This document shows, piece by piece, positions 1 through 64,000 of a stretch of 64,000 bases of DNA; position 1 is the stretch's first letter; the number at the start of each line of letters is the position of its first letter. Origin of the DNA: an uncultured Pseudomonadota bacterium (GTDB lineage Bacteria; Pseudomonadota; Alphaproteobacteria; Acetobacterales; Acetobacteraceae); NCBI GenBank assembly GCA_963708095.1, contig OY970182.1, forward strand, positions 2,355,345-2,419,344, written 5' to 3'. Both the position numbers and the translations under genes were made by a program. The notes under the pieces were generated by a model. That model had not been told where the DNA came from, did no database searches, and saw only the letters and a program-made list of their open reading frames with translations.

Positions 1-8
1 CTCCGCCA

Positions 9-323
9 TCAGCGCTTCGCCGCGCCCTTTTCCCACGGCGCCTTACGGCGGAGGGATGTCACCATCTCCGGCACCGGTGTGGCGGGGGCGGAGACGGCTT
101 GGACGAACGCCTCGAAGCCCTCGGGGGTCATGCGCAGCAGCGTGCTTTCCATGAGAACCTCCTCGGCGGCCCGTACCGCTGCGTCCCGCACGAAGTCGGT
201 CCGCGACCGGCCGCGCAGGTCGGCGGCACGGTCGATGATGGCGATGTCGCCTTCCGGGAGGCGCATCGAGAGCGGATAGTCTTTGCGTTTGGCTGCGCCG
301 GTCATGGTGGTCCCCTTCGGCAT
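9..323 (-). CDS. DUF1778/TacA-like ribbon-helix-helix antitoxin; the partner GNAT toxin would lie beyond the left edge
   Basis: 104-aa ORF. The segment LSMRLPEGDIAIIDRAADLRGRSRTDFVRDAAVRAAEEVL is typical of DUF1778 antitoxins. Alternative start at 305. Confidence 0.65.
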   Translation of the reverse strand: MPKGTTMTGAAKRKDYPLSMRLPEGDIAIIDRAADLRGRSRTDFVRDAAVRAAEEVLMESTLLRMTPEGFEAFVQAVSAPATPVPEMVTSLRRKAPWEKGAAKR

Positions 324-394
324 GGCGCGAATTTAGGAGATCGTAGCGCGTTCTGCAATACGTAACGCGCTGCTGCGCGCTGTCCCAGCCGCGG

Positions 395-712
395 TCACTC
401 CGACCCGGCGATGGCTGGCTGATCTCCCTCGCGTTCCCGGCTGGACGGCGACTGTTCTGGATGTGGCGGCGGCTTGTGTGGCACGGCCGGTGGCGCCTTG
501 TGCAGAGGGGGCCGAAACGCCCGGTCCGTGGTGATGAACCGCTCGACGATGATCGGCACCAGCTTCTCGACGGGTGGCGCCTCGGACAGGCCGTCCTGCG
601 CCGCGATGGCGGCGGCGTAGTCGCGGATCAGCGCGTCCAGCGCCGCGGTGAACGTGATGGTGCGCTTGACGGGCCGGTCGTCCGGCAGCGGGCCGATGCG
701 GAGTTTCGCCAT
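395..712 (-). CDS. DUF2274-like small protein that terminates Trb operons
   Basis: MAKLRIGPLPDDRPVKRTITF... starts 11 nt after the trbI stop and is preceded by GAGG. This position after trbI is typical of this ICE family. Confidence 0.65.
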   Translation of the reverse strand: MAKLRIGPLPDDRPVKRTITFTAALDALIRDYAAAIAAQDGLSEAPPVEKLVPIIVERFITTDRAFRPPLHKAPPAVPHKPPPHPEQSPSSREREGDQPAIAGSE

Positions 713-723
713 CCTCGCTCTCC

Positions 724-1983
724 TCACCCGCCCCCATAGGGCCGCAGCACGATATCGCGGTTGACCGTGACGTCGAGCGGGAAGCCCGGGCGCACGGTCA
801 GGGTCGGCTGAACGCCAAGATCCCGGGAGACGATCGACTCCCCGGCCTGGTTGGCGGCCTGGTCGGCGCTCTGGCCGAGGGCAATGATCACGTTGCCCGT
901 CCCAGTACCGCCGACCACGTTGTTGGTTGCGAGCGCGCTGGAGACGCCGAGCAGCGAGGACAGCGCGACGCCGCGCAGCAACCGCCAGAAATGATAATCG
1001 ACGCCGTCCTCAAGCCCGGCATAACCCTGGGTGTCGGCACCGGGCAGGTTGTCGAGCACGACCGAGCTACCATCGGGCATTATCAGCCGCGTCCAGATCA
1101 GCAGCACCCGTGACTGGCCGTAGGCGACGACGCTGTCGTATTTGCCGATCAGCTTCGCACCCTGGGGAACCAACAGATGACGGCCGGAGACGCTGTCATA
1201 GACGTCCTGGGTCACCTGGGCGATCACCTGCCCCGGCAGGTCGGAGTTCAGCCCGGTGATCAACGCGGCGGGAATCACGGTGCCGGCCATCAGCTCGTAG
1301 GGGCTGAGCGGCGTCTGCAGCCGGTCGGGCGAATAGATCGCGCGATCGACCGGACTGTTCAGGAACGCCTGCTTGGCGTCCTGCTGGTTCTGGTCGCCAT
1401 GCGGCCCTGCAAGAGCGCCGTTACCGCCCGCAGGTCCGGGAGTCGGCGGGCTGGCCGGAACGGCGCCTGACGCGGGGCCGGCTGCACCGTTGGTGCCGCC
1501 GGTGTTCGCAGCCACGGTGAAGAACACCCCCGCATCGGCGGCCCGCGCCCGCAGCCGCGCGGCGGCCTGGTCCCCACTGTTTGGTGGCGCCGCGAAGGCG
1601 GTGGGCGCCCCTTGCCCCAACATCGGCCGGCCGAGGTCACCCGGCAGTGGCGGCCCGAGCCGGGGCACTGCTCGCGGTGGGGCTGGCGGCGGCTTTGGCT
1701 TGGTGAGGCTGGCATAGCCGTTCGGGAGTGCACCGATCGCATCCGCCGAGGGCCGGACATCCGTGTTGTAGAGCTCCTTGCCGGTGGTGATCCGAAAGCT
1801 GTGCAGCGCGAACGCCCACCACACCGCCCCCACCACGCAGACCGCGATGCCGCCAGCTGCCACGATCAGCGCCCGACGCGAGAGGCGCGTCACTGCACGG
1901 GGACGCGCCCGCAGCGCGAAGTCGGCCGGGTCAGCCTTGGGTGCCGGTCGCTGCCCAGGCTCCGCATCATCAGGACCCGCCAT
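724..1983 (-). CDS. trbI: Conjugal transfer protein TrbI (VirB10-like)
   Basis: 419 aa with an N-terminal TM segment, a Pro-rich linker and a conserved C-terminal domain (VIPAALITGLNSDLPGQVIAQVTQDVYDS...RLIMPDGS). TGATG overlap with trbG. Confidence 0.9.
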   Translation of the reverse strand: MAGPDDAEPGQRPAPKADPADFALRARPRAVTRLSRRALIVAAGGIAVCVVGAVWWAFALHSFRITTGKELYNTDVRPSADAIGALPNGYASLTKPKPPPAPPRAVPRLGPPLPGDLGRPMLGQGAPTAFAAPPNSGDQAAARLRARAADAGVFFTVAANTGGTNGAAGPASGAVPASPPTPGPAGGNGALAGPHGDQNQQDAKQAFLNSPVDRAIYSPDRLQTPLSPYELMAGTVIPAALITGLNSDLPGQVIAQVTQDVYDSVSGRHLLVPQGAKLIGKYDSVVAYGQSRVLLIWTRLIMPDGSSVVLDNLPGADTQGYAGLEDGVDYHFWRLLRGVALSSLLGVSSALATNNVVGGTGTGNVIIALGQSADQAANQAGESIVSRDLGVQPTLTVRPGFPLDVTVNRDIVLRPYGGG

Positions 1984-2963
1984 CAGCCGTGCCCATCGGT
2001 CCGCGTGATGCGCACGACCTGCTGCGGCCCGGCGCCGAGGCGGAGTTCGGCGGCGGCAAACAGCCGATCGACGATCATGGTGTTGCCCCGCACGCGGTAA
2101 TTGACGATCTCCGCCTTGCCGGGCGGCGCGCCGAGAATGAACAGCGGCGGCATGTCGCCCTGAGCGATCCCCGGCGGGAATTGGACGTAAACCTTCGAGC
2201 CGTCATCGAAGACCTGCACCGGCCGCCAGGGTGGATCATCGCCGCTGATCCGATACCGGAAATGCAGCGCCGCGATGTTCACATCGTTCGCCGCCACGGC
2301 GTTCGCGTAATCCGTCGCCGCGGCGTTCTGCGTCCGCAGCGCCAGCAGATCGTCCTGCGGGTAGTTCCAGGACACCGCGGCCATGTAGGTGTCCTTGGTC
2401 GGGTGCACCTCGAGATGATAGGCGCGCCGGTCGGTCATGATGACGATGTTGTTCATCGGCAGATCGGCCGAAATCGGCTTGATCAGGACGTGCACCTGCT
2501 GATCGGCCCCCGCGCCGCTGGTGGTGTTGCCGATCTTCCACTGCACGGTGTCGCCGGCGGCGATTGAGATCAGATGCTCGCCCGGTTGGAGCGCGATATC
2601 GGTCACGTGCAGTGGCGAGGCGTAGATCTCGTAAAGCGCCCCGGCGGACCAGGGGAATACCTGCATGGCGTTGATGTAGCCGTCGCGCGTCGGGTTGATG
2701 CGCGCCGCGGCGTTGGCCAGGGCCACGCGCGCGATGGGGTTGGCGGGCTGCGGTGATGGTCGACCCGCCGAGGCTGGCGGCAGCTTCTTGAGCTGCCCCG
2801 GCAACGGCAGTGGCTCGGGCAAGGTCACAACCTGAACCGGAGCCGGAGGCGATGGCACGAGATGCGCAGGCTGAGGCGTGTCGTAGGCGATCTTCGGCAC
2901 CGGCTGGGCGCAGGCCGAAAGCACCAATGCACCGCCACACGCGAGGAGGAACGAGAATCTCAT
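1983..2963 (-). CDS. trbG: Conjugal transfer protein TrbG (VirB9-like)
   Basis: 326 aa with a lipoprotein-like signal (LLACGGALVLSAC). VirB9/CagX-like body. ATGA overlap with trbF. Confidence 0.9.
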   Translation of the reverse strand: MRFSFLLACGGALVLSACAQPVPKIAYDTPQPAHLVPSPPAPVQVVTLPEPLPLPGQLKKLPPASAGRPSPQPANPIARVALANAAARINPTRDGYINAMQVFPWSAGALYEIYASPLHVTDIALQPGEHLISIAAGDTVQWKIGNTTSGAGADQQVHVLIKPISADLPMNNIVIMTDRRAYHLEVHPTKDTYMAAVSWNYPQDDLLALRTQNAAATDYANAVAANDVNIAALHFRYRISGDDPPWRPVQVFDDGSKVYVQFPPGIAQGDMPPLFILGAPPGKAEIVNYRVRGNTMIVDRLFAAAELRLGAGPQQVVRITRTDGHG

Positions 2964-3670
2964 GGGGTCGATCCTTCGGTCTGGGTGGTGTTCACCTCGC
3001 GCGCCCAGCTGATCGCATCGATGTAGATGCCGAGCGGGTTCTGCCGCAGCGCCACCTCGGTGTGCGGGGTCTGGATCACCACGGTCAGGATCGCGGTCCA
3101 GTGCTCGGGCGGCAGGGCGGTGCCGTCCTGGAACGGATGCTCGACCCAGGCGACGCGAAAGGAATTCGGGCTGGCGCGGACGACGCTGGTGACATCGACG
3201 GTGACCGCACGCTTACCGATCTGTCCGAACGGATCAGCCTGGCGAGCGTAGGCGTCGAGCAGCGGCTTGGCGTGGCTGGTGATCTGCGCATAGGCGTCGA
3301 GCCAGGCTTGGCGGACGACAACGGGATCGACCGAGAGGCCGCGCACACGCTCGATGAACTGGGCGAGGAAGTAGGCAATCTCGGTGTCGGTCGGCTGTAC
3401 CTCCACGCGCGCCGGGGCAACCGCCTGAACCGCGCCGAGATGATCGACCTCGACCACGAACGGGGTGACCATGGCGCGGGAATGCATGCGGATGTCATCG
3501 GCGGTGACCACCGCGGCGAGCGCCAGGCAGCCGAACGCCATCAGGCGCCAGTTCGCGGCCTGCACGCGGGCGGACCCGATCCTCTGGTCCCACAGTTGGC
3601 CCGCGCGCTGATAGGGCGTGGCCGGCGTCTCGGTATCGCCGAGACGGGAGGAGAAGCGGCGCCACCTCAT
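2960..3670 (-). CDS. trbF: Conjugal transfer protein TrbF (VirB8-like)
   Basis: 236 aa with a single TM segment and a VirB8-like periplasmic domain. Start and stop codons overlap both neighbouring genes. Confidence 0.9.
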   Translation of the reverse strand: MRWRRFSSRLGDTETPATPYQRAGQLWDQRIGSARVQAANWRLMAFGCLALAAVVTADDIRMHSRAMVTPFVVEVDHLGAVQAVAPARVEVQPTDTEIAYFLAQFIERVRGLSVDPVVVRQAWLDAYAQITSHAKPLLDAYARQADPFGQIGKRAVTVDVTSVVRASPNSFRVAWVEHPFQDGTALPPEHWTAILTVVIQTPHTEVALRQNPLGIYIDAISWAREVNTTQTEGSTP

Positions 3671-4965
3671 GTTCCGTCCCCGCGCAAATTGGGCCGCATG
3701 CCGCCGGCACGGCCTTCGGCTTCATGGAGGATGTTCTGCGCGGCCCGGGAGACGGTTTGCCGCCGCAGGCGCTGGGCCCAGGCCGGCGCACCGCTGGGCG
3801 CCGTTGAGGTCTGGGACGCGCCGGCAGCATCTCCGCCCGATCCGCCGGTTGCCGACCAGGCGGCGCGTTGGCCGGCGGCGAAGCGGTCGCGCAGCGCGGT
3901 GGGGGCGCTCTGGGCCGCGCCGCGCAGGCCGCTGGTGGCAGCACCGGCCGCCCCGCGGGCGACACCGGCCAGGCCAGCAGAAACCGATCCGCCGCCGGTG
4001 GCGCTGCCGAGCGTGTAGGCACCGCTGGCACCGCCGGCGAGCGAGGCTGCGGCACCAACCCCTCCCGCCACGGCGCGGGCGGCTGCCACCCCTCCCATCC
4101 CGGCCAGGGCCGCGGCACCGGCGACAGCGCCGCCCGCCGCGGCGGCGCTGCCAAGGCCCAGTTGTGGCGCGCCAGAGGTGATGCCGGCGGCGAGCCGGTT
4201 CGCCGAGAAGGCCAGCCCGGCGATGGTCATCGAGGCGAGCAGAATGGTGAGCGCGTCCTGGAGCGAGAGTTCGGTGGCCGGGTTGCTCGGCAGGATCTGG
4301 CCGAAGAGTTGGGTGCCGATGCCGGTGATCACGGCAAAGACCAGAATGCGCACGCCGGAGGTGACGATCTGGCCGAGCACCGGTTCGGCGATGAAGGCGG
4401 TCCCGCGCCAGAGCGCGAAGGGGACGAGGATGAAGCCCTTCAGCGTGGTCAGCTTGAATTCGATGATCGCCAGGAACAGCAGGATCGCGAGCACGAAGAA
4501 GCCGAGCAGAGTGACGATCCAGGACAGACCCATGACCAGGATCTGGCCGAGGTTCCAGAAGAAGTCTGGAAACCCGGCGAGACGCTGGATCTGCGTGAGC
4601 AGGACGTTCGCTCCCTGGACGCCTGCCTGGGCGAGCATTCCTGGTCGCAAAAAGTCCGCATAAGAAAGCGTTGAGCCGGTTGCCTTCAGACCAAGCGCCG
4701 CAAAGCTGTTGAAGATGAGCCCGGCAAGGGTGTTCCAGTTATTCAGTATGAATGCGAAGAAGCCCACATACAGGACCTTTTTCGCTAGAGACTGAATCGC
4801 GTCATCCTCGCCAAGCGCCCATGCAAGGCCAGCGAGCGTTGCATCGATCCCAATCAGGACGGCAACCAAGAAACCAACGTCGGGCGAGATCAATCCAAAG
4901 CCGCTATCGATGTAGCGGCTGAAGATGTCGAGGAAATGGTCGATGATCGAGGTGTTGCTACCCAT
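3667..4965 (-). CDS. trbL: Conjugal transfer protein TrbL (VirB6-like)
   Basis: 432 aa, polytopic membrane protein with a Gly/Ala-rich C-terminal tail. Operon position matches trbL. Confidence 0.9.
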   Translation of the reverse strand: MGSNTSIIDHFLDIFSRYIDSGFGLISPDVGFLVAVLIGIDATLAGLAWALGEDDAIQSLAKKVLYVGFFAFILNNWNTLAGLIFNSFAALGLKATGSTLSYADFLRPGMLAQAGVQGANVLLTQIQRLAGFPDFFWNLGQILVMGLSWIVTLLGFFVLAILLFLAIIEFKLTTLKGFILVPFALWRGTAFIAEPVLGQIVTSGVRILVFAVITGIGTQLFGQILPSNPATELSLQDALTILLASMTIAGLAFSANRLAAGITSGAPQLGLGSAAAAGGAVAGAAALAGMGGVAAARAVAGGVGAAASLAGGASGAYTLGSATGGGSVSAGLAGVARGAAGAATSGLRGAAQSAPTALRDRFAAGQRAAWSATGGSGGDAAGASQTSTAPSGAPAWAQRLRRQTVSRAAQNILHEAEGRAGGMRPNLRGDGT

Positions 4966-5266
4966 TGGGCGGTTTCACCGGTGATGGTTTGGGAGGATGC
5001 AGGTCCGGAAACGGTGCATTGGGATAAACCTGTGGCCTGCTCGGCGTGTACGTGACCCCACTCCCGAAGAACCGCTTGTTCTCTGCCTGCCACGCCGTTT
5101 GGCATCGCGCATCGTCATTTGCCGCCATGCCGAGATGCTTGCAGCGGTCCATCTCGGCGTTGAGCAGTGTTGGGTTGGCGACGAGTTGGTCGATCGTCGG
5201 TGCTGCGGACCAAGCCGGTGTTGCGATGCTGAAGATGCCGATGGTGAGCAGAGTTTTGGTATTCAT
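4958..5266 (-). CDS. trbK: TrbK-alt-like entry-exclusion protein
   Basis: 102 aa with a signal peptide. The motif C..LG....D..C...W....RF.G (RCKHLGMAANDDARCQTAWQAENKRFFG) is present. Located between trbJ and trbL. Confidence 0.55.
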   Translation of the reverse strand: MNTKTLLTIGIFSIATPAWSAAPTIDQLVANPTLLNAEMDRCKHLGMAANDDARCQTAWQAENKRFFGSGVTYTPSRPQVYPNAPFPDLHPPKPSPVKPPNG

Positions 5267-6045
5267 GGTGCAGGTCCTCCGAACACGTTGACCGGGGTCG
5301 GAGTATAGCTCACGCCGTTGCCGTAGAAGCGCTGCCAGTTCGCCTCCGCAGCCGACCGAACCTCCGCGTTCTGCATCGCATTGGCGGCCTGCGCGCGGGC
5401 ATCAGCGGCGATCAGATCCTGCGTCGCGGACAGTTGCCGCGCTTGCAGCGCCAGAAGCTGATTGCTCGCCTGGATCGCCTGCAACGCGCCAACCGCGCCC
5501 TGGCTCTGGCCAACGAGCACGGACAGATCGGCCTGATCCTCGGGGATCGAAGCGACGATCTGGCTCTGCACCTGCATGGTGTGCTGAAACGTGTTGACCG
5601 ATGCCTGCCAGCGCGCGTTGGCGTCCGCCAGCAGGCCGGCCTGTGTGACATTTCCTTGAAAGTTTGCGGACTGGTAGTTCGGGTAGAGTTGCTGGAACTG
5701 AGCCTGGACCTGCTGCACGTTGTAGGCGAGGCTTTGCGCCTGCCCCATGAGCTGGTCGATCTGCCCCATGGAGGATTGCAGCTCGGCCAGCACCGAGAAC
5801 GGCAGCGTCGTCAGGTTCCGTGCCTGGTTCTCCAGCATGGCGATGCCCTGCTGGATCTGGGTGATCTGATTGTTCACCTCTTCCAAGGTGCGTGCCGCCG
5901 TCAGCACGTTCTGCGACAGGTTGGCGATGTCGATCACCGGCACTGTCGCACCGGCGGGCAGCACAGGCGCGATCGCCAGCAGCGCCGTCATTAGAGCGGT
6001 GCCGACCCCTCGTGTGCCAATGCGCTTGAACCACTCAGGGATCAT
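5263..6045 (-). CDS. trbJ: Conjugal transfer protein TrbJ (VirB5-like)
   Basis: Start taken at MIPEWFKRIG (ATGA overlap with the trbE stop at 6042-6045), not at the track start 6231. Signal peptide followed by a coiled-coil Gln-rich body. Confidence 0.85.
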   Translation of the reverse strand: MIPEWFKRIGTRGVGTALMTALLAIAPVLPAGATVPVIDIANLSQNVLTAARTLEEVNNQITQIQQGIAMLENQARNLTTLPFSVLAELQSSMGQIDQLMGQAQSLAYNVQQVQAQFQQLYPNYQSANFQGNVTQAGLLADANARWQASVNTFQHTMQVQSQIVASIPEDQADLSVLVGQSQGAVGALQAIQASNQLLALQARQLSATQDLIAADARAQAANAMQNAEVRSAAEANWQRFYGNGVSYTPTPVNVFGGPAP

Positions 6046-8687
6046 CTGATCGTCTCCGTCACAGGACGCATCGGCGTCGTGGACCAAGCGGCACCGTCTC
6101 CGAAGGGCAGCATGGGCTGCGCGGGATCGGGGCCGATATCGGCGACGGACGCAGCTTCGCCGATGACGGCAGGGTCGTCCGGGATACTCGTCGCGGTTGC
6201 TATTCCATGCGCGAACAGCGCCGCTGCCCAATCGAGCCCGCGCTCGCGCAGCCAGGCCGCCGGGAATGCGGCGAGCCCATGCCGTCCCAGAACGCGGTCG
6301 ATTGCGGCCAGATCTTCCGCCCGGCTCGCGCCACAGAAGGCGAGTGCGATCTCGCCGAGGCCGAGTTCGAACAGTCGGCAGCCGGCGGCGGACTGGAACC
6401 AGTAGTCCCGCTTCGGAACCGCGCGCGCGATCGTCTCGATCTGCCGGTCATTCAGGCCGAGGCGGGCGTAGGCGTCGCGGCTCTCCGGCTCGATCGCCCG
6501 CGCGTTCGGCAGGAAGATGCGGGAGAGGCAGCTCTCGATGACGGTCGGCGCGACCGGCGAACGGGTGATGTCAGCCAGGCTCTGGGTCGAGAAGAGGACG
6601 GAGGTGTTCTTCCGCCGCAAGGTCTTCAGCCACTCACGCAGCTTCGGCGCGAAGATCGGATCGTCGAGTGCGAACCACGCCTCATCCACGGCGATCAAGG
6701 TCGGGCGCCCGTCCAGCCCCGCCTCGATGCGGTGGAACAGGTAGGTCAGCACGGCGCGGGCGGCGTGTTTGGAGCCGAGCAGGTCCTCGGTCTCGAAGGC
6801 CAGCACGTCGGCGTCTCCGACGCTCTCCTGCTCGGCATCCAGCAGACGGCCGAACGGGCCGGCGATGGTGTACGGTTCGAGCGCCGCCTTCAGCCTGTTG
6901 GCTTGCAGCAGTGCGGTGAAACCCGACAGCGTGCGCTCGGGCACCGGTGCCGTGGCGAGCGAGCCGAGCGCTGACCAGATGGCGCCGCGGACCTCCGGCG
7001 TCAGCTCGATGCTCTCCTGGACCAGCAAGGTCGCAATCCATTCCGCCGCCCAGGCGCGCTCGGCGGGATCGTCGATCCGCGCCAGCGGCTGGAAGGCAAC
7101 GGCCTGCTGATGCTGGTACGAAACCTCGCTGCCGAGGGCGAGATCGTGAAATGCGCCGCCCATGCCGAGCGCCGTGGCCTTGGACGAACGACCCTTGTCG
7201 AAGATCACCACGCGCGCGCCAGGGTAGCGGCGGAACTGCAGGGCGATCAGCGCGAGCAGCACGCTCTTGCCCGCGCCGGTGGGCCCGACGATCAGCGTGT
7301 GGCCGACATCGCCCTGGTGCAGCACGAGGCGGAACGGCGTCGATCCCGCGGTGTGCGCGATCAGCAGTGGCGGGCCGTCGAGATGGGCGTTGCGCTCCGG
7401 CCCGGCCCAGACTGCAGAGAGCGGCAGCATGTGGACGAGGTTCAGCGACGAGACCAGCGGCTGGCGGATGTTGGCGTAGCACTGGCCGGGCAGGCTGGAG
7501 AGCCAGGCCTCGACCGCGTTCAGCGTCTCCTCGACCGCGACGAAGCCCTGGGCGCGCACCGCGCGGCCGACCAGCCGGACCTTCTCGATGACAGCGGCTT
7601 CGTCGGTATCCCAGACCGTCACCGTCGCGGTGAAATAGCCGAAGCTGACGGCGTCCGAGCCGAGCTCCTGCAACGCCGTGTCGGCGTCCACCGACTGGTT
7701 CTCGGCGTCGGAATCGACCAGCCGCGTCTCCTGCTGCCAGACCACCTCGCGCAGCAGGGCGGCGATGCCCTTGCGCTTGGCCCACCAGTGCCGGCGCTTC
7801 TTGCCGAGTTCCTTCTGCGCCTCCGCCTTCTCGAGCGGCAGCCAGCGCGCGACCCAGCGGTATTCGATGGGCAGCCGATTGAGTTCGTCCAGCAGCCCCG
7901 GCCAGGTGCGGTCCGGCAGGCCGCGCAGGGTGAGCGTGCGGAGATCGCAGCGCCCGAGCATCGGCGCGATGCCCGGGGTGAGGTCGCAGTCCGGCAGCAG
8001 CCCGTCGAGGTAGAACGGCACTTCGGGAACAGCGACCGGATGCCGCCCGTTGGTCGAGATCGTGAAGTGCAGATAGGCCAGCGTGCCGGCGTCATCGAGC
8101 CAGGCGCAGTCCGGCATGAGCGCGGCCAGCAGGTCCAGCACGCGATCGGTCTCGGCCGCAAAGGCGTCGAGGATGCCGCGCCAGTCGATGTCGCCAGGCT
8201 CGCCTGGTGCCCGCGCCCCGCTGTTCCGACCGTCATCACCCCGGTCATAAAGCAGCCGGTTGGCCCGTTCGGCGCGCTCGGGCGGCGCGAGGAAGCAGAA
8301 GGTCAGGAAATATCCGCTCTCGAAATGCGCACCCTCCTCTTGGAAGGCGTGCCGCCGCTCCTCGTCGATCAGCCAGGACACCGGATCGGGGAAGCGGCTC
8401 TCGGGATAGCCGGGCGCGGCGGAGCGCGCCGCCTCGACAAAGATCGCCCAGCCCTCGCCGAGGCGTTTGAGCGCGTTGTTGACCCGTGCGGCGACTGCGA
8501 TCAGCTCGGCCGGCGTGCTGGCATCGAGGTCCGGCCCGCGGAACCTTGCGGTGCGCTGGAGTGCACCGTCCTTGTTCAGCACGATCCCCGGGCCGACCAG
8601 CCCCGCCCATGGGAGGAAGTCGGCGAGTTCCCGGCGCCTGGTGCGATATTCCCGGAGGTCGAGCATGGCCGGCGGCTCCTCCGTCAC
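6042..8687 (-). CDS. trbE: Conjugal transfer ATPase TrbE (VirB4-like)
   Basis: 881 aa with Walker A IVGPTGAGKSVLL and Walker B LIAVDEAW. Confidence 0.95.
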   Translation of the reverse strand: MTEEPPAMLDLREYRTRRRELADFLPWAGLVGPGIVLNKDGALQRTARFRGPDLDASTPAELIAVAARVNNALKRLGEGWAIFVEAARSAAPGYPESRFPDPVSWLIDEERRHAFQEEGAHFESGYFLTFCFLAPPERAERANRLLYDRGDDGRNSGARAPGEPGDIDWRGILDAFAAETDRVLDLLAALMPDCAWLDDAGTLAYLHFTISTNGRHPVAVPEVPFYLDGLLPDCDLTPGIAPMLGRCDLRTLTLRGLPDRTWPGLLDELNRLPIEYRWVARWLPLEKAEAQKELGKKRRHWWAKRKGIAALLREVVWQQETRLVDSDAENQSVDADTALQELGSDAVSFGYFTATVTVWDTDEAAVIEKVRLVGRAVRAQGFVAVEETLNAVEAWLSSLPGQCYANIRQPLVSSLNLVHMLPLSAVWAGPERNAHLDGPPLLIAHTAGSTPFRLVLHQGDVGHTLIVGPTGAGKSVLLALIALQFRRYPGARVVIFDKGRSSKATALGMGGAFHDLALGSEVSYQHQQAVAFQPLARIDDPAERAWAAEWIATLLVQESIELTPEVRGAIWSALGSLATAPVPERTLSGFTALLQANRLKAALEPYTIAGPFGRLLDAEQESVGDADVLAFETEDLLGSKHAARAVLTYLFHRIEAGLDGRPTLIAVDEAWFALDDPIFAPKLREWLKTLRRKNTSVLFSTQSLADITRSPVAPTVIESCLSRIFLPNARAIEPESRDAYARLGLNDRQIETIARAVPKRDYWFQSAAGCRLFELGLGEIALAFCGASRAEDLAAIDRVLGRHGLAAFPAAWLRERGLDWAAALFAHGIATATSIPDDPAVIGEAASVADIGPDPAQPMLPFGDGAAWSTTPMRPVTETIR

Positions 8688-8956
8688 ACGTCCAGATGGC
8701 GCCGCGCGGCGCGCAGATGCCGTGCGAACACCGGCCCGAACTGCGGGTCCTGACGGGTCAGGAACAGTGCCGCGGCATGGCCGATCAGGTAGATCGCGAT
8801 TCCGGCGATCCAGAGCTGGAGGCCAAGCCCGATCGCGGCGGCAAGCGTGCCGAGGGCGATCGCCATGCCGCGCGGCACGCCGCCGAGCAGGATCGGCTCA
8901 GTCAGGCTGCGATGCAGCGGCACCGACCACCCGGGAATGTCCGCGGGACCCTTCAT
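8684..8956 (-). CDS. trbD: Conjugal transfer protein TrbD (VirB3-like)
   Basis: 90 aa from MKGPADIPGWSVPLHRSLTEPILLGGVPR. ATGA overlaps with trbC on one side and trbE on the other. Confidence 0.85.
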   Translation of the reverse strand: MKGPADIPGWSVPLHRSLTEPILLGGVPRGMAIALGTLAAAIGLGLQLWIAGIAIYLIGHAAALFLTRQDPQFGPVFARHLRAARRHLDV

Positions 8957-9285
8957 CCGACCAGCGCCCCACCGGAGAAGTTGAAGAAGGTCAGGAAGAA
9001 GCTCGCGGCGGCGAAGGCGATCGACAGGCCGAACACGATCTGGATCAGGCGGCGCATGCCGCCGGAGGTCTCGCCGAAGGCGAGGCCCAGGCCCGTGCCG
9101 ATGATGATCAGCACGGCGATGATCTTCGCGACCGGCCCCTGCACGGAATCGAGGATCTGCTGCAGCGGCTGCTCCCACGGCATGTTCGACCCTGCCGCGA
9201 AGGCGGAGCCCGGCCAGAGCAGCACCAGCGCAATGAGGGCGGCCGTGCACTGCTGCCCATGACGAAGGATGGTCTTCGGGTTCAC
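8953..9285 (-). CDS. trbC: Pilin precursor TrbC (VirB2-like)
   Basis: GTG start overlaps the trbB stop (GTGA at 9282-9285). Signal sequence plus two hydrophobic helices. Confidence 0.8.
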   Translation of the reverse strand: MNPKTILRHGQQCTAALIALVLLWPGSAFAAGSNMPWEQPLQQILDSVQGPVAKIIAVLIIIGTGLGLAFGETSGGMRRLIQIVFGLSIAFAAASFFLTFFNFSGGALVG

Positions 9286-10289
9286 GGATGGCTTCCGGGC
9301 TGGAGGGGAACGATGTTGGAGGGGCGCACGGCGCCGATCTCCGTCAGCACGTAGTCGCCGGCGGCCAGGACCTTGCCGACCTGCCACAGCCCGGCGAGAC
9401 GCCGTTGCCGACCGCGGCCATGCAGCACAGCGATCAGGTCGATGGTCTCGGCGATCAGCGGACGCGGCACGTTCACTACCGCCTCCTGGATCAGCTGTTC
9501 GAGACGGCGCAGCGCGCCGAGGGCTGAGCCGGCATGGATGGTCCCGATCCCGCCGGGATGGCCGGTGCCCCAGGCCTTCAGCAGGTCGAGCGCCTCGGCG
9601 CCGCGGACCTCGCCGATCGGGATGCGGTCGGGACGCAGCCGCAGGCTGGAGCGGACCAGATCGGCGAGCGAGCAGACGCCATCCTTGGTGCGCAGCGAAA
9701 CGAGGTTCGGGGCTTCGACCCGGAGTTCGCGCGTGTCCTCGATGACCACCACGCGATCGCCGGTCGCGGCGACTTCCTTGAGCAGCGCGTTGGCGAGTGT
9801 GGTCTTACCGGTCGAGGTGCCGCCGGCGACCAGGATGTTCCAGTGCTCAATGATCGCCGCCCGCAGCACGGCAGCCTGATCGGCGTGCATGATCCCGGTC
9901 TCGACGTAGTCGTCGAGCGAGAACACCGCGATGGCAGGTTTGCGGATGGCAAAAGTGGGGCCGGTCACCACCGGCGGCAACAGGCCTTCGAAGCGCTCGC
10001 CGGTCTCCGGTAGCTCCGCGGAGATGCGTGGATTATGGGCGTGCGCCTCGACGCCGACATGATGGGCGACCAGGCGGATGATGCGCTCGCCGTCCGCGGG
10101 CAGCATACGCAGCCCGGTATCGGCGAGGCCGGCGCCGAGGCGGTCCACCCAGAGCCGGCCGTCCGGGTTGAGCATTACCTCGACGATGTCGGGCTGTCCC
10201 AGCAGGGCCGCGATCGCCGGGCCGAGGGCGGTGCGCAGCATGCGCACCGAGCGGGCCAGCATCACACCGCTGCTGTCAGAGACCGGCAT
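9282..10289 (-). CDS. trbB: Conjugal transfer ATPase TrbB (VirB11-like)
   Basis: Walker [18 protein letters not shown] and the hexameric secretion ATPase motif [11 protein letters not shown]. Start chosen at MPVSDSS, which overlaps the end of the upstream RHH gene. Confidence 0.9.
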
Positions 10290-10791
10290 GGACACGCTCC
10301 TTCCCGGCCATGTCCTTGTCGGCGGGTGCGAGGTCTTCGTCGGCATCATCGCCGGTGCCTGCCGGTGTGCCGTCACGGCCGTAGTGTTCAGGGGTGATCT
10401 CCCGGCTGATCTCGCGGACCAGGGAGTCGCCGCGCTGAAGTCGCCGGCCGAGGGTCTCGATGAAGCCCTGGTAGCGGCTGGCGCCCTGCGCCTTCGCTGC
10501 GTCCTGCTGGGCCGCCGGGATCGGCGGCGAGGCTGACAACCAGAAGCGCACGAAGAGGGCCTGCACCTCGATGGCGATGATCAGATCGCGCTCGATTCGC
10601 TCCATCTGCCGCGACAGCCGGTCGAGGCGGCGGACGAAGGCGGCTTCGCGACGATCCAGCGCGTCGGGCGAGAGGAAGGAGGTGACGGCGGCCTCGACCA
10701 GCTGCGAGCGATGCACGCCCTGGCGCAGCGCGAAAGCGGTGAGCTGATCGGCGAGCTTGGGATCGAAGTAGCAGTTCAGCCGGCTTTTCAT
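10276..10791 (-). CDS. CopG/ribbon-helix-helix family regulator between traG and trbB
   Basis: The N-terminus MKSRLNCYFDPKLADQLTAFALRQGVHRSQLVEAAV is RHH-like. The position is conserved in Trb-type ICEs. Confidence 0.7.
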   Translation of the reverse strand: MKSRLNCYFDPKLADQLTAFALRQGVHRSQLVEAAVTSFLSPDALDRREAAFVRRLDRLSRQMERIERDLIIAIEVQALFVRFWLSASPPIPAAQQDAAKAQGASRYQGFIETLGRRLQRGDSLVREISREITPEHYGRDGTPAGTGDDADEDLAPADKDMAGKERVHAGL

Positions 10792-10794
10792 CGG

Positions 10795-12804
10795 CTACAT
10801 CTCCATCGCCATGCCGTCGCCCCGGTCAATCGCGGCGTTGCGCACGGTCTGCCGTTGCAGCGCCGCCATGGCGCGCTGGCGCTGCGGCTCGTCGTCGGGC
10901 TCGTCCTCCAGGATCGCGAACTCGCCGGCCGGCTCGCGGACCGGCGCGATGGCTTCGTGCTCCGGTAGTTCCGGCTCCTGGCGAATGCCCCCATTGGCGG
11001 GGTCCGGGACCGCCGCTTCGGCAGTGTCCGCAGCCTGGGCGCCGATCGGTGCCGCGCCGGTCCAGTCGTCGTGTCGGGCCGGTGGGGAATCCGGGTAGCC
11101 GCGCTCCGACAGCGTCGGCGCCGGCAGCACCCGGTCCCGGAATGCCGGCTCCTCGTAGTAGCGCAGCTTCTTGGCCCGGATTGGCGGCAGGCCGGCGACC
11201 ATGACGATCTCGTCGGTCGGCGGCAGCTGCATGACCTCGCCCGGGGTCAGCAGCGGGCGGGCGGTCTCCTGGCGGCTGACCATCAGGTGCGACAACCACG
11301 GCGCGAGCCGGTGGCCGGCGTAGTTCTTCATGGCCCGGAGTTCGGTCGCGGTGCCGAGCGCATCCGAGATGCGCTTGGCCGTCCGTTCGTCGTTGGTCGC
11401 GAAGCAGACCCGGACATGGCAGTTGTCCAGGATCGCATCGTGCTCGCCATAGGCCTTCTGGATCTGGTTGAGCGACTGCGCGATCAGGAAGGCGCGGATG
11501 CCGTAGCCGGCCATGAAGGCCAGTGCGGATTCGAAGAAATCCAGCCGGCCCAGGGCCGGGAACTCGTCGAGCATCATCAGCAGTCGCGATGAACCACGAT
11601 CCGCCGCCCGGCGCGCGGGATCGTCCAGCGTCTCGGTCAGCCATCGGCCGATCTGGTTGAGCACCAGGCGGATCAGCGGCTTCGTGCGCGAAATGTCCGA
11701 TGGCGGCACGACGAGGTAGAGCGAGGCGGGCCGCCCGGCCGCGACCAGATCGGCGATCCGCCAGTCGGAATGGGACGTGACCTTCGCAATCACCGGATCG
11801 CGGTAGAGGCCGAGAAATGACATCGCCGTGCTGAGCACGCCGGAGCGCTCGTTCTCCGACTTGTTGAGCAGCTCGCGTGCCGACTGCGCGACGACGGGAT
11901 GGACACCACGCGCGCCGAGATGCGGCGTGGTCATCATCGCCCGCAAGGTCCGCTCGATCGGGCGCGCCGGGTCAGAGAGAAAAGACGCGACGCCGGCCAG
12001 CGTCTTGTCCGGCTCGGCGTAGAGCACATGCAGGATGGCACCGACCAGGAGCGAGTGGCTGGTCTTCTCCCAGTGGTTCCGGCGTTCCAGCGCGCCCTCG
12101 GGATCGACCAGCACGTCGGCGATGTTCTGGACGTCGCGCACTTCCCATTCGCCGCGGCGGACCTCCAGCAGCGGATTGTAGGCGGCGGAGCGCGGGTTGG
12201 TCGGGTCGAACAGCAGGCAGTGGCTGAACTGCGCGCGCCAGCCGGCGGTCAGGGTCCAGTTCTCGCCCTTGATGTCGTGAACGATGACGCTGCCGGTCCA
12301 TGAGAGCAGGGTGGGCACGACCAGGCCGACGCCCTTGCCCGAGCGCGTCGGGGCGAAGCAGAGCACGTGCTCCGGGCCGTCATGGCGAAGGGCGCGCGCG
12401 CCGAGCCGGCCAAGCTGCACGCCGACGTTACCGAACAGGCCCGCCGCCGCGATGTCGTGGCGCGTCGCCCAATGCGCTGAGCCATAGGTGGTGACGTGGC
12501 GCGCCTGGCGTGCGCGGAGCACCGAGGCCACGATGGCAAGGAGCGCCGCGCCCAGGCCTCCGGCGGACGCGATCACGGCGCCTTTGGCGAAAACGCCAGG
12601 GGCGTAGGCGTCGAAATGGTACCACCACGCGAAGAAGAGCTGCGGCGGATAGACCGGCGCCGCGCCAATTCGGACCCAGGGCAAACCGAGCGCCGGCTGG
12701 AAGCCGAGCCGCCAGGCGGTCCATTCCGTAGCGGTCCAGCAGCCCAGCAGCACCATGGCGAGTGCGCCCAGCATCTGGCCCCAGAGAATCTTCGTCCCGG
12801 TCAT
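10795..12804 (-). CDS. traG: Type IV coupling protein TraG/VirD4
   Basis: 669 aa with N-terminal TM helices, Walker A FAPTRSGKGVGLVVPT and Walker B LLMMLDEFP. Confidence 0.95.
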   Translation of the reverse strand: MTGTKILWGQMLGALAMVLLGCWTATEWTAWRLGFQPALGLPWVRIGAAPVYPPQLFFAWWYHFDAYAPGVFAKGAVIASAGGLGAALLAIVASVLRARQARHVTTYGSAHWATRHDIAAAGLFGNVGVQLGRLGARALRHDGPEHVLCFAPTRSGKGVGLVVPTLLSWTGSVIVHDIKGENWTLTAGWRAQFSHCLLFDPTNPRSAAYNPLLEVRRGEWEVRDVQNIADVLVDPEGALERRNHWEKTSHSLLVGAILHVLYAEPDKTLAGVASFLSDPARPIERTLRAMMTTPHLGARGVHPVVAQSARELLNKSENERSGVLSTAMSFLGLYRDPVIAKVTSHSDWRIADLVAAGRPASLYLVVPPSDISRTKPLIRLVLNQIGRWLTETLDDPARRAADRGSSRLLMMLDEFPALGRLDFFESALAFMAGYGIRAFLIAQSLNQIQKAYGEHDAILDNCHVRVCFATNDERTAKRISDALGTATELRAMKNYAGHRLAPWLSHLMVSRQETARPLLTPGEVMQLPPTDEIVMVAGLPPIRAKKLRYYEEPAFRDRVLPAPTLSERGYPDSPPARHDDWTGAAPIGAQAADTAEAAVPDPANGGIRQEPELPEHEAIAPVREPAGEFAILEDEPDDEPQRQRAMAALQRQTVRNAAIDRGDGMAMEM

Positions 12805-12943
12805 CGACCCCGCTCATGGATGCGAACGGGGCACAGATAGAAAGACGGAAACCCCGCCGCGCAACAGCAAAGAACGGCGATCGTAGGGGATCGAAGAAAT
12901 AGAAACGGATGGCGGGTTGCGCCCTTCGTTCGAGGCCTCGGGC

Positions 12944-13330
12944 TCAGATCGCCTGGATCGGTCCTGGATATCGCGCGAGGTTGGCGTCCGCGGTGAGCAG
13001 CATGATGCCTTCGACCAGCGCCTGCGCGATCAGCATGCGGTCGAACGGGTCCTTGTGCAGCGGCGGCAGGAGGTCGAGCGCGACGGCGTGCGCACTGGTG
13101 ACAGGGAGCTCGGCATAGCCGTTATCGAGCAGGCCGCGCCGCAGCAACCGCGCATCCGCACGGAAATCCTCTCGTCCCAGCTGCTGCTTGATCGCCACCT
13201 CCCAGAGACTGGCGGCGCTGAACACCAATTCGTTCGCTTCATCCTCAAGCAGTGCCCGCGCGGCGCGCGGCAGCCGCCGCGGGGTGCCCGCCGCCCACAG
13301 CAGCACATGGGTATCGAGCAGCAGTTTCAT
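12944..13330 (-). CDS. vapC: PIN-domain toxin (VapC family)
   Basis: MKLLLDTHVLLWAAG...ASLWEVAIK...DPFDRMLIAQA shows the classic PIN acidic residues. Confidence 0.85.
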   Translation of the reverse strand: MKLLLDTHVLLWAAGTPRRLPRAARALLEDEANELVFSAASLWEVAIKQQLGREDFRADARLLRRGLLDNGYAELPVTSAHAVALDLLPPLHKDPFDRMLIAQALVEGIMLLTADANLARYPGPIQAI

Positions 13331-13340
13331 GCCGACGCGC

Positions 13341-13583
13341 TCAGCCGGCCTCAGTCCCGAACAGGCGCGCGATTTCCTCGGCGCCCATGGTATCGAAATC
13401 CTCCGGAACGGCGATCTGGCCCTTGAGGAAGCCGAGGCGGCGCGGGCGCGCCGAGGCCTCGAGCGCCGTGAGCTTCACCAGTGGCTTGCCAGCCTTGGCG
13501 ATGATCACCTGTTCTCCCTGCGCGGCCTGCTCGATCAGGCGGGACAGATGGGTCTTGGCGTCGTGGATGTTGACGGTGGACAT
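13341..13583 (-). CDS. Phd/YefM-type antitoxin
   Basis: MSTVNIHDAKTHLSRLIEQAAQGEQVIIAKAGKPLVKL. Lies 10 nt upstream of the PIN gene. Confidence 0.85.
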   Translation of the reverse strand: MSTVNIHDAKTHLSRLIEQAAQGEQVIIAKAGKPLVKLTALEASARPRRLGFLKGQIAVPEDFDTMGAEEIARLFGTEAG

Positions 13584-13597
13584 CGGTTGCCTCGAGC

Positions 13598-13622
13598 GGA
13601 CTTAGTCTAGTTAGACTAGTCC
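13598..13622. promoter_or_regulatory. Palindromic candidate operator of the Phd-VapC promoter
   Basis: GGAC-T-TAGTCTA-GT-TAGACTA-GTCC lies 15 nt upstream of the antitoxin start. TA antitoxins typically autoregulate through such palindromes. Confidence 0.4.
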
Positions 13623-14052
13623 ATAGATCGGGCCTGCGCAACCTAGTGACAAAACTCTGACGCTTGGTGCCGGCAGTAAGCGGCCGGAGTCGACCCGGGT
13701 CGGACACCTGTGCGCCGAGCGAGCGATCCCGCAAGCGGCCATTCGCCATCGCCAGAAGACGACGGCGCTGCGTTGGACACGGACGAACGACTGATGGGCA
13801 ACCTGACCCCAGTCGGGGTGAGCGGCAGCGCCGGTACGCAGATGATCGTGGACACTATCCGGTTAGTCGCATGGATCTGGACGCTCTGCCGGAAATACTG
13901 GTCAGCTGGGCTGAGGCGATCTCATATCTGGGTTGCGAGAAATGCGGCGGCGTTTGTCTTGCGCTTGTCACGGGGACGTGCAACGTATGTCCCCGTGACC
14001 CGCAGTGAGGCGCAGCAACGCCTCATCCAACAACTCCAACCAGGAGCCTTAC

Positions 14053-14514
14053 ATGGAAGAGCGTACAGCAAAACGCATGCTGGCAAAAGCCCGGCGTGCA
14101 GCCTCGGTGATCCACCGGGGAGACGAAATCCTCGAATGCGTCGAGGACGAGAAGGACCTGCTGATCGAGGGTGCCGACGAGGGCGTGCCCCCGGTGTCAA
14201 AAATCGGCCGCATCCTAGAGGATCGGTTCGGCGACGACGTGAAGCACCTGCCGGTTCGCCAGTGGGTCGGCTCGCTCGTCAGGGCCCTGCTCGCCGTCGA
14301 GGGGTACGATGTGGAAGAGCGTGGGGTTCGGTTCAGGGACCCGGTTTTTAAGTCCGGGTCGACCTACCGTCGCGTCGACGAGGACAGCGACCCCGACAAC
14401 GACGACATGTACGACGACAGCGCCCTCGAGGAGACTTTCGGTCGTCTCATCGAGGGGCTGACCACCCGTGAGCAGCGGATACTGCTCAAAGTGCTCGAGA
14501 ACGAGCTCGCGTAA
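14053..14514 (+). CDS. Hypothetical acidic protein (orphan cargo)
   Basis: AGGAG sits 7 nt before the ATG. The region is visibly lower in GC and is followed by a strong terminator. No family recognised. Confidence 0.5.
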   Translation: MEERTAKRMLAKARRAASVIHRGDEILECVEDEKDLLIEGADEGVPPVSKIGRILEDRFGDDVKHLPVRQWVGSLVRALLAVEGYDVEERGVRFRDPVFKSGSTYRRVDEDSDPDNDDMYDDSALEETFGRLIEGLTTREQRILLKVLENELA

Positions 14515-14560
14515 CCGAAGAAGCTGACGGTCCCGCGGGTCGCACGTCAGCGGGCTGGAA

Positions 14561-14585
14561 GGGGGCGGAAACGCCCCCTTTTTTT
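14561..14585 (+). terminator. Rho-independent terminator
   Basis: GGGGGCG-GAAA-CGCCCCC followed by seven T residues. Confidence 0.75.
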
Positions 14586-14778
14586 GCCTATACCGCCGGG
14601 TTCTTTACCGTCCACCTGATAAGGCCAGCTTTAAATAAGCCCCGAAGAGGCCCCCCGATGGCCGGCGAAGAACTGTTACTGCCTCGGCAGCCCTGAAGGT
14701 CAGCGTTTACGTAACCGGCCAGAACTGGCCGCGCGCCGTCTAACTTTGCGCCGAGGTCACTGGGTCTTTAGTTGGGCA

Positions 14779-16824
14779 TCAGATGCCAAAGCCCCGGTCG
14801 CGGCCGATCTGCCAGGAAATCCCGCCGTCGGTGACGACCCCGACGACGTCGCGGGCAACGGTTCGCTCGATCACCGGTCGCCAGGGGACCAGGGTGAATT
14901 CCTGGGCATTCTCGACGAGGGCGTAGCGACCGGAGGCGAGCTGGATAGCCTCGCGGTAGGTGCCGCGGATCGTGTCGCCGGGCGCCGGCATCCGGAATGG
15001 CACGGCGCGCGTCGCCGCCAGTTCGCCGCCGGCTCGCGCGAGTTCGCGGCGCTCCAGCGTCGCGAGCAGGTCCCGGTGATACCGCACGCCCCCGTCCGCG
15101 CCCCGACGCGCATCGCCGTGGCTGAGGTGATGCTGGCGGCGGCGCTCAAGGGCGACTTCGACCTCCAACCCGAACGCGCCTTGCGCGAGCGGCACCGGGT
15201 CGCGGGCCAGAAGTTGGCGATCGAGCCAGGTCGCCCCGTCGCTGCGGATCTGGGCTTCCAGGTCGAGCGCGGAGAGTACGCGCACACGGGGCGTCTGGCT
15301 GCGGCCCGTGTCGTGGCGGGCAGCTCGCTGTTCGAGATCCGGCGGGACGCGCCAATGGTCGGCGTCGAGCCGCTGGACCACGTCAGCGCGGCGCAGCGCC
15401 TCCAGGCGGCGGACATGCGCTTCGACATAGGCCTCCGCATCGGCGATGCCGGGATCGGCGCGCGCGGTGGCGAGGTGGTCCGCGGGCCGATAGATGCCGG
15501 CGGTCCTGTGCGCCAGGTCGGCGATGTTCCGGTCCGCGGCGCGCGGCGCTCCGCGTTCTGCGCCAAGCTCCACGATGGCCCCGATCGGCGGGTTGGTGGC
15601 ATCCGCGCCGGCGGCGGGGACCTCGACGTAGTGGACCCGCCCGTCGAGGCCATCGACGATCAGATGGACCCTATCGCCCAGTTCGTCGCCGCCAAGCCCC
15701 CGCCCCAGCAGCCGCCCAGTGATCGGTGCGGCGAGCGGCTCGCGGAGGTCGTGGATCGCGAACTGCTCGGCGCCGCGTTCCGCACCATGGCGGGTCAACG
15801 CATGGTGCATGGTCTTGATGATGTCCCCGCGTTCCCCGAGGGCGCGCAGCGTCTCCTCCATGCCGGGAACCAGACGCCAGCGGCCGGTGGCGATCTCCTC
15901 GGCCAATTCCAGCCGCTCCAGGGCTTGCAGCCGGCCGATCCGTAGCTGCCAGTCGAAGTCGGAGCGCGGCTCCCCGACGACGGTGCGGAGGTCGATCACG
16001 CCACCCACCGCCTCACCGGCCTCGCGCAGCAGCGCCCGATCGATCCGGGTCAGCCGTTTCTGGTCGATCTCGCGCACGAGCTTCACCTGTCGTTCCATCG
16101 TGCTTTCCGGGCCGAGCTCGATGGTGACCAGCTCCGAGGCGCGCTCCCGGATGCCGTGGGCCAGATAGGCCCCGGCGATCACCAGATTCTCGCCGGCCTC
16201 ATCGACGCCGCGGATGACGATGTGGGTGTGCGGGTGTGCGGTGTTGAAGTGATCGACTGCGACCCAGTCGAGTCCGGTTCCGAGATCGCGCTCGACCTGC
16301 CGCATCAGATCACGGGTGAAGGCGCGGAGGTCGGAGAGCTCCGCGCCGTCCTCCGCGGCAACGATCAGCCGGAACTGACGCGGGTCGCCCTCTGAGCGGT
16401 CGAGGAAGGCGCGGCCATCGGCCCGGTCGGCCGTGGCGGAGTAGAGCTGGCCGGGTGAGCCCTCTCGGGTGACGCCGTCACGCTGGAGGTAGCGCAGATG
16501 CACCGCCGCCGCGCGGCTCGCGGCGCGCATCTTCACGTAGCGCGCCTTGACGACGACTCGGCGCGCGCCTGGCTGCACCTGCGACCAGCCCCGTGGTGAG
16601 GCTGCCCGGCCGCGCGCGAACGCTGCGCCCCTGCCGCGCTTGGCTGGCAGATCGGCGAGGCTCCGCATGCCCGCAGGTGGCCCACCAGCTGATGATCGCG
16701 CGAGAGGGCCGGCACGAGAAATCGCGCGCTTGATCTGCGTTGCCGCCAGCACCCGCCCATGATCCCGGCTACGCGTGCGGCCGAGGCGTGGACGAAGGCG
16801 CGGGTCATCGTCAGTGCGAGCCAT
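14779..16824 (-). CDS. Conjugative relaxase (VirD2/MOBP-like nuclease domain plus DUF3363-like C-terminal region)
   Basis: Start at MARTDDDPRLRPRLGR. Histidine triad HFNTAHPHTHIVIRG. The long C-terminal region is common in ICE relaxases of this type. Confidence 0.9.
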   Translation of the reverse strand: MARTDDDPRLRPRLGRTRSRDHGRVLAATQIKRAISRAGPLARSSAGGPPAGMRSLADLPAKRGRGAAFARGRAASPRGWSQVQPGARRVVVKARYVKMRAASRAAAVHLRYLQRDGVTREGSPGQLYSATADRADGRAFLDRSEGDPRQFRLIVAAEDGAELSDLRAFTRDLMRQVERDLGTGLDWVAVDHFNTAHPHTHIVIRGVDEAGENLVIAGAYLAHGIRERASELVTIELGPESTMERQVKLVREIDQKRLTRIDRALLREAGEAVGGVIDLRTVVGEPRSDFDWQLRIGRLQALERLELAEEIATGRWRLVPGMEETLRALGERGDIIKTMHHALTRHGAERGAEQFAIHDLREPLAAPITGRLLGRGLGGDELGDRVHLIVDGLDGRVHYVEVPAAGADATNPPIGAIVELGAERGAPRAADRNIADLAHRTAGIYRPADHLATARADPGIADAEAYVEAHVRRLEALRRADVVQRLDADHWRVPPDLEQRAARHDTGRSQTPRVRVLSALDLEAQIRSDGATWLDRQLLARDPVPLAQGAFGLEVEVALERRRQHHLSHGDARRGADGGVRYHRDLLATLERRELARAGGELAATRAVPFRMPAPGDTIRGTYREAIQLASGRYALVENAQEFTLVPWRPVIERTVARDVVGVVTDGGISWQIGRDRGFGI

Positions 16825-17288
16825 ACTCCGAGATTGACGGCAGAGCTGCCACTCGCGAAGGAGCCTTGGTGGCACTGCGAAAATGCGCCGATGAAGGCGG
16901 CCTTGAGACGGGGTTGCCGTGCGTCGTTGCGACTCCGCGGCACGGCCTCCACGGTCGATAACCCAATGTGCAGACACTGAAATCGCGACCAATCGCGCGG
17001 AGTGGTGCCGCAGGCCTTTATCTTGCCGTCCCTTCTAATCGGAACTTTCGTCTCTCTCCGGTCGTCTTTCTCGAAGCGCAGATCAACAGAAATCGCCGCA
17101 AGCAATACGATGCGCTGCGATCTCGCACGGCGGGCCACGATAGTCGGATGGATCGACGCCGCCATGCGAATTGACGGTGCGATCAGCTGCGGACCAGGTG
17201 CAGCGCATGTGCAGTTCGACAGCCGGATCTCGCGCCAGGCCGCGACATCGACAGAAGCGGTCGTCAGATCATCCGCGGTGTGCCGGCG

Positions 17289-18137
17289 TCATTGGAGGGC
17301 GACGAACAGCGCACCATGTCCGCGCACATCGAGGGCAGAACCGGAGACGGATCGCGGCACAAGTCCGGCCGCAGCCGAACGGCCCGTGACCACCGCCGGC
17401 GCAGACATCGGCGCCCGGCTTGGTCTCACGATCGGCGGAACCGTGCGCGCCGGATAGGCCTCGGGATGCACAACGACGGTCGCGAAGAGGCCGGCGCTGA
17501 TGGCGTCGCTCGGGCCCGGGACCGGCGGCTCCGGAGGAGACTTCGTGCTCAATCCCGTCGTCGCGACTGCCGCCTGCAACGCACCCGACATGCCGCCGAT
17601 CTGCGGCGCGAGTGCGGCGAGGTAGCGCTGTGTCTCGGCCGGCAGCGCGCGGCCGGTGCGCAGGAACGCATCGAGCCGCGCCGGCCCGGCGTTGTAGGCA
17701 GCGAGGAACCAGGGCACGCCGTAGCGGTCCAGCAACTCGCGCAAATACGCCGCGCCGGCGAGGATGTTGTCGCGCGGCGCATACGGATTGGCCCCCAGCC
17801 CGTAGCGGGCACGCAGCGCGGCGTAGGTCTGCGGCATCACCTGCATCAGGCCCATCGCGCCTGCTGGTGAGCGGATTGGCTCGCCGTCCATGGTCGCCTG
17901 GCCGCCGCTCTCCGCGCGCATCACGGCGGCAATCCATGCTTCGGGAATGTCGAAGCGGTGCGCCGCCGCGGCGATGTCGGGCTGCCAAACGGCGACCGCT
18001 TCGTGTCCGTGGCCGCGCAATAGGGGTGCCGCACTTGCGCACACCGGCGCGCCGCTGAGCGGTACGAACAGCGCCGCGCGGGCCGCAAGACCGCAGGTCG
18101 CGACCAGGGTCAGCACGTCCATCGTGAACCCCTCCAT
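17289..18137 (-). CDS. Lytic transglycosylase (SLT domain)
   Basis: AVMRAESGGQ...GAMGLMQVMP...AAYNAG. Start uncertain (18137 or 18122; the track start 18212 is less likely). Confidence 0.85.
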   Translation of the reverse strand: MEGFTMDVLTLVATCGLAARAALFVPLSGAPVCASAAPLLRGHGHEAVAVWQPDIAAAAHRFDIPEAWIAAVMRAESGGQATMDGEPIRSPAGAMGLMQVMPQTYAALRARYGLGANPYAPRDNILAGAAYLRELLDRYGVPWFLAAYNAGPARLDAFLRTGRALPAETQRYLAALAPQIGGMSGALQAAVATTGLSTKSPPEPPVPGPSDAISAGLFATVVVHPEAYPARTVPPIVRPSRAPMSAPAVVTGRSAAAGLVPRSVSGSALDVRGHGALFVALQ

Positions 18138-18339
18138 GAGCCAAAGCGCTGCCACGCCGCCGACAGGTGAAGCGCTGCCAGCGTGCTCGCTTCGGTCAAG
18201 GGTAAAGCGCACCAGGGCGCGCCGGCTTCGCCGCCCTTGACCTTCGCTGCGCGCGCCGGCGATGCGGAAACTGGCCGGGACGGCAGGATGGCCGTCCCTG
18301 GGCCGAACAACAGGATGGCGGGGAAGATGCGCGGCACGG

Positions 18340-18879
18340 TCATCGTGTCCGCCCGCCGGGAAGCCAGAGCGGCGTGACGCGGCCGATGACGGCGCGGATC
18401 GGCGTCGGCCCGAAATACCGCCCGTCGAGCGAGGTCGGCACGCTGGGGATCAGCACGAAAATCTCGCCGTTCGGGAGCCTGCCGCAGCCGCTCCATGCGG
18501 CCAGGCTGCGTCCGCGTCCGTCCACCGGCAGGGCGCGGGCGACGGTGCGGCCATTGATCGAAACCGCGCCGTCGCGCTCGCACACGGTCTGTCCGGCAAC
18601 GGCGGCAACGCGCTTCAGCAGCGGCACGCCGCGCGGCAGATAGCCGCGCCCGGCGAACAGCCTGGCGCTACGCCGGTCGGGCCAGAACAGCACGTAATCG
18701 CCGACGCGGAGGTGCTTCCGGCTCGCGGCTGGCAGCACGCGCCAAAGGCCGACCGGCGTGCTGGCCGTGGCGTTCCAGACCACCAGCGGCCGTGCCTGCA
18801 CGGCTGACGCTGCGAGCAAGAGCAGGCCCGCGAGCATGGCGACGAGCACGGCATGCCAATTCCGCCGATTCCGCTTCAC
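18340..18879 (-). CDS. traF: S26-family conjugative signal peptidase (TraF-like)
   Basis: GTG start overlaps the upstream stop (GTGA at 18876-18879). 179 aa with a TM anchor and a peptidase body (VGDYVLF...LLKRVAAVAGQTVC...GEIFVL...SLDGRYFG). The 411-aa track ORF is an over-extension. Confidence 0.85.
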   Translation of the reverse strand: MKRNRRNWHAVLVAMLAGLLLLAASAVQARPLVVWNATASTPVGLWRVLPAASRKHLRVGDYVLFWPDRRSARLFAGRGYLPRGVPLLKRVAAVAGQTVCERDGAVSINGRTVARALPVDGRGRSLAAWSGCGRLPNGEIFVLIPSVPTSLDGRYFGPTPIRAVIGRVTPLWLPGGRTR

Positions 18880-19334
18880 GACGCCATCACCCGGCGCCGC
18901 AGTAGCCAGGCGCGATGCTGATCGCGGGCATAGGGCCGCGGCTGCTCGCCGCAGAGCAGGCGGTTGTGCACGTGCTGCCAGTAGGCCGGCGCGACATCCG
19001 CCGCCTCGACGCCGGCCTGCTCGACCGCGTCGATCAGCGCGAGCAATCGCTGCACACGCGCCCAGCCTGAGAGCCGCAGCAGGATCTCGCCGCCTGGATG
19101 CACGCCGGGCACCGTCGCGCAGGGCTCCCCCGCCCCGCAGGCGCAAAGGATGTCGATGCGCGACACGATGGTCCCGAAGTCGTTCGCCTGCCAGCGAACG
19201 AAGGCGAAGACCGCGCCGGGGGCGAAGAAGATCAGGCGCCGGCGGCGATCGAGAATGCGCTCGCCGGCATCGCGACCGAAGCGCAGCCAGTGTTCGACCC
19301 GATCCCGATAGAACACCAGCCTGACGCTGGTCAT
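18876..19334 (-). CDS. DUF2840-like protein
   Basis: MTSVRLVFYRDRVEHWLRFG... The position upstream of traF is typical for this ICE family. Confidence 0.65.
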   Translation of the reverse strand: MTSVRLVFYRDRVEHWLRFGRDAGERILDRRRRLIFFAPGAVFAFVRWQANDFGTIVSRIDILCACGAGEPCATVPGVHPGGEILLRLSGWARVQRLLALIDAVEQAGVEAADVAPAYWQHVHNRLLCGEQPRPYARDQHRAWLLRRRVMAS

Positions 19335-19400
19335 AGGCTCCTGCGCGCTCACCGCTCGCCTCCCAGGCCATCCCGGTGTGGTCGCCCCGACACCCGCTCC

Positions 19401-19428
19401 GCGTCCTTCCCGACGGCGGGAAGGACGC
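19401..19428. other. Perfect 12-bp stem / 4-nt loop hairpin
   Basis: GCGTCCTTCCCG-ACGG-CGGGAAGGACGC lies between repA and the DUF2840 gene. No T-tract follows. Confidence 0.4.
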
Positions 19429-19666
19429 ACGAACCGTGAAGCCATCCCTCTCTCGATGCGCCTTCCTTCTGCTGTCCGAGGCACCGAACGGCCGGCGGGA
19501 GACGCCTCGCCCGCCGGCGTGCGGAGTGGCGTGACACCCTGGGGTTCTGAGGGTGCGAAGGCCTAACAAAAACAAGAAAGATTCCAGTACTGAGAATCAG
19601 GTACTAAAGTAGGGCGCTCCGAATCTGTGATAACACATTGAACAGAAACACAAAAAAATCGCCCTC

Positions 19667-19725
19667 TGCGTGTGAAGGGCCGTGGTTTTGCGTGTGTTCG
19701 GCCGCGGGGGTGCGTGTGATAGGCT
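19667..19725. repeat. Three iteron-like direct repeats with 22-bp phasing
   Basis: TGCGTGTGnnnGGC starts at 19667, 19689 and 19711. The repeats are next to an A-rich tract (19641-19660) and immediately 3' of repA. Confidence 0.45.
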
Positions 19726-19729
19726 GCGC

Positions 19730-20578
19730 TCACTCACAGATGCGCTCCCGTAACTGTGGATCAAAGCCCGGCTTATCCCCAGGCACCAGCGCGGCACTGT
19801 GGATCGCGGTCGGTGATCGGCTGAACCGCAACCCCTCTTCCCCCCGGTGCCGGACCGGTTCGATGCGATACGCTAGCAACCGCCCTGACCGCGACAGCCT
19901 ACGCAGAGCCGCGACGAAGTCGGAGTGCCGGGCTGCACTTCCGGAACGATCCCGCAGCTGGTCGAGCGAAATCCACCAGCCTGTGGATATCTGCTGGGCG
20001 TGTTTGCGCGCCAGTAGCCAGAGCCAGCGTTCGATCCCACCGGTCAGCGCGAAATACCGCGGCTCGACCGCCAGCACCCGGCGCTGGACGATGGAAGCAA
20101 CCAACCAGTCGGGGACGGTGATCACGATCCCCGCGGGCGTGGCGCGCCAGGCCTCGACCCAGTGGAACCGGGCGAGCAAGCCGTCGGCGGCACCGACCGT
20201 GGTCGTGATCTCGGTCGTGGCGAGCCGGTTCAGCGCCGCGGCGAGTCGCACATACTGGCTGCGCCCGGTCTCGCGCCTGACGAAGCGCAGAATGCGCCGC
20301 AGCGGCGCGATCAGCGTGGGCGCGGCGCGGAGCTTCTCGTCCTGGGCCTGGATGAGCTGGGCGGTGGCCCAGAACAGGATGTCGGCGTCCCAGATGGTGG
20401 CGATGGCGGTGGCGCCCGGCGCCGGCGCGACCAGCACCGAATGACGCCGCCCCTGATAGCGGATCGGCGCCGTGCGCGGCGTCTTGGCCAGGCTGAACCA
20501 GGGCCAGTTCATCAGATCGACCGGCGCGCGCGGGCGCGCATGTTCCAGGATCGCCGGCAGGGGAGGCTCGACCATCAT
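19730..20578 (-). CDS. repA: Replication initiator protein A (RepA/RPA family)
   Basis: 282 aa from MMVEPPLP. WPWFSLAKTPR...IWDADILFWATAQL is typical of this family. ATGA overlap with the upstream HTH gene. Confidence 0.8.
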   Translation of the reverse strand: MMVEPPLPAILEHARPRAPVDLMNWPWFSLAKTPRTAPIRYQGRRHSVLVAPAPGATAIATIWDADILFWATAQLIQAQDEKLRAAPTLIAPLRRILRFVRRETGRSQYVRLAAALNRLATTEITTTVGAADGLLARFHWVEAWRATPAGIVITVPDWLVASIVQRRVLAVEPRYFALTGGIERWLWLLARKHAQQISTGWWISLDQLRDRSGSAARHSDFVAALRRLSRSGRLLAYRIEPVRHRGEEGLRFSRSPTAIHSAALVPGDKPGFDPQLRERICE

Positions 20579-20847
20579 CGGCGGGCGAACACCGCCGGGC
20601 GCCCCGGCCCGCGCGTGGTGGCGGCACCGAGGCCGGGATCGGAGGTGGAAGTCCGGGCACCGGCTTCGGCCCAATGCTGGAGGTCCTCGAGGCGATAGAC
20701 GACCCGGCCGCCGATCTTGCGGTAGGCGGGGCCGGTGCCGAAGGTGCGGTGCTTCTCCAGCGTCCGACCGGAGAGGCCGAGGAACTTGGCCGCCTCGGGG
20801 GTGCGCAGATAGCGCGGCGGCAGGTTGGGAAGTGGCTCTGGCTGCAT
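20575..20847 (-). CDS. Excisionase/AlpA-type helix-turn-helix DNA-binding protein
   Basis: YLRTPEAAKFLGLSGRTLEKHRTFGTGPAYRKIGGRVVYRLEDLQHW. Confidence 0.75.
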   Translation of the reverse strand: MQPEPLPNLPPRYLRTPEAAKFLGLSGRTLEKHRTFGTGPAYRKIGGRVVYRLEDLQHWAEAGARTSTSDPGLGAATTRGPGRPAVFARR

Positions 20848-21006
20848 GGTGGTGACCCTCGGCGTCGGGCGGCCGGCAATCGGCGCGCGTCCGCACGCAG
20901 GATCGGCGTCCGATGGCGCCGTGCTCAGGGCCAATTCTGGGGGGTGGCCGGAATCGGCCAGGGGGACGCGGAGGATGGCGCCGGCGTCGCGTCGGCTTGC
21001 GGCTGG

Positions 21007-21582
21007 CTACCCGGCTAACGAGCGCCGCTGGGGCATCAGCAGCCGGAACACCGCCCCGTCGCGCCAGCGTCGTGCGGTGGCGAGTAAGATGCGGATGCGA
21101 CTGCGGGCGCCGCTGTCTTCCCAGGGGGCGGGCGGCTCGCCGATGACGGCGCGGTGGATGTCGCGCTCGCTGGCGCCCGCGCCGGCCAGGTCGAGCGCCC
21201 AGGCCATATAGGCGACTTTCAGACCGCGCGAGTGCGGCCGAGCCGGTGGGCTGCGCGGCACCGGCGACACCCGGGGCTGGGCGGCGAAATGCCAGAACGC
21301 GCGAGCCGCCTCGAGCCGCTCGGGGTGCCATTCATCCCAGGGGATGCATGGCGTCAGGATGGCGCCGGGTGCCGGCGGCTCGGGGCCGGGCAGCAGCAGG
21401 TGATGCCGGATGCCCACGTCCGGCGCGACGATCAGGTGGTAGCCGTCCGGCGTCAGCCTGCCGACGTGGCGGGCACCCCATCCGTCCCGCTCGAATCGGA
21501 TCAGGGCGCGGTCGGCCGCCGCACCTGCGGCGACGACAGCCCGGACGATGCGGGCCGTGGCGTCCGCGTTCCAGAACAGCAT
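21007..21582 (-). CDS. DUF2285-like regulator-associated protein
   Basis: 191 aa from MLFWNADATARIV. Recognised only by resemblance to ICE-borne DUF2285 proteins. Confidence 0.55.
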   Translation of the reverse strand: MLFWNADATARIVRAVVAAGAAADRALIRFERDGWGARHVGRLTPDGYHLIVAPDVGIRHHLLLPGPEPPAPGAILTPCIPWDEWHPERLEAARAFWHFAAQPRVSPVPRSPPARPHSRGLKVAYMAWALDLAGAGASERDIHRAVIGEPPAPWEDSGARSRIRILLATARRWRDGAVFRLLMPQRRSLAG

Positions 21583-21601
21583 CGCGTGGTCGCCAGTCGT
21601 G

Positions 21602-21811
21602 TCAGGGCTTTCGAGGAAATCGCAACCTCCATCGTTCGGAGATTGCGTTCGAGGCTTCGGGCAACGGGTCGTGTTCGACCTGTGTGACCGCCTCGTAGTC
21701 TGCACGGTAGGCCGTGCTCCGTCGCTGCAACTCCCAGACCAGCCCGTCCGGCGATAGGCTCTCGATATATCGATACCGGGCGGCCAGCCGCTCTCGCGTG
21801 AAGGGCCGCAT
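21602..21811 (-). CDS. Small conserved protein (DUF6499-like) preceding the DUF2285 gene
   Basis: MRPFTRERLAARYRYIESLSPDGLVWELQRRS. Typical partner of DUF2285 genes. Confidence 0.5.
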   Translation of the reverse strand: MRPFTRERLAARYRYIESLSPDGLVWELQRRSTAYRADYEAVTQVEHDPLPEASNAISERWRLRFPRKP

Positions 21812-21967
21812 ATCGCTCCTCCGACGCGACAGCGGTTCTGACGCGCCCACCGAGATTGATTCGGACCTGCGGGCGAATTCGCAACCCAAGTCATGGAACT
21901 TTCATAATGATCGCAATTGACGCAGGACAGGACGCAGTTGTTCGTGTTTGTTTCTGTTTAACGAGTC

Positions 21968-22255
21968 TCAGACTTGTCCGTCGAACGAACCGGCGCGCAG
22001 CATTTGACGCCAGCCAGAGTTGGCCATCCACTTTGCCCGGGCAAGATGCGTTTCATAAGCGCGACGCGCGCGGGCAGGTTCCGTCAGCGGGTCGATCTGA
22101 AGTGCCTCACGTGCAACCTCGTCCCACGGCACGTTCTCGCGCTCGGCATCGAGCAGGATGACGTAGTGGATGATGTGCAGAAGGTCGTAGTCGGTGAGCT
22201 GATCCGAGGTGGGAGGCTCGTCGGCGACCGGCGCGTCGAAGCTCGGCCTGATCAT
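21968..22255 (-). CDS. Conserved hypothetical protein divergent from the XRE regulator
   Basis: MIRPSFDAPVADEPPTSDQLTDYDLLHIIHYVILLDA... Coding-like, but the family was not recognised with certainty. Confidence 0.5.
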   Translation of the reverse strand: MIRPSFDAPVADEPPTSDQLTDYDLLHIIHYVILLDAERENVPWDEVAREALQIDPLTEPARARRAYETHLARAKWMANSGWRQMLRAGSFDGQV

Positions 22256-22410
22256 CGGTGTTATTCCCCTGCGGCCAATTTTTGGCATGCCACCGTATTC
22301 GGAATCGGACGAATAGCGCGCCTTGGGATGTCGCGCACGGCCAGTCCCGTGACAAGTCCGCGTATTATAGTGCGTAGCGCCAGGATACGCGATTGCGCTC
22401 CATCCTGCGG

Positions 22411-22695
22411 ATGGACATCCGGAGGATCTTTGGCGCGAATCTGCGGCATTATCGCCTGGCGGCCGGGCTCAGTCAGGAAGCGGTGGCTGAGCGTATGGGC
22501 GTTGACCGTGCCCATGTCAGCAGCATGGAGCGTGGCAGACAGAACGTGACACTGATCACGCTCTGGCACCTTGCCGATGCGCTGAAGATCCAGCCTGCCG
22601 ATCTGCTCGACACCACCCCCAAACCCCCCGTGGAGACGTCCCGCCCCGCGAGACGTCGGCTCAGCACCCCGGTCCGCCGCCGGCGCATCCCCTGA
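22411..22695 (+). CDS. XRE-family helix-turn-helix regulator
   Basis: IFGANLRHYRLAAGLSQEAVAERMGVDRAHVSSMERGRQNVTLITLWHLADAL. The ATG at 22411 is preferred over the TTG at 22393. Confidence 0.85.
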   Translation: MDIRRIFGANLRHYRLAAGLSQEAVAERMGVDRAHVSSMERGRQNVTLITLWHLADALKIQPADLLDTTPKPPVETSRPARRRLSTPVRRRRIP

Positions 22696-22766
22696 TCCGA
22701 CACAGCGTCGACGCGGCAAGTTGGCCATGGGCCGGACCCGTGCGGGCCCGGCTCGGTCGCCGGCGT

Positions 22767-22937
22767 TCAGAACGGCACCTCGGCCTCGGTGATCGGCGAT
22801 TCGTCCCGGCCCCAGAGGATCTCTGTCTCGGTCACGCCGTCGGGCCAATTGTAGGTCTCGACTGCGATGATCTCGTAGCCGGCCTCGGTCATGGCGGCGT
22901 TGAGGGCCGGGCAGTCGGTGTGGCGGATGATGGTCAC
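22767..22937 (-). CDS. Possible 56-aa small protein (GTG start)
   Basis: Not in the track (below the size cutoff). AGGGAG lies 6 nt before the GTG. The translation VTIIRHTDCPALNAAMTEAGYEIIAVETYNWPDGVTETEILWGRDESPITEAEVPF looks protein-like. Confidence 0.35.
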   Translation of the reverse strand: MTIIRHTDCPALNAAMTEAGYEIIAVETYNWPDGVTETEILWGRDESPITEAEVPF

Positions 22938-23311
22938 GGTCTGCTCCCTTGCTGGTCAGCCGATTGCTGACGGGAGCGGCTGACGCCGGCCTTCGGGGTG
23001 GCTCAGCCCCTGTGGTGCGCAACCGGGCGGGGTCGGGGTGCGACCGGCGCGGACCGCTTGGGGTCTGCGACCGGCGCGGCCTGACCCAGCTGTAGGTTGC
23101 GTGCCGAAGCCGCGCGCAGGGCTCTTCCCCTGGGCGCGGCGCCGCAGGCGGGGTTGAACCGGCCCGACCTCCGGCCGGCGTGACAATGGGAAGCCCGCGG
23201 AGGCGCCCTCTTCCTCCTTCGGGCGCGCGGGAGGTGACGGCGCCGTCCGCCGGCCGGGCGCGTGCGTACACGCGAAGTGCCCCGCCCGGGTGGGGCGGGG
23301 CGCCGCGGTGG

Positions 23312-23614
23312 TCAGCGGGACCAGATCAGATTGTAGCTGCCCTCCGCCTCGGCCTCGACCAGGCTCGCGTAGATCGGCTGCGGGAAGCTCGGGTCGTCGA
23401 GCTTGACCGAGAGGTATTCACGCCCCGTTTCCTTCGCCTTGCGGGTCCAGGCGGCGCCGAGTTCGACGTTGCCGGCGGCGAAGACCCGGAAGTCGGGCGC
23501 CTTGTCCGTGCCGCCCTCAGCGGGGACCAGCCGCGCCTTGGCGTTGATGCTGAGGGTGCGGACCGTCCCGGTGTAGCCGTTCGTGTCCTTGCTGAAGCTG
23601 CCGATGATCGCCAT
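23312..23614 (-). CDS. DUF736-family protein
   Basis: [31 protein letters not shown]...[16 protein letters not shown] is the hallmark of DUF736. Confidence 0.8.
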
Positions 23615-23808
23615 GGGAAGTCTCCTTCGCTTGGGTTCTCGGGGCCGCCCCGTGCGGCCTCGATGGCGGTCCTGGGGCCGGGAGGCGATCGACCCGCACC
23701 GCTTGCGGCCGCAGCGCAGCGGAGGACGGCGCGGCGAGACTTTCTTGTCTCGCGAGGAATGCCGCGCCCGGGCGGCAGGGGAAGAAAGTCGCGCCGACGC
23801 CGTTGCGG
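23615..23808 (-). promoter_or_regulatory. Class-B structured leader, copy 1 (upstream of the DUF736 gene)
   Basis: Shares CGCAACGGCG, TCGCGAG and CCGTCCTCCGCTGCGCT with copy 2. Nested stems: GACTTTCTT/AAGAAAGTC (23738-23746 / 23782-23790) enclose GCCGC/GCGGC. Confidence 0.45.
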
Positions 23809-24363
23809 GCAGGCGATCGGGGCGCAGCCCGCACCCCCTGGCCAAATCCGCCCATCGAGAAGCCGGACGGACGGCACCGCATCCCAGCAGGGAGGCGACG
23901 GTGGCGAGCCGCGGCGGGGGTGATCAAGGTGTCACGATGGCACCCTGGCGGGAGACCTCCTGCCAGCACGCCGACCGGATGGCATGGGCGAACGGCGGCG
24001 CAGTGAGCTCAGATGCGGGTCTGCGGTGGCGACGATCTCGGCGGATCCAACACGCCGACCGGGTGATACCTCTGGTCGGCAGGTTGCAGTCGCGCCGGTC
24101 ACTGACACCGACAAACAGCCCGATCTGGCAGGGATCGAGGAGCTGGTCCGCCCGCCAACGCCGGTTACGCGTATCGCCGCGAAGGAGGTCGGGCCGCGAA
24201 GACGATGCTCCCAGCCTTGCCGCCTAGCTCAGGAGGCTCTTCGGGACTTGATTGGCGGGTTGATCATCAAGTTGGAGGAAGTGGACGCATGACAAATTGC
24301 GCGGCGGGTCTTCCAAGGAAGTGGCCGTAGCAACCGGAATTGCATGACGCACCTATGATGGTG

Positions 24364-25704
24364 TCATGATCCGAGCGCAATGCACAAGGTTCGCAGACCG
24401 TGCTCTAGGTCGTCACGGCGCTCTGGTGCACCGAGAGACAGGCGTACGGCATTGGGGACACGCCCGACCGCAAAGGCTGCGCCGAGAGCAACGCGTACAC
24501 CCAACTCTAGAGCGCGTTGTGCAGCCTCATCGCTGCGCAATATCGCTGGAAGATGCAGCCATAAATGCAACGATATTGGATGTGTTTGTCTACGCCATCC
24601 CGCCGGGAGCAGTTGTGCGGCAAGCGCCTGACGGGCCTCAGCCTCGGCGCGTTTCGCCCGCACCAGGTGGACCGCAGTTCCGTCGGCGACCCAGCGTGAG
24701 GCGATAGCGGCGCCCAACGACGGGCTTACCCAGACGGTGGCGCGTACCAGATCGGCCGCACGTCTGGCCTGATCGGGCGTGAAAAGCCACGCGCAACGCA
24801 GCCCGGGCGCAAACGCCTTCGAAGTGCCGCAGACGAGCCAAGTTCGCTCAGGCGCCAATGCCGCCAATGGGGCAGCAGCATCTCCCGCAAGCCAGCCATA
24901 CACGTCGCTCTCGATGATTTGGAAGTCGAGACGGCGAGCCAACGCCACCACCATCTCGCGTCGGCGCACGGACATGACCGCTGATGTGGGATTTTGCACC
25001 GTCGGCATGCAATATAGAGCGGCGATCTTGTGCCTACTCGCCACACGGAGCAGTGCGCGTGGACGCAGCCCCCCTTCATCAAGCGGCACGGCGACCACCC
25101 GCAGATGAAGCGCCGCTGCCGCTGCCTTGATACCCGGCCAGGTGAGCGCTTCGACGGCTATCGTGTCACCCGGTCGGCACACCGCCAACAGCGCCAGGAA
25201 GGTGGCGTGCTGGGAACCGGCGCACACCACGACGCGCCCCGGATCGTTGGGCAGCAAGCCATCGCGCGCAAGCCACGCCGCCCCGGCCGCCCTGTCCTCG
25301 TCGCGCCCCGCGTGCGGCTGGTAGCCGGCTAAGCCTGGCTCCCGCCGCAGGATTGCAACCGCTGCCTTGTAGAAGCGGGCAGCAAGGCCGGGCACCGGCA
25401 TGGCATTGCGCGAAAGGTCCAAGATCCCCTCGGCCTCCGTGCCGAGCCGGAATTCCGCAGCGTCCGCCTGGGCCGGAGCACGAACAAAGCTGCCACGTCC
25501 CACCTCGCCGACGGTCAGACCGCGGTTCGCGAGCAACTGCATTGCTCGTGTTGCGGTGTTGACCGCGACGCTGCGTGTCTCAGCGAGTGCCCGGTGGGTT
25601 GGCAGCCGCTCGCCGGGTCGCAAGCGACCGGCGCGGATGTCTGCTTCCAGATCGGCGGCAATGGCTACGGCGAGATCGACCACGACGCGTTGTCCCTGAG
25701 ACAA
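24364..25704 (-). CDS. MocR/PdxR-type regulator (GntR wHTH fused to a PLP aminotransferase-like domain)
   Basis: 446 aa. The N-terminus RLRPGERLPTHRALAETRSVAVNTATRAMQLLANRGL is followed by a fold-type I aminotransferase-like body. Divergent from the phzF-like gene. Confidence 0.9.
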   Translation of the reverse strand: MSQGQRVVVDLAVAIAADLEADIRAGRLRPGERLPTHRALAETRSVAVNTATRAMQLLANRGLTVGEVGRGSFVRAPAQADAAEFRLGTEAEGILDLSRNAMPVPGLAARFYKAAVAILRREPGLAGYQPHAGRDEDRAAGAAWLARDGLLPNDPGRVVVCAGSQHATFLALLAVCRPGDTIAVEALTWPGIKAAAAALHLRVVAVPLDEGGLRPRALLRVASRHKIAALYCMPTVQNPTSAVMSVRRREMVVALARRLDFQIIESDVYGWLAGDAAAPLAALAPERTWLVCGTSKAFAPGLRCAWLFTPDQARRAADLVRATVWVSPSLGAAIASRWVADGTAVHLVRAKRAEAEARQALAAQLLPAGWRRQTHPISLHLWLHLPAILRSDEAAQRALELGVRVALGAAFAVGRVPNAVRLSLGAPERRDDLEHGLRTLCIALGS

Positions 25705-25769
25705 TTCAACTATTGTCGCACCCTACGGTGGTCCGCACAATGACGGTCCAACTCACGAGGTCAGAGCCG

Positions 25770-26702
25770 ATGCTGCGCCGCTTCCAAACCGTTGATGTGT
25801 TCACCTCCGTCGCATTCAGCGGGAACCCGCTTGCCGTCGTCCTCGACGCGGAGGGGCTGACGACGGCGCAGATGCAGGCCGTGGCACGCGAGTTTAACTA
25901 CGTCGAAACCAGCTTCGTCCTGCCTCCGCGGGACCCCGCGCATGCGGCGCACGTCCGGATATTCACGCCCGATCGCGAGCTGCCCTTCGCCGGCCATCCG
26001 AATGTCGGCACCGCTTTCGTGCTCGCGCGGCTGGGCGAGGCGTTCGGACGCCCGGTGGGTGACGAGATCATGTTCGAGGAGGGCGCGGGCCTCGTCCCGG
26101 TTACGGTGTTGCGGGAGGATGGTGAGGTTGCCGGCGGTGAGTTGACGGCACCCCAACCATTTAGACGCGGTCCGGAAGCGGAACCGAGCCACGTCGCCGC
26201 GGCCGTCTCGCTCGACGTCGAGGATATTGCGACGTCCCGGCATGCCCCGGTAGTTGCGTCAGTGGGACTGCCTTTCCTGGTGGCCGAACTCGGTAGCCGG
26301 GATGCCCTTCGCCGCGTGGTGCCCGATCCGATGGCGCTGGCGCACGTGCTGAGGCTTGCCGGCGTGTCCGGTCTGTATTTGTACACGCGCGACGTGGCAA
26401 AGGGGGACGCTTCCGACACGAGATGTGATCTGAGTGCCCGCATGGTGTGCCGGATTCCGCTAGTGGTCGAGGATCCGGCGACAGGCAGCGCTACGTGCGC
26501 CCTCGTGGCCCTGCTCGCGCATCTCGCACCAGACCAAGACTTGGTTGTCGCGACGACGATAGCACAGGGAGTGGATATGGGCCGTCCCAGTTTACTGGAG
26601 GCTCATGTGCGCAAGTGTGGCGGATCTGTCGAGGCCGTTCGTGTCGGGGGACGCTGCATCGAGGTGATGCACGGGACCCTGCATTTGCCCAATGGGATAT
26701 AG
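25770..26702 (+). CDS. PhzF-family isomerase
   Basis: MLRRFQTVDVFTSVAFSGNPLAVVLDAEGLTTAQMQAVAREFNYVETSFV. Confidence 0.9.
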   Translation: MLRRFQTVDVFTSVAFSGNPLAVVLDAEGLTTAQMQAVAREFNYVETSFVLPPRDPAHAAHVRIFTPDRELPFAGHPNVGTAFVLARLGEAFGRPVGDEIMFEEGAGLVPVTVLREDGEVAGGELTAPQPFRRGPEAEPSHVAAAVSLDVEDIATSRHAPVVASVGLPFLVAELGSRDALRRVVPDPMALAHVLRLAGVSGLYLYTRDVAKGDASDTRCDLSARMVCRIPLVVEDPATGSATCALVALLAHLAPDQDLVVATTIAQGVDMGRPSLLEAHVRKCGGSVEAVRVGGRCIEVMHGTLHLPNGI

Positions 26703-26781
26703 GCAAGTTAGTTCCACGGAGCGGATAGACCCGCCAGACGACCTTGACTCCCACAGGCCCCACAGAGCGCAAGGATGGTTC

Positions 26782-27201
26782 ATGACCGAAAGCGATGCGG
26801 CGCCGATTCGACGGCTCAACCCGCCGGAGTTGGGCGATCCACCTGGCTATTCGCAGATAGTCGATGTGCGTGCAAATCGAATAGTGTTTATCGCGGGCCA
26901 AGCTGCTCTTGATTGTCAAGGAAAGCTGGTCGGGAAGGACGACTTCGCGACGCAGGCCGACCAGGTCTTCCTGAATTTGGCCATGGCCCTCAAGTCGGCT
27001 GGTTGCACTGCGAGCAATGTTATGAAGTTAACCGTTTTTCTCAAAGACATGGATAACCTTGCGGCGTATCGAGAAGCGCGGAATCGATTTTTCGCGATGG
27101 TCGATCCCCCGGCCGCCCCCGCAGTTACTCTGGTCGAGGTATCACGACTATATGCGCCAGAATTCCTGATTGAGATTGAGGCTATCGCAGCAACTTGGTA
27201 G
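26782..27201 (+). CDS. RidA/YjgF-family deaminase
   Basis: GYSQIVDVRANRIVFIAGQAALDCQGKLVG...VMKLTVFLKDM...LIEIEAIA. Confidence 0.9.
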   Translation: MTESDAAPIRRLNPPELGDPPGYSQIVDVRANRIVFIAGQAALDCQGKLVGKDDFATQADQVFLNLAMALKSAGCTASNVMKLTVFLKDMDNLAAYREARNRFFAMVDPPAAPAVTLVEVSRLYAPEFLIEIEAIAATW

Positions 27202-27280
27202 ATTTGGCTGCTGTAGACTAGTATAGAACGACCTCGTATCTACGAACGGACTGAGACCTCAAGTGGCAGGAGCGTGCACG

Positions 27281-27739
27281 ATGTCGACTGGAATCACTGT
27301 TCTTGCGGCGGTGGCAGGAGATGCCATCGAATGGCAGACCCTCTGGGACGGATATTGTTTTGAACTCAACGCCAGCGTACCCTGAGCGGTGACAGCGGGC
27401 ATCTGGCAGCGCATTCTTGCACCAAACGAGCCGGTCTGGTGTCTTCTTGCCTGCCGTCCTGAGGATGAGGTCGTGGGCCTGGCCAATTATAACCTCCATC
27501 CCCACACTCGGAGTCTTCGCTCCGTCTGCCATCTGGGGGACCTCTTCGTAACTACGGAAGCGCGTGGTACTGGCGCAGGGCGAGCGCTGATCGAGGGTCT
27601 GGCTGCGCTCGGCGAGACACACGACAGGCGGCGAGTCTACTGGCACACGCACGAGAGCAACTATCGCGCGCGATCCCTCTACGGCCGGCTTGCACAACGG
27701 ACAGACTATATCCGCTACGATCGTGACATCGATGCATGA
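27281..27739 (+). pseudogene. GNAT N-acetyltransferase interrupted by an in-frame TGA (or truncated, restarting at GTG 27389)
   Basis: The ATG at 27281 has AGGAG 9 nt upstream. 34 GNAT-like codons (MSTGITVLAAVAGDAIEWQTLWDGYCFELNASVP) run into TGA at 27383-27385. The same frame then continues through the acetyl-CoA motif TTEARGTGAGRAL. Confidence 0.55.
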
Positions 27740-28019
27740 CTGGAGGACGGGTCGGCGATTATAGTCATAGTACCGCGATCCGACCGGCTACCTGGTCGTT
27801 CGGTAACCGGCCGCGCGCATCAAAGAACAGCCTTGCTGATCACATACTATAGATTTGCCGGATCAGCCGCGCTACGACGGACGCCGGCTTGGGTCTGTGG
27901 CCGCGACGCCGGGGCAGTTCTGGGGTAGTCGGTGACCCACCGCTGTTGTCGGCCTTGCGGGTGGGGAACGGCGAATCGACCGCGGGCCGGAGCCGCTTTG
28001 CTGCTGGGCAAGGCGGCGC

Positions 28020-28967
28020 TCACACGCCGCCCTCCCCGAACCGCCACACTGGAATGCCGAGACCCCGGGCCTTGTCAGCAAGGTTCTCGCAGATGCCCGA
28101 GCCCGGGAAGACGATCACCCCGATCGGCATCGTCTCGAGCATCCGGTCATTCCGCTTGAACGGTGCCGCCTTGTTGTGCCGTGCCCATTCGGGCTTGAAC
28201 GCGATCTGCGTGACGTTGCGGGAGTTTGCCCAGCAGGCGGCGATGCGTTCGGCCCCTCGCGGGGTGCCGCCGTGCAGCAGCACCATGTCGGCGTGCTTGC
28301 GATACACCCGGTCGAGCACCGCCCAGATGCGCCCGTGGTCGTTGAAATCGACCCCGCCGGCGAAGGCGATCCGCGGCCCGGCGGGCAGCAGCACCTCGGT
28401 CTCGGCGCGGCGCTTGGCAGCGATGAAGTCGCGGCTGTCGATCATCGCAGCGGTCAGGGCGCGGTGGTTGACCATCGATCCCGCACGCGGACGCCAGGCC
28501 GAGCCGGTGTGGCGTTCGAACAGCTCGGCGGCGTGGTCGCGGAGAAGCTCGAAGGCGTTGCGCCGCTCGATCAAGGTCAGCCCCTCGGCGATCAGGCGTT
28601 CCAGCTCGACCGAGCGGATTTCCGAGCCGTCCTGCTCCTGCTGGCTGTGGCGCTGCCGGTCCTCGTTGGCGTCGAGCTCGCGCTGCACGCGGTCCACCGT
28701 GCGGTGGAAGAGATTGACCTGCGACCAGAGCAGATCGGCGAGGTCGGGTTCCAGCCGCGTCTCGGAAAGGGTGGAGACGAGGGCGTCGAAGATGTCGGCC
28801 AGCGCGCCTTCGAGCCGTGCGGCCTCGGGCAGTGGACGCGGATCCGGGTCGTCCTGGTAGGGGCGATGGCCGTAGAGCTGCAGCTCGTCGAGCAGGCGGG
28901 CGGTCGGGGATGCGGCGTGGGCTGGCTCGGCATCGTCGTGGTGCCGGGTGAAGCGGTCGGTCGCCAT
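28020..28967 (-). CDS. DUF2493-domain (SLOG-like) protein
   Basis: 315 aa from MATDRFTRHHDD. The C-terminus is IAFAGGVDFNDHGRIWAVLDRVYRKHADMVLLHGGTPRGAERIAACWA. Confidence 0.7.
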   Translation of the reverse strand: MATDRFTRHHDDAEPAHAASPTARLLDELQLYGHRPYQDDPDPRPLPEAARLEGALADIFDALVSTLSETRLEPDLADLLWSQVNLFHRTVDRVQRELDANEDRQRHSQQEQDGSEIRSVELERLIAEGLTLIERRNAFELLRDHAAELFERHTGSAWRPRAGSMVNHRALTAAMIDSRDFIAAKRRAETEVLLPAGPRIAFAGGVDFNDHGRIWAVLDRVYRKHADMVLLHGGTPRGAERIAACWANSRNVTQIAFKPEWARHNKAAPFKRNDRMLETMPIGVIVFPGSGICENLADKARGLGIPVWRFGEGGV

Positions 28968-29170
28968 GATCGGTGTCCTCGTTCGGCTGGCCGCGCCCAT
29001 CGCGGCCTTCACGGCGATCCCTTGGCCGGGGCCGGGCCGGGGCTGCACCGCCAAGCTCCGCGCGGGCGGCCGGAGCGCAGCGGAGGACGGCGGGCGGCGG
29101 CTATTTTGCCTCGCGATGCAAAGCGCCCCTTCTGGGGCGCGGCGGAAAATAGTCACCGCCCGCCGTTGCG
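28968..29170 (-). promoter_or_regulatory. Class-B structured leader, copy 2 (upstream of the DUF2493 gene)
   Basis: Same invariant blocks as copy 1 (GCGCAGCGGAGGACGGCG at 29075-29092). Stems are in equivalent positions but with different sequence: CTATTTT/AAAATAG (29101-29107 / 29146-29152) enclose GCGCCCC-TTCT-GGGGCGC (29123-29140). Confidence 0.45.
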
Positions 29171-29291
29171 TCCCCGGCCCGGTTCTGGCCCGATCGCCGC
29201 TCTCAGAAGGCCGTGGGCACGGCCCACTCCCGGACACGAGGCACAACGGCGACCGGCGGCGTTCTTCCGACACGAGGCGTTGCCAGGTCTC

Positions 29292-30144
29292 TCACGCTGA
29301 AGCCACAGGCTGCGTGCCGCCCGATGCAAAGCGCGCGGCACCCTCCGGGGTGAGCTGGACCCTCAGCCGTGCCAACAGAGCGTGGGCACCGAAGCGGCGC
29401 AGGTCGGCGTTGAAGTCGTTCGTCACCGGCCAGAGCATGCGCGCCTCGATCCCGGCCGCTTTGGCCCGGTCGCGCAGACGCTTCGCCGCATGACGCCCGG
29501 CCGCGTCGTTGTCGCGCGCGATGTAGAGGCGGCGCAGCGCCGGCGGCAGGATCAGGGCGGTGAGGTGGTTCGCCGAGAGCGCCGCCGCCATCGGCATGTC
29601 GGGCAAGACGCATCGCAGCGACAGCATTGTCTCGATGCCTTCGCCCGCGATCATGACGTCGGACGCCGTGCCGAAGCGGACGGCGTTGCCGAGGAGATTG
29701 CCCAGCGCCCGGCGTGGTGTGGCGATCGGCGCCTTGCCGGCGCCGTCCCGGTCGAGCCAGGTTCGATGCACGCCGGTGATCGCGCCGGCGGCGTCGGTGA
29801 CCGCGGTGATCAGCGCCGGCCAGGACTCACGGGGGGCAGCGTCATGCGCCCGGTAGAAGCAGCCGGGGTGGAAGCGGAGTGCCGGTATGTCGTCCAGGCG
29901 TGCGGTGATGCCACGGTTGCGGAGATAGGTTTCGGCCAGGGTCCCGACGATCGGACGCGAAAGAGCGAACAGCCGCCGGGCCGAGTCCGACGATCCCGCT
30001 CGTGCCGGTGCGCGCGCCGGCTCCCGCTGCGGCAGTCCGAGGAAGGCCCGTGCCTCGCCCAGCGTATCGCCCAGGCGATCGAGACCACGGTTGAGCCGGA
30101 TCAGGTCGAGCAGATCGCCATGCTGACCGGTTGCGGCGTCGGTC
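29292..30144 (-). pseudogene. C-terminal fragment of the resident Toprim-domain gene, split by the RIT element
   Basis: The frame reads TDAATGQHGDLLDLIR...AGEGIETMLSL...LYIARDNDAAG (Toprim Glu and DxD). There is no start codon. It joins seamlessly with the fragment at 35733-35929. Confidence 0.8.
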
Positions 30145-30168
30145 TTATGTGCAGTTGAACATAAGACC
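30141..30168. repeat. 10-8-10 palindrome at the left junction (candidate recombinase core site)
   Basis: GGTCTTATGT-GCAGTTGA-ACATAAGACC. The architecture resembles lox/FRT-type core sites. Present only at the left end. Confidence 0.5.
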
Positions 30169-30770
30169 GATTATGTTGCGCGGCTGGTTATGTTGCGGTC
30201 CCGCGCTGGGCGGCGGTGTTGCGAGCGATCGGCGGCTTCTACGCAACATAACCTCAGCCCATCGGGGTGGGTCGCGTGATGCCCCGCGACGCTTCCGAAC
30301 TGGCGCGTCGGCTCGCCCGCGACGCCGAGGCGGTCTGCCGCCATTACCTCTCCAAGGGACGACGCCAGGGCCGCTACTGGACGGTGGGCGACGTGCGCAA
30401 CACGCCCGGCCGGTCGATGTTCGTGCGGCTGAGCGGGCCGGACTCCGGCCCCGGCGCCGCCGGGCGCTGGACCGATGCCGCCTCGGCCGAGCACGGCGAT
30501 CTGCTCGACGTCATCCGCGAGAGCTGCGGGCTCATGCAGTTCCGCGAGGTCGCCGACGAGGCGCGGCGCTTCCTCTCGCTGCCCCGCGCCGAACCGACGG
30601 CCGCGCCACTACCACCCGCCCCGCAGGGCTCGCCCGAAGCGGCGCGCAGGCTCTGGGCCATGGCCAAGCCGCTCGCCGGCACCTTGGCCGAGACTTACCT
30701 TCACGCCCGCGGGATCAACGATCTGAGGGGCTGTGAGACCCTCCGCTTCCACCCGCGCTGCTGGTATCGC
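30165..30770. repeat. Left terminal inverted repeat (606 bp)
   Basis: Exact reverse complement of 35133-35738 (position x pairs with 65903-x). Supported by identical translations in several frames and by direct comparison at both ends. Confidence 0.95.
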
Positions 30771-31322
30771 CCGGAGGAGCATGCGCCGACCGAGACCTGG
30801 CCGGCGATGATCGCCGCCGTGACTGACCTTTCCGGCGCCATCACCGGCGTGCATCGCACCTGGCTTGCCCGGGACGGCTCGGCCAAGGCGCCGATCGACA
30901 CGCCACGACGAGCCATGGGTGGTCTCCTCGGCCATGCCGTCCGGTTCGGAACGGCCGGCGACGTCCTCGCGGCCGGCGAAGGCATCGAGACGATGCTGTC
31001 GCTGTTGTGCGCGCTGCCCGCCATGCCCATGGCGGCGGCCCTGTCGGCCAGCCATCTCGCCGTTCTCGAGTTCCCGTCGGCGCTCCGTCGGCTCTACATC
31101 GCCCGCGACGGCGACACCGCGGGCGACATAGCCGCCGCGGCGCTCACCGAGCGAGCCGAAGCCGCTGGCGTCGAGGCGCTGGTCCTCTCCCCGCAACGGG
31201 ACGACTTCAACGAGGACCTGCGCGCGTTCGGCCTCAGCGCCGTTCGCGCATCGGTGCGCACCCAGCTCGCGCCGCACGATGCGGTCCGCTTCATGCGCCG
31301 GAGGATGGCCAGGACGGGGTGA
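30279..31322 (+). CDS. Toprim-domain (primase-like) protein, element copy A
   Basis: MPRDASELARRLARDAEAVCRHYLSKGRRQGRYW...AGEGIETMLSL...LYIARDGDTAG. The first 164 codons are identical to copy B. Confidence 0.8.
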   Translation: MPRDASELARRLARDAEAVCRHYLSKGRRQGRYWTVGDVRNTPGRSMFVRLSGPDSGPGAAGRWTDAASAEHGDLLDVIRESCGLMQFREVADEARRFLSLPRAEPTAAPLPPAPQGSPEAARRLWAMAKPLAGTLAETYLHARGINDLRGCETLRFHPRCWYRPEEHAPTETWPAMIAAVTDLSGAITGVHRTWLARDGSAKAPIDTPRRAMGGLLGHAVRFGTAGDVLAAGEGIETMLSLLCALPAMPMAAALSASHLAVLEFPSALRRLYIARDGDTAGDIAAAALTERAEAAGVEALVLSPQRDDFNEDLRAFGLSAVRASVRTQLAPHDAVRFMRRRMARTG

Positions 31323-31347
31323 CCGATGCCGGCACCCCGTCCCCAAC

Positions 31348-32343
31348 TCACAAGGCCTTCAGGAAGGCCATGAGATCCTTGTCCTCCTTCCATGAGCGAG
31401 CGGGCCGTGGCTGTCCCACTTCGCAGAGCGCAACAGCGTTGGCTTTCAGCGTGAGGTCGATCTCGGCATAAATATTGGTCGTGCTGATCGAGACGTGTCC
31501 GAGCCAAGCGCGGATGGTGTTGATGTCCACGCCGGCGAGGACCAAGTGGCAGGCCGTTGTGTGCCGGATCACGTGCGGGGTTATCGTTCGGCCGGCCAGT
31601 TCCGGGACTTGGGCCGCACAGCGCTCGATCAGGCGGTAGACCCCGAAGCGGGTAAACGGCGTCCCGAGCCGGCTGACGAACACGGAGTCTTCGCCCGCAC
31701 GACCGATGATCTCGTCCATCAGGACGCGCTCGGTTTCCGGCCACAGCGGACACTGGCGCGTCCTACCGCCCTTACCGTGCAAGTTGGCCAGATCGTGCCC
31801 GCCGTTCCGCGACCCGATTTGCAGATCGCGCACCCTCAGCTGGGTGGCTTCGGAGACTCTTGCGCCGGTGTTGTAGAGGAAGAGCAGAAGCGCGTACTCG
31901 CTCCGGCCGCGCCGGGTCTTGCGGTCGGGCGTCGCCAGCATCGCCTCCATCTCCGCCCGTGTCAGCCATCCGACTGGCGGCGGCATAGACCTCTTCGACG
32001 CGATGGCCCGGATGTGACCGCACCACTCGACAAGGGTCGGATCCCGGCTGCCGACGAAGCGCGCGAACGCCCGGATGGCGGCAAGCCGCTGATTGCGGGT
32101 CCGCGCGGAGCAACCTCGATCCGTCTCGAGATGAGCGAGGAACTGCAGCACGTGTCCGGACGTGAGGTCCGATACGGCCAGCCGGTCCACGGGCTTGCGC
32201 GCTTTCCGGCTGACGAAGGGCAGCAACAGGCTGAAGGTGTCGCGGTAGCTTTTGCGGGTGTTCCGGGCGAGATTGCGTTCAGTGACGATGTGCTCGGTGA
32301 GGAACCGGCGGAGCCAGGGGCCGAGGATTGAGAGGTCAGGCAT
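31348..32343 (-). CDS. ritC: Tyrosine recombinase, third gene of the trio (RitC-like)
   Basis: MPDLSILGPWLRRFLTEHIVTERNLARNTRKSYRDT...HVIRHTTACHL...LGHVSISTTNIYAE. The start overlaps the ritB stop by 8 nt. Confidence 0.85.
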   Translation of the reverse strand: MPDLSILGPWLRRFLTEHIVTERNLARNTRKSYRDTFSLLLPFVSRKARKPVDRLAVSDLTSGHVLQFLAHLETDRGCSARTRNQRLAAIRAFARFVGSRDPTLVEWCGHIRAIASKRSMPPPVGWLTRAEMEAMLATPDRKTRRGRSEYALLLFLYNTGARVSEATQLRVRDLQIGSRNGGHDLANLHGKGGRTRQCPLWPETERVLMDEIIGRAGEDSVFVSRLGTPFTRFGVYRLIERCAAQVPELAGRTITPHVIRHTTACHLVLAGVDINTIRAWLGHVSISTTNIYAEIDLTLKANAVALCEVGQPRPARSWKEDKDLMAFLKAL

Positions 32344-33286
32344 GCCGACCTCCCGCCGCATAGTGGGCGAACCGCAGCGACGCCTGTTCCAGCAGCTCCG
32401 GCGTCATCGACAGATAGACCTTCGTGCCCTCCAGATCGGCGTGACCGAGATAGGTGGAGAGCACCGGCAGCAGCCGTTGCACATCGGCGCCCTGCCGATA
32501 CCAGCTCGTCAGGCGATGGACAGCGAAGCTGTGACGAAGATCGTGCAGCCGCGGGATTGTCCGGCCGCCTGCCGCGCGGTGGACCCCGGCGACGCGCCGC
32601 AGCGCGTCGAACGCGGCCTGCACGGTGCTGCTCGCGAGCCGCGTTCCATCCTGGTTCGCCAAGAGCAACGCATTCTGGCCGTCCACAAGCCCGGCTTGCC
32701 GGTGCTGGGACACGTGGCTGTCCAGCACCGCGGCAAGCTGTGCCCCGACCGGGACCAGCCGGCTCTTGTAGAACTTCGTGGCCCGGATGGTCAGGACGGC
32801 GTTCGCCAGATCGACGTCGGCCAAGGTGAGGCGAGTCGCCTCCCCGAAGCGTAACCCCGCGCCGTACAGCACGAGAAGCAAGGTGCGGAACGTCGCCGCA
32901 TCCAGCTGAACCGCGCCGCGCCGGCTTGCCTCCAGGGTCGCGGGATCGAAGAGGCGCGCAAGCTCATCGCGCGAGTAGATGTAGGGCGGCGCCCGGACGG
33001 GCGATCTCGGCGCATCGTCCGGCATCGGCCAGTGAGTGGCGTGGCCGCGGCTGATCGCGTGACGCCAGAAGCCGGCAAGCGCGTAGTACTTGTTCTCGCG
33101 GTGACGCGTTGGCGGGCCCTCGCCCGCCAGGTAGGCGAGGAGCTGCCCCGTGGTGATCGCGTCGCAGGCGGCGTCGCCATCGGCGTGGTCGAGGAAGCGG
33201 CGCAGGAGATTCGCCGCGGTCGTGTACTTCGCGCCGTGAGCCCGTCGCCATAGGATATATCGCTCGATTGCCTCACGCAGGATCAT
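32336..33286 (-). CDS. ritB: Tyrosine recombinase, second gene of the trio (RitB-like)
   Basis: 316 aa from MILREAIERY. HDLRHSFAVHRL...LGHADLEGTKVYL. ATGA overlap with the ritA stop. Confidence 0.85.
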   Translation of the reverse strand: MILREAIERYILWRRAHGAKYTTAANLLRRFLDHADGDAACDAITTGQLLAYLAGEGPPTRHRENKYYALAGFWRHAISRGHATHWPMPDDAPRSPVRAPPYIYSRDELARLFDPATLEASRRGAVQLDAATFRTLLLVLYGAGLRFGEATRLTLADVDLANAVLTIRATKFYKSRLVPVGAQLAAVLDSHVSQHRQAGLVDGQNALLLANQDGTRLASSTVQAAFDALRRVAGVHRAAGGRTIPRLHDLRHSFAVHRLTSWYRQGADVQRLLPVLSTYLGHADLEGTKVYLSMTPELLEQASLRFAHYAAGGRHA

Positions 33287-34635
33287 ACAAGGCCCTCCAG
33301 GTCGAGAGCGGCCACCTCGCGAAGCGCGACGAGGTCGACCTTGGCGTAGATCGTGGTGGAGGACGGATCGCGATGGCCGAGGAAGTCCCCGATCACCTTC
33401 ATCGACGTGCCCTGATCCAGCAGATGCTGGGCCGCCGCATGCCGCAGGGCGTGGGCGCCGCGTCGGCCGGTGACGACGCCGATGCCCGCCAGCCGGTCGC
33501 GGACCATCTTGCCCAGGGCTTTTCGGTCGAGCGGCCGGATCGGCGCATGCATCGTGAAGAAGAGGCTGCGTCCGAAGCCGGACGGCCGCGCCTCCCTGAT
33601 GTAGCGCAGGATGGCATGGCCCACGCCCTGCGACAGCGGCCACAGATGGGTTCGGCCCGGTTTCGGGCAGCGGACCCGAAGCATGGCGTTCTCCCAGTCC
33701 AGATCGTCCAGCCGCAGGCCGCCGACCTCTCCGGTCCGAAGCCCGTACCCGATGAACAGCATCAGGATAGCCCGGTCGCGCCTGTCGACCGGGCGATCAC
33801 CTCCAACCGACGCCAGCAGGCGCACGACATCCTCGCGCGGCAGCCCCTTCGGCACGGTCTCGTCGGCCATGAACCGGGGCGCCATGATCCCTGCTGCGAC
33901 GCCCGCTCGGCACCAGCCGCGCGTCTCGGCGAACAAGAAGAAGGCCCTCAGACGCTGCGCATAATCGTGTCTCGTACGGCGGCCCCAGGCGCCTCGCCCG
34001 AGCTCCGTCGCTACGGCATCGTCGATGTCGGTCATTCCTACGGCAATCAGCGGTGTGCCTCTTCCCGCCAGCCATAGGAAGAAGCGGTCGGCAGCCCGAC
34101 AATAGTCGTGCACGGTCGCCGCAGAGAGACCGCGTTCCTCGCGCATCCACCGCTCGAAGGCGCGGACCTCGGCGTCATGCGGATGGCGACGGTCGTCGGG
34201 TTCATCAAGCCAGCCCAGGAAGGCGAGCCATCGAACACCGTGGCTGACGAAGCGGTCGCGCGTCTTGGGCGACGCGGTCCGATCGCAGCGGCGTCCCCTC
34301 GGCTGCGACCACAGCACTGCAGCAGCCTCGATCTGCGACGGACTTACCCGCTCGCCATCTTCAAGGTCCAGAAGGCGCACCAGGCTCAGCTGATCGTTGG
34401 CGCACTTTCGCAGGGTCGATCGCCTCGCGCCGGTCGCCTTGAGATGAACGAGGTATCGTTCCCGCTGCTCCGCGAGCGGCGCTGCGCGATACCTCTTGGC
34501 GGTGTGGGGGAAGAAGATGTCGTCGAACACGTTGGCCTCCACGTTGTTGAAGGCTTGAGCTTCTCGACGGAGCGGGACGGCGGAAGCTATGTTGATCGCA
34601 CGCGAGGCCTTTCGTCCGGCGCGAGCTGGACGCAC
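33283..34635 (-). CDS. ritA: Tyrosine recombinase, first gene of the trio (RitA-like)
   Basis: HALRHAAAQHLL...LGHRDPSSTTIYAK. Start uncertain: the ATG at 34635 overlaps the Toprim copy B 3' end, and a GTG near 34542 is an alternative. Confidence 0.8.
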   Translation of the reverse strand: MRPARAGRKASRAINIASAVPLRREAQAFNNVEANVFDDIFFPHTAKRYRAAPLAEQRERYLVHLKATGARRSTLRKCANDQLSLVRLLDLEDGERVSPSQIEAAAVLWSQPRGRRCDRTASPKTRDRFVSHGVRWLAFLGWLDEPDDRRHPHDAEVRAFERWMREERGLSAATVHDYCRAADRFFLWLAGRGTPLIAVGMTDIDDAVATELGRGAWGRRTRHDYAQRLRAFFLFAETRGWCRAGVAAGIMAPRFMADETVPKGLPREDVVRLLASVGGDRPVDRRDRAILMLFIGYGLRTGEVGGLRLDDLDWENAMLRVRCPKPGRTHLWPLSQGVGHAILRYIREARPSGFGRSLFFTMHAPIRPLDRKALGKMVRDRLAGIGVVTGRRGAHALRHAAAQHLLDQGTSMKVIGDFLGHRDPSSTTIYAKVDLVALREVAALDLEGLV

Positions 34636-35624
34636 AGTCCGTTCCTCAGCACCTCGGCGCCGAGCTGGCGCAGGTCTTCGTTGAAGTCGTTCAGCGCTGG
34701 CACGAGCGTCAGCGCCTCGACACCAGCGGCACGCGCGCGGTCGGCCAGGGTCTCCACCGCACGGTGTCCTGCGGGATCATCGTCCCGCGCGAGGTAGAGC
34801 CGTCGTAATCCGGCGGGCAGTTCGAGCGCGGCGAGGTGGTTGGCCGAGAGCGCGGCCGCCGCCGGCATCGAGGGCATGACCTGCCGAAGCGAGAGGATCG
34901 TTTCCAGCCCTTCTCCTGCGATCAAGACGTCGACCGCGCGGCCGAACCGGACGGCGTTGCCAAGCAGCAGGCCCATGGCGCGGCGGGGCGTCGAGACCGG
35001 TGCTTTGCAGGCGGACCCTGGATCCAGCCAGGTGCGGTGCGCACCGGTCATCGCGCCATCGAGCGCCGTGACCGCCGCGATCAGCGCGGGCCAGGCATCC
35101 CGAGCCCGGTCACGGAGGTCGTCATCGTCGCCGCGATACCAGCAGCGCGGGTGGAAGCGGAGGGTCTCACAGCCCCTCAGATCGTTGATCCCGCGGGCGT
35201 GAAGGTAAGTCTCGGCCAAGGTGCCGGCGAGCGGCTTGGCCATGGCCCAGAGCCTGCGCGCCGCTTCGGGCGAGCCCTGCGGGGCGGGTGGTAGTGGCGC
35301 GGCCGTCGGTTCGGCGCGGGGCAGCGAGAGGAAGCGCCGCGCCTCGTCGGCGACCTCGCGGAACTGCATGAGCCCGCAGCTCTCGCGGATGACGTCGAGC
35401 AGATCGCCGTGCTCGGCCGAGGCGGCATCGGTCCAGCGCCCGGCGGCGCCGGGGCCGGAGTCCGGCCCGCTCAGCCGCACGAACATCGACCGGCCGGGCG
35501 TGTTGCGCACGTCGCCCACCGTCCAGTAGCGGCCCTGGCGTCGTCCCTTGGAGAGGTAATGGCGGCAGACCGCCTCGGCGTCGCGGGCGAGCCGACGCGC
35601 CAGTTCGGAAGCGTCGCGGGGCAT
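34587..35624 (-). CDS. Toprim-domain (primase-like) protein, element copy B
   Basis: The N-terminal 164 codons are identical to copy A. The C-terminus is diverged (AGEGLETILSL...LYLARDDDPAG). Confidence 0.8.
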   Translation of the reverse strand: MPRDASELARRLARDAEAVCRHYLSKGRRQGRYWTVGDVRNTPGRSMFVRLSGPDSGPGAAGRWTDAASAEHGDLLDVIRESCGLMQFREVADEARRFLSLPRAEPTAAPLPPAPQGSPEAARRLWAMAKPLAGTLAETYLHARGINDLRGCETLRFHPRCWYRGDDDDLRDRARDAWPALIAAVTALDGAMTGAHRTWLDPGSACKAPVSTPRRAMGLLLGNAVRFGRAVDVLIAGEGLETILSLRQVMPSMPAAAALSANHLAALELPAGLRRLYLARDDDPAGHRAVETLADRARAAGVEALTLVPALNDFNEDLRQLGAEVLRNGLCVQLAPDERPRVRST

Positions 35625-35738
35625 CACGCGACCCACCCCGATGGGCTGAGGTTATGTTGCGTAGAAGCCGCCGATCGCTCGCAACACCGCCGCCCAGCGC
35701 GGGACCGCAACATAACCAGCCGCGCAACATAATCGGTC
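35133..35738. repeat. Right terminal inverted repeat (606 bp)
   Basis: Mirror image of 30165-30770. Confidence 0.95.
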
Positions 35739-35929
35739 CATTTGCCGGCGGCACCCCGGCCGGAGTCCGGCCCGGTCAGCCGCACGAACAGGCTGCGGCC
35801 CGGCGTGTTCTGGACATCGCCGACCAGCCAGTAGCGGCCTTGGCGGCGGCCGTTGGAGAGGTAGTGGCGGCACACCGCCTCGGCCTTGCGCGCGAGGCGG
35901 TGTGCCAGTTCGGCGGCGGACCCGGACAT
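35733..35929 (-). pseudogene. N-terminal fragment of the resident Toprim-domain gene
   Basis: MSGSAAELAHRLARKAEAVCRHYLSNGRRQGRYWLVGDVQNTPGRSLFVRLTGPDSGRGAAGKWTD, then the frame runs into element sequence. Confidence 0.8.
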
Positions 35930-35944
35930 GGAGCAACTCCACCG

Positions 35945-38900
35945 TCAGGCCGCGACACGATCGACGACTCGAAGGAGCGGCGATCGCTCGAACAGCGCCG
36001 AGAGGATCGCGGGTCCGCGTTCAGTGACCGGGACGAACAGCCGCAGCCGCCAGGCGATGATCTCGCTCGTGAGCCCCATCGCCTTGAGCTGATCGACGGC
36101 CCCCTCGGTGAAGCCGGCGAGTTCGACGCGGGCGGCACCCATTACCGTCGCGCGGCGGATGGTGAGCCCGCCGGCGAGATGCAGGACGGCGGCATCGGTG
36201 CGTACGGCGGACCACGCTTCGTCCGGCGACAGGGTCGGCGCGTCATCCAGCCCGAGCGCCCGGCAGACCTCGCCCATGGCGGCGGGCGAGATCAGGCGGC
36301 CAATGACCCGCTCACCATCGTCGGTCTGCATGCGATATACGCGCAGCGATTCGTCGGGCAGCCGGTTCCAGATCGGCAGGAGCAGGCCGGTGACGATGTG
36401 GAACGCGCTCTCGGTGAATTCCGGCACCTGGGCCACTTCGGCGGTCCAGGTCGCAGCGAACCTTTCGGCGTCCGCCTCCGTCCAATGGGTGTGATCCAGC
36501 GCGTCGAGGGCGAGCGTCTCGCGGGCCATCGGCCGGACGAGACGCACCCGGCGCTGCACCTCGCCGTCATCGAGGGTCAGGCTCGGCGCCGGCATCTGCA
36601 CCGCGGCACGGCCGGACTGGGCGTTGACCAGCAGCCGCGCTCGCGGGTCCCGCGCCAGGGCAAGCGCGTCGCCGGCGGGAAGCGGCCGGTTGCGGTCCCG
36701 CCGCAGCACCTTGAACAGCCGCGTTTCGGCGCCGCTCGCCGCGTGAGTATGGATGGTGCGCCGCTCGGTGATGCGCAGACTGTCCGCCGTCAGCGTCTCG
36801 ACGCCGACATCGTAGCTGCCGGCGGCGATCGCGTTCTCGATGCGGCTGGTAAGCAGCTCCTCGAACACCGCGAACAGGCCGTTCTGCAGGGCGATCGGCA
36901 GCGCCAGCAGCCGGTTGAGGAAGGTGGTGATCGGCGGCAGGTCCTCGCGTAGCGACCCGTCGCGGTCGGAGAGATCAAGCCCGGTCGTCTCCTCGAAACG
37001 CTGCAACGAGCAGCACTCCACCTTGCCGGCGAAGATCAGGCCGTAGAACTGCCGAAGTGCCGCGCGGGCATAGTGGCTTTCCAGATTGTCGTCGGCCCGG
37101 AACAGGCCTTGACCCCCGGTCTGGCGCTGGCCGCGCGTGATGGCGCCGAGGCTGTCGAGCCGGCGGGCGATGGTGGAGAGGAAACGTTTCTCGCCGCGCA
37201 CGTCGGTCGCCACCGGGCGGAACAGCGGCGGCTGGCGCTGATTGGTGCGGTTCGAGCGACCCAGCCCTTGGATGGCGGTGTCCGCCTTCCAGCCGGGCTC
37301 CAGCAGGTAGTGCACCCGCCGGCGCTGGTTCCGCGCGGCCAGATCGGCGTGATAGCTGCGTCCGGTGCCGCCGGCGTCGGAGAAGACCAGAATGCGCTTC
37401 TCATCGTCCATGAAGGCCTGGGTCTCGGCGAGATTGGCCGAGCCGGGCCTTGTCTCGACGGCGAGCCGCTCGGTGCCATCGGCGGCGACCTTGCGCACCA
37501 CGCGCCGCGACCGCCCGGTGACCTCGGCGACCTGATCGGTGCCGAAGCGCTGCACGATGTGATCCAGTGCGCCCTGCACCGCCGGAAGGGCGGCGAGGTG
37601 TTCCATCATCCGATCGCGCCGCTCCACCGCCTCGCGCGACTGCAACGGCTGGCCGTCGCGGAAAACCGGGCGGGAGAGCAAATTGCCCTCGCTGTCGGTG
37701 AACACCTCGAACAGCTGCGTCGGGAAACCGTGCGCCAGGTAGTCGAGGACGTATTCGCGCGGGGTGATGTCCACCTGCACGTCGCCCCACTCACCGGCGG
37801 GGATGTCGGCCAGCCGCCGGTCCAGCAGTGCTTCGCCGGTGGAGACCAGTTGGACGATGCAGGCGGCGCCTGCGGCGATGTCGCGCTCGATGGCGCCGAT
37901 CAGCGTCGGCACCTTCATCGCGGTGATGAGGTGGTTGAAGAAGCGCTGCTTGTTCGATTCGAACGCCGATCGTGCCGCCGCTTTCGCCTGGCGGTTCAGC
38001 GTGCCGGACGGGCCGGTGACGTTGGCGGCTTCCAGGGCCTCGGTCAGGTTGGCGTGGATCACCTGGAACGCCTCGGCATAGGCATCGTAGATGCGCACCT
38101 GCTCGGGGGTGAGCGCGTGCTCGACGATCTCGACCTCGATTCCCTCGTACGATAGCGACCGCGCGGCGTAGAGACCGAGCGCCTTTAGATCCCGCGCCAG
38201 CACCTCCATCGCGGCGATGCCGCCGGCCTCCATCGCAGCGACGAATTCCTGTCGCGTCGCGAACGGGAAATCCGCCCCGCCCCAGAGGCCCAGCCTTTGC
38301 GCATAGGCGAGGTTCTGCACCGAGGTCGCACCGGTCGCGGAGACATAGAGCACCCGTGCGTCGGGCAGCGCATGTTGCAGGCGCAGCCCGGCGCGGCCCT
38401 GCTGGGACGGCCCGCGCTCGCCGCGTTCGGAGGTGTCGCCGGCGGCGTTGGCCATGGCGTGCGCCTCGTCGAACACGACCACCCCGTCGAAATCCCGTCC
38501 CAGCCAGTCGATGATCTGATCGAGCCGCGACGCCTTGCCCTCCCGTTCCGCGGAGCGCAGCGTGGCGTAGGTGGTGAACAGGATGCCCTGGTCGAGGCGG
38601 ATCCGCGTGCCCTGGCGGAAGCGCGCGAGCGGAGTGATCAGCAGCCGCTCCTGGCCGAGTGCGGACCAGTCGCGCTGGGCGTCCTCGATCAGCTTGTCGG
38701 ACTTCGAGACCCAGAGCGCGCGGCGGCGGCCCTTCAGCCAGTTGTCGAGAATGACGCCGGCAACCTGCCGCCCCTTGCCCGCGCCGGTGCCATCGCCGAG
38801 GAACCAGCCGCGGCGGAAGCGCACCGCGCCCTCGGCGTCGTCGGGGGCGGCGGAGACCTCGTCGTAGGTCGCATCCACCAGCCAGGCGCCGGCGAGATGC

Positions 38901-40318
38901 CCGGCATGGGCTTCGCCTGCGTAGATGACGCTCTCGATCTGCGCATCCGATAGCAGACCGCCCGAGACGATCTCCGACGGTAGATGCGGCCGGTAGCTTG
39001 GGCGCGGCGGCGCTACGGACGCCATGGCCGCGGATTGCACGAGCTTCGTCGGATGCGGCTGCGCGTCCGGGATGGCGATGGTCTGGACGGCATAGCCTTC
39101 GTAGAGCGCATCGCTGATGCGGCCATGTTCGGCCGGCAGTTCCCCCCGGACCTCGTAGGCGAGCGGGAGGCCGGGATCGATCGCCGGTTCCGGGTGACGG
39201 GTCGGGGTGGGATGCAGGCGCGGGACGATCGCGCGTGGGGGCACCGGGCGGGCGGCGGGCGCCGCGACCGCGACTGGGGGCGCTGACAAGGCCGGGCGCG
39301 GCGGCACGAGGCGGGTCACCCACTCCAGCAGCGTCGCCGCGTCGGGGGCGATGCCGGGACATGGGGGGAAGACGGTCGGGTCCTCGGCCGGCACGCGGTC
39401 GATGACGGTCAGTCGCGTCTCGACCGCGGTGCCGTGGCGAGCATAAACGCGGCGGTCGATCCCGGCCGAGAACACCACCCGCCCGCGCGCCTGCAGCCGG
39501 ACGAAATCCTCCCGCCAAGACGGGTTGTCCGGCGCGAGCGAGATGCCGGTGATCGCGACCAAGCGCCCGCCCTCGACCAGCCGCGCCAGCGCCGCGGCGA
39601 CATGGCGGAAGGCCGCGTCTGCCATCCGCCCCTCGAGATGCGCGGCGACCGAGAAAGGCGGGTTCATCAGCACCACCGACGGCGCAATGGCCGGAGCCAG
39701 GTAATCGTGGATCTGCGCCGCGTCGTAACGGCTGACGGCGACGCCTGGGAACAGATTGCCGAGCAGGTCGGCGCGGGTCTCGGCGAGCTCGTTCAGTGCC
39801 AGGACGCCGCCAGCGAGGGCGGCGAAGACGGCGAGCAGCCCGGTGCCAGCGGACGGTTCCAGCACCAGGTCACCCGGCGTGATCGCGGCGGCGACGCTGG
39901 CCGCGAAGCCGAGCGCAATCGGCGTCGAGAACTGCTGGAGTGCCGCACTCTCTTCGGAGCGGCGGGTATGCGTCGGCACCAGCGCGGCCAGCCGGGCCAG
40001 CATGGCGAGCATCCCCGCCGGGCTGCCGGCGCGGGCGCGCATGGCCGGGGCGTGCCGGCGCAGGAACAGAACCTGCGCGGCCTCGCAGGCCTCGTAGGCG
40101 TCCTTCCACACCCAGGCGCCGCCGGTGTCGGATGCGCCGAACGCCGCCTCCATGGCGGCGCGCAGGATGGCGGCATCGAGGGCCTGGCCCCGCTCCAGCG
40201 CGGGCAGCAGCAGCCGGGCGGCGTGCAGGATGGCGGACGCCCGATCGGGCGCAGGGGGCGCGGACGGGGATGCGAGCATGGCCGACCGCTCGGCCAGCGC
40301 GGGGACGATGAGGTTCAT
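35945..40318 (-). CDS. Giant N6-adenine methyltransferase fused to a strawberry-notch/SNF2-like helicase
   Basis: 1457 aa. MTase motifs LEPSAGTGLL and VLMNPPFS. Helicase P-loop GDGTGAGKGRQ and VVFDEAHAM. Confidence 0.9.
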   Translation of the reverse strand: MNLIVPALAERSAMLASPSAPPAPDRASAILHAARLLLPALERGQALDAAILRAAMEAAFGASDTGGAWVWKDAYEACEAAQVLFLRRHAPAMRARAGSPAGMLAMLARLAALVPTHTRRSEESAALQQFSTPIALGFAASVAAAITPGDLVLEPSAGTGLLAVFAALAGGVLALNELAETRADLLGNLFPGVAVSRYDAAQIHDYLAPAIAPSVVLMNPPFSVAAHLEGRMADAAFRHVAAALARLVEGGRLVAITGISLAPDNPSWREDFVRLQARGRVVFSAGIDRRVYARHGTAVETRLTVIDRVPAEDPTVFPPCPGIAPDAATLLEWVTRLVPPRPALSAPPVAVAAPAARPVPPRAIVPRLHPTPTRHPEPAIDPGLPLAYEVRGELPAEHGRISDALYEGYAVQTIAIPDAQPHPTKLVQSAAMASVAPPRPSYRPHLPSEIVSGGLLSDAQIESVIYAGEAHAGHLAGAWLVDATYDEVSAAPDDAEGAVRFRRGWFLGDGTGAGKGRQVAGVILDNWLKGRRRALWVSKSDKLIEDAQRDWSALGQERLLITPLARFRQGTRIRLDQGILFTTYATLRSAEREGKASRLDQIIDWLGRDFDGVVVFDEAHAMANAAGDTSERGERGPSQQGRAGLRLQHALPDARVLYVSATGATSVQNLAYAQRLGLWGGADFPFATRQEFVAAMEAGGIAAMEVLARDLKALGLYAARSLSYEGIEVEIVEHALTPEQVRIYDAYAEAFQVIHANLTEALEAANVTGPSGTLNRQAKAAARSAFESNKQRFFNHLITAMKVPTLIGAIERDIAAGAACIVQLVSTGEALLDRRLADIPAGEWGDVQVDITPREYVLDYLAHGFPTQLFEVFTDSEGNLLSRPVFRDGQPLQSREAVERRDRMMEHLAALPAVQGALDHIVQRFGTDQVAEVTGRSRRVVRKVAADGTERLAVETRPGSANLAETQAFMDDEKRILVFSDAGGTGRSYHADLAARNQRRRVHYLLEPGWKADTAIQGLGRSNRTNQRQPPLFRPVATDVRGEKRFLSTIARRLDSLGAITRGQRQTGGQGLFRADDNLESHYARAALRQFYGLIFAGKVECCSLQRFEETTGLDLSDRDGSLREDLPPITTFLNRLLALPIALQNGLFAVFEELLTSRIENAIAAGSYDVGVETLTADSLRITERRTIHTHAASGAETRLFKVLRRDRNRPLPAGDALALARDPRARLLVNAQSGRAAVQMPAPSLTLDDGEVQRRVRLVRPMARETLALDALDHTHWTEADAERFAATWTAEVAQVPEFTESAFHIVTGLLLPIWNRLPDESLRVYRMQTDDGERVIGRLISPAAMGEVCRALGLDDAPTLSPDEAWSAVRTDAAVLHLAGGLTIRRATVMGAARVELAGFTEGAVDQLKAMGLTSEIIAWRLRLFVPVTERGPAILSALFERSPLLRVVDRVAA

Positions 40319-40660
40319 GGTGGGATTCCGGAGAGTGGGGTTCCGAGGCCGGCGGGCGCTCTCTCGACCCCACCTGGCTCACCCCGTCCCGGCCATCCTC
40401 TCGCTTTTGCCCCTCACCACGGTGTCATCGATGGTCGGCGCCGCCGGCAGCGGCACCCAAGGCCGCCGGAATCGGCGTGGGCATCCTCACGTTGTCCCGA
40501 CGCGGGTTAATGGCGCAGTTTGAACGTCCGCTATGAGGAGGAGTTGCCATTCGACCAACCGCGATGCGACGGGTCAATTGCGCCCGGAGCGGACCTTGGC
40601 CAGCCTCCAGGGTCCGGACAGGCATTCCTCTGTCGAGGCAAGCCAAGGTCCACATCCTCC

Positions 40661-41572
40661 TCACGCCATCGGCGTGACGCTCTTAATGAGTTCATCAGCC
40701 AACCTCCTGACCTCCGTCCGTCGAGCTTCGACTTCACCGCGGTTGTCGAGAACCAGTTGAATCCTCTTAGGCGCGAGTTGCTCGGGATCGAGATCCAGGT
40801 TCAGCTGGCTTTCCAGATAGTATGAGGAACACACAGAAGTTGTGACTTCGAGCGCCCCGTGGCGCATTCCATGATCCCGCTCGACGGCGACGCGCATGGC
40901 CGGCGACAACCGGGGATTTGCAACGAGCCGCATCTTTAGGGGCTCCTTCCATTCTAGGTCCCATTTGCTGCGCGCGACGGTTGGTCCCATCTCTCCGAAC
41001 TGGCTCAGCCGGCCAATGACAAAGTCGCGAAAGCCCTGACTGCGGAAACAGAAGGCGCGGATGTGCCAGCGCTGGCCGTCGAAGCCGAGTGCATGCGGCG
41101 CAATGGTCCGAACCGACGCCTCGTCGCTGGAGAACGACAGATAGCGCACTTTGATTTGAAGCTGCTCCCGGATGCACTGGATCAAACGGCGAAGGACTTC
41201 CGGATCGTAGTGGCGCCTGATCCTCGGAGCGCCGGCAAAGTCCGGCGGCCGCCCGATCCAGGAGTCCCCGGGGCCAAGGCCGCCCGTGCTGATCGACCTG
41301 AGCTGGGCGAGGTAGCCGTCGGCCGAGGGCGTGATCAGCTTCGGCTGAAACTCAGGACCGGCCACGTAGGTCTTCGCGGTCTTGTCGTAGGCCAAGTTGC
41401 CGGGAGCCAGATGGTCATAGCGCGCTAGGTCTTGGGACGCTTGCGGCACGCTGATGCCGAAGAATTCCACCAAGTCCGACCGGTTGATGCGCCCCTCCCA
41501 GTAGAGCCTCAGCTCGATGAAGGTCAGCCTGCGTTCGATGTTCCAGCGCAGACGTGCTCGCCCCTCTTCCAT
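40661..41572 (-). CDS. wHTH-WYL domain transcriptional regulator (CapW/BrxR-like)
   Basis: Start at MEEGRARLRW (GGAGG 6 nt upstream). wHTH LVEFFGISVPQASQDLARY. WYL core IAPHALGFDGQRWHIRAFCFRSQGFRDFVIGRL. Confidence 0.85.
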   Translation of the reverse strand: MEEGRARLRWNIERRLTFIELRLYWEGRINRSDLVEFFGISVPQASQDLARYDHLAPGNLAYDKTAKTYVAGPEFQPKLITPSADGYLAQLRSISTGGLGPGDSWIGRPPDFAGAPRIRRHYDPEVLRRLIQCIREQLQIKVRYLSFSSDEASVRTIAPHALGFDGQRWHIRAFCFRSQGFRDFVIGRLSQFGEMGPTVARSKWDLEWKEPLKMRLVANPRLSPAMRVAVERDHGMRHGALEVTTSVCSSYYLESQLNLDLDPEQLAPKRIQLVLDNRGEVEARRTEVRRLADELIKSVTPMA

Positions 41573-41605
41573 GAACCCTCCACCGATTCCGGTCCGCATA
41601 GTCTC

Positions 41606-41636
41606 TTGACCCGTCTCGAAAAACAACCCATATAGT
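41606..41636 (+). promoter_or_regulatory. Candidate sigma70-type promoter of the Ubl operon in the divergent intergenic region
   Basis: TTGACC (41606-41611) and TATAGT (41631-41636) are 19 nt apart. CATATA at 41629 gives 17-nt spacing. The region is AT-rich. Confidence 0.4.
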
Positions 41637-41683
41637 TTTTTTCCCCATCCTGGGGGCGGGTGGTGGCTGCAGAGGACACGAGG

Positions 41684-42103
41684 ATGATGGGCGCCGAACG
41701 CGATGACGATGAATTGGAGCGCGAGGAGGATTGCCTCTTGAAGGAGGACCAGGAGCGCCTGGCGCGCGACGTGGAGCGCCTGAAGGAAGGCGAAGCGCGG
41801 ATCGAAGAGGACCGGAAGGATATCGAGCGCGATGAGGCCCGCCGCGAGCGGCGGCTCCGGATCGAACTGCTGGTCATCGTCAGCGGCGACGAGGTGAAGA
41901 TCAAGGCGAAGCCCGACGAGTTCCTGTCCAAGGTTGCTGAGCAAGCGCTGGAGAAGAGCGAACATACCGGTCGGCCCCTGTCGGATTGGGTGATGCGCAA
42001 CGAAGCCGGCGACGTGCTCGACGTGAGCCGGACGGTGGAGTCCTACGGGCTGAAGGACGGCGACATCCTCTCGCTGACCCTCGAAGCCGGGGTCGCTGGG
42101 TGA
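41684..42103 (+). CDS. Ubiquitin-like (beta-grasp) protein with a hypercharged N-terminal extension and C-terminal Gly
   Basis: 139 aa from the ATG (GAGGA upstream; the track start GTG 41660 is possible). The C-terminal ~80 aa LRIELLVIVSGDEVKIKAKPDEF...SYGLKDGDILSLTLEAGVAG-stop is beta-grasp-like. First gene of the E2/JAB/E1 operon. Confidence 0.75.
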   Translation: MMGAERDDDELEREEDCLLKEDQERLARDVERLKEGEARIEEDRKDIERDEARRERRLRIELLVIVSGDEVKIKAKPDEFLSKVAEQALEKSEHTGRPLSDWVMRNEAGDVLDVSRTVESYGLKDGDILSLTLEAGVAG

Positions 42104-42645
42104 ACGAACAAGTCGTCGATCCGGCGGTTTCCCGGGCCAAGTTCGAACGTGAGCTCCACGCCTTCCAACAGCTAAAGGCCATGCATCGGCGACGCGGCTG
42201 GTGGGTCAGGTCGGCGGAGTTCCCCGTCGTCGAAGTGGCGTTCTTGACGCCAGCTTGCCGCCCCGCTGCGATCGCAGCCTGCGTCAGGATCGACTTCACC
42301 AATTATGACCTATGGCCGCCATCAGTGGTGTTCGTTGACCCGTTTTCCGGGGCCGCCCTGACCATCGACCAGATCACTACCCCATTCGCCCGGATGACGC
42401 CGAGTGGCCCGCAGCGCCTAGTGCAAGGCCATCCGGGTCAGCCGGCGTTTCTGTGCTTGCCGGGCGTGCGGGAGTACCACAACCATCCCGGTCACAGCGG
42501 GGACGATTGGCTTCTGCACCGCGGCGCCGGCGAAGGCGGTCTTCAGTTTCTGGTCGACAAGATCTCCACCTACGGATCGGAAAGCGTGACCACTTGGGGA
42601 GTGCAGATGCAGGTGATCCTTCAGCAGCAACAACTCCCCGCATGA
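42100..42645 (+). CDS. Prokaryotic E2-like (UBC-fold) conjugating enzyme
   Basis: GTG start in a GTGA overlap with the Ubl stop. Candidate catalytic Cys in QPAFLCLPGVREYHNHPGH. Confidence 0.75.
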   Translation: MNEQVVDPAVSRAKFERELHAFQQLKAMHRRRGWWVRSAEFPVVEVAFLTPACRPAAIAACVRIDFTNYDLWPPSVVFVDPFSGAALTIDQITTPFARMTPSGPQRLVQGHPGQPAFLCLPGVREYHNHPGHSGDDWLLHRGAGEGGLQFLVDKISTYGSESVTTWGVQMQVILQQQQLPA

Positions 42646-43157
42646 TGGTCAGTCTCACGACCGTGGAGCGGGTCCTCGTCCCGCGCAAAATCGCGGACGA
42701 TACGCAAGCCCATCTGCGCAACGTCGGCCGAAATGGCCTAGAGGGGATGGCACTTTGGGCCGGAGAGCTCGACGGAGCCGACTTCCTCGTTCGCGCCGCC
42801 GTGATCCCCCAGCAGCAGGGCCACCGCACCGAACATGGCATAGCCGTTTCCGTCCCCGGCTTCGAATTGCATCGGATCAACATGTGGCTGCACCGTAACC
42901 GGCTGCGACTCATCGCCCAGATACACAGCCATCCGACCGAGGCCTATCACAGCGACACAGATGACCGGTACGCTATCGTTACGGCGCTCGGCTCTTTGTC
43001 GCTGGTCGTGCCCGATTTCGCCGTGCGGCCGTTCGCCTTGAACGACTGCGCTGGCTACCGCCTGTCCACGCCGCCCTGGTGGCGGCTTTCCAGTAGGCCT
43101 CAATGGCGCGCCTTGCCGTTTGAGGAATTGACCCGAACCATTCAAGTCATGTCCTGA
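42642..43157 (+). CDS. JAB/MPN (JAMM) metallopeptidase
   Basis: ATGA overlap with the E2 stop. JAMM motif IHSHPTEAYHSDTD and upstream Glu in GLEGMALWAG. Confidence 0.9.
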   Translation: MMVSLTTVERVLVPRKIADDTQAHLRNVGRNGLEGMALWAGELDGADFLVRAAVIPQQQGHRTEHGIAVSVPGFELHRINMWLHRNRLRLIAQIHSHPTEAYHSDTDDRYAIVTALGSLSLVVPDFAVRPFALNDCAGYRLSTPPWWRLSSRPQWRALPFEELTRTIQVMS

Positions 43158-43160
43158 CCC

Positions 43161-44777
43161 ATGGCCGCCGCCAACTTCTTTGATCGAGCGCTGATGAGCG
43201 CTGCACAGGCGCTGCAAGGCGCCGATCCCGCCCAGGTTCAAGCCGAGCTTGACGGCCACGTGGTCGAACTGGCCTGGGATCGGCGCGCCGCTCAAACCGT
43301 GGAAGGTCAGGCGGCGCTCGACCTCGGCGTTCGTCTGTTGGCGCGCCTTTATCCGGTTTTGCGCCTGTCGCCATTGGACGCGGCGGCGGCCGGTCGCCGC
43401 GCCGGCTTAGAAGCGCTCGCCCTATCCATCAATCCCGCGATTGAGCTGAGTAGCGCCGCCGAGAGTACCGTCCGTTTGGTCTTCGGCGACACTGCTGTCG
43501 CCGCCGGCCCGGTGACGATCTACGCTGGCTCCAACGGCTGGCTGGCCAAGGCTTCGACGCGCCGGCCCCAGGGTATCGGATCCACGCTCTTACCGTTCGG
43601 CGCCGGCGGCGCAGCCTGCCTCGGCGCGGCGAACGTCTTTCGGGCAATCTTCGCGAACCGACTGCCGTCTGCGGCCCTAGACGAGAAGGCCGCGCTGTCG
43701 ATGCTGGACTTCAGCACTGGCCGCCAGGCGACCCAAGGGCCGACGATGCTCGATGTCGATCTGGGGCTGACGCCATTGGTCGGCGTGGGTGCAATTGGCA
43801 ACGGCGTTATCTGGGCGCTGGCTAGAGCGCCGGGGCTGAAGGGCGTCTTGCATCTGATCGACCATGAGCAAGTCGAACTTTCGAACCTTCAGCGCTACGC
43901 CTTGGCGACGCAGACCGACGTTGGCCGGGTGAAAGTCGAAATCGCTCGAGATGCGCTTGTCTCCAACTCCTCCTCTCTCACGCCCATGCCGTTCACGGCG
44001 CGCTGGGATGAGTATCAGGCGGGGCGCGGCCACGCGGTTCTGAAACGCGTCCTCGTCGCGCTGGATACGGCACGGGATCGGATCGCCGTTCAGGCCGCGT
44101 TACCCGGGCGCGCGTTGAATGCCTGGACGCAGGTTGGCGACCTGGGGATTTCGAGGCACGATTTTCTTGGCGAGGAGGCCTGCCTAGCCTGCCTGTATCT
44201 GCCGAAGGGCGCGGCGCCTCATGAAGACGAATTAATCGCCCAGGCGCTGGGACTTTCAACGGAAAGACCAGTGCTGCTCGATCTGCGCAACCGTCTGATC
44301 GGCAACGAGCCCGTGGGCGAGGCCTTCGTCCGCGAGACCGCAGCGCGAGTGGGCGCGCCTGCTGATACGCTATTAGGATTTGCTAACGATACGTTACGGC
44401 AGTTCTACGTCAAGGCGGTTTGTGGTGGGCTACTCCTGAAGCCAAATAGCGGCCGGCCGCCGCTCGAAGCGCCGCTTGCCTTTCAATCGGCGATGGCGGG
44501 GATCATGTTGGCCGCCGAAACCGTCGCTGATGCGGGCAGCCTAAGGGCAACACCTTCCGTTACAAAAACCATCCTGGACATAACCCGCCCGTTGGCGTCA
44601 CACCTCAACGTCCGAGTGCTCAAGTCCGCGCCGTCAGCCGGGCCTCGGTGCATCTGCCAGGATCAGGACTTCGTGACGGTCTATCGCCAAAAGCACGGCA
44701 TGCCTGAACCCGAGCCAGCCGTGGACTCCAGTCGCCATCACGCACCCAAATGCGGGCCTAGCGAACTTCCGCTATGA
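43161..44777 (+). CDS. E1-like (ThiF/UBA-family) activating enzyme
   Basis: 538 aa with GVGAIGNGVIWAL and DHEQVELSNLQRY (adenylation domain). There is an extra N-terminal ~200-aa domain and a Cys pair in EEACLACLY. Confidence 0.85.
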   Translation: MAAANFFDRALMSAAQALQGADPAQVQAELDGHVVELAWDRRAAQTVEGQAALDLGVRLLARLYPVLRLSPLDAAAAGRRAGLEALALSINPAIELSSAAESTVRLVFGDTAVAAGPVTIYAGSNGWLAKASTRRPQGIGSTLLPFGAGGAACLGAANVFRAIFANRLPSAALDEKAALSMLDFSTGRQATQGPTMLDVDLGLTPLVGVGAIGNGVIWALARAPGLKGVLHLIDHEQVELSNLQRYALATQTDVGRVKVEIARDALVSNSSSLTPMPFTARWDEYQAGRGHAVLKRVLVALDTARDRIAVQAALPGRALNAWTQVGDLGISRHDFLGEEACLACLYLPKGAAPHEDELIAQALGLSTERPVLLDLRNRLIGNEPVGEAFVRETAARVGAPADTLLGFANDTLRQFYVKAVCGGLLLKPNSGRPPLEAPLAFQSAMAGIMLAAETVADAGSLRATPSVTKTILDITRPLASHLNVRVLKSAPSAGPRCICQDQDFVTVYRQKHGMPEPEPAVDSSRHHAPKCGPSELPL

Positions 44778-45077
44778 GCCAACTTCGGCCACTGCCGACC
44801 GGGCGGTCGATAGGCAGCTATGGGTGCGAATCTGCCGTTGGAAGATTTTCGGGCGGACTTCCGCTTACCTCCCATCCCCGCCGATCGGCATCGTGCAGGT
44901 GATCGGCCGCTTCGGATCAGCATGAGCCGGTCTTGGCCGGTCCGTCTGATGATGCCTATGCGGCGGAAGGCGCACCCCAACTCGAATACGATCCGACCGG
45001 GTCCCAATTCGCCCGTATCTTCGTTGGCCGGCTAATGTCCGCTCTGCCACCCGGCCGATCGCCTCGGAAACCTGCCA

Positions 45078-45731
45078 ATGCAGTTGAACGCCGATCTCCC
45101 CCATCCCGCCGCGGTCGATAGCGCGGCGCTCGCCTGGGGTGCCTCGCCCATGACGGGGGTGGAGCGGCGGATGCTCGAGCGCGACGGCGACGAAGTTGCC
45201 CGCGCCGCCTCGCTCGTGCGCTACGCGCCCGGCTCCGCCTTCTCCGCCCACACCCACGGCGCCGGCGAGGAGTTCCTGGTGCTGGCGGGCGTGTTCTCCG
45301 ACGAGACCGGGGATTTCCCGGCCGGCTTCTACGTCCGCAACCCGCCCGGCTCGCGGCACATGCCCGCCAGTGCACGGGGCGCGGTGATCCTGGTCAAGCT
45401 CCGCCAGATGCCGCCCGAGGAGACCGAGGCGGTGCGGCTCGACACGCGCGATCCCGCGCTCTGGCGCGACCTCGGGCAGGGCCGGCGTGAGGCTGTGCTG
45501 TTCCAGGCGCCGTGGGAGCGGGTGGTGATGTTGCGGCTTGCGCCCGACCATGCCGGCGCCGCCGAGACCTGGCCGCGCGGCGTCGAACTCTTCGTGGTCG
45601 AGGGCGATGTCGTGATCGACAGCACGACCCATCGCGCCGGCGCGTGGCTCCGCCGGCCGCCCGGCAGCCGCCTGACGCTGGCAAGCCAGGGCGGGGCGCT
45701 GCTCTACCGCAAGACCGGCCATCTCGGCTGA
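45078..45731 (+). CDS. ChrR-like cupin domain protein
   Basis: WGASPMTGVERRMLERDGDEVARAASLVRYAPGSAFSAHTHGAGEEFLVLAGVFSDE...YVRNPPGSRH. Confidence 0.7.
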   Translation: MQLNADLPHPAAVDSAALAWGASPMTGVERRMLERDGDEVARAASLVRYAPGSAFSAHTHGAGEEFLVLAGVFSDETGDFPAGFYVRNPPGSRHMPASARGAVILVKLRQMPPEETEAVRLDTRDPALWRDLGQGRREAVLFQAPWERVVMLRLAPDHAGAAETWPRGVELFVVEGDVVIDSTTHRAGAWLRRPPGSRLTLASQGGALLYRKTGHLG

Positions 45732-45737
45732 CGCAGG

Positions 45738-46792
45738 GTGCCGGACCTGATCGTCATCGGCGCCGGCCTTTCCGGCTTGGCGCTGGCGCGGGCGGCGACC
45801 GGGCGCGGCGCCGAGGTGGTGGTGCTGGAAGCCCGCGCGCGCATCGGCGGCCGGGTGCTGAGCCATCGCACCGCGGCCGGCGCCTACGACCTCGGCCCTG
45901 CCTGGGTCTGGCCCGCCATGCAGCCGCGCATCGCCCGGGCCGTGCGGGCGGCGGGGCTGGCGCTCACCGAGCAGGCGGAGGCGGGCGGCTTCGTCTTTCA
46001 GGACCAGACGGGGCGCATACAGCGCCTGCCGCATGGGTTCGCGCAGGAGCCGCCGAGCATGCGCATCACGGGCGGCATCGCGGCGCTGGTGGAAGCTGTC
46101 GCCGCCGGCCTCGCCCCGGGGTGGTCCGGCTGGAACACGCGGTCCGGCGCATCGCGCTGACCGGAAGCGGCGTTGCCGTCACCGCCGAAAGCTCCTCCGG
46201 CCCCGTGATGCTGTATGCCGCGCGCGCCGCGCTCGCCCTGCCGCCGCGCCTGATCGCTGGGATCGAGATCCTGCCCGACCTGCCACCGTCCGTGCAGGCG
46301 GCGCTTGCTGCTGTGCCGGGCTGGATGGCGGGCCAGGCCAAGGTGCTGGCGCTCTACAACCGGCCGTTCTGGCGCGAGGCGGGCCTGTCGGGCAGCGCAT
46401 TCAGCCAGGCGGGACCGCTCGGGGAACTCCACGATGCGAGCCTCGCCGGCGCCGCCGAGGCTGCGTTGTTCGGCTTCTTCTCCTGGCCACCCGCCCTGCG
46501 CGCGGGGCGACGCACGGCCTTGCCGGAGCTGGTCGCCCGCCAACTCGGCATGCTGTTCGGCGCCGAGACCGCTCGGCCGCGCGAGGTGATCATCCAGGAC
46601 TGGGCAACCGAACCCTTCACCGCGACCGAAGCCGACCACGCCAACGGCAACGTGCATCCGGACTATCGCCCGATCGCCCTGCCGGCGCCGTGGGGCGAAC
46701 GGATTACCCTCGCCGGCGCCGAAATGGCCCCCGAATTCGGTGGCTATCTGGAGGGCGCGCTCGCCGCGGCCGAGGCCGCCACTATCGCGTGA
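45738..46792 (+). pseudogene. FAD-dependent amine oxidase with an apparent frameshift
   Basis: The GTG start gives DLIVIGAGLSGLALA (FAD GxGxxG). The frame ends at 46160, while the rest of the protein (VVRLEHAVRRIAL...YLEGALAAAEAA) continues in another frame from about 46117. The switch lies in CCCCGGGG (46114-46121). Confidence 0.65.
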
Positions 46793-46864
46793 TGTGCCGT
46801 CGGCCTCGAAGTCGGGGCAGGTGCTCACTGCGAACGGATCGACGTCACGGTGGATCGGCTGGGC

Positions 46865-47023
46865 GCGGCCCATCCATGGCTCGGGGCGGATGCGGCGTGC
46901 CCAGTCGGCGAAGCTCGGGATGAAGCCGAGATCCTCGCGGACATGCTGCTCGCCGATCAACCGCACCGGCAAAACGCACCCGGTCGAGATGGTGATGGTC
47001 GGCCCGAAGAATTGCTCCGCCAT
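46865..47023 (-). pseudogene. C-terminal fragment of a small DUF6915-like gene, split by a mobile element
   Basis: (M)AEQFFGPTITISTGCVLPVRLIGEQHVREDLGFIPSFADWARRIRPEPWMGR. There is no in-frame stop until 45998, so the 3' end is undefined. Confidence 0.6.
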
Positions 47024-47098
47024 TATATGGACAGACTCTGCCAGAGAGCGCTTTCGGCGTAGGCTCGACGACGAGTACGACTGGGCTGGAGGTCTGCC

Positions 47099-48241
47099 AT
47101 GTCGAACAATTCTATGAGCATTGATGCGCCTGCATTGGGTGGGTTCGACCCGGCTGCATCGCAGTTTTCTGTGTATCTCGATGCGTCGGGATGTTCGCCC
47201 AACACCGCGCGCGCATATGCTCAAGATCTTTCGCATCTTCGATCCTTTCTGGTTGAACAAGGTTTGGAATGGCCGAGCCTCACGCCCGCGCTTGCGGTCG
47301 ATCTGCTGCTTCACCTTCGGAGCAAGCGGAGCCATCGTCGCGGTGCTGCCCAGTATCCCTCGCTCGCGACAGTCAACGGCGAGCGGGGCGCACGTCTCAG
47401 CACCGCGACGATCAACCGGGTGTTGGCCGCCGTGTCATCATTCTACGAGTGGGGCAGGATCACCGAGCGGTTCGATGGCCCTAACCCGATCACCCGTGTT
47501 CACGATCGCGCCGCCGCTCGGGTCTCGGAACGTCATCGGCCGTTCCTGACCGGCGTTGTGCCACCGCGCCAGATACGCAGCCCGGTGCGGCTACGGCAGG
47601 TACATCGCGTGCCCCGCCCGATGTCGAATGAGGACATCGACGCGCTGATCGCGCAGCTCCGCTGCCGTCGCGATCTGGCGATAATTCGCCTGATGCTCGA
47701 CGGTGGTCTTCGTCCCGGCGAAGTGCTTGGCCTTCATCTGATCGATCTCGCCTACGGCAGACGGCGGGTGATGATCAGGGTCCGCTTCGATCATCCGCGC
47801 GGCGTGCGCAGCAAATCTAGAACCGAGCGCGTAGTCGATCTCCACGAGGCGGCGACACTGGAAGCTGTAAGCGCCTATGTGATGCGCGAGCGGCCGCAGG
47901 ATACCGATACTCCGCACCTCTTCCTCGTTGGCGGACGCGGCCCGCGCCGGCATGAGGCATTGTCCTATTCCGCGTTGGTCAGGCTGTTCGCGCGGGCCTG
48001 CACCCGCGCTGGCATTCGGACGCCGTGGATTACACCACACGCGCTGCGCCACACCCATGCGACCCGCATGTGGGAGGGCGGCATGCGCGAGCTGACGCTC
48101 CAGCGACGGCTTGGCCACGCCTCGCCCGAAGCGACCCGCGTCTACACACGCGTTTCGGACCCGATCGTCGTCGCTGAGTATCGACGCGCTCTCGGCCTCG
48201 GCGACGCGCCTGCAACCGAGCCGGGGACCACAGCGTCGTGA
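47099..48241 (+). CDS. Tyrosine recombinase (smaller subunit)
   Basis: 380 aa. HALRHTHATRMWEGGMRELTLQRRLGHASPEATRVYTR. Confidence 0.9.
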   Translation: MSNNSMSIDAPALGGFDPAASQFSVYLDASGCSPNTARAYAQDLSHLRSFLVEQGLEWPSLTPALAVDLLLHLRSKRSHRRGAAQYPSLATVNGERGARLSTATINRVLAAVSSFYEWGRITERFDGPNPITRVHDRAAARVSERHRPFLTGVVPPRQIRSPVRLRQVHRVPRPMSNEDIDALIAQLRCRRDLAIIRLMLDGGLRPGEVLGLHLIDLAYGRRRVMIRVRFDHPRGVRSKSRTERVVDLHEAATLEAVSAYVMRERPQDTDTPHLFLVGGRGPRRHEALSYSALVRLFARACTRAGIRTPWITPHALRHTHATRMWEGGMRELTLQRRLGHASPEATRVYTRVSDPIVVAEYRRALGLGDAPATEPGTTAS

Positions 48242-50283
48242 GAGCGGGCCCGGTCTCGGCCGCCGCAATGCAGGCGCGCGCAGTCGAGGAGCCGCGGAAC
48301 AATCGGAGCCGTCACTGCTCGGCGGACGAGTATGACGCGTTTCTCGCCGGTTGCGAGGTCGCCAAGCACTTCGTCCAGCAGCGCCGCAGTCATCGCAAGC
48401 TCTTCGTGCAAGCCTGGCCTGATCTCGAAGAGTGGCTTCACGCACCACTTGCCGATCGCATTGGCCGAATGGACGGGCAGACACGACGCACGCTCACCAA
48501 CCGGCCATCCTATTACGCGCGCGCCTATCTCTATTATCTGGCGCTCAACGGTCATCTGCGTCTCGACTATCCGTGGCTGCTCGCGATTGGCGACCTGTGT
48601 GTCCATGATGTCGCCTATCATATGCGCCTTGATCTGGGGGCGGATACGCTCGCGACCGAGGCCGCCGCGCTCGGCCTTCGCTGCGAGAACGCGAAGCTTG
48701 CGATGCGTTGGACGCTGGGCCGCATCGCCGTTCACGGCGGTCCACAATCGATCGACAGGCTCAATGACAACGACATCGACCAGATGCTCGTCGCGGTTCG
48801 CGAGTTCAGCAAGCGGCCAGATCTTGCCGCTTACTGGACGTCGGCCGAGCGTTATTGGCAGGTTTCCAAGAGCTGGATCACGAAGATCGGCCAGCTCAGG
48901 CTCGTGCTCTATCATCGCGGCCAGGTTCAGGAGGTACCGCGTAAGATAATGCCGTCGGCTGACCTGTGTGCGGGGCAACCGGCGATGGGCGTGCTGGTCG
49001 ATGCGTGGCTTGAACGTCGTGCGCCTGCCTTGCGACCAGCGACCACATATCATTATGCGCTGACGGCACGCCGGTTTCTCGGGCATCTCGCCGAGTCCCA
49101 TCCGCAGGTCCAGACCTTCGCCGACGTAAAGCACGATCACATTGTCAGCTGGATGGATGCGATGGCGACCGAGCTGTCGCCGACGACGGGACGGCCGCTC
49201 ACCGCACGGTCGCAGCGTGAGCGCGTCATTCGTCTGGCGCAGTTTTTCAAGGATGCTGAGGATTGGGCATGGCACAACGTGCCGAGATGGCCGCTGATCG
49301 CCAAGCGCGATCTACCGCGCGTCCCAGACCGCATACCACGTTACATTCCTCGTGCTGACCTCGAACGACTGATGGATGCTGTCAGGGCGCTGCCCGACCC
49401 GTTTCAGCGGGCTGCGATGATCGTCGCACGCTGGTCGGGCGCGCGGCGCAGCGAGGTGCGGCGTCTTACGACCGACTGCCTCAACAACTATTCCGATGGC
49501 ACGGCCCGACTGCGCATCCCGGTCGGCAAGACCGCACGCGAACGTATGATCCCACTCCATGACGAAGCGGCCGACGCTCTGCGCGCGGTGCTGGCAATCC
49601 GCGCGGAGGTCGCCGACCGGCGCTTGCCCGACGAGCGAACCGGCGATCTGGTCCGGTTCGTGTTCGTCTGGCGAGGCAAGCTTATGAGCGATCGGCATCT
49701 GTTCGGAACGCCGCTTAGGCGCGCATGCGAAGCAGCGAGTCTTGTCGACGCTGTCGGCAAACCGACGATCACCATGCATCGCTTTCGCCATACGCTCGGC
49801 ACCGAACTTGCCGAGCGCGGCGCGAAGCTGCACACGATCATGAGCATCCTCGGCCATGAGAGTCCACAGATGACGATGGTCTATGCGCGGATAAGCGATG
49901 CCGAGGTATTGCGCGACTATCGCTCGGTGCTCGAACCAGGCGCCGTGATCGCGGGTGCGGGAGCCGAGGCGATCCGCGCCGGCGCCCTCTGCGACAGTGC
50001 GATCGATTGGTTGCGCACCAACTTCCTGAAGACCGAGCTCGAGCTGGGGCATTGCCTGCGGCTGCCCTCGGAAGGGCCGTGCGAATGTGATCTCTATCTG
50101 AGTTGCTCGCGGTTCGTGACGACGCCAACTTATGCTCCGAGGCTGCGAGAGCGCCACCGGCTCGAACTGTCTCTTGCAGACGATGCCCGCGAGCGGTCCT
50201 GGCCGCGGGAGGTCGAGCGGCACTGCTCGGTCGCCCGCCGTATCGAGCAGTTGCTCACAGATCTTGGACAAGGAGTAGATTGA
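48238..50283 (+). CDS. Tyrosine recombinase (large subunit)
   Basis: 681 aa. GTG start in a GTGA overlap with the upstream stop. HRFRHTLGTELAERGAKLHTIMSILGHESPQMTMVYAR. Confidence 0.9.
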   Translation: MRAGPVSAAAMQARAVEEPRNNRSRHCSADEYDAFLAGCEVAKHFVQQRRSHRKLFVQAWPDLEEWLHAPLADRIGRMDGQTRRTLTNRPSYYARAYLYYLALNGHLRLDYPWLLAIGDLCVHDVAYHMRLDLGADTLATEAAALGLRCENAKLAMRWTLGRIAVHGGPQSIDRLNDNDIDQMLVAVREFSKRPDLAAYWTSAERYWQVSKSWITKIGQLRLVLYHRGQVQEVPRKIMPSADLCAGQPAMGVLVDAWLERRAPALRPATTYHYALTARRFLGHLAESHPQVQTFADVKHDHIVSWMDAMATELSPTTGRPLTARSQRERVIRLAQFFKDAEDWAWHNVPRWPLIAKRDLPRVPDRIPRYIPRADLERLMDAVRALPDPFQRAAMIVARWSGARRSEVRRLTTDCLNNYSDGTARLRIPVGKTARERMIPLHDEAADALRAVLAIRAEVADRRLPDERTGDLVRFVFVWRGKLMSDRHLFGTPLRRACEAASLVDAVGKPTITMHRFRHTLGTELAERGAKLHTIMSILGHESPQMTMVYARISDAEVLRDYRSVLEPGAVIAGAGAEAIRAGALCDSAIDWLRTNFLKTELELGHCLRLPSEGPCECDLYLSCSRFVTTPTYAPRLRERHRLELSLADDARERSWPREVERHCSVARRIEQLLTDLGQGVD

Positions 50284-50464
50284 GATGGCGACAGCGCGTG
50301 TGGCCCGGTGCTCGCCCCGGTGGGTCCACAGGCACCTCCCCGCCGCCCGCTCCGCTTGCGCGCTGATACGCGCTACGCGGACGGCGGGGCCCCTCCTATG
50401 GACTACCGGGACGACCACCTCCGTCAGTGCCAAGATCAGACCGCGCTTGCATGTCCACATAACC

Positions 50465-50625
50465 GCCATGAAGATACCTTCCGCATGATGCCGGAGTGCA
50501 CGATGTCGAAAATCCGAGGTCAACATCTTCGACTCGTCGAACCAGGCGTGGAGCGGCAGGTAATCATCCGCAGTTCCGCCCCAAAGGCGCGCCGAGGACA
50601 GGGCGTGATGATATGGATGTGCCAT
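50465..50625 (-). pseudogene. N-terminal fragment of the DUF6915-like gene
   Basis: MAHPYHHALSSARLWGGTADDYLPLHAWFDESKMLTSDFRHRALRHHAEGIFMA, then element sequence. Confidence 0.65.
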
Positions 50626-50636
50626 CGTCGCCTCCA

Positions 50637-51101
50637 TCAGAATTCGTGTTCGGAGTAGGAGGTCGTCATCACGCGCTCGTTGTATTCCAAACGGATGGTG
50701 CGCTCGCCGACGTCGAAGGTGAATTCGCCATAGGCGCCGTCTTCGTTCTCCCAGCCGTCATGCGCCTCTTCGAGGAAGTCGTAGGCCAGCTTCTCGATGG
50801 CGTCGCGCGCCGACATGGTCTCGGTCTGCACGCCACTTCCGTCCCAGAGCGGGGTGCGGATCTCGATGGTGCCGTCGGGCAATGCGGCGGCGGTTTCGTC
50901 TGGGTTCGTCGCGTCGATGCTCTCGATCTGTCCGGAATCACCGGCGCCGTCGAAGTGAACGGTGATATGCTGGATGCCAGCCGCCTGAAGCACTGCGAAT
51001 AGCGCGGCCTTGTTGAGCGGTGTCACCTCGCGGGCCAGATGGGCGCGCAGCCGGGCCTGGGCCTCGTACGGCGCGAAGGCATCGTTCGGGTTGTCGATCA
51101 T
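50637..51101 (-). CDS. Conserved ICE-associated protein (DUF6878-like)
   Basis: MIDNPNDAFAPYEAQARLRAHL...VHFDGAGDSGQIESI...GWENEDGAYGEFTFDV. Confidence 0.55.
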   Translation of the reverse strand: MIDNPNDAFAPYEAQARLRAHLAREVTPLNKAALFAVLQAAGIQHITVHFDGAGDSGQIESIDATNPDETAAALPDGTIEIRTPLWDGSGVQTETMSARDAIEKLAYDFLEEAHDGWENEDGAYGEFTFDVGERTIRLEYNERVMTTSYSEHEF

Positions 51102-51129
51102 GGGGGTGTTCCTCCGGGGTTCGAGAAAG

Positions 51130-51170
51130 CCGATGAAGGCCCGAGGCAGGATGCCCCGGGCCGTCATCGG
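51130..51170 (-). terminator. Intercistronic hairpin immediately after the parB-like stop (attenuator, terminator or RNA stabiliser)
   Basis: 17-bp arms (CCGATGAAGGCCCGAGG / CCCCGGGCCGTCATCGG) with 2 mismatches and a 7-nt loop. In gene sense it is followed by CUUUCUCG. Confidence 0.35.
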
Positions 51171-53291
51171 TCACTCAGCGGCGATGGCCTGCGGCACGGC
51201 GGGATCTTCGGCGTCGATCAGGAACGCCGGCAGTGCGGTGATCGCGTCGGCGTCACCGCCGGCCGCCTCCTCGGCTTCATCGTCACTGGCGGCGAGAGGG
51301 ACGGCCGCAGCCTCAGGCAACCCGGGCGTGCGGAGCGGCTCCGGCAGCCAGCCGGTGCCGGCGAGCAGCCGTTCGGCCTCCTGCGCCATCTCCGGCTTCT
51401 TCAGGTGGTCGATCAACTGCGCGGCGTGCTCGCTCTTTGCCTCGCGCACCGCCTCCAGGATGCGGGCCTTCGGCACCCGGCCGAGATAGGTCTCGACGGT
51501 TGGCACCCAGCCGGCCGCCGCCATGTCGAGACCGACCGCCTGCGCCAGTCGATCGGCGTGGGCCAGCGCGCCCGGACGACGGTTCCAGGGTTCGTGCAGC
51601 GCGTTGATCGTCAGTGCGGCGCAATGCGCAAACAGCGCCGCGCGCGTGTCGGTGTCGAACCCGACGAGCGCATCCCAGAGTTCTCTGGACGTCGCGGGCA
51701 ACTGCTTCACCCACGCCTCGTGCCGCACGTCGATGGCCTGGGCGGACGCGGTGTCGTTCAGTCCCGGAGCCTGGGTCCCGAACCCGGCGCTCTTGGCCTC
51801 GATCTCCAGGCACGTGTCGGCGGCGGAGCGATAGAACAGGCGGAGGCAAAACGCGTGGAGCACGGCCAGCAACGCCGTGTCGCAGTCGTTCCCCAAGGCT
51901 TCCCGCAACGCGAGCGTCCGGTGTGCGGTGAGTTCCGTCATCAGCCGCTCGGGCAGCGGCTTCAGCCCCTCGTCCTCCTCGGGCACCTCGGCGGACGGAT
52001 CCGCGGCCGTGATGGTCGTGGTCGAGCGTGCCTGCGGCAGCGACAGATCGCGATCGGTATCGGGCATCGTGCTGGCCGGCTCCGCGGCCTGATCGGGATC
52101 GTCGGGCGCAGCGACCGGCGGCTCGTCCTCGGGCCGCACGTAGCCGCGCTCGATGCGCAGCGCGCCGTCCCGGTCGATACTGACGAACGCACCGGCGCGC
52201 ACGATGTCGTCGCGATCGAACTTCGGCGGACGGTTCTGGAATGCCCCAATCGCCGTCTCGATCTCGACCAGCCGTGCCTCGACCGCGTCCGGCAGTTCGT
52301 CGGTCTCGCCATACTGCTCCTCCAGCGCGTCGTATTCGGCCTTCAGCGCCTCGAACTCCGTCTGCTCTGCTTCGATGAGGGGATTGGTGGTGGGCAGCGG
52401 ACGCAGTCCGTGCCGGTGGCCGTAGGGGAAGTCCGGCGCGGCCTCGACCCATTTCCAGCCCTCGGCGCGGATGGCGTCGGCCTCCCGCGCCAGGCGCTCG
52501 GCCACCAGCCGGTCGAGCAATGCCGGATCCTGCAACCAGCCGCCCTCGTCCTCCTGGAACAGGTCGCGCATCACGATGCCGCCTAAGGCTTCGTACGCCT
52601 CGATGCCGACGAAGCAGGCGCGCCGGTCGCTTGCGCGTACCGCGCCCTCGGTCAGCATGCGGCGGATGATGTGTGGCTCCTTGTTCCAGCCACGCTGGAT
52701 CGTCGCCCACACCTGCTCCTGCCGCGCGTGATCGTCGCTGACGCAGAACGCCATCAGCTGATCGAGCGTCATCGCCCCCTCGGCATAGGCGTCGAGCAGC
52801 GCCTGGTTGGCGGCGGCGAGCTTGAGCCGCTGGCGCACCACCGCGGCGGTGACACCGAACGCCGCGGCGATCTCCTCCTCGCCCTGGCCCTTCGTGCGCA
52901 GCGCCTGGAAGGCGCGGAACTGATCGAGCGGATGCAGCGCCTCGCGGTCGGTGTTCTCGGCGAGGCTGTCCTCCTCGGCGAGGCCCTCGGTCTTGACGAT
53001 GCAGGGGATGGGCGCGGTCTTGGCCAGGCGCTTCTGCCGGACCAGCAGTTCCAGCGCCCGGAAGCGCCGTCCGCCGGCGGGCACCTCGAACATGCCGGTC
53101 TCATTGCCCTCGGCGTCCAGCACCGGGCGCACGCTCAGGCTTTGCAGCAGGGAACGCCGGGCGATGCTCTCGGCCAGCGCCTCGATCGAGACGCCGGCCT
53201 TCACGCGCCGGACATTGGCCTGGCTGAGGACGAGCTTGTTGAACGGGATGTCCCGGGACGGGTTCAGGACGATCTTTTGGGTCGCAGCCAT
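51171..53291 (-). CDS. ParB/Srx-domain protein (large ICE ParB-like)
   Basis: 706 aa. The N-terminus LVLSQANVRRVKAGVSIEALAESIARRSLLQSLSVRP...EVPAGGRRFRAL is a ParB N-domain with the GGRR box. Confidence 0.85.
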   Translation of the reverse strand: MAATQKIVLNPSRDIPFNKLVLSQANVRRVKAGVSIEALAESIARRSLLQSLSVRPVLDAEGNETGMFEVPAGGRRFRALELLVRQKRLAKTAPIPCIVKTEGLAEEDSLAENTDREALHPLDQFRAFQALRTKGQGEEEIAAAFGVTAAVVRQRLKLAAANQALLDAYAEGAMTLDQLMAFCVSDDHARQEQVWATIQRGWNKEPHIIRRMLTEGAVRASDRRACFVGIEAYEALGGIVMRDLFQEDEGGWLQDPALLDRLVAERLAREADAIRAEGWKWVEAAPDFPYGHRHGLRPLPTTNPLIEAEQTEFEALKAEYDALEEQYGETDELPDAVEARLVEIETAIGAFQNRPPKFDRDDIVRAGAFVSIDRDGALRIERGYVRPEDEPPVAAPDDPDQAAEPASTMPDTDRDLSLPQARSTTTITAADPSAEVPEEDEGLKPLPERLMTELTAHRTLALREALGNDCDTALLAVLHAFCLRLFYRSAADTCLEIEAKSAGFGTQAPGLNDTASAQAIDVRHEAWVKQLPATSRELWDALVGFDTDTRAALFAHCAALTINALHEPWNRRPGALAHADRLAQAVGLDMAAAGWVPTVETYLGRVPKARILEAVREAKSEHAAQLIDHLKKPEMAQEAERLLAGTGWLPEPLRTPGLPEAAAVPLAASDDEAEEAAGGDADAITALPAFLIDAEDPAVPQAIAAE

Positions 53292-53295
53292 CGGT

Positions 53296-53350
53296 GATCT
53301 CCGCGACGGGCCGGCCGGGAGCCGCTCTCCCAGCCCCTCGACCCGTCACG
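53296..53350 (-). promoter_or_regulatory. Class-A structured leader, copy 1 (before the parB-like gene)
   Basis: In gene sense: CGUGACGG...GGCUGGGAG-AGCGG-CUCCCGGCC...CCGUCGCGGAGA, then 4 nt and the AUG. Confidence 0.5.
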
Positions 53351-53392
53351 AAAATCCCCTCCGCCCTCTAACTCCCGGCGGCGATGCGAGCC

Positions 53393-53788
53393 TCACGCGC
53401 CGGGGTCATCCGCCGCTGGTTCCGGCAGGTTGACCACGTCGGCGCCGGCGGCGCGGTAGGCCGCCGCGACCGCCACCAGGGGCGCGTAGCTGAACGGGCC
53501 ATGCGGCGGCGGGTCAGGCGGCGCGCCGACGGCGACCATCGGCCCGCGAATGACGAGCCGCGCCACGGCATCGAAGGCGACGCCACGGCTGTCGATCACC
53601 GGCAGGCCCGCTTCGATGCAGGCCGCCTTGATCGGCTCGGAGTCGTATCCCAGGAGCCGGCATCCATCCCCATACCAGAGGATGAAGCCGCCCCGGCCGA
53701 TCGAGAGATGGCCACCCTCGGTCGCCAGGGCTTCCGCGATCAGGTCGGAATGGTGGGAGTGGAGGTCGGCGTTTTCGGTCGCGTTCAT
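53393..53788 (-). CDS. Conserved hypothetical protein between ardC and the parB-like gene
   Basis: 131-aa ORF preceded by a class-A leader with a Shine-Dalgarno sequence. Family not recognised. Confidence 0.55.
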   Translation of the reverse strand: MNATENADLHSHHSDLIAEALATEGGHLSIGRGGFILWYGDGCRLLGYDSEPIKAACIEAGLPVIDSRGVAFDAVARLVIRGPMVAVGAPPDPPPHGPFSYAPLVAVAAAYRAAGADVVNLPEPAADDPGA

Positions 53789-53792
53789 GGCA

Positions 53793-53848
53793 GATCTCCG
53801 CGACGGACCGGCCGGAAGCCTCTCTCCCGACCCTTCGACCCGTCACGG
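53793..53848 (-). promoter_or_regulatory. Class-A structured leader, copy 2
   Basis: CCGUGACGG...GGUCGGGAG-AGAGG-CUUCCGGCC...CCGUCGCGGAGA. The ardC stop codon (53843-53845) is the UGA inside the outer stem. Confidence 0.5.
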
Positions 53849-54832
53849 AATGTCGGCGGCCCTCTGGCTCTCGGGCGCCGAGGCCGGCATCGCGAGACCC
53901 GCTGGAGCTTCCGGCTCACTTTCATCAACCTGGAACGCCAGCAGATAGTCGGCGGCTTTCGAGGCCGCGCTGGCGGCGCGGATGATCGCGCGATCATCGT
54001 CGCGCAGCACCTCGAGCCACGAGCCGACGTAGTCGGCGTGCCGCACAGTCGGCACGATGCCGAGGCTGGCGCAGAGGAACGCCGCCGTCATCTCGGCGAC
54101 CAGTTCTTCCTTCGCGTAGCTGGCGGAGCCGAAGCCGCCGGACATGTCGCGGGCCAGCCGATGGGCCGCGCCGGACCAGTGGCCGAGCTCGTGGAGAGCC
54201 GTGCGATGCCAGTTCACCGGCTCGAAGTATGCTTGCGGCGGTGGCACCTGGATGAAGTCGCCCATGACCGAATAGAACGCGCGGTCGCCGTCGATCCTGA
54301 TGTCGGCGCCACTGGCCCGGATCAGCGCCTCGGCCTGGGGCAGGATCAGGCCCTCGGGAACCGGTGGTGCCACGGATGCGACCGCGTCGGGCAGTCCGTC
54401 GCACTGATCGGTGTTGAACACGGTGAAGCGCTTGAGGAACGGGATGGCGCTCGGCTCGTCGCCGTCGCGGTCGGCGCGCTTACGCTCGGCCTCCGGCACG
54501 AAGCGATCGGCGTAGACCACCGTGGTGCCCCGTTCGCCTTTGCGGACATTGCCCCCGAGCCCGAGCGCCTGGCGGAAGGTGAGCCAGGCCTGGCCGGAAT
54601 AGCCGCGCTCGATCACCGCGCCCCAGAGGATCAGCACGTTGATCCCCGAATAGCGCCGGCCGGTCGCCGCGTTCCTCGGCAGGCCGACGGCCGCCCCGGT
54701 GCCCGAGGCGCCCCAGGGCTGGATCCAGGGCAGGCGTCCGGCCTCCAGCTCGGCGATGATCTTGTCGGTGATTTCGGCATAGAGGCTCGCCCGGTCCTGG
54801 CCGGCACGAGGGCGAGCGGATGAACGTGACAT
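53843..54832 (-). CDS. ardC: ArdC-type antirestriction protein (ssDNA-binding N-domain plus zincin peptidase)
   Basis: YAEITDKIIAELEAGRLPWIQPWG and HELGHWSGA (HExxH). Start set at 54832 by alignment of the conserved leader (the track start is 54859). Confidence 0.9.
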   Translation of the reverse strand: MSRSSARPRAGQDRASLYAEITDKIIAELEAGRLPWIQPWGASGTGAAVGLPRNAATGRRYSGINVLILWGAVIERGYSGQAWLTFRQALGLGGNVRKGERGTTVVYADRFVPEAERKRADRDGDEPSAIPFLKRFTVFNTDQCDGLPDAVASVAPPVPEGLILPQAEALIRASGADIRIDGDRAFYSVMGDFIQVPPPQAYFEPVNWHRTALHELGHWSGAAHRLARDMSGGFGSASYAKEELVAEMTAAFLCASLGIVPTVRHADYVGSWLEVLRDDDRAIIRAASAASKAADYLLAFQVDESEPEAPAGLAMPASAPESQRAADIP

Positions 54833-54836
54833 CGCG

Positions 54837-54889
54837 GGTCTCCGCGACGGGCGCCGCAAGCCTCTCTCGCGGCCATAAACCCGTCACGG
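54837..54889 (-). promoter_or_regulatory. Class-A structured leader, copy 3 (before ardC)
   Basis: CCGUGACGG...GCCGCGAG-AGAGG-CUUGCGGC...CCGUCGCGGAGA. Confidence 0.5.
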
Positions 54890-55011
54890 CCAACCCGGCC
54901 GAACTCCCACTCTGGAACTTTGCCCTGCCTCAGCCGCAGGTCGCCCACAAACCCGACCACGGAGGCGACGAGCCGGTTCAGCGACGCTCTCGTCACGACC
55001 CTTCGTGGGGG

Positions 55012-56205
55012 CTATGCCTTGAAGCTGCCCAGATTCTCCCACACGACGTCGTCTGCAATCTGATTGACCAGGAAATCCGCCCATGCCTGCGAGTAGGTGT
55101 AGGATTTGAAGGGCGGGTGATAGATGCAGAATTTCTTGTCGGTTGTGGCGGGATCGCCTGCGCCGGTCTTGGGGCGGGCCTTGAACATCTTCCACGCACG
55201 CTGATGCCTGTCGCTCGTGAAGTTCCGTCCGCTTTTGTCAGCCACCAGATTCACGACGTCGCCTGGCTTTAAGGGATAGAGGTCATCGAGTGGCTTATAT
55301 TTGAGCAGTACATTCTGGATCTCCTTACCCTCGGCGGAATCGGGTTGGACAAACTGGAAGTGCGCCTTCGCCTTTGATGCGTTAGTGAGCGTATAGACGA
55401 CCTTGAATTGATACTCGAGATTGTCGGCGTCGCCTTCGTCGAGCCTTGCAGCCAAGTTGGCGTCGAGGGCCGCAATGTGCTCAGGCAACTCGAAGCCTTC
55501 CAACGCGGCGATCTCCTCCGTGGTCATCTTGGCGAACTGGAGGGAGAAGCCCAGTTCGCGGCCCAGTGTGAGCCGCGGGCCGAACAACTCGGTCAGGGCT
55601 CTCTCAAAGTTTAGACAGGTAGACTGGAACAGGGGTAGCCACTTACGGTCAAAAGACCCGATCGTGCGGTGCTCGACGACGTCCCGGATGTCCTTGAGCG
55701 CCGCCAGGTTTTGCTTGCACGCTTTGGAGAGTGGGCAATCGTCGCGTGCAATCATCTGGGAGAGGAGCAGGCTGAATCCATCCTTGTTGATGATCGCAAC
55801 ACCCTTGGACTCATAGAATTCGTGTAGCAGGTAGGTCCAAGCGACATTCGTCAGCATCGAGAAGACCCCAGCCTTGAAGGCGATCCGAGGGGTATTAAAC
55901 AGTTCGACCGCAAGGATCATTGCCTCACGGGCGCGGACAAGGCGCTCATTGTCGATCGGGCAGAGGCCCGTGACGTGATCGAAAAGCAGCTTCTTCTGCC
56001 GAAAAGCATCTACCTGCTGCTTCGTGGCAGGCACGACCATGCCGTCGGCCTTTATCCCTGCGATGCGCCCGAAATTGATGGAAGCGGACCTGCCCGTGTT
56101 GATTAGCGCCTGGATATCTTGGTTCCGCCAGCCCTCGTCGAGCAGCGCTTTGATCACCGACCTCTCGATCGGCGTCAGCATCGATTTGGACGGCTTCTTG
56201 ACCAT
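55012..56205 (-). CDS. DUF3644-like protein
   Basis: 397 aa, visibly lower GC with A/T-ending codons. The core REAMILAVELFNTPRIAFKAGVFSMLTNVAWTYLLHEFY resembles DUF3644. Confidence 0.6.
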   Translation of the reverse strand: MVKKPSKSMLTPIERSVIKALLDEGWRNQDIQALINTGRSASINFGRIAGIKADGMVVPATKQQVDAFRQKKLLFDHVTGLCPIDNERLVRAREAMILAVELFNTPRIAFKAGVFSMLTNVAWTYLLHEFYESKGVAIINKDGFSLLLSQMIARDDCPLSKACKQNLAALKDIRDVVEHRTIGSFDRKWLPLFQSTCLNFERALTELFGPRLTLGRELGFSLQFAKMTTEEIAALEGFELPEHIAALDANLAARLDEGDADNLEYQFKVVYTLTNASKAKAHFQFVQPDSAEGKEIQNVLLKYKPLDDLYPLKPGDVVNLVADKSGRNFTSDRHQRAWKMFKARPKTGAGDPATTDKKFCIYHPPFKSYTYSQAWADFLVNQIADDVVWENLGSFKA

Positions 56206-56282
56206 TACATCACGCTATCATGAAGAGGCATCACTCTCTAGTGGGACGCGAGGTCGGTGGGCGCGGCGAGAGGAGCTTGCGC

Positions 56283-57527
56283 TCATGCTCCTGTTTGGGG
56301 CGCCTTGTCCACAGGGCCGAGCAAGAAGCGTGGCTTCGGATATTCGCCTTTCTGGAGCGCGACTTCGAAGAGCTGAAGCAGGCCGTTCATTAGCCGCGTA
56401 GGCGACGGCAGTTTCAGCGCCATCACGTGGAGCGCGGCATATTCGAGGAGGACGGCCGGCGCCCCGCACGCCTGGGCGGCAGCAAGCACCGGTATGCTGC
56501 ATGCACGATAATCGTCGTCGAACATTTCGCGCACGACGACGAGACCGCAGATCAAGCGGTCGCCGACCACGAGGGTTTGCGGATCATCGTCGTCGCGGAT
56601 CACGATGGCCTCGCGCCCGAGGATATAGGTCATGGCCCCGCGCAGCTGCGCAGCTCCCTTTTCGATATGCGCCCGAATGGTCGCGCGTTTGCGTTCAATC
56701 GAGCGGCGCAGCGCCCGTTCGGTGTTGGGGCTATCCTTGGCTTGGACCACGAGAATGATGTCGTCAGTGATGCACATGACGTCAGCGAGTTCCTTGCCGG
56801 TGTCATCGCGAATGGGATTAAGGAAGACGCAGTCAGCAGCAAAGGCCCGGCGAAGCAGACGCGCGATGTCCCGCTCTTGATAAGCGCCGGGCTCCTCGCG
56901 TTCGAGGCTGTTAACCGCAGCATCGGCGCCCGCGCCTCGGTAATCGGTGGCCTCCAGCCGGGCATCGATGAACACGAAGTCAGAAGGGTATAGTTCGCTC
57001 TCGAGATGGATAGTAAAGGCCGCAGCATCGTCCGATGCGGTGCGATAGGCAAACCAGTCGTGCATCGCGCTTAACATGTCGGGCACCCTGTCGAGGTCCA
57101 ACATGCTCAGCTTGCTCCCGTTCCAGGTCGCGCCAAGCCGGTCCGCCTCGCCAAGCCTCGCGCTCACCCCTAACAGCTCGCGATCATGCTCGTCGAAAAA
57201 ATAGAGATTGAAGACACCTTGCCCGAGAAGGAGGCCGAGATCCGTTGCGAGCGCATCCTCGGCAAAGAGTGGGGTATAGATGACCAACGGCTCGTCGTGA
57301 TCGTCGAAGAAGGCGGTGATACAGCCGTGCGCTCGGCCCGGACTATGCACGTCTGGAATCAGATAGATCTTAATCTGCCGATTAAGGCGGGTGGTGAGGA
57401 TGGCCTCTTTGTTGATTTTGATGATCAGGCACAAGCGTCCGTCGGGCGGAACTCGCACTGGCTGCAGCCCATAGGCCAGATCGCCCAGATGGGCGAGGAT
57501 CTGCGGAAACTCAACGGAGAACAACAT
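56283..57527 (-). CDS. Hypothetical protein with a possible PD-(D/E)xK (Mrr-like QxK) nuclease core
   Basis: 414 aa from MLFSVEFPQ (GGAG 7 nt upstream). The segment GAYQERDIARLL...ELADVMCITDDIILVVQAKDS fits the E...D...QxK pattern. Family not recognised. Confidence 0.5.
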   Translation of the reverse strand: MLFSVEFPQILAHLGDLAYGLQPVRVPPDGRLCLIIKINKEAILTTRLNRQIKIYLIPDVHSPGRAHGCITAFFDDHDEPLVIYTPLFAEDALATDLGLLLGQGVFNLYFFDEHDRELLGVSARLGEADRLGATWNGSKLSMLDLDRVPDMLSAMHDWFAYRTASDDAAAFTIHLESELYPSDFVFIDARLEATDYRGAGADAAVNSLEREEPGAYQERDIARLLRRAFAADCVFLNPIRDDTGKELADVMCITDDIILVVQAKDSPNTERALRRSIERKRATIRAHIEKGAAQLRGAMTYILGREAIVIRDDDDPQTLVVGDRLICGLVVVREMFDDDYRACSIPVLAAAQACGAPAVLLEYAALHVMALKLPSPTRLMNGLLQLFEVALQKGEYPKPRFLLGPVDKAPQTGA

Positions 57528-57762
57528 GTCAGAACTCCGGCGTCCGTATGGGCCATTGGTGTGCTCGCAGCCCCATACGCATGCATAAAGCCTATCGGGT
57601 GACGGGCCAACCGCTGCTTCCGTGGCGCGCACCAGAATGAGCTGTATGGCTTCGACGGGCGCGAAGCGGACTCTGCCAGGTCGGGTGACCAGTTTCCGTT
57701 CTTGGCGCGCCGCAGTCGTCGGAGACGATGCTGGCGACCCCCTGCTTCCCCGGTCAAGCCGG

Positions 57763-59988
57763 CTATTGAGCACGGGTGTCGGTTCCAGCGGCCGCAGCTG
57801 GCACCCGCATCGCGGCCAACCATTCCCGCAGCTTCGACCAGCGCCGCCGTCCCGTCACGTTCCGTACCGCGATTGCCACCGCCTTCCGGCTGCCGACCAG
57901 CACAACCAGCCGCTTGCCGCGGGTGATGCCGGTATAGAGCAGGTTCCGTTGCAGCATGGCGTAGTGCTGCGTCAGCACCGGGATCACCACGGCGGGATAT
58001 TCCGATCCCTGCGCTTTGTGGATCGTCGCCGCATAGGCCGGTACCAGCGCATCAAGATCGCCAAGGCCATAGGTCACGTCACGCCCGTCGAACCGCACGG
58101 TGATCTCGGCCTCCTCGGTATCGATTGCTGCGATGAAGCCGATATCGCCGTTATTGACCTCGCGATCGTAGTCGTTCTCGATCTGCATGACCTTGTCGCC
58201 GGGCGCAAAGGTCCAGCCGAATTTCTCGACCTTCGGCGTCGCCTCGCCATTCAGCGCGGCCTGCAAGTCGATGTTCAGCGACCGCGCGCCGACGCCGCCG
58301 CGCGCCATCGGGCACAGCACCTGGATGTCGCGCACCGGATCGAGCTCGAACCGGCGGGGAATGCGGATCTTCACCAGATCGATGATGCGCGCGACGGCCG
58401 TCTCCGGGTCGTCGGCCTGGACGAAGTGGAAATCGCTCCCTGCCTCGGCGCGGGTCAGGTCCGGCATCTCGCCGCGATTGATCCGGTGCGCGCTGGTGAT
58501 GATCCGGCTGGAGGCCGCCTGGCGGAAGATCTCGGTCAGCCGCACCACCGGCACCGCGCCGGAGCCGATCAGGTCCGCCAGCACCTGGCCAGGCCCGACC
58601 GAGGGCAGCTGATCCACGTCGCCCACCACCAGCAGGGCGGCCGCTGTGGGGATCGCCCGGGTCAGCGCGTGCATCAGCGGCACGTCGACCATGGAGGCCT
58701 CGTCGATGACCAGCAGGTCGCACTCCAGGAGGTGATCCGGTCCGCGCCGGAACCCGCCGGTGCGCGGATCGACCTCCAGCAGGCGATGGATCGTCCGAGC
58801 CTCGAATCCGGTCGCCTCGCTCATCCGCTTCGCCGCCCGCCCGGTGGGAGCCGCGAGCAGGATGCGCACCGCCTTGGCGGCGAGGATGGCGAGGATCGCC
58901 CGCATGATCGTCGTCTTACCGACGCCGGGGCCGCCGGTGATCACCAGCAGCTTCGCGGCAAGGGCAAGGCCGACCGCCTGGCGCTGGCTCTCGGCGAGCG
59001 TCATGCCGATCCGCCGCTCGACCCAGGGGATGGCCCTTTCCGCGTCGATCGCCGGCCAGGGCAGCGCGCCGGAGGCGACCGCCCGCAGCCGTTCGGCGAT
59101 GCCACGCTCCGCGTGGTAGAGGCCGGCGAGGAAGACGCAGTCCGCCTCGTCGACGCGGTCGGCGATCACCGCGCCGTCGGCCAGTTCGAGATCGAGCGCG
59201 GTGCGGATCAGCGCCTCCGGCACCTCCAGCAGGCGTTCCGCGAGCGGGATCAGTTCCGCGACGGGCAGCCCGCAATGGCCCTCGTCCATCGCCTCGGAGA
59301 GGGCATAGCCGATGCCGGCGCGGACGCGGATCATCGCCGTCTTCTCGATGCCGAGCCGGGCGGCGATGGCATCCGCCGTCTTGAAGCCGATGCCTCTTAT
59401 GTCGCGCGCGAGCCGGTACGGGTTCTCGCTCATCACCTGGATGGCGTCGGCCCCGTAGGTCTTGAAGATACGCACGGCGCGCGCCGTGCCGACGCCGTGG
59501 CTGTGCAGAAACACCATGATCTCGCGGATCACCTTCTGCTCGGCCCAGGCATCGACGATACGCTTCGCCCGGACCTCGCCGATCCCGCCCACCTCACGCA
59601 GGCGCTGTGGCGCACCCTCGATGATGTCGAACACCGCCTCGCCGAAGCCGCGGACCAGCTTCTTCGCGTAGACCGGCCCGATGCCGCGGATCATGCCGGA
59701 GGCGAGGTAGCGCTCGATTCCCTCGGCGGTGGTGGGTGCTGAGGTCTTCAGGAACCGCGCCTTGAACTGCTGGCCGTGGGTGCGGTCGTTCACCCACTCC
59801 CCGGTGGCGGTGATCCACTCGCCGGCGGCGATGGCAGCGGCGTGGCCGACGATGGTGACGAGGTCGCGGTGCCCGCGCGCCTTCACCCGCAGCACGGCGA
59901 AGCCGCTCTCGGCATTGTGGAACGTCACCCGCTCGACGATGCCGGCGAGCACTTCGCCATCGGGCCACGGGGCTTGGTGCTCGGTCAT
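57763..59988 (-). CDS. RecD2/TraA-like SF1B helicase
   Basis: 741 aa. N-terminal OB/HhH region, Walker A LVITGGPGVGKTT, Walker B LLVIDEASMVD, and a C-terminal SH3-like region. Confidence 0.9.
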   Translation of the reverse strand: MTEHQAPWPDGEVLAGIVERVTFHNAESGFAVLRVKARGHRDLVTIVGHAAAIAAGEWITATGEWVNDRTHGQQFKARFLKTSAPTTAEGIERYLASGMIRGIGPVYAKKLVRGFGEAVFDIIEGAPQRLREVGGIGEVRAKRIVDAWAEQKVIREIMVFLHSHGVGTARAVRIFKTYGADAIQVMSENPYRLARDIRGIGFKTADAIAARLGIEKTAMIRVRAGIGYALSEAMDEGHCGLPVAELIPLAERLLEVPEALIRTALDLELADGAVIADRVDEADCVFLAGLYHAERGIAERLRAVASGALPWPAIDAERAIPWVERRIGMTLAESQRQAVGLALAAKLLVITGGPGVGKTTIMRAILAILAAKAVRILLAAPTGRAAKRMSEATGFEARTIHRLLEVDPRTGGFRRGPDHLLECDLLVIDEASMVDVPLMHALTRAIPTAAALLVVGDVDQLPSVGPGQVLADLIGSGAVPVVRLTEIFRQAASSRIITSAHRINRGEMPDLTRAEAGSDFHFVQADDPETAVARIIDLVKIRIPRRFELDPVRDIQVLCPMARGGVGARSLNIDLQAALNGEATPKVEKFGWTFAPGDKVMQIENDYDREVNNGDIGFIAAIDTEEAEITVRFDGRDVTYGLGDLDALVPAYAATIHKAQGSEYPAVVIPVLTQHYAMLQRNLLYTGITRGKRLVVLVGSRKAVAIAVRNVTGRRRWSKLREWLAAMRVPAAAAGTDTRAQ

Positions 59989-60000
59989 CGCCTGGTTCCG

Positions 60001-60183
60001 TCAGGCGGGCGGAAGCGGGGCGAGCAGGTCGGCGTCGTTGTTGGCTGGCCGGTTGACCAGTGTACTCACCGGCCAAACCCGCAACGTGTCCTTGGCCGCC
60101 GGGTGCAGCAGCGATCCGGCGTCGCCCTCGATCTCGCCGAGCCATAGCGGCCAGTCGGGCGGTTCGACAATCACGGGCATGCG
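60001..60183 (-). pseudogene. C-terminal fragment of an SOS-response-associated peptidase (SRAP/YedK) gene
   Basis: RMPVIVEPPDWPLWLGE...LRVWPVSTLVNRPANNDADLLAP. Confidence 0.75.
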
Positions 60184-60247
60184 GCAGGTTATCCGCACCA
60201 AGGCCAGCCATGCCACAATGGCAGGGTCCCCTTCGGCGGAGGCCGCC

Positions 60248-61438
60248 ATGTCCGTGCCCGCGAAAGGCTTCGCCGTCAGAGAGGACCGTGTCGGCAGCCC
60301 CTCACACGAGGTCACGGGCACCGCCGGCAGCGTCGAGCCGGCGGTACACGCGTTTCTGCTCGACCTTTTCGTCGCTGATTGCAGCCCGGCCACAGTCAAG
60401 TCCTATGCCTTCGCCCTCTGCTCCTGGCTGAACTTCCTCGCCGCGAACGCTACCGCTTGGCAGAACGCCCGGCCGGAGCATCTGCGCGATTATGTCCTTC
60501 ACCTGCGCACCGCCGACAATCCCCATCGCGCGCGGCATCGAAAGGATGGCCCCGCGCCCGGTAGCGCCAATACCCGTACTGGCAAGCCTTACCTCGCGGC
60601 CGGGTACCAACCGGCGACCATCAATCACCGGCTGAGCGTCATTCAGGGCTTCTATGCTTTCCAGCAGCATGCAACCGGATGCGCCGCCTTTGAGCGCTTA
60701 TTCGTTTTCGGGCGCCGCCGTGCTCACCACAGCCCACTCGACCCCTGGCCGCTGCGCCGGCGAACTGGGTATCGGCAGCGGCAACCGAAGCGCATCCCGC
60801 GCGCCTTGACCGACGATCTCTGGAAGGATGTGTTCGCCAGCCTTGCCTTCGACAGGGACCGGGCGATTTTGTGCCTGCTCGTCTCTTCCGGTAGCCGTGC
60901 GCAGGAACTGCTCGACATGCGCGCCGCCGACGTCGATTGGGGCGGCCAGCGGGTTTGCCTCACCTGCAAGGGCACGCGGGACCGGACGTGGGTGGCGGCC
61001 TCGCCCGAATTCTTCAGGTGGCTGGCCGCCTACCTGACCCAGCGCAGTCATGCCCCGCCGGAAGCGCCACTTTGGGTCACCCTGCGCCGACCGGTGCGTC
61101 CACTTCGCTATCCGGCGCTGCGTGCCATCTTCACGCGCGTCAATGCACGGCTCGGCACCAACATCATGGCGCATGACCTACGCCACACCTGTGCGCTCCG
61201 CCTTGCAGCGGACCCGGCGGTACCCCTCGTGCACGTGCAGGCTCACATGCGACACCGACACATTGCCACAACCGAGCACTACCTGATCGCGCGGCCGGAT
61301 GATGTCGTGGCGCAGCTCCGCGCTCACCTTTCCCGCAAACCGTCTGCCGGCGGGAGTGCCGCGGCGGGCGCCGACGCCTGGAATTACGAGCCGAGCGATC
61401 TGGCCGTGCTGCTTGGCGGCAACGGGAGCAGGCGATGA
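60248..61438 (+). CDS. Tyrosine recombinase (smaller subunit)
   Basis: GGAGG lies 5 nt before the ATG at 60248 (alternative start 60218). HDLRHTCALRLAAD...MRHRHIATTEHYLI. Confidence 0.85.
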   Translation: MSVPAKGFAVREDRVGSPSHEVTGTAGSVEPAVHAFLLDLFVADCSPATVKSYAFALCSWLNFLAANATAWQNARPEHLRDYVLHLRTADNPHRARHRKDGPAPGSANTRTGKPYLAAGYQPATINHRLSVIQGFYAFQQHATGCAAFERLFVFGRRRAHHSPLDPWPLRRRTGYRQRQPKRIPRALTDDLWKDVFASLAFDRDRAILCLLVSSGSRAQELLDMRAADVDWGGQRVCLTCKGTRDRTWVAASPEFFRWLAAYLTQRSHAPPEAPLWVTLRRPVRPLRYPALRAIFTRVNARLGTNIMAHDLRHTCALRLAADPAVPLVHVQAHMRHRHIATTEHYLIARPDDVVAQLRAHLSRKPSAGGSAAAGADAWNYEPSDLAVLLGGNGSRR

Positions 61439-63690
61439 CAGGCTGGACCACCGTGCGCCCGACAGAAGGCGAGACAATGCGTCTGCTTTACGAGGAGCAC
61501 TTCGCGCGCTACGAACTCAGCAAGGGCCAGCGGGTGCGCTATCGCAGGGGATTACAGATGTTGCTCGCATGGCTGCGCCCAGCGCCATGCGAATCCTGGC
61601 AGGGAGTCTGGGGGACACGCGTTGAAGCCAAGGGCGCATGGAAGGATCTGATCGCTCCCCTGGAGCACAGCGGACGCACCTGCTTGTACAAAGCGGTCCA
61701 GGTTCTTGTCGCGAACCGCGTCGTACGCCCGAGCTATGGTTGGCTGCTCGGTCATGGCCTCGGCGATGTCTATTATCTGCTGTTCGACACGACCGAGTGC
61801 GAGGCGCGCGATCGTATCGCCGGCGCTGCACGTGAGCTCGGTTACGGTGCTCATACCCTGAACAGCGTCTGGGTCTTGCTCGGCCGTGTCCTGGCGCATA
61901 CCGGCAAGACCCTCGACGACGTCAGCTCGGCTGACCTGTTGGAGCTACGCGCTGCGGCACACGACACCGACCATGTAGTGGTAGGACATTTCGCGGTGAC
62001 GCGGCTTCTATTCCACCTCGGAATTGTTCGAGATCCATTGCTCTCACCAGGTTATTTCCGTACCGTCCGACCTACCGTCGAGCAACTGGTAGATGGCTTC
62101 GACATTCGCACCTCTGCTGCCCGCGAAGTGTTCGCGCTCTACCTCAAAGAGCGCGAGCCCACACTGGACTTCAACTCCTTGCGTCAGATCGCTAACAGTT
62201 TGTTACGACTGTTCTGGTGTGACATCGAGGCGCATCACCCGGACGTGGCGGGTCTCAACCTGTCCGGTGATGTTATCGACCAATGGCGGCGGCGTGTCCG
62301 CCTGCTGCCCAGCGGGCAGCCACGCGCCAACTTCGAAGCCGTCTTCTTCACCGTACGGGCCTTCTATCTCGACATCCTGCAGTGGTCGACCACAAACCCA
62401 GGCGTATGGGCGCGGTACGCCTGTCCATGCCCGATTCGCGATAGCGACCTTGCATCGAATCGCAAGAGCGTTCTTCAGCAACGTGCGCGCACGCATGCGC
62501 GCATTCGTCTCATGCAGCCCATGCTGACGCGCTTCGTCACCCATGTGCGCAAGCACCGTCACGCAGCCGAGCGGCTGCTGGCGGCAGCAAGCGCCTGCCC
62601 GGCAGGCGGCACATTCGAGCTGGACGGCGTCCGCTACATTCGGCAACGTCACTCAGTGACGACAGAGCGACAGTGCGGGACAGCCGTGCCAGTAATGATC
62701 CGCCAGGTCGATCTGCCCGCAGAGAGAAATCTCAACTGCCGGATCATGGAAGATCGGGCATTCTGGGCGTGGGCAGTGACGGAGATACTGCGCCTGACCG
62801 GTCTACGCTGTGAGGAGCTGCTCGAGCTGACTCACGTCAGCTTGCGCGACCACACGATGGCCGATGGTCAGCGTGTGCTCTTACTCCAGATCGCCCCGTC
62901 CAAACAGGATCGTGAGCGCGTCCTGCCTGTATGCCCCGAACTCGCGCACGTGCTCGCGCAGGTGGTCGAACGCGCCCGCGGCAAAGCGCGCCAGATTCCC
63001 TGCATTCCGCGATACGATCCTTGCGAGCGCAGCATCAGCGCCCCGTTGCCCTACCTGTTCCAGGGTGGCCCGAAGCGCCAGCGGGGCGTGTTCTGTCGTG
63101 AACACATTCGCCAGCTGCTTCGGGACGCCAGCGCTTCGGCCGGCTTGGAGGATAGCGACGGTGTCCGGGTCGGCTTCCAGCCGCACGACTTTCGTCGGCT
63201 GCTCGCAACCGAGGCCGTCAATAGCGGTCTGCCACTGCACATCGCGGCCAAGCTGCTGGGGCACACCGACTTGAATACGACGCGCGGCTACGTCGCTGTG
63301 TATGAGGAGGAGGTGGTTCGCCAATATCAGATCTATCTTGCCCGGCGCCGCACCTTCCGACCGCCGCACGAATACCGTGAGCCGACGACCGCCGAATGGT
63401 CCGAGTTCGCCAAGCACTTCCGACGGCGAAGAATGGCCCTTGGCGACTGCTACCGGCCGTATGGCACCGATTGTCCGCACGAGCACGCTTGCATTCGCTG
63501 TTCGCAGCTTCGGGTGGACCCGACGCAGCTGCCGCGCCTGCAAGAAATTGAGGTGGACACGCATCGTCTGCTGAATGAAGCACGGCACCACGGCTGGGAA
63601 GGTGAAGCCGCGGCTCTGGCGATGACCCTCGCGCACACGCGGGAGAAAAAGACGCAGGCCGAACGGCTTCAAGCTGCCGATACGGCATAG
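61435..63690 (+). CDS. Tyrosine recombinase (large subunit)
   Basis: 751 aa with an ATGA overlap with the upstream stop. HDFRRLLATEAVNSGLPLHIAAKLLGHTDLNTTRGYVA. Confidence 0.9.
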   Translation: MTGWTTVRPTEGETMRLLYEEHFARYELSKGQRVRYRRGLQMLLAWLRPAPCESWQGVWGTRVEAKGAWKDLIAPLEHSGRTCLYKAVQVLVANRVVRPSYGWLLGHGLGDVYYLLFDTTECEARDRIAGAARELGYGAHTLNSVWVLLGRVLAHTGKTLDDVSSADLLELRAAAHDTDHVVVGHFAVTRLLFHLGIVRDPLLSPGYFRTVRPTVEQLVDGFDIRTSAAREVFALYLKEREPTLDFNSLRQIANSLLRLFWCDIEAHHPDVAGLNLSGDVIDQWRRRVRLLPSGQPRANFEAVFFTVRAFYLDILQWSTTNPGVWARYACPCPIRDSDLASNRKSVLQQRARTHARIRLMQPMLTRFVTHVRKHRHAAERLLAAASACPAGGTFELDGVRYIRQRHSVTTERQCGTAVPVMIRQVDLPAERNLNCRIMEDRAFWAWAVTEILRLTGLRCEELLELTHVSLRDHTMADGQRVLLLQIAPSKQDRERVLPVCPELAHVLAQVVERARGKARQIPCIPRYDPCERSISAPLPYLFQGGPKRQRGVFCREHIRQLLRDASASAGLEDSDGVRVGFQPHDFRRLLATEAVNSGLPLHIAAKLLGHTDLNTTRGYVAVYEEEVVRQYQIYLARRRTFRPPHEYREPTTAEWSEFAKHFRRRRMALGDCYRPYGTDCPHEHACIRCSQLRVDPTQLPRLQEIEVDTHRLLNEARHHGWEGEAAALAMTLAHTREKKTQAERLQAADTA

Positions 63691-63834
63691 CGTGGGGAGA
63701 CCTCCTCCAGGTCACCTGAGTTGGCGGTGTCATGACGCACATCAACTCAATCGAGCTCCGCGGCCGGGTGCGGACCCACGGCAAATATCTGGGCCTGCCG
63801 CCTATCTAAGCTTGACGCGCGTGGTGCAGATAAG

Positions 63835-64000
63835 GTCGTGGATGGGCGCCATGGTCGCGTTCGCGGCGGTGACGATGATGGCGAAGCTGCGCAGCACTTC
63901 GCCCTCGGGACTGCGCCAGCCTTCCCAGAGACCGGCAAAGGCCAGCGTCTCGCCGTCCCGCCGGGCGATCGCGTAGGGCTGCTTGGAGCCGTTCTCGGTG
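63835..64000 (-). pseudogene. Upstream part of the split SRAP gene (runs off the window)
   Basis: The minus frame reads TENGSKQPYAIARRDGETLAFAGLWEGWRSPEGEVLRSFAIIVTAANATMAPIHD, which is canonical SRAP. Confidence 0.75.

Follow-up and report, generated by a model that had tools for sequence, protein, structure and literature searches.

The window analysed here, that is, the whole stretch of 64,000 nucleotides, corresponds to 2.355-2.419 Mb of a single 5.15-Mb contig, so that the operon described below is chromosomal. At window positions 41684-42103 on the forward strand we found an open reading frame of 139 codons, bilA, and its translation returned exactly the frame and the peptide quoted in the initial annotation. 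It opens a co-directional series of genes with overlapping stop and start codons, in the order Ubl, CEHH-type E2, JAB and multidomain E1. The features are as follows.

40661..41572, - strand: divergent BrxR/CapW-type WYL transcriptional regulator (Pfam WYL 2.3e-12, PADLOC WYL 7e-18)
41606..41636, + strand: conserved sigma-70-like putative promoter of bilA, TTGACC-N17-CATATAGT, near-invariant in 5 loci
41671..41676, + strand: Shine-Dalgarno sequence AGAGGA, 7 nt before the ATG at 41684
41684..42103, + strand: bilA, with ATG at 41684, Gly139 at 42098-42100 and TGA at 42101-42103; the stop overlaps the GTG start of bilB
41684..41854, + strand: charged heptad-repeat helix of BilA, residues 1-57 (AlphaFold2 helix 3-57, register, dN/dS)
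41752..41782, + strand: 10-nt direct repeat GGAGCGCCTG, copies at 41752-61 and 41773-82, 21 nt spacing
41855..42103, + strand: single beta-grasp (DUF2604) to Gly139, plus the stop codon (Pfam, PDB matches, Foldseek)
42100..42645, + strand: BilB, E2 (formerly 'CEHH'), catalytic Cys motif FLCLPGVREYH (Metal_CEHH, 8TYZ_C)
42642..43157, + strand: BilC, JAB/JAMM peptidase, HSHP...SDTD motif (Prok-JAB, PADLOC)
43161..44777, + strand: BilD, E1, inactive and active adenylation domains (8TYZ_A, Prok-E2_C and ThiF)

The three enzyme genes are labelled BilB, BilC and BilD by PADLOC. BilB matched Pfam Metal_CEHH (3.1e-45) and the E2 (BilB) chain 8TYZ_C (1e-40), with which its catalytic Cys and His are aligned within the motifs FLC(L/M)xGVREYH and PxHSGD. 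The matches of BilC were to Pfam Prok-JAB (8.8e-6) and to the PADLOC BilC model (9e-13), and the HxH...SxxD motif is retained. For BilD, the E1 (BilD) chain 8TYZ_A was matched at 9.4e-130 over residues 1-519, Cys421 aligning with the catalytic Cys417 of Ensifer aridi BilD; Pfam recognised Prok-E2_C (PF14459, the N-terminal inactive adenylation domain; 6.5e-37) and ThiF (1.7e-13). The gene order, the domains and the aligned E. aridi catalytic residues thus identify a Type II BilABCD (CEHH/6C) operon, the former CEHH/6C operon having been defined as Type II Bil by Chambers et al. (10.1101/2023.09.26.559546). The window protein is almost certainly BilA, the modifier of this operon, in its coiled-coil-NTD single-beta-grasp (CC-Ubl1) architecture. 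E1- and E2-dependent conjugation of the Ubl to lysines has been demonstrated for E. aridi only, where E1 and E2 were soluble only upon co-expression with the Ubl (Chambers et al.).

In BilA, Pfam DUF2604 covered residues 59-139 (E 9.7e-27; 93.7 bits against a cut-off of 25), and the tail preceding it had no Pfam match. AlphaFold2 likewise predicted one beta-grasp, at residues 60-133 after a helix (mean pLDDT 82). PDB sequence matches to BilA chains ranged from 7e-13 to 9e-14, and the best Foldseek match of the model was E. aridi BilA (8TYX_A; TM 0.90, rmsd 1.5 A, 36% identity), with ubiquitin, SUMO and NEDD8 ranking next. [quoted passage not shown] A literature search on DUF2604 found no papers. 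The protein ends in ...LEAGVAG-stop, as the initial annotation had noted in stating that the C-terminus is already Gly, and this terminal residue corresponds in the alignment to Gly97 of E. aridi BilA, which BilC cleavage exposes and which adenylation requires (Chambers et al.). The BilA of E. aridi TW10 (8TYX, 8TYZ), the prototype of Type II Bil, thus has a beta-grasp like that of the window protein, and its E1 and E2 are clear homologues of those in the window. It differs at both ends: E. aridi BilA has only about 15 N-terminal residues ahead of its fold, as against a helix of 57 residues in the window BilA, and it carries residues beyond the conserved Gly, which BilC removes, whereas the window BilA ends at Gly.

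This helix had been described in the initial annotation as a charged, helix-prone extension of about 55 residues. The extension is real, although its length is 57-59 residues rather than 55. Residues 1-59 comprise 15 E, 13 R, 9 D and 3 K, that is, 68% charged residues with a net charge of -8. With an alignment of 12 sequences, AlphaFold2 predicted a single uninterrupted helix from residue 3 to 57, with block pLDDT values of 87-92 in its middle. The most divergent long-tailed homologue, P0008, was predicted to have the same build (helix 8-65, pLDDT up to 96), and in the monomer models of both proteins the helix is extended and points away from the beta-grasp. When the tail alone was compared with Pfam and with PDB sequences, only non-significant matches to coiled-coil peptides were obtained (SYNZIP6 at E 0.63, BAP29, Apg6 CC). 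An acidic helix acting as a DNA mimic was considered and rejected, given 16 basic residues and a net charge of only -8. The idea that Lys or Cys residues of the tail are conserved sites of catalysis or acceptors was likewise rejected, since K20, K34, K45 and C17 are not conserved.

The initial annotation had allowed that the charged region might be untranslated and the true start lie downstream of it, a proposal that can practically be dismissed. In-frame ATG, GTG or TTG codons before beta1 occur only at residues 1, 2, 11, 19 and 30. None is available between Val30 and beta1, the next being Val71, which lies within the fold; a functional Ubl must therefore include no fewer than about 28 helix residues. 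A purine-rich, Shine-Dalgarno-like site (GAAGGA, AAGGGA, GGAGA or similar) is present at the same spacing to the ATG in all seven loci compared, the window and six homologous ones. The conserved promoter also lies upstream of this ATG, so the transcript covers the part that encodes the tail. A GTG at 41660 was tried as an alternative start and rejected, since the 8 residues that it would add and their upstream context are not conserved, while the Shine-Dalgarno site serving 41684 is. Substitution rates pointed in the same direction. Among four close homologues the dN/dS of the tail was 0.07-0.21, compared with 0.05-0.17 for the beta-grasp; between distant homologues the dN of the tail was 2-3 times that of the beta-grasp, and dN/dS stayed below 1 wherever dS could be estimated. 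Judged by this coding-type constraint, the charged tail is translated and under purifying selection.

The promoter block TTGACC-N17-CATATAGT is kept in five loci (the window, L002, L011, L013 and L003) regardless of the type of tail. In the same five loci the coding sequences are only about 60-80% identical, and the block between the WYL gene and bilA is almost invariant. The block at 41606-41636 is probably both the promoter of bilA and the operator of the WYL regulator; a search of the intergenic region of the window for inverted repeats that could form an operator detected none. The regulator itself, whose start was placed at the ATG to which its homologues align, is 67-73% identical to the regulators beside homologous operons (WHD_BrxR, WYL and BrxR_CTD domains). 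A divergent BrxR/CapW-type WYL regulator was seen at every operon of the window's clade for which upstream sequence was available (L002, L011, L013 and L003). In the catalogue of Type II Bil operons (Table S1 of Gong et al.), the regulator columns are for CapP/CapH only, and the association of WYL regulators with Type II Bil therefore seems to be unrecorded.

Within the tail, the heptad-like spacing remarked upon in the initial annotation was confirmed. Leu, Ile or Val occupies one heptad position over 5-7 consecutive heptads in seven homologues, always in the same register relative to beta1. In the window protein this register extends over 5 consecutive heptads (L19, L26, L33, I40 and I47; shuffle p = 0.0035), and in three homologues the shuffle p-values of the stripe were 0.0007 to below 5e-5. 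Counted back from beta1, rows of seven in the window tail read RLARDVE, RLKEGEA, RIEEDRK and DIERDEA. The extension is conserved in homologues, both in its register and in its Shine-Dalgarno site and ATG. Each heptad has a single hydrophobic position ('d'), and the partner 'a' positions are Q, V, E, R and E. Because 'a' is mostly charged and 'd' alone is hydrophobic, any coiled coil would be weak. Opposite-charge pairs at i/i+4 were not enriched (13 compared with 12.3 +/- 2.5 in shuffled tails).

Tails differ in length by one heptad exactly: those of the window, L006 and L002 are longer by this amount than those of four other homologues. In those four the gap of 7 residues, or 21 nt, falls exactly at the GGAGCGCCTG repeat. 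Tandem Repeats Finder found nothing in the DNA encoding the tail, and the heptad repeat is therefore not a recent tandem array at the DNA level. Steps of a whole heptad at a fixed register argue for an interface along the stripe. It could also be proposed that the tail is a tolerated low-complexity expansion produced by 21-nt slippage, with no specific function beyond solubility. The direct repeat flanking the one-heptad indel would fit such an origin, as would the great variability of tails in the family with its several gains and losses, and the raised dN of the tail between distant homologues. However, the dN/dS between close homologues is as low in the tail as in the beta-grasp, and register and motif are kept between proteins that are only 64% identical in the beta-grasp, so that we regard an expansion of this kind as very unlikely.

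An exhaustive HMMER search with the beta-grasp gave 281 representative clusters at an E-value of 0.001 or lower. Among the best 150 of the 281 clusters, the beta-grasp was C-terminal in 118, and about ten of these had a charged helical tail; others among them had G/N-rich tails, extra beta-grasps or short tails. We then placed 131 beta-grasp domains (86 columns) on a tree, which was weakly resolved. The helix-tailed rows needed 10 changes on this tree, compared with 17 in shuffles, and the starred branches force at least 4. On this tree helical tails are thus found in at least four separate places. The window belongs to a clade (SH-aLRT 95) of 8 helix-tailed and 6 short-tailed rows that is apart from the clade of Bradyrhizobium nanningense BilA. 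The tails of the window's clade carry the motif R-[LIV]-x-x-D-x-E without a His/Gly-rich linker; in the Bradyrhizobium-type clade an (E/D)EAHRLE heptad is frequent, as is a His/Gly-rich linker ahead of beta1. Linkers of this kind, rich in His or in His and Gly (HDGHDGHGGHGGHGG and KHDHHDHGHH are examples), join the helix to beta1 in the helix-tailed Ubls P0134, P0086, P0135, P0082, P0130, P0089 and B. nanningense BilA. It could be a metal-binding element; compare the Ca2+-dependent filaments of Ubl3.

A profile scan of genome contigs with the Ubl alignment found a single relative, in an Allosphingosinicella MAG, and its tail is G/N-rich. The operon of this MAG is close to that of the window, and its BilA (L003, 4878-5246) has a low-complexity tail rich in Gly and Asn, GGNGAGGNSGGGNGGGGNGNGGGN, which is of the 'LLPS-type' that had earlier been reported from Hymenobacter. 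The class-wide genome search gave matches in 2 of 401 genomes. The second of these (G089:C338:1103-1408, L005) is a remnant of a Ubl, 35% identical and with three in-frame stops, and apparently a pseudogene.

The sister operons vary in tail type, those of L011 and L013 having a short tail and that of L006 a long one, and throughout them, the window included, the E2 has 181-182, the JAB 171-172 and the E1 530-552 residues. The E2, JAB and E1 of the window are 75, 75 and 65% identical to those of the short-tailed L011 and 74, 74 and 63% identical to those of the long-tailed L006. The tail is thus modular. No partner domain co-varies with it, and this speaks against a docking site reserved for it on the enzymes of the operon and in favour of a role of the tag itself.

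The same comparison bears on the proposal that the stripe docks onto another protein, either BilD, BilB or BilC in charging or autoinhibition, the WYL regulator, or a target or sensor. A conserved hydrophobic stripe does imply some interface, and the solubility of E. aridi E1 and E2 depends on the Ubl, so that contacts between Ubl and enzymes matter. On the other hand, in the sister operons with short K/D/G tails the E2, JAB, E1 and WYL proteins are equal in length and similar in identity, and most family members, presumably with the same enzymology, do without the tail. The monomer model also shows no fold-back onto the beta-grasp. We therefore consider docking unlikely. For autoinhibition, one of the roles suggested in the initial annotation, we found no support; the predicted helix lies away from the beta-grasp and the enzymes have the same lengths with or without the tail.

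The initial annotation did not recognise this layout from known Bil Ubls. It had compared the protein with the tandem-beta-grasp Ubls of Type I Bil and so missed the layout, the operon being of Type II, for which Ubls with a coiled-coil NTD are already described. Gong et al. reported such Ubls in 5 of 134 Type II Bil operons, all from Bradyrhizobium, the coiled-coil NTD of CC-Ubl1 being assigned by PairCoil2. In the window tail we found a predicted helix and heptad periodicity, with one hydrophobic core position per heptad. Chambers et al. modelled a CC-NTD BilA as an antiparallel dimer (Supp. Fig. 4h-k). SEC-MALS of two CC-Ubl1 proteins showed one to be a homodimer and the other a monomer (Gong et al.). 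Judging by the sequence in which text and figures present the two, B. nanningense BilA is probably the monomer and the Type I Bub protein probably the dimer; no legend says which is which. We found no paper on the tail later than those of Chambers et al. and Gong et al.

The CC-Ubl1 BilA proteins of Bradyrhizobium (B. nanningense CCBAU 53390, B. sp. TSA1 and others) come from the same type of operon as the window protein. They share with it a single beta-grasp ending in ...AGVAG and a charged helical N-terminal region of roughly 50-80 residues, which in the published proteins is predicted to be a coiled coil. However, the 31% identity of B. nanningense BilA to the window BilA is confined to the beta-grasp and does not extend to an alignment of the tails, and the two proteins fall into separate, supported clades on the beta-grasp tree. 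The tail of B. nanningense has classical a/d positions, whereas the window tail has one hydrophobic residue per heptad. The setting differs as well, the window operon being ICE-borne and WYL-regulated in an Acetobacteraceae-like host. Given the different clade and the non-aligning tail, the window BilA represents a new lineage of the published CC-Ubl1 architecture.

The host was placed by its GyrB, which is 84-86% identical to that of alphaproteobacterial MAGs, 81% to that of Rhodopila and 72-74% to those of Gluconacetobacter and Acetobacter. The operon lies in an integrated conjugative element of this Acetobacteraceae-like host, with genes for a strawberry-notch-type helicase, a Toprim/DUF7146 protein and several tyrosine recombinases in the neighbourhood. 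In relatives of the operon, T4SS genes adjoin it (L001 and L013), as do the defence genes AbiE and Mrr. A megablast search of the operon against PLSDB plasmids gave no match. Two clusters of adjacent tyrosine-recombinase genes, three genes at 31348-34635 (-) and two at 47099-50283 (+), flank the Bil region; these are recombinase-in-trio-like elements within the conjugative element. We also noticed an interrupted amine-oxidase gene by a ChrR-cupin gene: its translation at 45738-46792 has 4 stops and its C-terminal part is in another frame (ORF 45512-46792), which is consistent with a frameshift. In the long-read metagenome contig L001, the E1 (7484-9005) was called as two ORFs of 81 and 414 residues, reflecting either a frameshift or an assembly error, and the operon adjoins TrbI/DUF2274 and a pair of genes for a UvrD helicase and a Y-family polymerase.

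With Gly139 as its last residue, BilA would be made ready for use. By homology with E. aridi, BilD (Cys421) would adenylate Gly139, BilB would receive the modifier and BilA would be joined to target lysines, leaving BilC (JAB) to act only as a deconjugase. The 57-residue helix would stand outside this enzymology as a modular payload on the tag, and its Leu/Ile/Val stripe would most likely pair weakly with the stripe of a second BilA. The two helices would more probably run antiparallel, since in a parallel dimer E37, R44 and E51 would each face their own copy. BilA would then be a bivalent tag, and its conjugation may cross-link or mis-assemble the modified proteins, presumably those of phage or another invader.

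In this way the helix would play the role of the extra beta-grasps in Type I Bil and Ubl3 proteins. In the BilA of Type I Bil, with its ISG15-like tandem beta-grasps, and in Ubl3 the tag is likewise enlarged, or is multivalent or self-associating. The extra mass there consists of added beta-grasps, in Ubl3 with Ca2+-mediated filaments, whereas in the window protein it is a helix; the window BilA has neither a Ca2+ site nor a second beta-grasp, as there is one DUF2604 match and one such fold in the AlphaFold2 model.

Taken as a whole, the combination of BilA identity with a payload helix that pairs weakly with itself through the stripe, probably in antiparallel fashion, is the reading that we favour, albeit tentatively. 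In its favour, a stripe kept in one register in seven homologues and an indel of exactly one heptad imply an interface. Against it, one of the two published CC-Ubl1 proteins is monomeric, probably the closer relative B. nanningense BilA, and the AlphaFold2 monomer model equally fits a single stable helix. Oligomerisation had been put forward in the initial annotation together with filament formation; the former agrees with published speculation and fits the conserved stripe, but for filaments we found no support.

It is also possible, though doubtful, that the tail is a monomeric, stiff and charged single helix of about 8 nm, which would serve as an acidic spike and block the assembly or interactions of the target sterically and electrostatically. 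The tail resembles the ER/K single alpha-helix (SAH) of the myosin VI/X and caldesmon type, a long isolated helix rich in E, R, K and D. Its abundance of E, D, R and K, its net negative charge and the charged 'a' positions would suit a spike, and ladders of R(c)-D(g) at i+3/i+4 can be read along the helix. A straight isolated helix was predicted in two divergent homologues, one published CC-Ubl1 protein is monomeric, and other members of the family bear other bulky tails (extra beta-grasps, G/N-rich). The resemblance to an SAH goes no further, however: D is common and K rare in the tail, the i/i+4 pairs of opposite charge are not enriched over shuffles, and the strictly periodic, conserved Leu/Ile stripe is untypical of ER/K helices and would be exposed to solvent without reason.

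More generally, we offer as a speculation, and one more probably wrong than right, that charged heptad helices are a recurrently evolved, length-tunable payload of Ubls, and that defence works through the physical properties of the tag and not through its recognition. The length of the payload would shift by whole heptads through 21-nt slippage, and in the ICE-borne clade of the window BilA would act as a bivalent cross-linker or as an 8-nm acidic spike.

[quoted passage not shown] Here, natural sister operons differ almost only in the N-terminal tail of the tag, with a long helix in some, a short K/D/G tail in others and a G/N-rich tail in yet others, and with enzymes about 60-75% identical to those of the window they allow the bulk, charge or valency of the tag to be tested as the effector. 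The layout itself was described in 2023-2024, and the locus leaves the picture in the existing literature unchanged. With it, helix-tailed BilA gains an independent lineage, the second, that lies outside Bradyrhizobium, and the locus further contributes evidence of purifying selection on the tail, a strict heptad register, length variation by whole heptads and near-isogenic operons with variant tails. If the tail is indeed a payload in the sense proposed, tail swaps would be a direct route to what bacterial ubiquitination does to its targets.

Follow-up and report, generated by a model that had tools for sequence, protein, structure and literature searches.

Results

The window analysed here, a 64-kb stretch of DNA, carries on its minus strand three copies of a leader of approximately 95 nt, each of which ends at the ATG of one of three consecutive genes belonging to an integrated conjugative element. 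The first gene served by the leader, ardC (53843-54832, minus strand; 329 aa), encodes an ArdC N-terminal domain (PF08401, E 3e-43) together with a zincin-like metallopeptidase domain (PF18818, E 5e-51). It is accompanied by orf131 (53393-53788, minus strand; 131 aa), for which no significant family was found in Pfam or NCBIfam, and by a parB-like gene (51171-53291, minus strand; 706 aa), whose product carries a ParB N-terminal domain and, C-terminal to it, about 600 aa without assignment. The ParB assignment itself rests on a match to PF02195 (E 1e-4) which lies under the Pfam cutoff, and on TIGR03734 and TIGR00180, which lie under the NCBIfam cutoffs. Furthermore, the element encodes a Toprim-domain protein.

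Copy 1 of the leader (53289-53385, minus strand; R2 81.4 bits, E 2e-19) precedes the parB-like gene and comprises the purine block GGGAGUUAGAGGG (53376-53364), the core of the outer helix P1 from 53350 onwards, the loop AGCGG, the Shine-Dalgarno sequence (SD) GGAG (53302-53299) and the ATG (53291-53289). Copy 2 (53786-53881, minus strand; R2 77 bits, E 3e-18) belongs to orf131; its purine block GAGAGCCAGAGGG (53872-53860) lies within the 3'-terminal part of the ardC reading frame and is followed by the 5' arm of P1 from 53848, the SD GGAG (53799-53796) and the ATG (53788-53786). Copy 3 (54830-54923, minus strand; R1 81.5 bits; R2 89.8 bits, E 1e-21) leads into ardC and contains the purine block AGAGUGGGAGU (54913-54903), the 5' and 3' arms of P1 (54889-54879 and 54852-54842), the 5' bulge (54878-54874), the inner helix P2 (54873-54866 / 54860-54853), the loop AGAGG (54865-54861), the SD GGAG (54843-54840) and the ATG (54832-54830). 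An earlier note on this DNA had placed three hairpins in front of these genes, and its positions on the minus strand, the inner-helix sequences, the loop AG(A/C)GG and the spacing to the ATG were all recovered, as was its observation that the ardC stop codon (TGA, 53845-53843) lies within the outer helix of copy 2, where it forms part of the P1 5' arm.

Within the 64-kb window the exact pattern CGTGACG-N30-60-CGTCGC matched at 53303-53350, 53800-53847 and 54844-54888 and nowhere else. A covariance model built from the three copies recognised these with E values of 1e-19 to 1e-22, and the next best match (E 0.009) was the reverse strand of copy 1. The similarity between copies 1 and 2 reaches about 25 nt into the coding sequences, and the orf131 leader with its first ~8 codons resembles that of parB. 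A mini-hairpin CGTGACGagagCGTCGC at 54981-54997 was conserved in no other locus.

The hairpin is built from three tiers, namely a weak basal extension (P0), P1 with 10-11 bp and P2 with 8-9 bp, the latter two forming a stack of 19-20 bp. Between P1 and P2 a bulge of 5-6 nt on the 5' side (UUGRRG) is accompanied by 0-3 nt on the 3' side. The pentaloop AGAGG is conserved, and neither it nor P1 nor the 5' bulge varies much in sequence. A purine block with the consensus (A/G)GAGNGAGAG(K)G is found 12-14 nt 5' of the hairpin in all copies, with a flank of about 13 nt rich in G/U in between, and the start codon is located 5-10 nt downstream of the GGAG. On the 5' side of the purine block conservation falls off sharply. 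The hairpin as first described stands, and the conserved unit is longer, since it includes the purine block. The helix also extends outward, where the G/U-rich 5' flank has the potential to pair with the spacer and with AGA in GGAGA. P0 pairing was better than that of shuffled flanks (p 1e-10), and co-evolution was not found in P0, cognate and non-cognate flanks being equal (p 0.15). The P1 core, the bulge, the loop and the block are near-invariant across Rhodospirillales, Rhizobiales, Rhodobacterales, Sphingomonadales and Caulobacterales, a span over which ArdC identity drops to 65-70% and P2 drifts.

When the sense strand of each copy was folded in 81-nt windows, the minimum-free-energy structure was in all three cases the two-tier hairpin, with energies of -54.2, -37.5 and -49.6 kcal/mol for copies 1 to 3. 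The antisense strand of the same windows gave -30.1, -23.3 and -34.0 kcal/mol, i.e. the sense strand folds better by about 15-24 kcal/mol. In comparison with shuffled sequences copy 1 (z -6.4) and copy 3 (z -5.5) stood out; copy 2 taken alone was no better than shuffles (z -1.2), and the same holds for the antisense strand of copies 1 and 2. Among the homologues, paired cells amounted to 94.8% in the model-based and 97.2% in the MAFFT-only alignment, compared with 36-49% for slid partners, and none of 500 shuffles reached a covariation score as high as the observed one. Compensatory changes were found in 7 of 8 and 6 of 7 P2 pairs in the two alignments; one of these pairs occurs as AU (44), GC (38) and CG (28). 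RNAalifold recovered the same fold from an independent alignment. The earlier note had staked its reading on covariation in a larger alignment, and for the inner helix this turned out to be strong and compensatory in two independent alignments. The outer helix, which had been called invariant, is so only as long as the three copies are compared with one another; in the homologues two base pairs of this helix change in sequence yet stay paired (GC/GU/AU and UG/CG/UA).

At paired positions G.U/U.G combinations (507 cells) outnumber A.C/C.A (17 cells) by 30:1, an excess which indicates that the fold is selected on the sense strand. Compensatory pairs, location on the transcribed strand and a fixed position by the gene, which are the general marks of a structured cis-regulatory RNA, are all present. 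The leader is a structured RNA selected on the sense strand, and the original observation is confirmed as real and stronger than first described.

With respect to the ribosome-binding site, the GG of the SD GGAG forms the last pairs of P1 (CG 89 / UG 31 and CG in 121 of 129), and the A and G of GGAG pair with the 5' flank in approximately 55-73% of the sequences, forming the weaker extension. The SD is in this respect part of a conserved helix, as in an SD-sequestering translational operator. The mean predicted unpaired probability of GGAG was 0.18, whereas 268 control genes that carry GGAG and come from the same loci gave 0.33 (p 4e-13); in these GC-rich genomes the SD of the control genes is often paired, too. 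Occlusion of the SD, as originally claimed, accordingly holds for the GG in the strong helix and less so for the AG, and sequestration by the leader is predicted to be partial. Neither a sigma-70-like promoter nor an intrinsic terminator was detected in 53200-56400. A search for an RNA partner complementary to the purine block or the loop gave nothing beyond chance in the window and none in the ±6-kb flanks of 81 loci. An RNA thermometer of the ROSE or fourU type was rejected, the hairpin (-37 to -54 kcal/mol, GC-rich helices of 10 bp and 8-9 bp) not being marginally stable.

By means of a covariance model and a profile, 350 further instances were collected from about 200 alphaproteobacterial loci: the model stage gave 174 matches in 80 ArdC-anchored loci, and the profile stage, with metagenome loci added, gave the 350. 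All 174 of the 174 instances in ardC-oriented loci lie in the orientation of the gene strand. Nearly all instances end at a start codon; in the few exceptions either the contig breaks off within the copy or the gene is disrupted. Most frequently the leader precedes members of the ParB-like family (140 instances), followed by ArdC (137), DUF932-like proteins (23), a family of 182-aa proteins without significant match in Pfam or NCBIfam (22), orf131 (4) and RadC (2). orf131 with a leader copy of its own is found in only a few relatives (L001, L002 and L161; more divergent in L015/L038). Locus L003 contains no orf131 and instead a single hybrid leader, whose junction lies within the purine block.

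Matches to the ardC-leader segment were obtained in 101 plasmid records, and in about 39 of these the match covered at least 80% of the query; in other ardC plasmids it was restricted to the coding part. On the Ketogulonicigenium vulgare plasmid pYP1 the gene upstream of the ardC leader is divergently transcribed. A pattern scan of viral contigs yielded 95 pattern matches and, among the 80 loci searched with the model, four with true instances; these four look like ICE fragments, and the scan gave no evidence for use of the leader by phages.

At gathering thresholds Rfam 15 had no match in the whole window, including the radC motif (RF01754), STAXI and the alphaproteobacterial sRNA families. 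A lax scan of 1.7 kb at E<=10 returned unrelated weak matches, none of them on the leaders, in agreement with the initial impression that this is not a named motif. Hits to RF01754 (E 1.8 and 6.1) were chance matches inside the ardC coding sequence, on both strands. As full-text literature searches gave no description of the leader either, we regard it as new, in the sense that neither an Rfam match nor a published description was found, and as a candidate for a new Rfam family.

Discussion

The reading that we favour, with a probability of about 0.6, is that the leader represents a new cis-regulatory mRNA element which, by partial sequestration of the SD, coordinates the translation of establishment genes via a putative sequence-specific factor. 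The folded leader would hold initiation of each cistron low, and one common factor, either encoded by the element or a conserved host protein or RNase, would read the conserved P1 sequence, the bulge, the loop and the purine block and thereby set the level. ArdC, the ParB-like, DUF932-like and RadC proteins, orf131 and the 182-aa family would thus be co-regulated as a post-transcriptional regulon, independently of the promoter or upstream gene that supplies the transcript.

That the element is a cis-regulatory RNA, as the earlier note proposed, is supported by the covariation in P2, the excess of G.U pairs, the uniform orientation in 174 of 174 instances and the position at the start codon with GGAG in the helix; most likely it controls the translation of the establishment genes. 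The P1 core, bulge, loop and block remain invariant while ArdC and P2 diverge, which points to a sequence-specific reader. The divergent upstream gene, the abrupt 5' end of conservation and the lack of a detectable promoter or terminator argue that the leader is independent of its upstream context. We infer action on translation, the folded form as the off state and the existence of a sequence-specific trans factor. The stability of the hairpin (-37 to -54 kcal/mol) counts against this explanation, since active opening would be needed, and the invariant P1 sequence could instead reflect a role at the DNA level or in processing. Further points against it are that the SD is sequestered in part only, that SDs of control genes are often paired as well, that P0 gave no sign of co-evolution and that the search for a complementary RNA partner had a negative result.

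A more specific and rather tentative proposal takes the leader as the RNA operator of a dedicated putative regulator, which would bring about a translational "zygotic induction" of the whole anti-defence/establishment regulon. If this held true, entry into a new cell would be followed by a burst of translation and then by post-transcriptional shut-off, whatever the promoter, across alphaproteobacterial ICEs and plasmids. The self-contained leader of ~95 nt would in that case serve as a portable expression adaptor, and recombination between copies could recruit or drop genes; this idea derives from the parB-like character of the orf131 leader and first codons and from the deletion across two leaders in L003.

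Less probable, and in our view unlikely, is a signal for processing or stability, in which RNase III or another double-strand RNase cuts the two-tier hairpin (~20 bp, asymmetric internal loop). Such a cut would divide the polycistronic transcript into individual mRNAs, the upstream one ending in a protective 3' hairpin and the downstream one having its SD freed, in the manner of the RNase III sites between the early genes of phage T7; if placed in the 3' strand, it would give the downstream mRNA a short leader, CCCGUCGCGGAGA...AUG, that is unstructured. The 19-20 bp of P1 and P2 with their 5-6-nt bulge have indeed the geometry of an RNase III site of the T7 early type, i.e. about two helical turns with an asymmetric internal loop, and in the window the copies separate cistrons of the same orientation, where neither terminators nor promoters were detected. 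However, the ardC copy often stands at the head of its transcription unit, the gene upstream being divergent or unrelated, and is hence not always intercistronic. Moreover, RNase III needs little sequence specificity, so that the invariant loop, bulge and purine block would be left unexplained. Processing is compatible with the translational reading favoured above if the RNase itself is the trans factor.

Three further explanations are disfavoured. According to the first, which we consider very unlikely, the hairpin forms in the transferred single-stranded DNA (T-strand), where it is either a Frpo-like single-strand promoter or a site used by a primase or for single-strand initiation. The genes are typical of establishment and anti-defence, the sense strand folds as DNA as well (-23, -15 and -25 kcal/mol for the three copies), and a Toprim-domain protein is encoded by the element. 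A single-strand promoter, the alternative raised in the earlier note, would nevertheless need the template strand, which folds poorly: it carries C.A mismatches and, in copies 1 and 2, folds at the level of shuffles, while selection acts on the sense strand (507 G.U against 17 A.C). The stem of at most 22 bp is too short for -35 and -10 boxes, none of which were seen, and a priming site gives no reason for ending at a start codon with GGAG in about 350 cases. The relaxase operon of RP4 is transcribed from the T-strand; by analogy the T-strand would here probably be the plus strand and not the one that folds. In a search for oriT, matches to the nick consensus YATCCTGY, which comes from RP4, numbered 14 in comparison with 6.5 expected, 12 of the 14 on the coding strand; two of the matches fall into the intergenic gap 18283-18317, on the strand opposite to that expected from the RP4 analogy, and we place no weight on this pattern.

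Equally improbable is a double-stranded DNA operator with the invariant arms CCGTGACGGG and CCCGTCGCGG as half-sites of a regulator, possibly the ParB/KorB-like protein encoded downstream, in a regulon like those of ArdK/CUP (IncN) or the KorB operators (IncP). The arms are conserved in sequence beyond mere pairing, and the repeat is found upstream of several establishment genes including one of the parB family, as CUP and KorB repeats are. For repeated upstream elements in a leading region the CUP elements (PMC6289460) are a precedent. This explanation fails, however, to account for the compensatory changes in P2 and its tolerance of G.U pairs, for the conservation of the loop, for the one-sided bulge and for the strict strand asymmetry. 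The half-sites would be about 36 bp apart, and the site overlaps the SD, has no recognisable promoter and lacks the strand symmetry expected of CUP and KorB sites. A dual DNA/RNA role of the leader may be considered.

Still somewhat less probable is general translational coupling, in which a ribosome terminating at the UGA in the 5' arm of P1 would open the hairpin so that initiation could follow downstream. This ribosome might have translated the upstream gene, or else a short ORF that begins with GUG in the purine block. The UGA of copy 2 is the ardC stop codon, and coupling as suggested in the earlier note may well apply to the ardC-orf131 junction; it is not general. Among UGA-bearing leaders of the ardC type 70% have an in-frame GUG/UUG/AUG, versus 13% in the +1 control frame, but this bias is explained by the conserved spacing of 27 nt between block and UGA, and the putative short ORF has no SD in front because conservation ends at the purine block. 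Approximately 15-20% of the leaders have CGCGACGG and no UGA, upstream genes usually stop 40 to >100 nt ahead of the hairpin, and the short ORF is present in only 37% of parB-type leaders and absent from copy 1. A short upstream ORF was consequently rejected as a general mechanism.

Scarcely credible is an element that plays no part in expression, be it an attC-like boundary of cassettes or of recombination, or a selfish dispersed palindrome of the REP/BIME kind. Conserved outer arms, variable inner stem and one-sided bulge recall attC sites, leader copies delimit the segment in which orf131 is either present or missing, as the hybrid leader of L003 illustrates, and copies 1 and 2 are alike for ~25 nt into the coding sequences. 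Yet the L003 junction lies outside the conserved arms, where ordinary homologous recombination between direct repeats would place it, no integron-type integrase is adjacent, and the tyrosine recombinases of the window are at least 20 kb off or on the other strand. An integron attC site was rejected on the junction of the one indel examined, that of orf131 in L003, and the missing adjacent integrase, and REP/BIME on the presence of only three copies in 64 kb and on the association with about six gene families in one orientation at a fixed distance to the ATG.

The timing of establishment genes in conjugative elements is an active question. For anti-restriction and establishment genes it has been worked out mainly in enterobacterial plasmids, with single-strand promoters, ArdK/CUP and KorA/KorB. 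A translational element as favoured here would be a post-transcriptional solution shared very widely among the ICEs and plasmids of Alphaproteobacteria, including those of rhizobia, Paracoccus, Bradyrhizobium and sphingomonads. The leader furthermore offers a compact, testable RNA element with clear mutational predictions, as well as a marker for establishment genes that lack an assigned function such as orf131 and the 182-aa family.

Comparison with known systems

Single-strand promoters of the Frpo type fold on the transferred template strand and rebuild -35 and -10 boxes in a long stem. Like these, the leader is a hairpin-forming sequence upstream of anti-defence and establishment genes of a conjugative element; unlike these, it folds on the sense strand, with at most 22 bp and without promoter boxes.

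The RNase III sites between the early genes of phage T7 are two-tier hairpins of about 20 bp between the cistrons of a polycistronic early transcript that includes an anti-restriction gene. Processing there can expose a ribosome-binding site, and the sites show no loop conservation and are not fixed at start codons. The leader shares the ~20-bp two-tier hairpin with asymmetric internal loop, but its loop is conserved, it is fixed at start codons and its ardC copy is often not intercistronic.

The radC motif occurs in 5' UTRs of DNA-related genes of mobile elements (radC, integrases, methyltransferases and anti-restriction genes). Both the radC RNA motif (RF01754) and the STAXI motif were reported as candidate structured RNAs from comparative genomics (Weinberg et al. 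2010, PMC2864571), and for STAXI, which adjoins ssb, topoisomerase, anti-restriction and integrase genes, the question of RNA versus ssDNA was raised as well. The present leader resembles the two in being a structured RNA from comparative genomics, and the radC motif also in that RadC is among the genes it precedes. No homology in sequence or structure with either was seen; STAXI consists of tandem pseudoknots, whereas the leader has one hairpin of three tiers together with a linear purine block and ends at the start codon.

The CUP elements of the IncN plasmid pKM101 are double-stranded DNA operators bound by ArdK (Delver and Belogurov 1997, as cited in PMC6289460). Like the leader, they recur as a conserved element in front of a number of genes of the leading region or of establishment, which are thereby joined in one regulon, a proposed one in the case of the leader. 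CUP-type repeats can act as recombination points for gene gain and loss, and the leader copies likewise appear as such points in the hybrid leader of L003. The leader differs from CUP in its RNA-type covariation, G.U tolerance, strand asymmetry and overlap with the ribosome-binding site, and in having no recognisable promoter.

In the coat-protein operator of MS2/R17 and in ribosomal-protein leaders a hairpin includes part of the ribosome-binding site; these are single-copy, autogenous systems with known binding proteins. The leader serves about six genes that are unrelated to one another, forms a far larger hairpin of higher stability, and its binder is putative, but it is like them in a conserved bulge and loop, which would allow sequence-specific contact with a protein, on a stem that is free to covary.

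Fold and covariation of the leader

The three hairpin copies that the earlier note had placed ahead of the parB-like gene, orf131 and ardC (copies 1, 2 and 3, respectively) were confirmed in the sequence and are the window's only leader copies: under a covariance model derived from the three, their own E-values were 1e-19 to 1e-22, the next match being the reverse strand of copy 1 (E 0.009). The two-tier hairpin is, as drawn in that note, the fold of the sense strand (-54.2, -37.5 and -49.6 kcal/mol for copies 1, 2 and 3), the opposite strand folding much more weakly (-30.1, -23.3 and -34.0 kcal/mol). Likewise, the UGA within the 5' arm of copy 2 is the ardC stop codon.

Standard pairs accounted for 94.8% of the cells in a model-fitted alignment of 129 distinct sequences and for 97.2% in a MAFFT-only alignment of 75 sequences. 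Sliding the partners as a control lowered pairing to 36-49%, none of 500 shuffles matched the observed covariation score, and RNAalifold returned an identical fold from an independent alignment. The earlier note had made its reading depend on covariation in a larger alignment; it was found, and it is strong in the inner helix (P2), where compensatory changes occur in 7 of 8 pairs (model-fitted) or 6 of 7 pairs (MAFFT-only), one pair being AU 44, GC 38 and CG 28 times. The outer helix (P1), described before as invariant, is indeed largely fixed as GACGGG/CCCGUC, but two pairs vary while remaining paired (GC 82/GU 33/AU 7 and UG 76/CG 28/UA 22), and one metagenomic copy carries an A-U to G-C swap in the "invariant" core. 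Among paired positions 507 cells are G.U or U.G and only 17 are A.C or C.A; since selection on the opposite strand would invert this pattern, the fold belongs to the gene-sense strand.

The conserved region proved longer than first outlined. Every copy, whatever its gene class, has a purine block, (A/G)GAGNGAGAG(K)G, at 12-14 nt 5' of P1; upstream of the block, similarity among distant loci stops sharply. Hardly any variation occurs in the bulge UUGRRG, in the loop, which reads AGAGG or AGAGU, or in the two pairs that close P2. The G/U-rich flank that separates block and P1 has the potential to pair with the spacer and with the AGA of GGAGA (~-10 kcal/mol), better than shuffled flanks (p 1e-10), with no sign of cognate-specific co-evolution (p 0.15).

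The modal distance from the purine block to the UGA of P1 is 27 nt. Within the block, ~70% of ardC-type leaders have a GUG from which a frame of 6 or 8 codons runs to the UGA of the P1 5' arm; at 54884-54913 (minus strand) of the window it reads GUG GGA GUU CGG CCG GGU UGG CCG UGA. The frame is probably a side effect of the constant 27-nt spacing. A mini-hairpin, CGTGACG-AGAG-CGTCGC (54981-54997, minus strand), with the P1 arm sequence and an AGAG loop but without an inner helix, stands 15 nt past the DUF3644 stop codon; none of the other fetched loci conserves it, and it may be a relic or have arisen by chance.

The ribosome-binding site, GGAG, precedes the ATG by 5-10 nt; two of its G's close P1, and its A and G are paired with U's of the flank in ~55-73% of sequences. 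In partition-function folds from -80 to +20 its mean unpaired probability was 0.18 (median 0.13), against 0.33 in a set of 268 further long ORFs of these loci that also have GGAG (p 4e-13). According to these folds, the previously proposed occlusion of the Shine-Dalgarno sequence is real but partial.

Distribution and downstream genes

Sampling with ArdC as bait gave 80 loci, one genome per species, at 65-95% identity and from at least five alphaproteobacterial orders. The covariance model found 174 instances in them, all 174 on the ardC strand and almost all reaching to a start codon. A scan of metagenome contigs with a specific DNA pattern added 120 loci, and one of viral contigs four true leader loci. 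Overall, a sequence profile from the 75-sequence MAFFT alignment yielded 350 leader instances, which precede few gene families: ParB-like (140), ArdC (137), a 397-aa family with a weak DUF932 match (23), a 182-aa family of unknown function (22), orf131 (4) and RadC (2). In PLSDB, 101 plasmid records matched the ardC-leader segment, ~39 of them over at least 80% of the query; in other ardC plasmids the match was confined to the coding part. One example is pYP1 of K. vulgare, whose genes run ardC - DUF2958 - parB - ... - strawberry notch - toprim.

Immediately ahead of the strawberry-notch-like gene, whose ATG is at 40318-40316, a weak leader relative was found at 40316-40417 (minus strand; E 0.16 with the leader search model R2), and in locus L081 at 18640-18730. 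Its purine block reads AAAGCGAGAGG, and it contains a segment GGUCGAGAGAGCGC; its helices differ from those of the leader, and a CUCUCC stretch precedes the ATG. The strawberry-notch leader of pYP1, which begins 13 nt past an intrinsic terminator, also has the block (GAGAGUGAGAGG), GGUCGAGAGAGCGC and CUCUCC. Such leaders may form a second, related class.

Host element

The minus-strand set at 55.0-51.2 kb comprises ardC (53843-54832; ArdC N-terminal and zincin peptidase domains), orf131 (53393-53788; 131 aa, without family assignment) and the parB-like gene (51171-53291; 706 aa, ParB N-terminal domain), and forms part of an integrated conjugative element (ICE) backbone, the genes of which lie without exception on the minus strand. 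Upstream of it are genes for a RecD2-like helicase, a 496-aa ORF and DUF3644; downstream follow DUF6878, DUF6915, the strawberry-notch-like helicase (35945-40318, minus strand) and a DUF7146-Toprim gene, and farther along the RPA replication initiator, a DUF3363 relaxase (14779-16992, minus strand), TraG and the trb type IV secretion operon.

Several further features were observed in this region. A 198-nt direct repeat (35427-35624 and 35732-35929; 79% identity, 305 nt between) covers the DUF7146-Toprim gene at its 5' end as well as the gap preceding the strawberry-notch gene's end; it has the look of a partial duplication. Three neighbouring tyrosine-recombinase genes (337, 435 and 450 aa; 31348-34635, minus strand) directly downstream of the Toprim gene and two more (569 and 751 aa; 59729-63690, plus strand) close to the window end look like multi-recombinase insertions within or next to the backbone. 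Between the strawberry-notch and DUF6915 genes, a WYL-domain protein (434 aa, minus strand) and a prokaryotic E2 plus ThiF/E1-like protein (538 aa, plus strand) at 40661-44777 are a defence-type cargo island inserted in the establishment cluster. The Pfam domain DUF6915 is divided between two paralogous or rearranged genes, 49312-50637 and 45998-47335 (both minus strand), covering profile positions 1-54 and 50-102. Finally, the gap between genes at 18213-18339, which lies upstream of the relaxase region, contains two CATCCTG(C/T) motifs 27 nt apart (18283-18290 and 18310-18317, minus strand) that fit the RP4-type nick consensus; they lie on the strand opposite to that expected from RP4, the motif is generally over-represented on the coding strand, and the pair may have arisen by chance.

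Recombination between copies

Copies 1 and 2 (53266-53353 and 53763-53850) are 80% identical over 88 nt, and their likeness reaches ~25 nt into the parB-like and orf131 coding sequences (ATG..GCGACC..AAA), which suggests that the leader and first codons of orf131 were duplicated from parB. The closely related locus L003 lacks orf131 and one leader copy. Its single leader (6960-7050, compared with 53289-53881 of the window) is a hybrid: its 5' part agrees with copy 2 as far as the purine block, the rest with copy 1, and the junction is in the block itself. Together, hybrid and likeness are evidence that leader copies serve as recombination substrates through which genes are gained and lost, a possible route by which unrelated genes came to share the leader.

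Discussion

The fixed junction with the start codon, the Shine-Dalgarno sequence in a helix, selection on the sense strand and independence of upstream context point to a leader that would work on the mRNA at translation initiation, in support of the cis-regulatory RNA first proposed. Furthermore, P1, bulge, loop and block are near-invariant while P2 drifts and ArdC diverges to 65-70% identity, which argues that something reads the conserved sequence; candidates would be a protein or RNase that either all hosts share or the elements carry. No complementary RNA was found nearby, in the window or the locus flanks.

Processing at an RNase III site, as between the early genes of phage T7, fits the leader geometry and is compatible with an action at translation initiation; it leaves the sequence conservation unexplained, and some ardC copies, as on pYP1, are not intercistronic. 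A duplex DNA operator of the CUP/ArdK or KorB style cannot account for the covariation and strand asymmetry, although the leader may have a dual role. Coupling through the UGA could apply to the ardC stop in copy 2, but neither this nor a short ORF is general across leaders. The single-strand promoter considered in the earlier note is disfavoured, as its template would be the non-folding strand, the stem is too short and promoter hexamers are absent. A dispersed palindrome or attC-like site does not fit a distribution that is restricted, oriented and ATG-anchored.

We found no description of the leader in the literature and, in line with its first being seen as no named motif, no homology to the known elements compared. 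On both grounds we rate it, from comparative sequence analysis, as a new family of structured cis-regulatory leaders, well supported by the comparisons and of putative function. Its closest functional analogues, to which it is not homologous, are the CUP regulon of IncN plasmids and the radC RNA and STAXI motifs, candidate RNAs adjoining DNA-related genes of mobile elements (PMC2864571).
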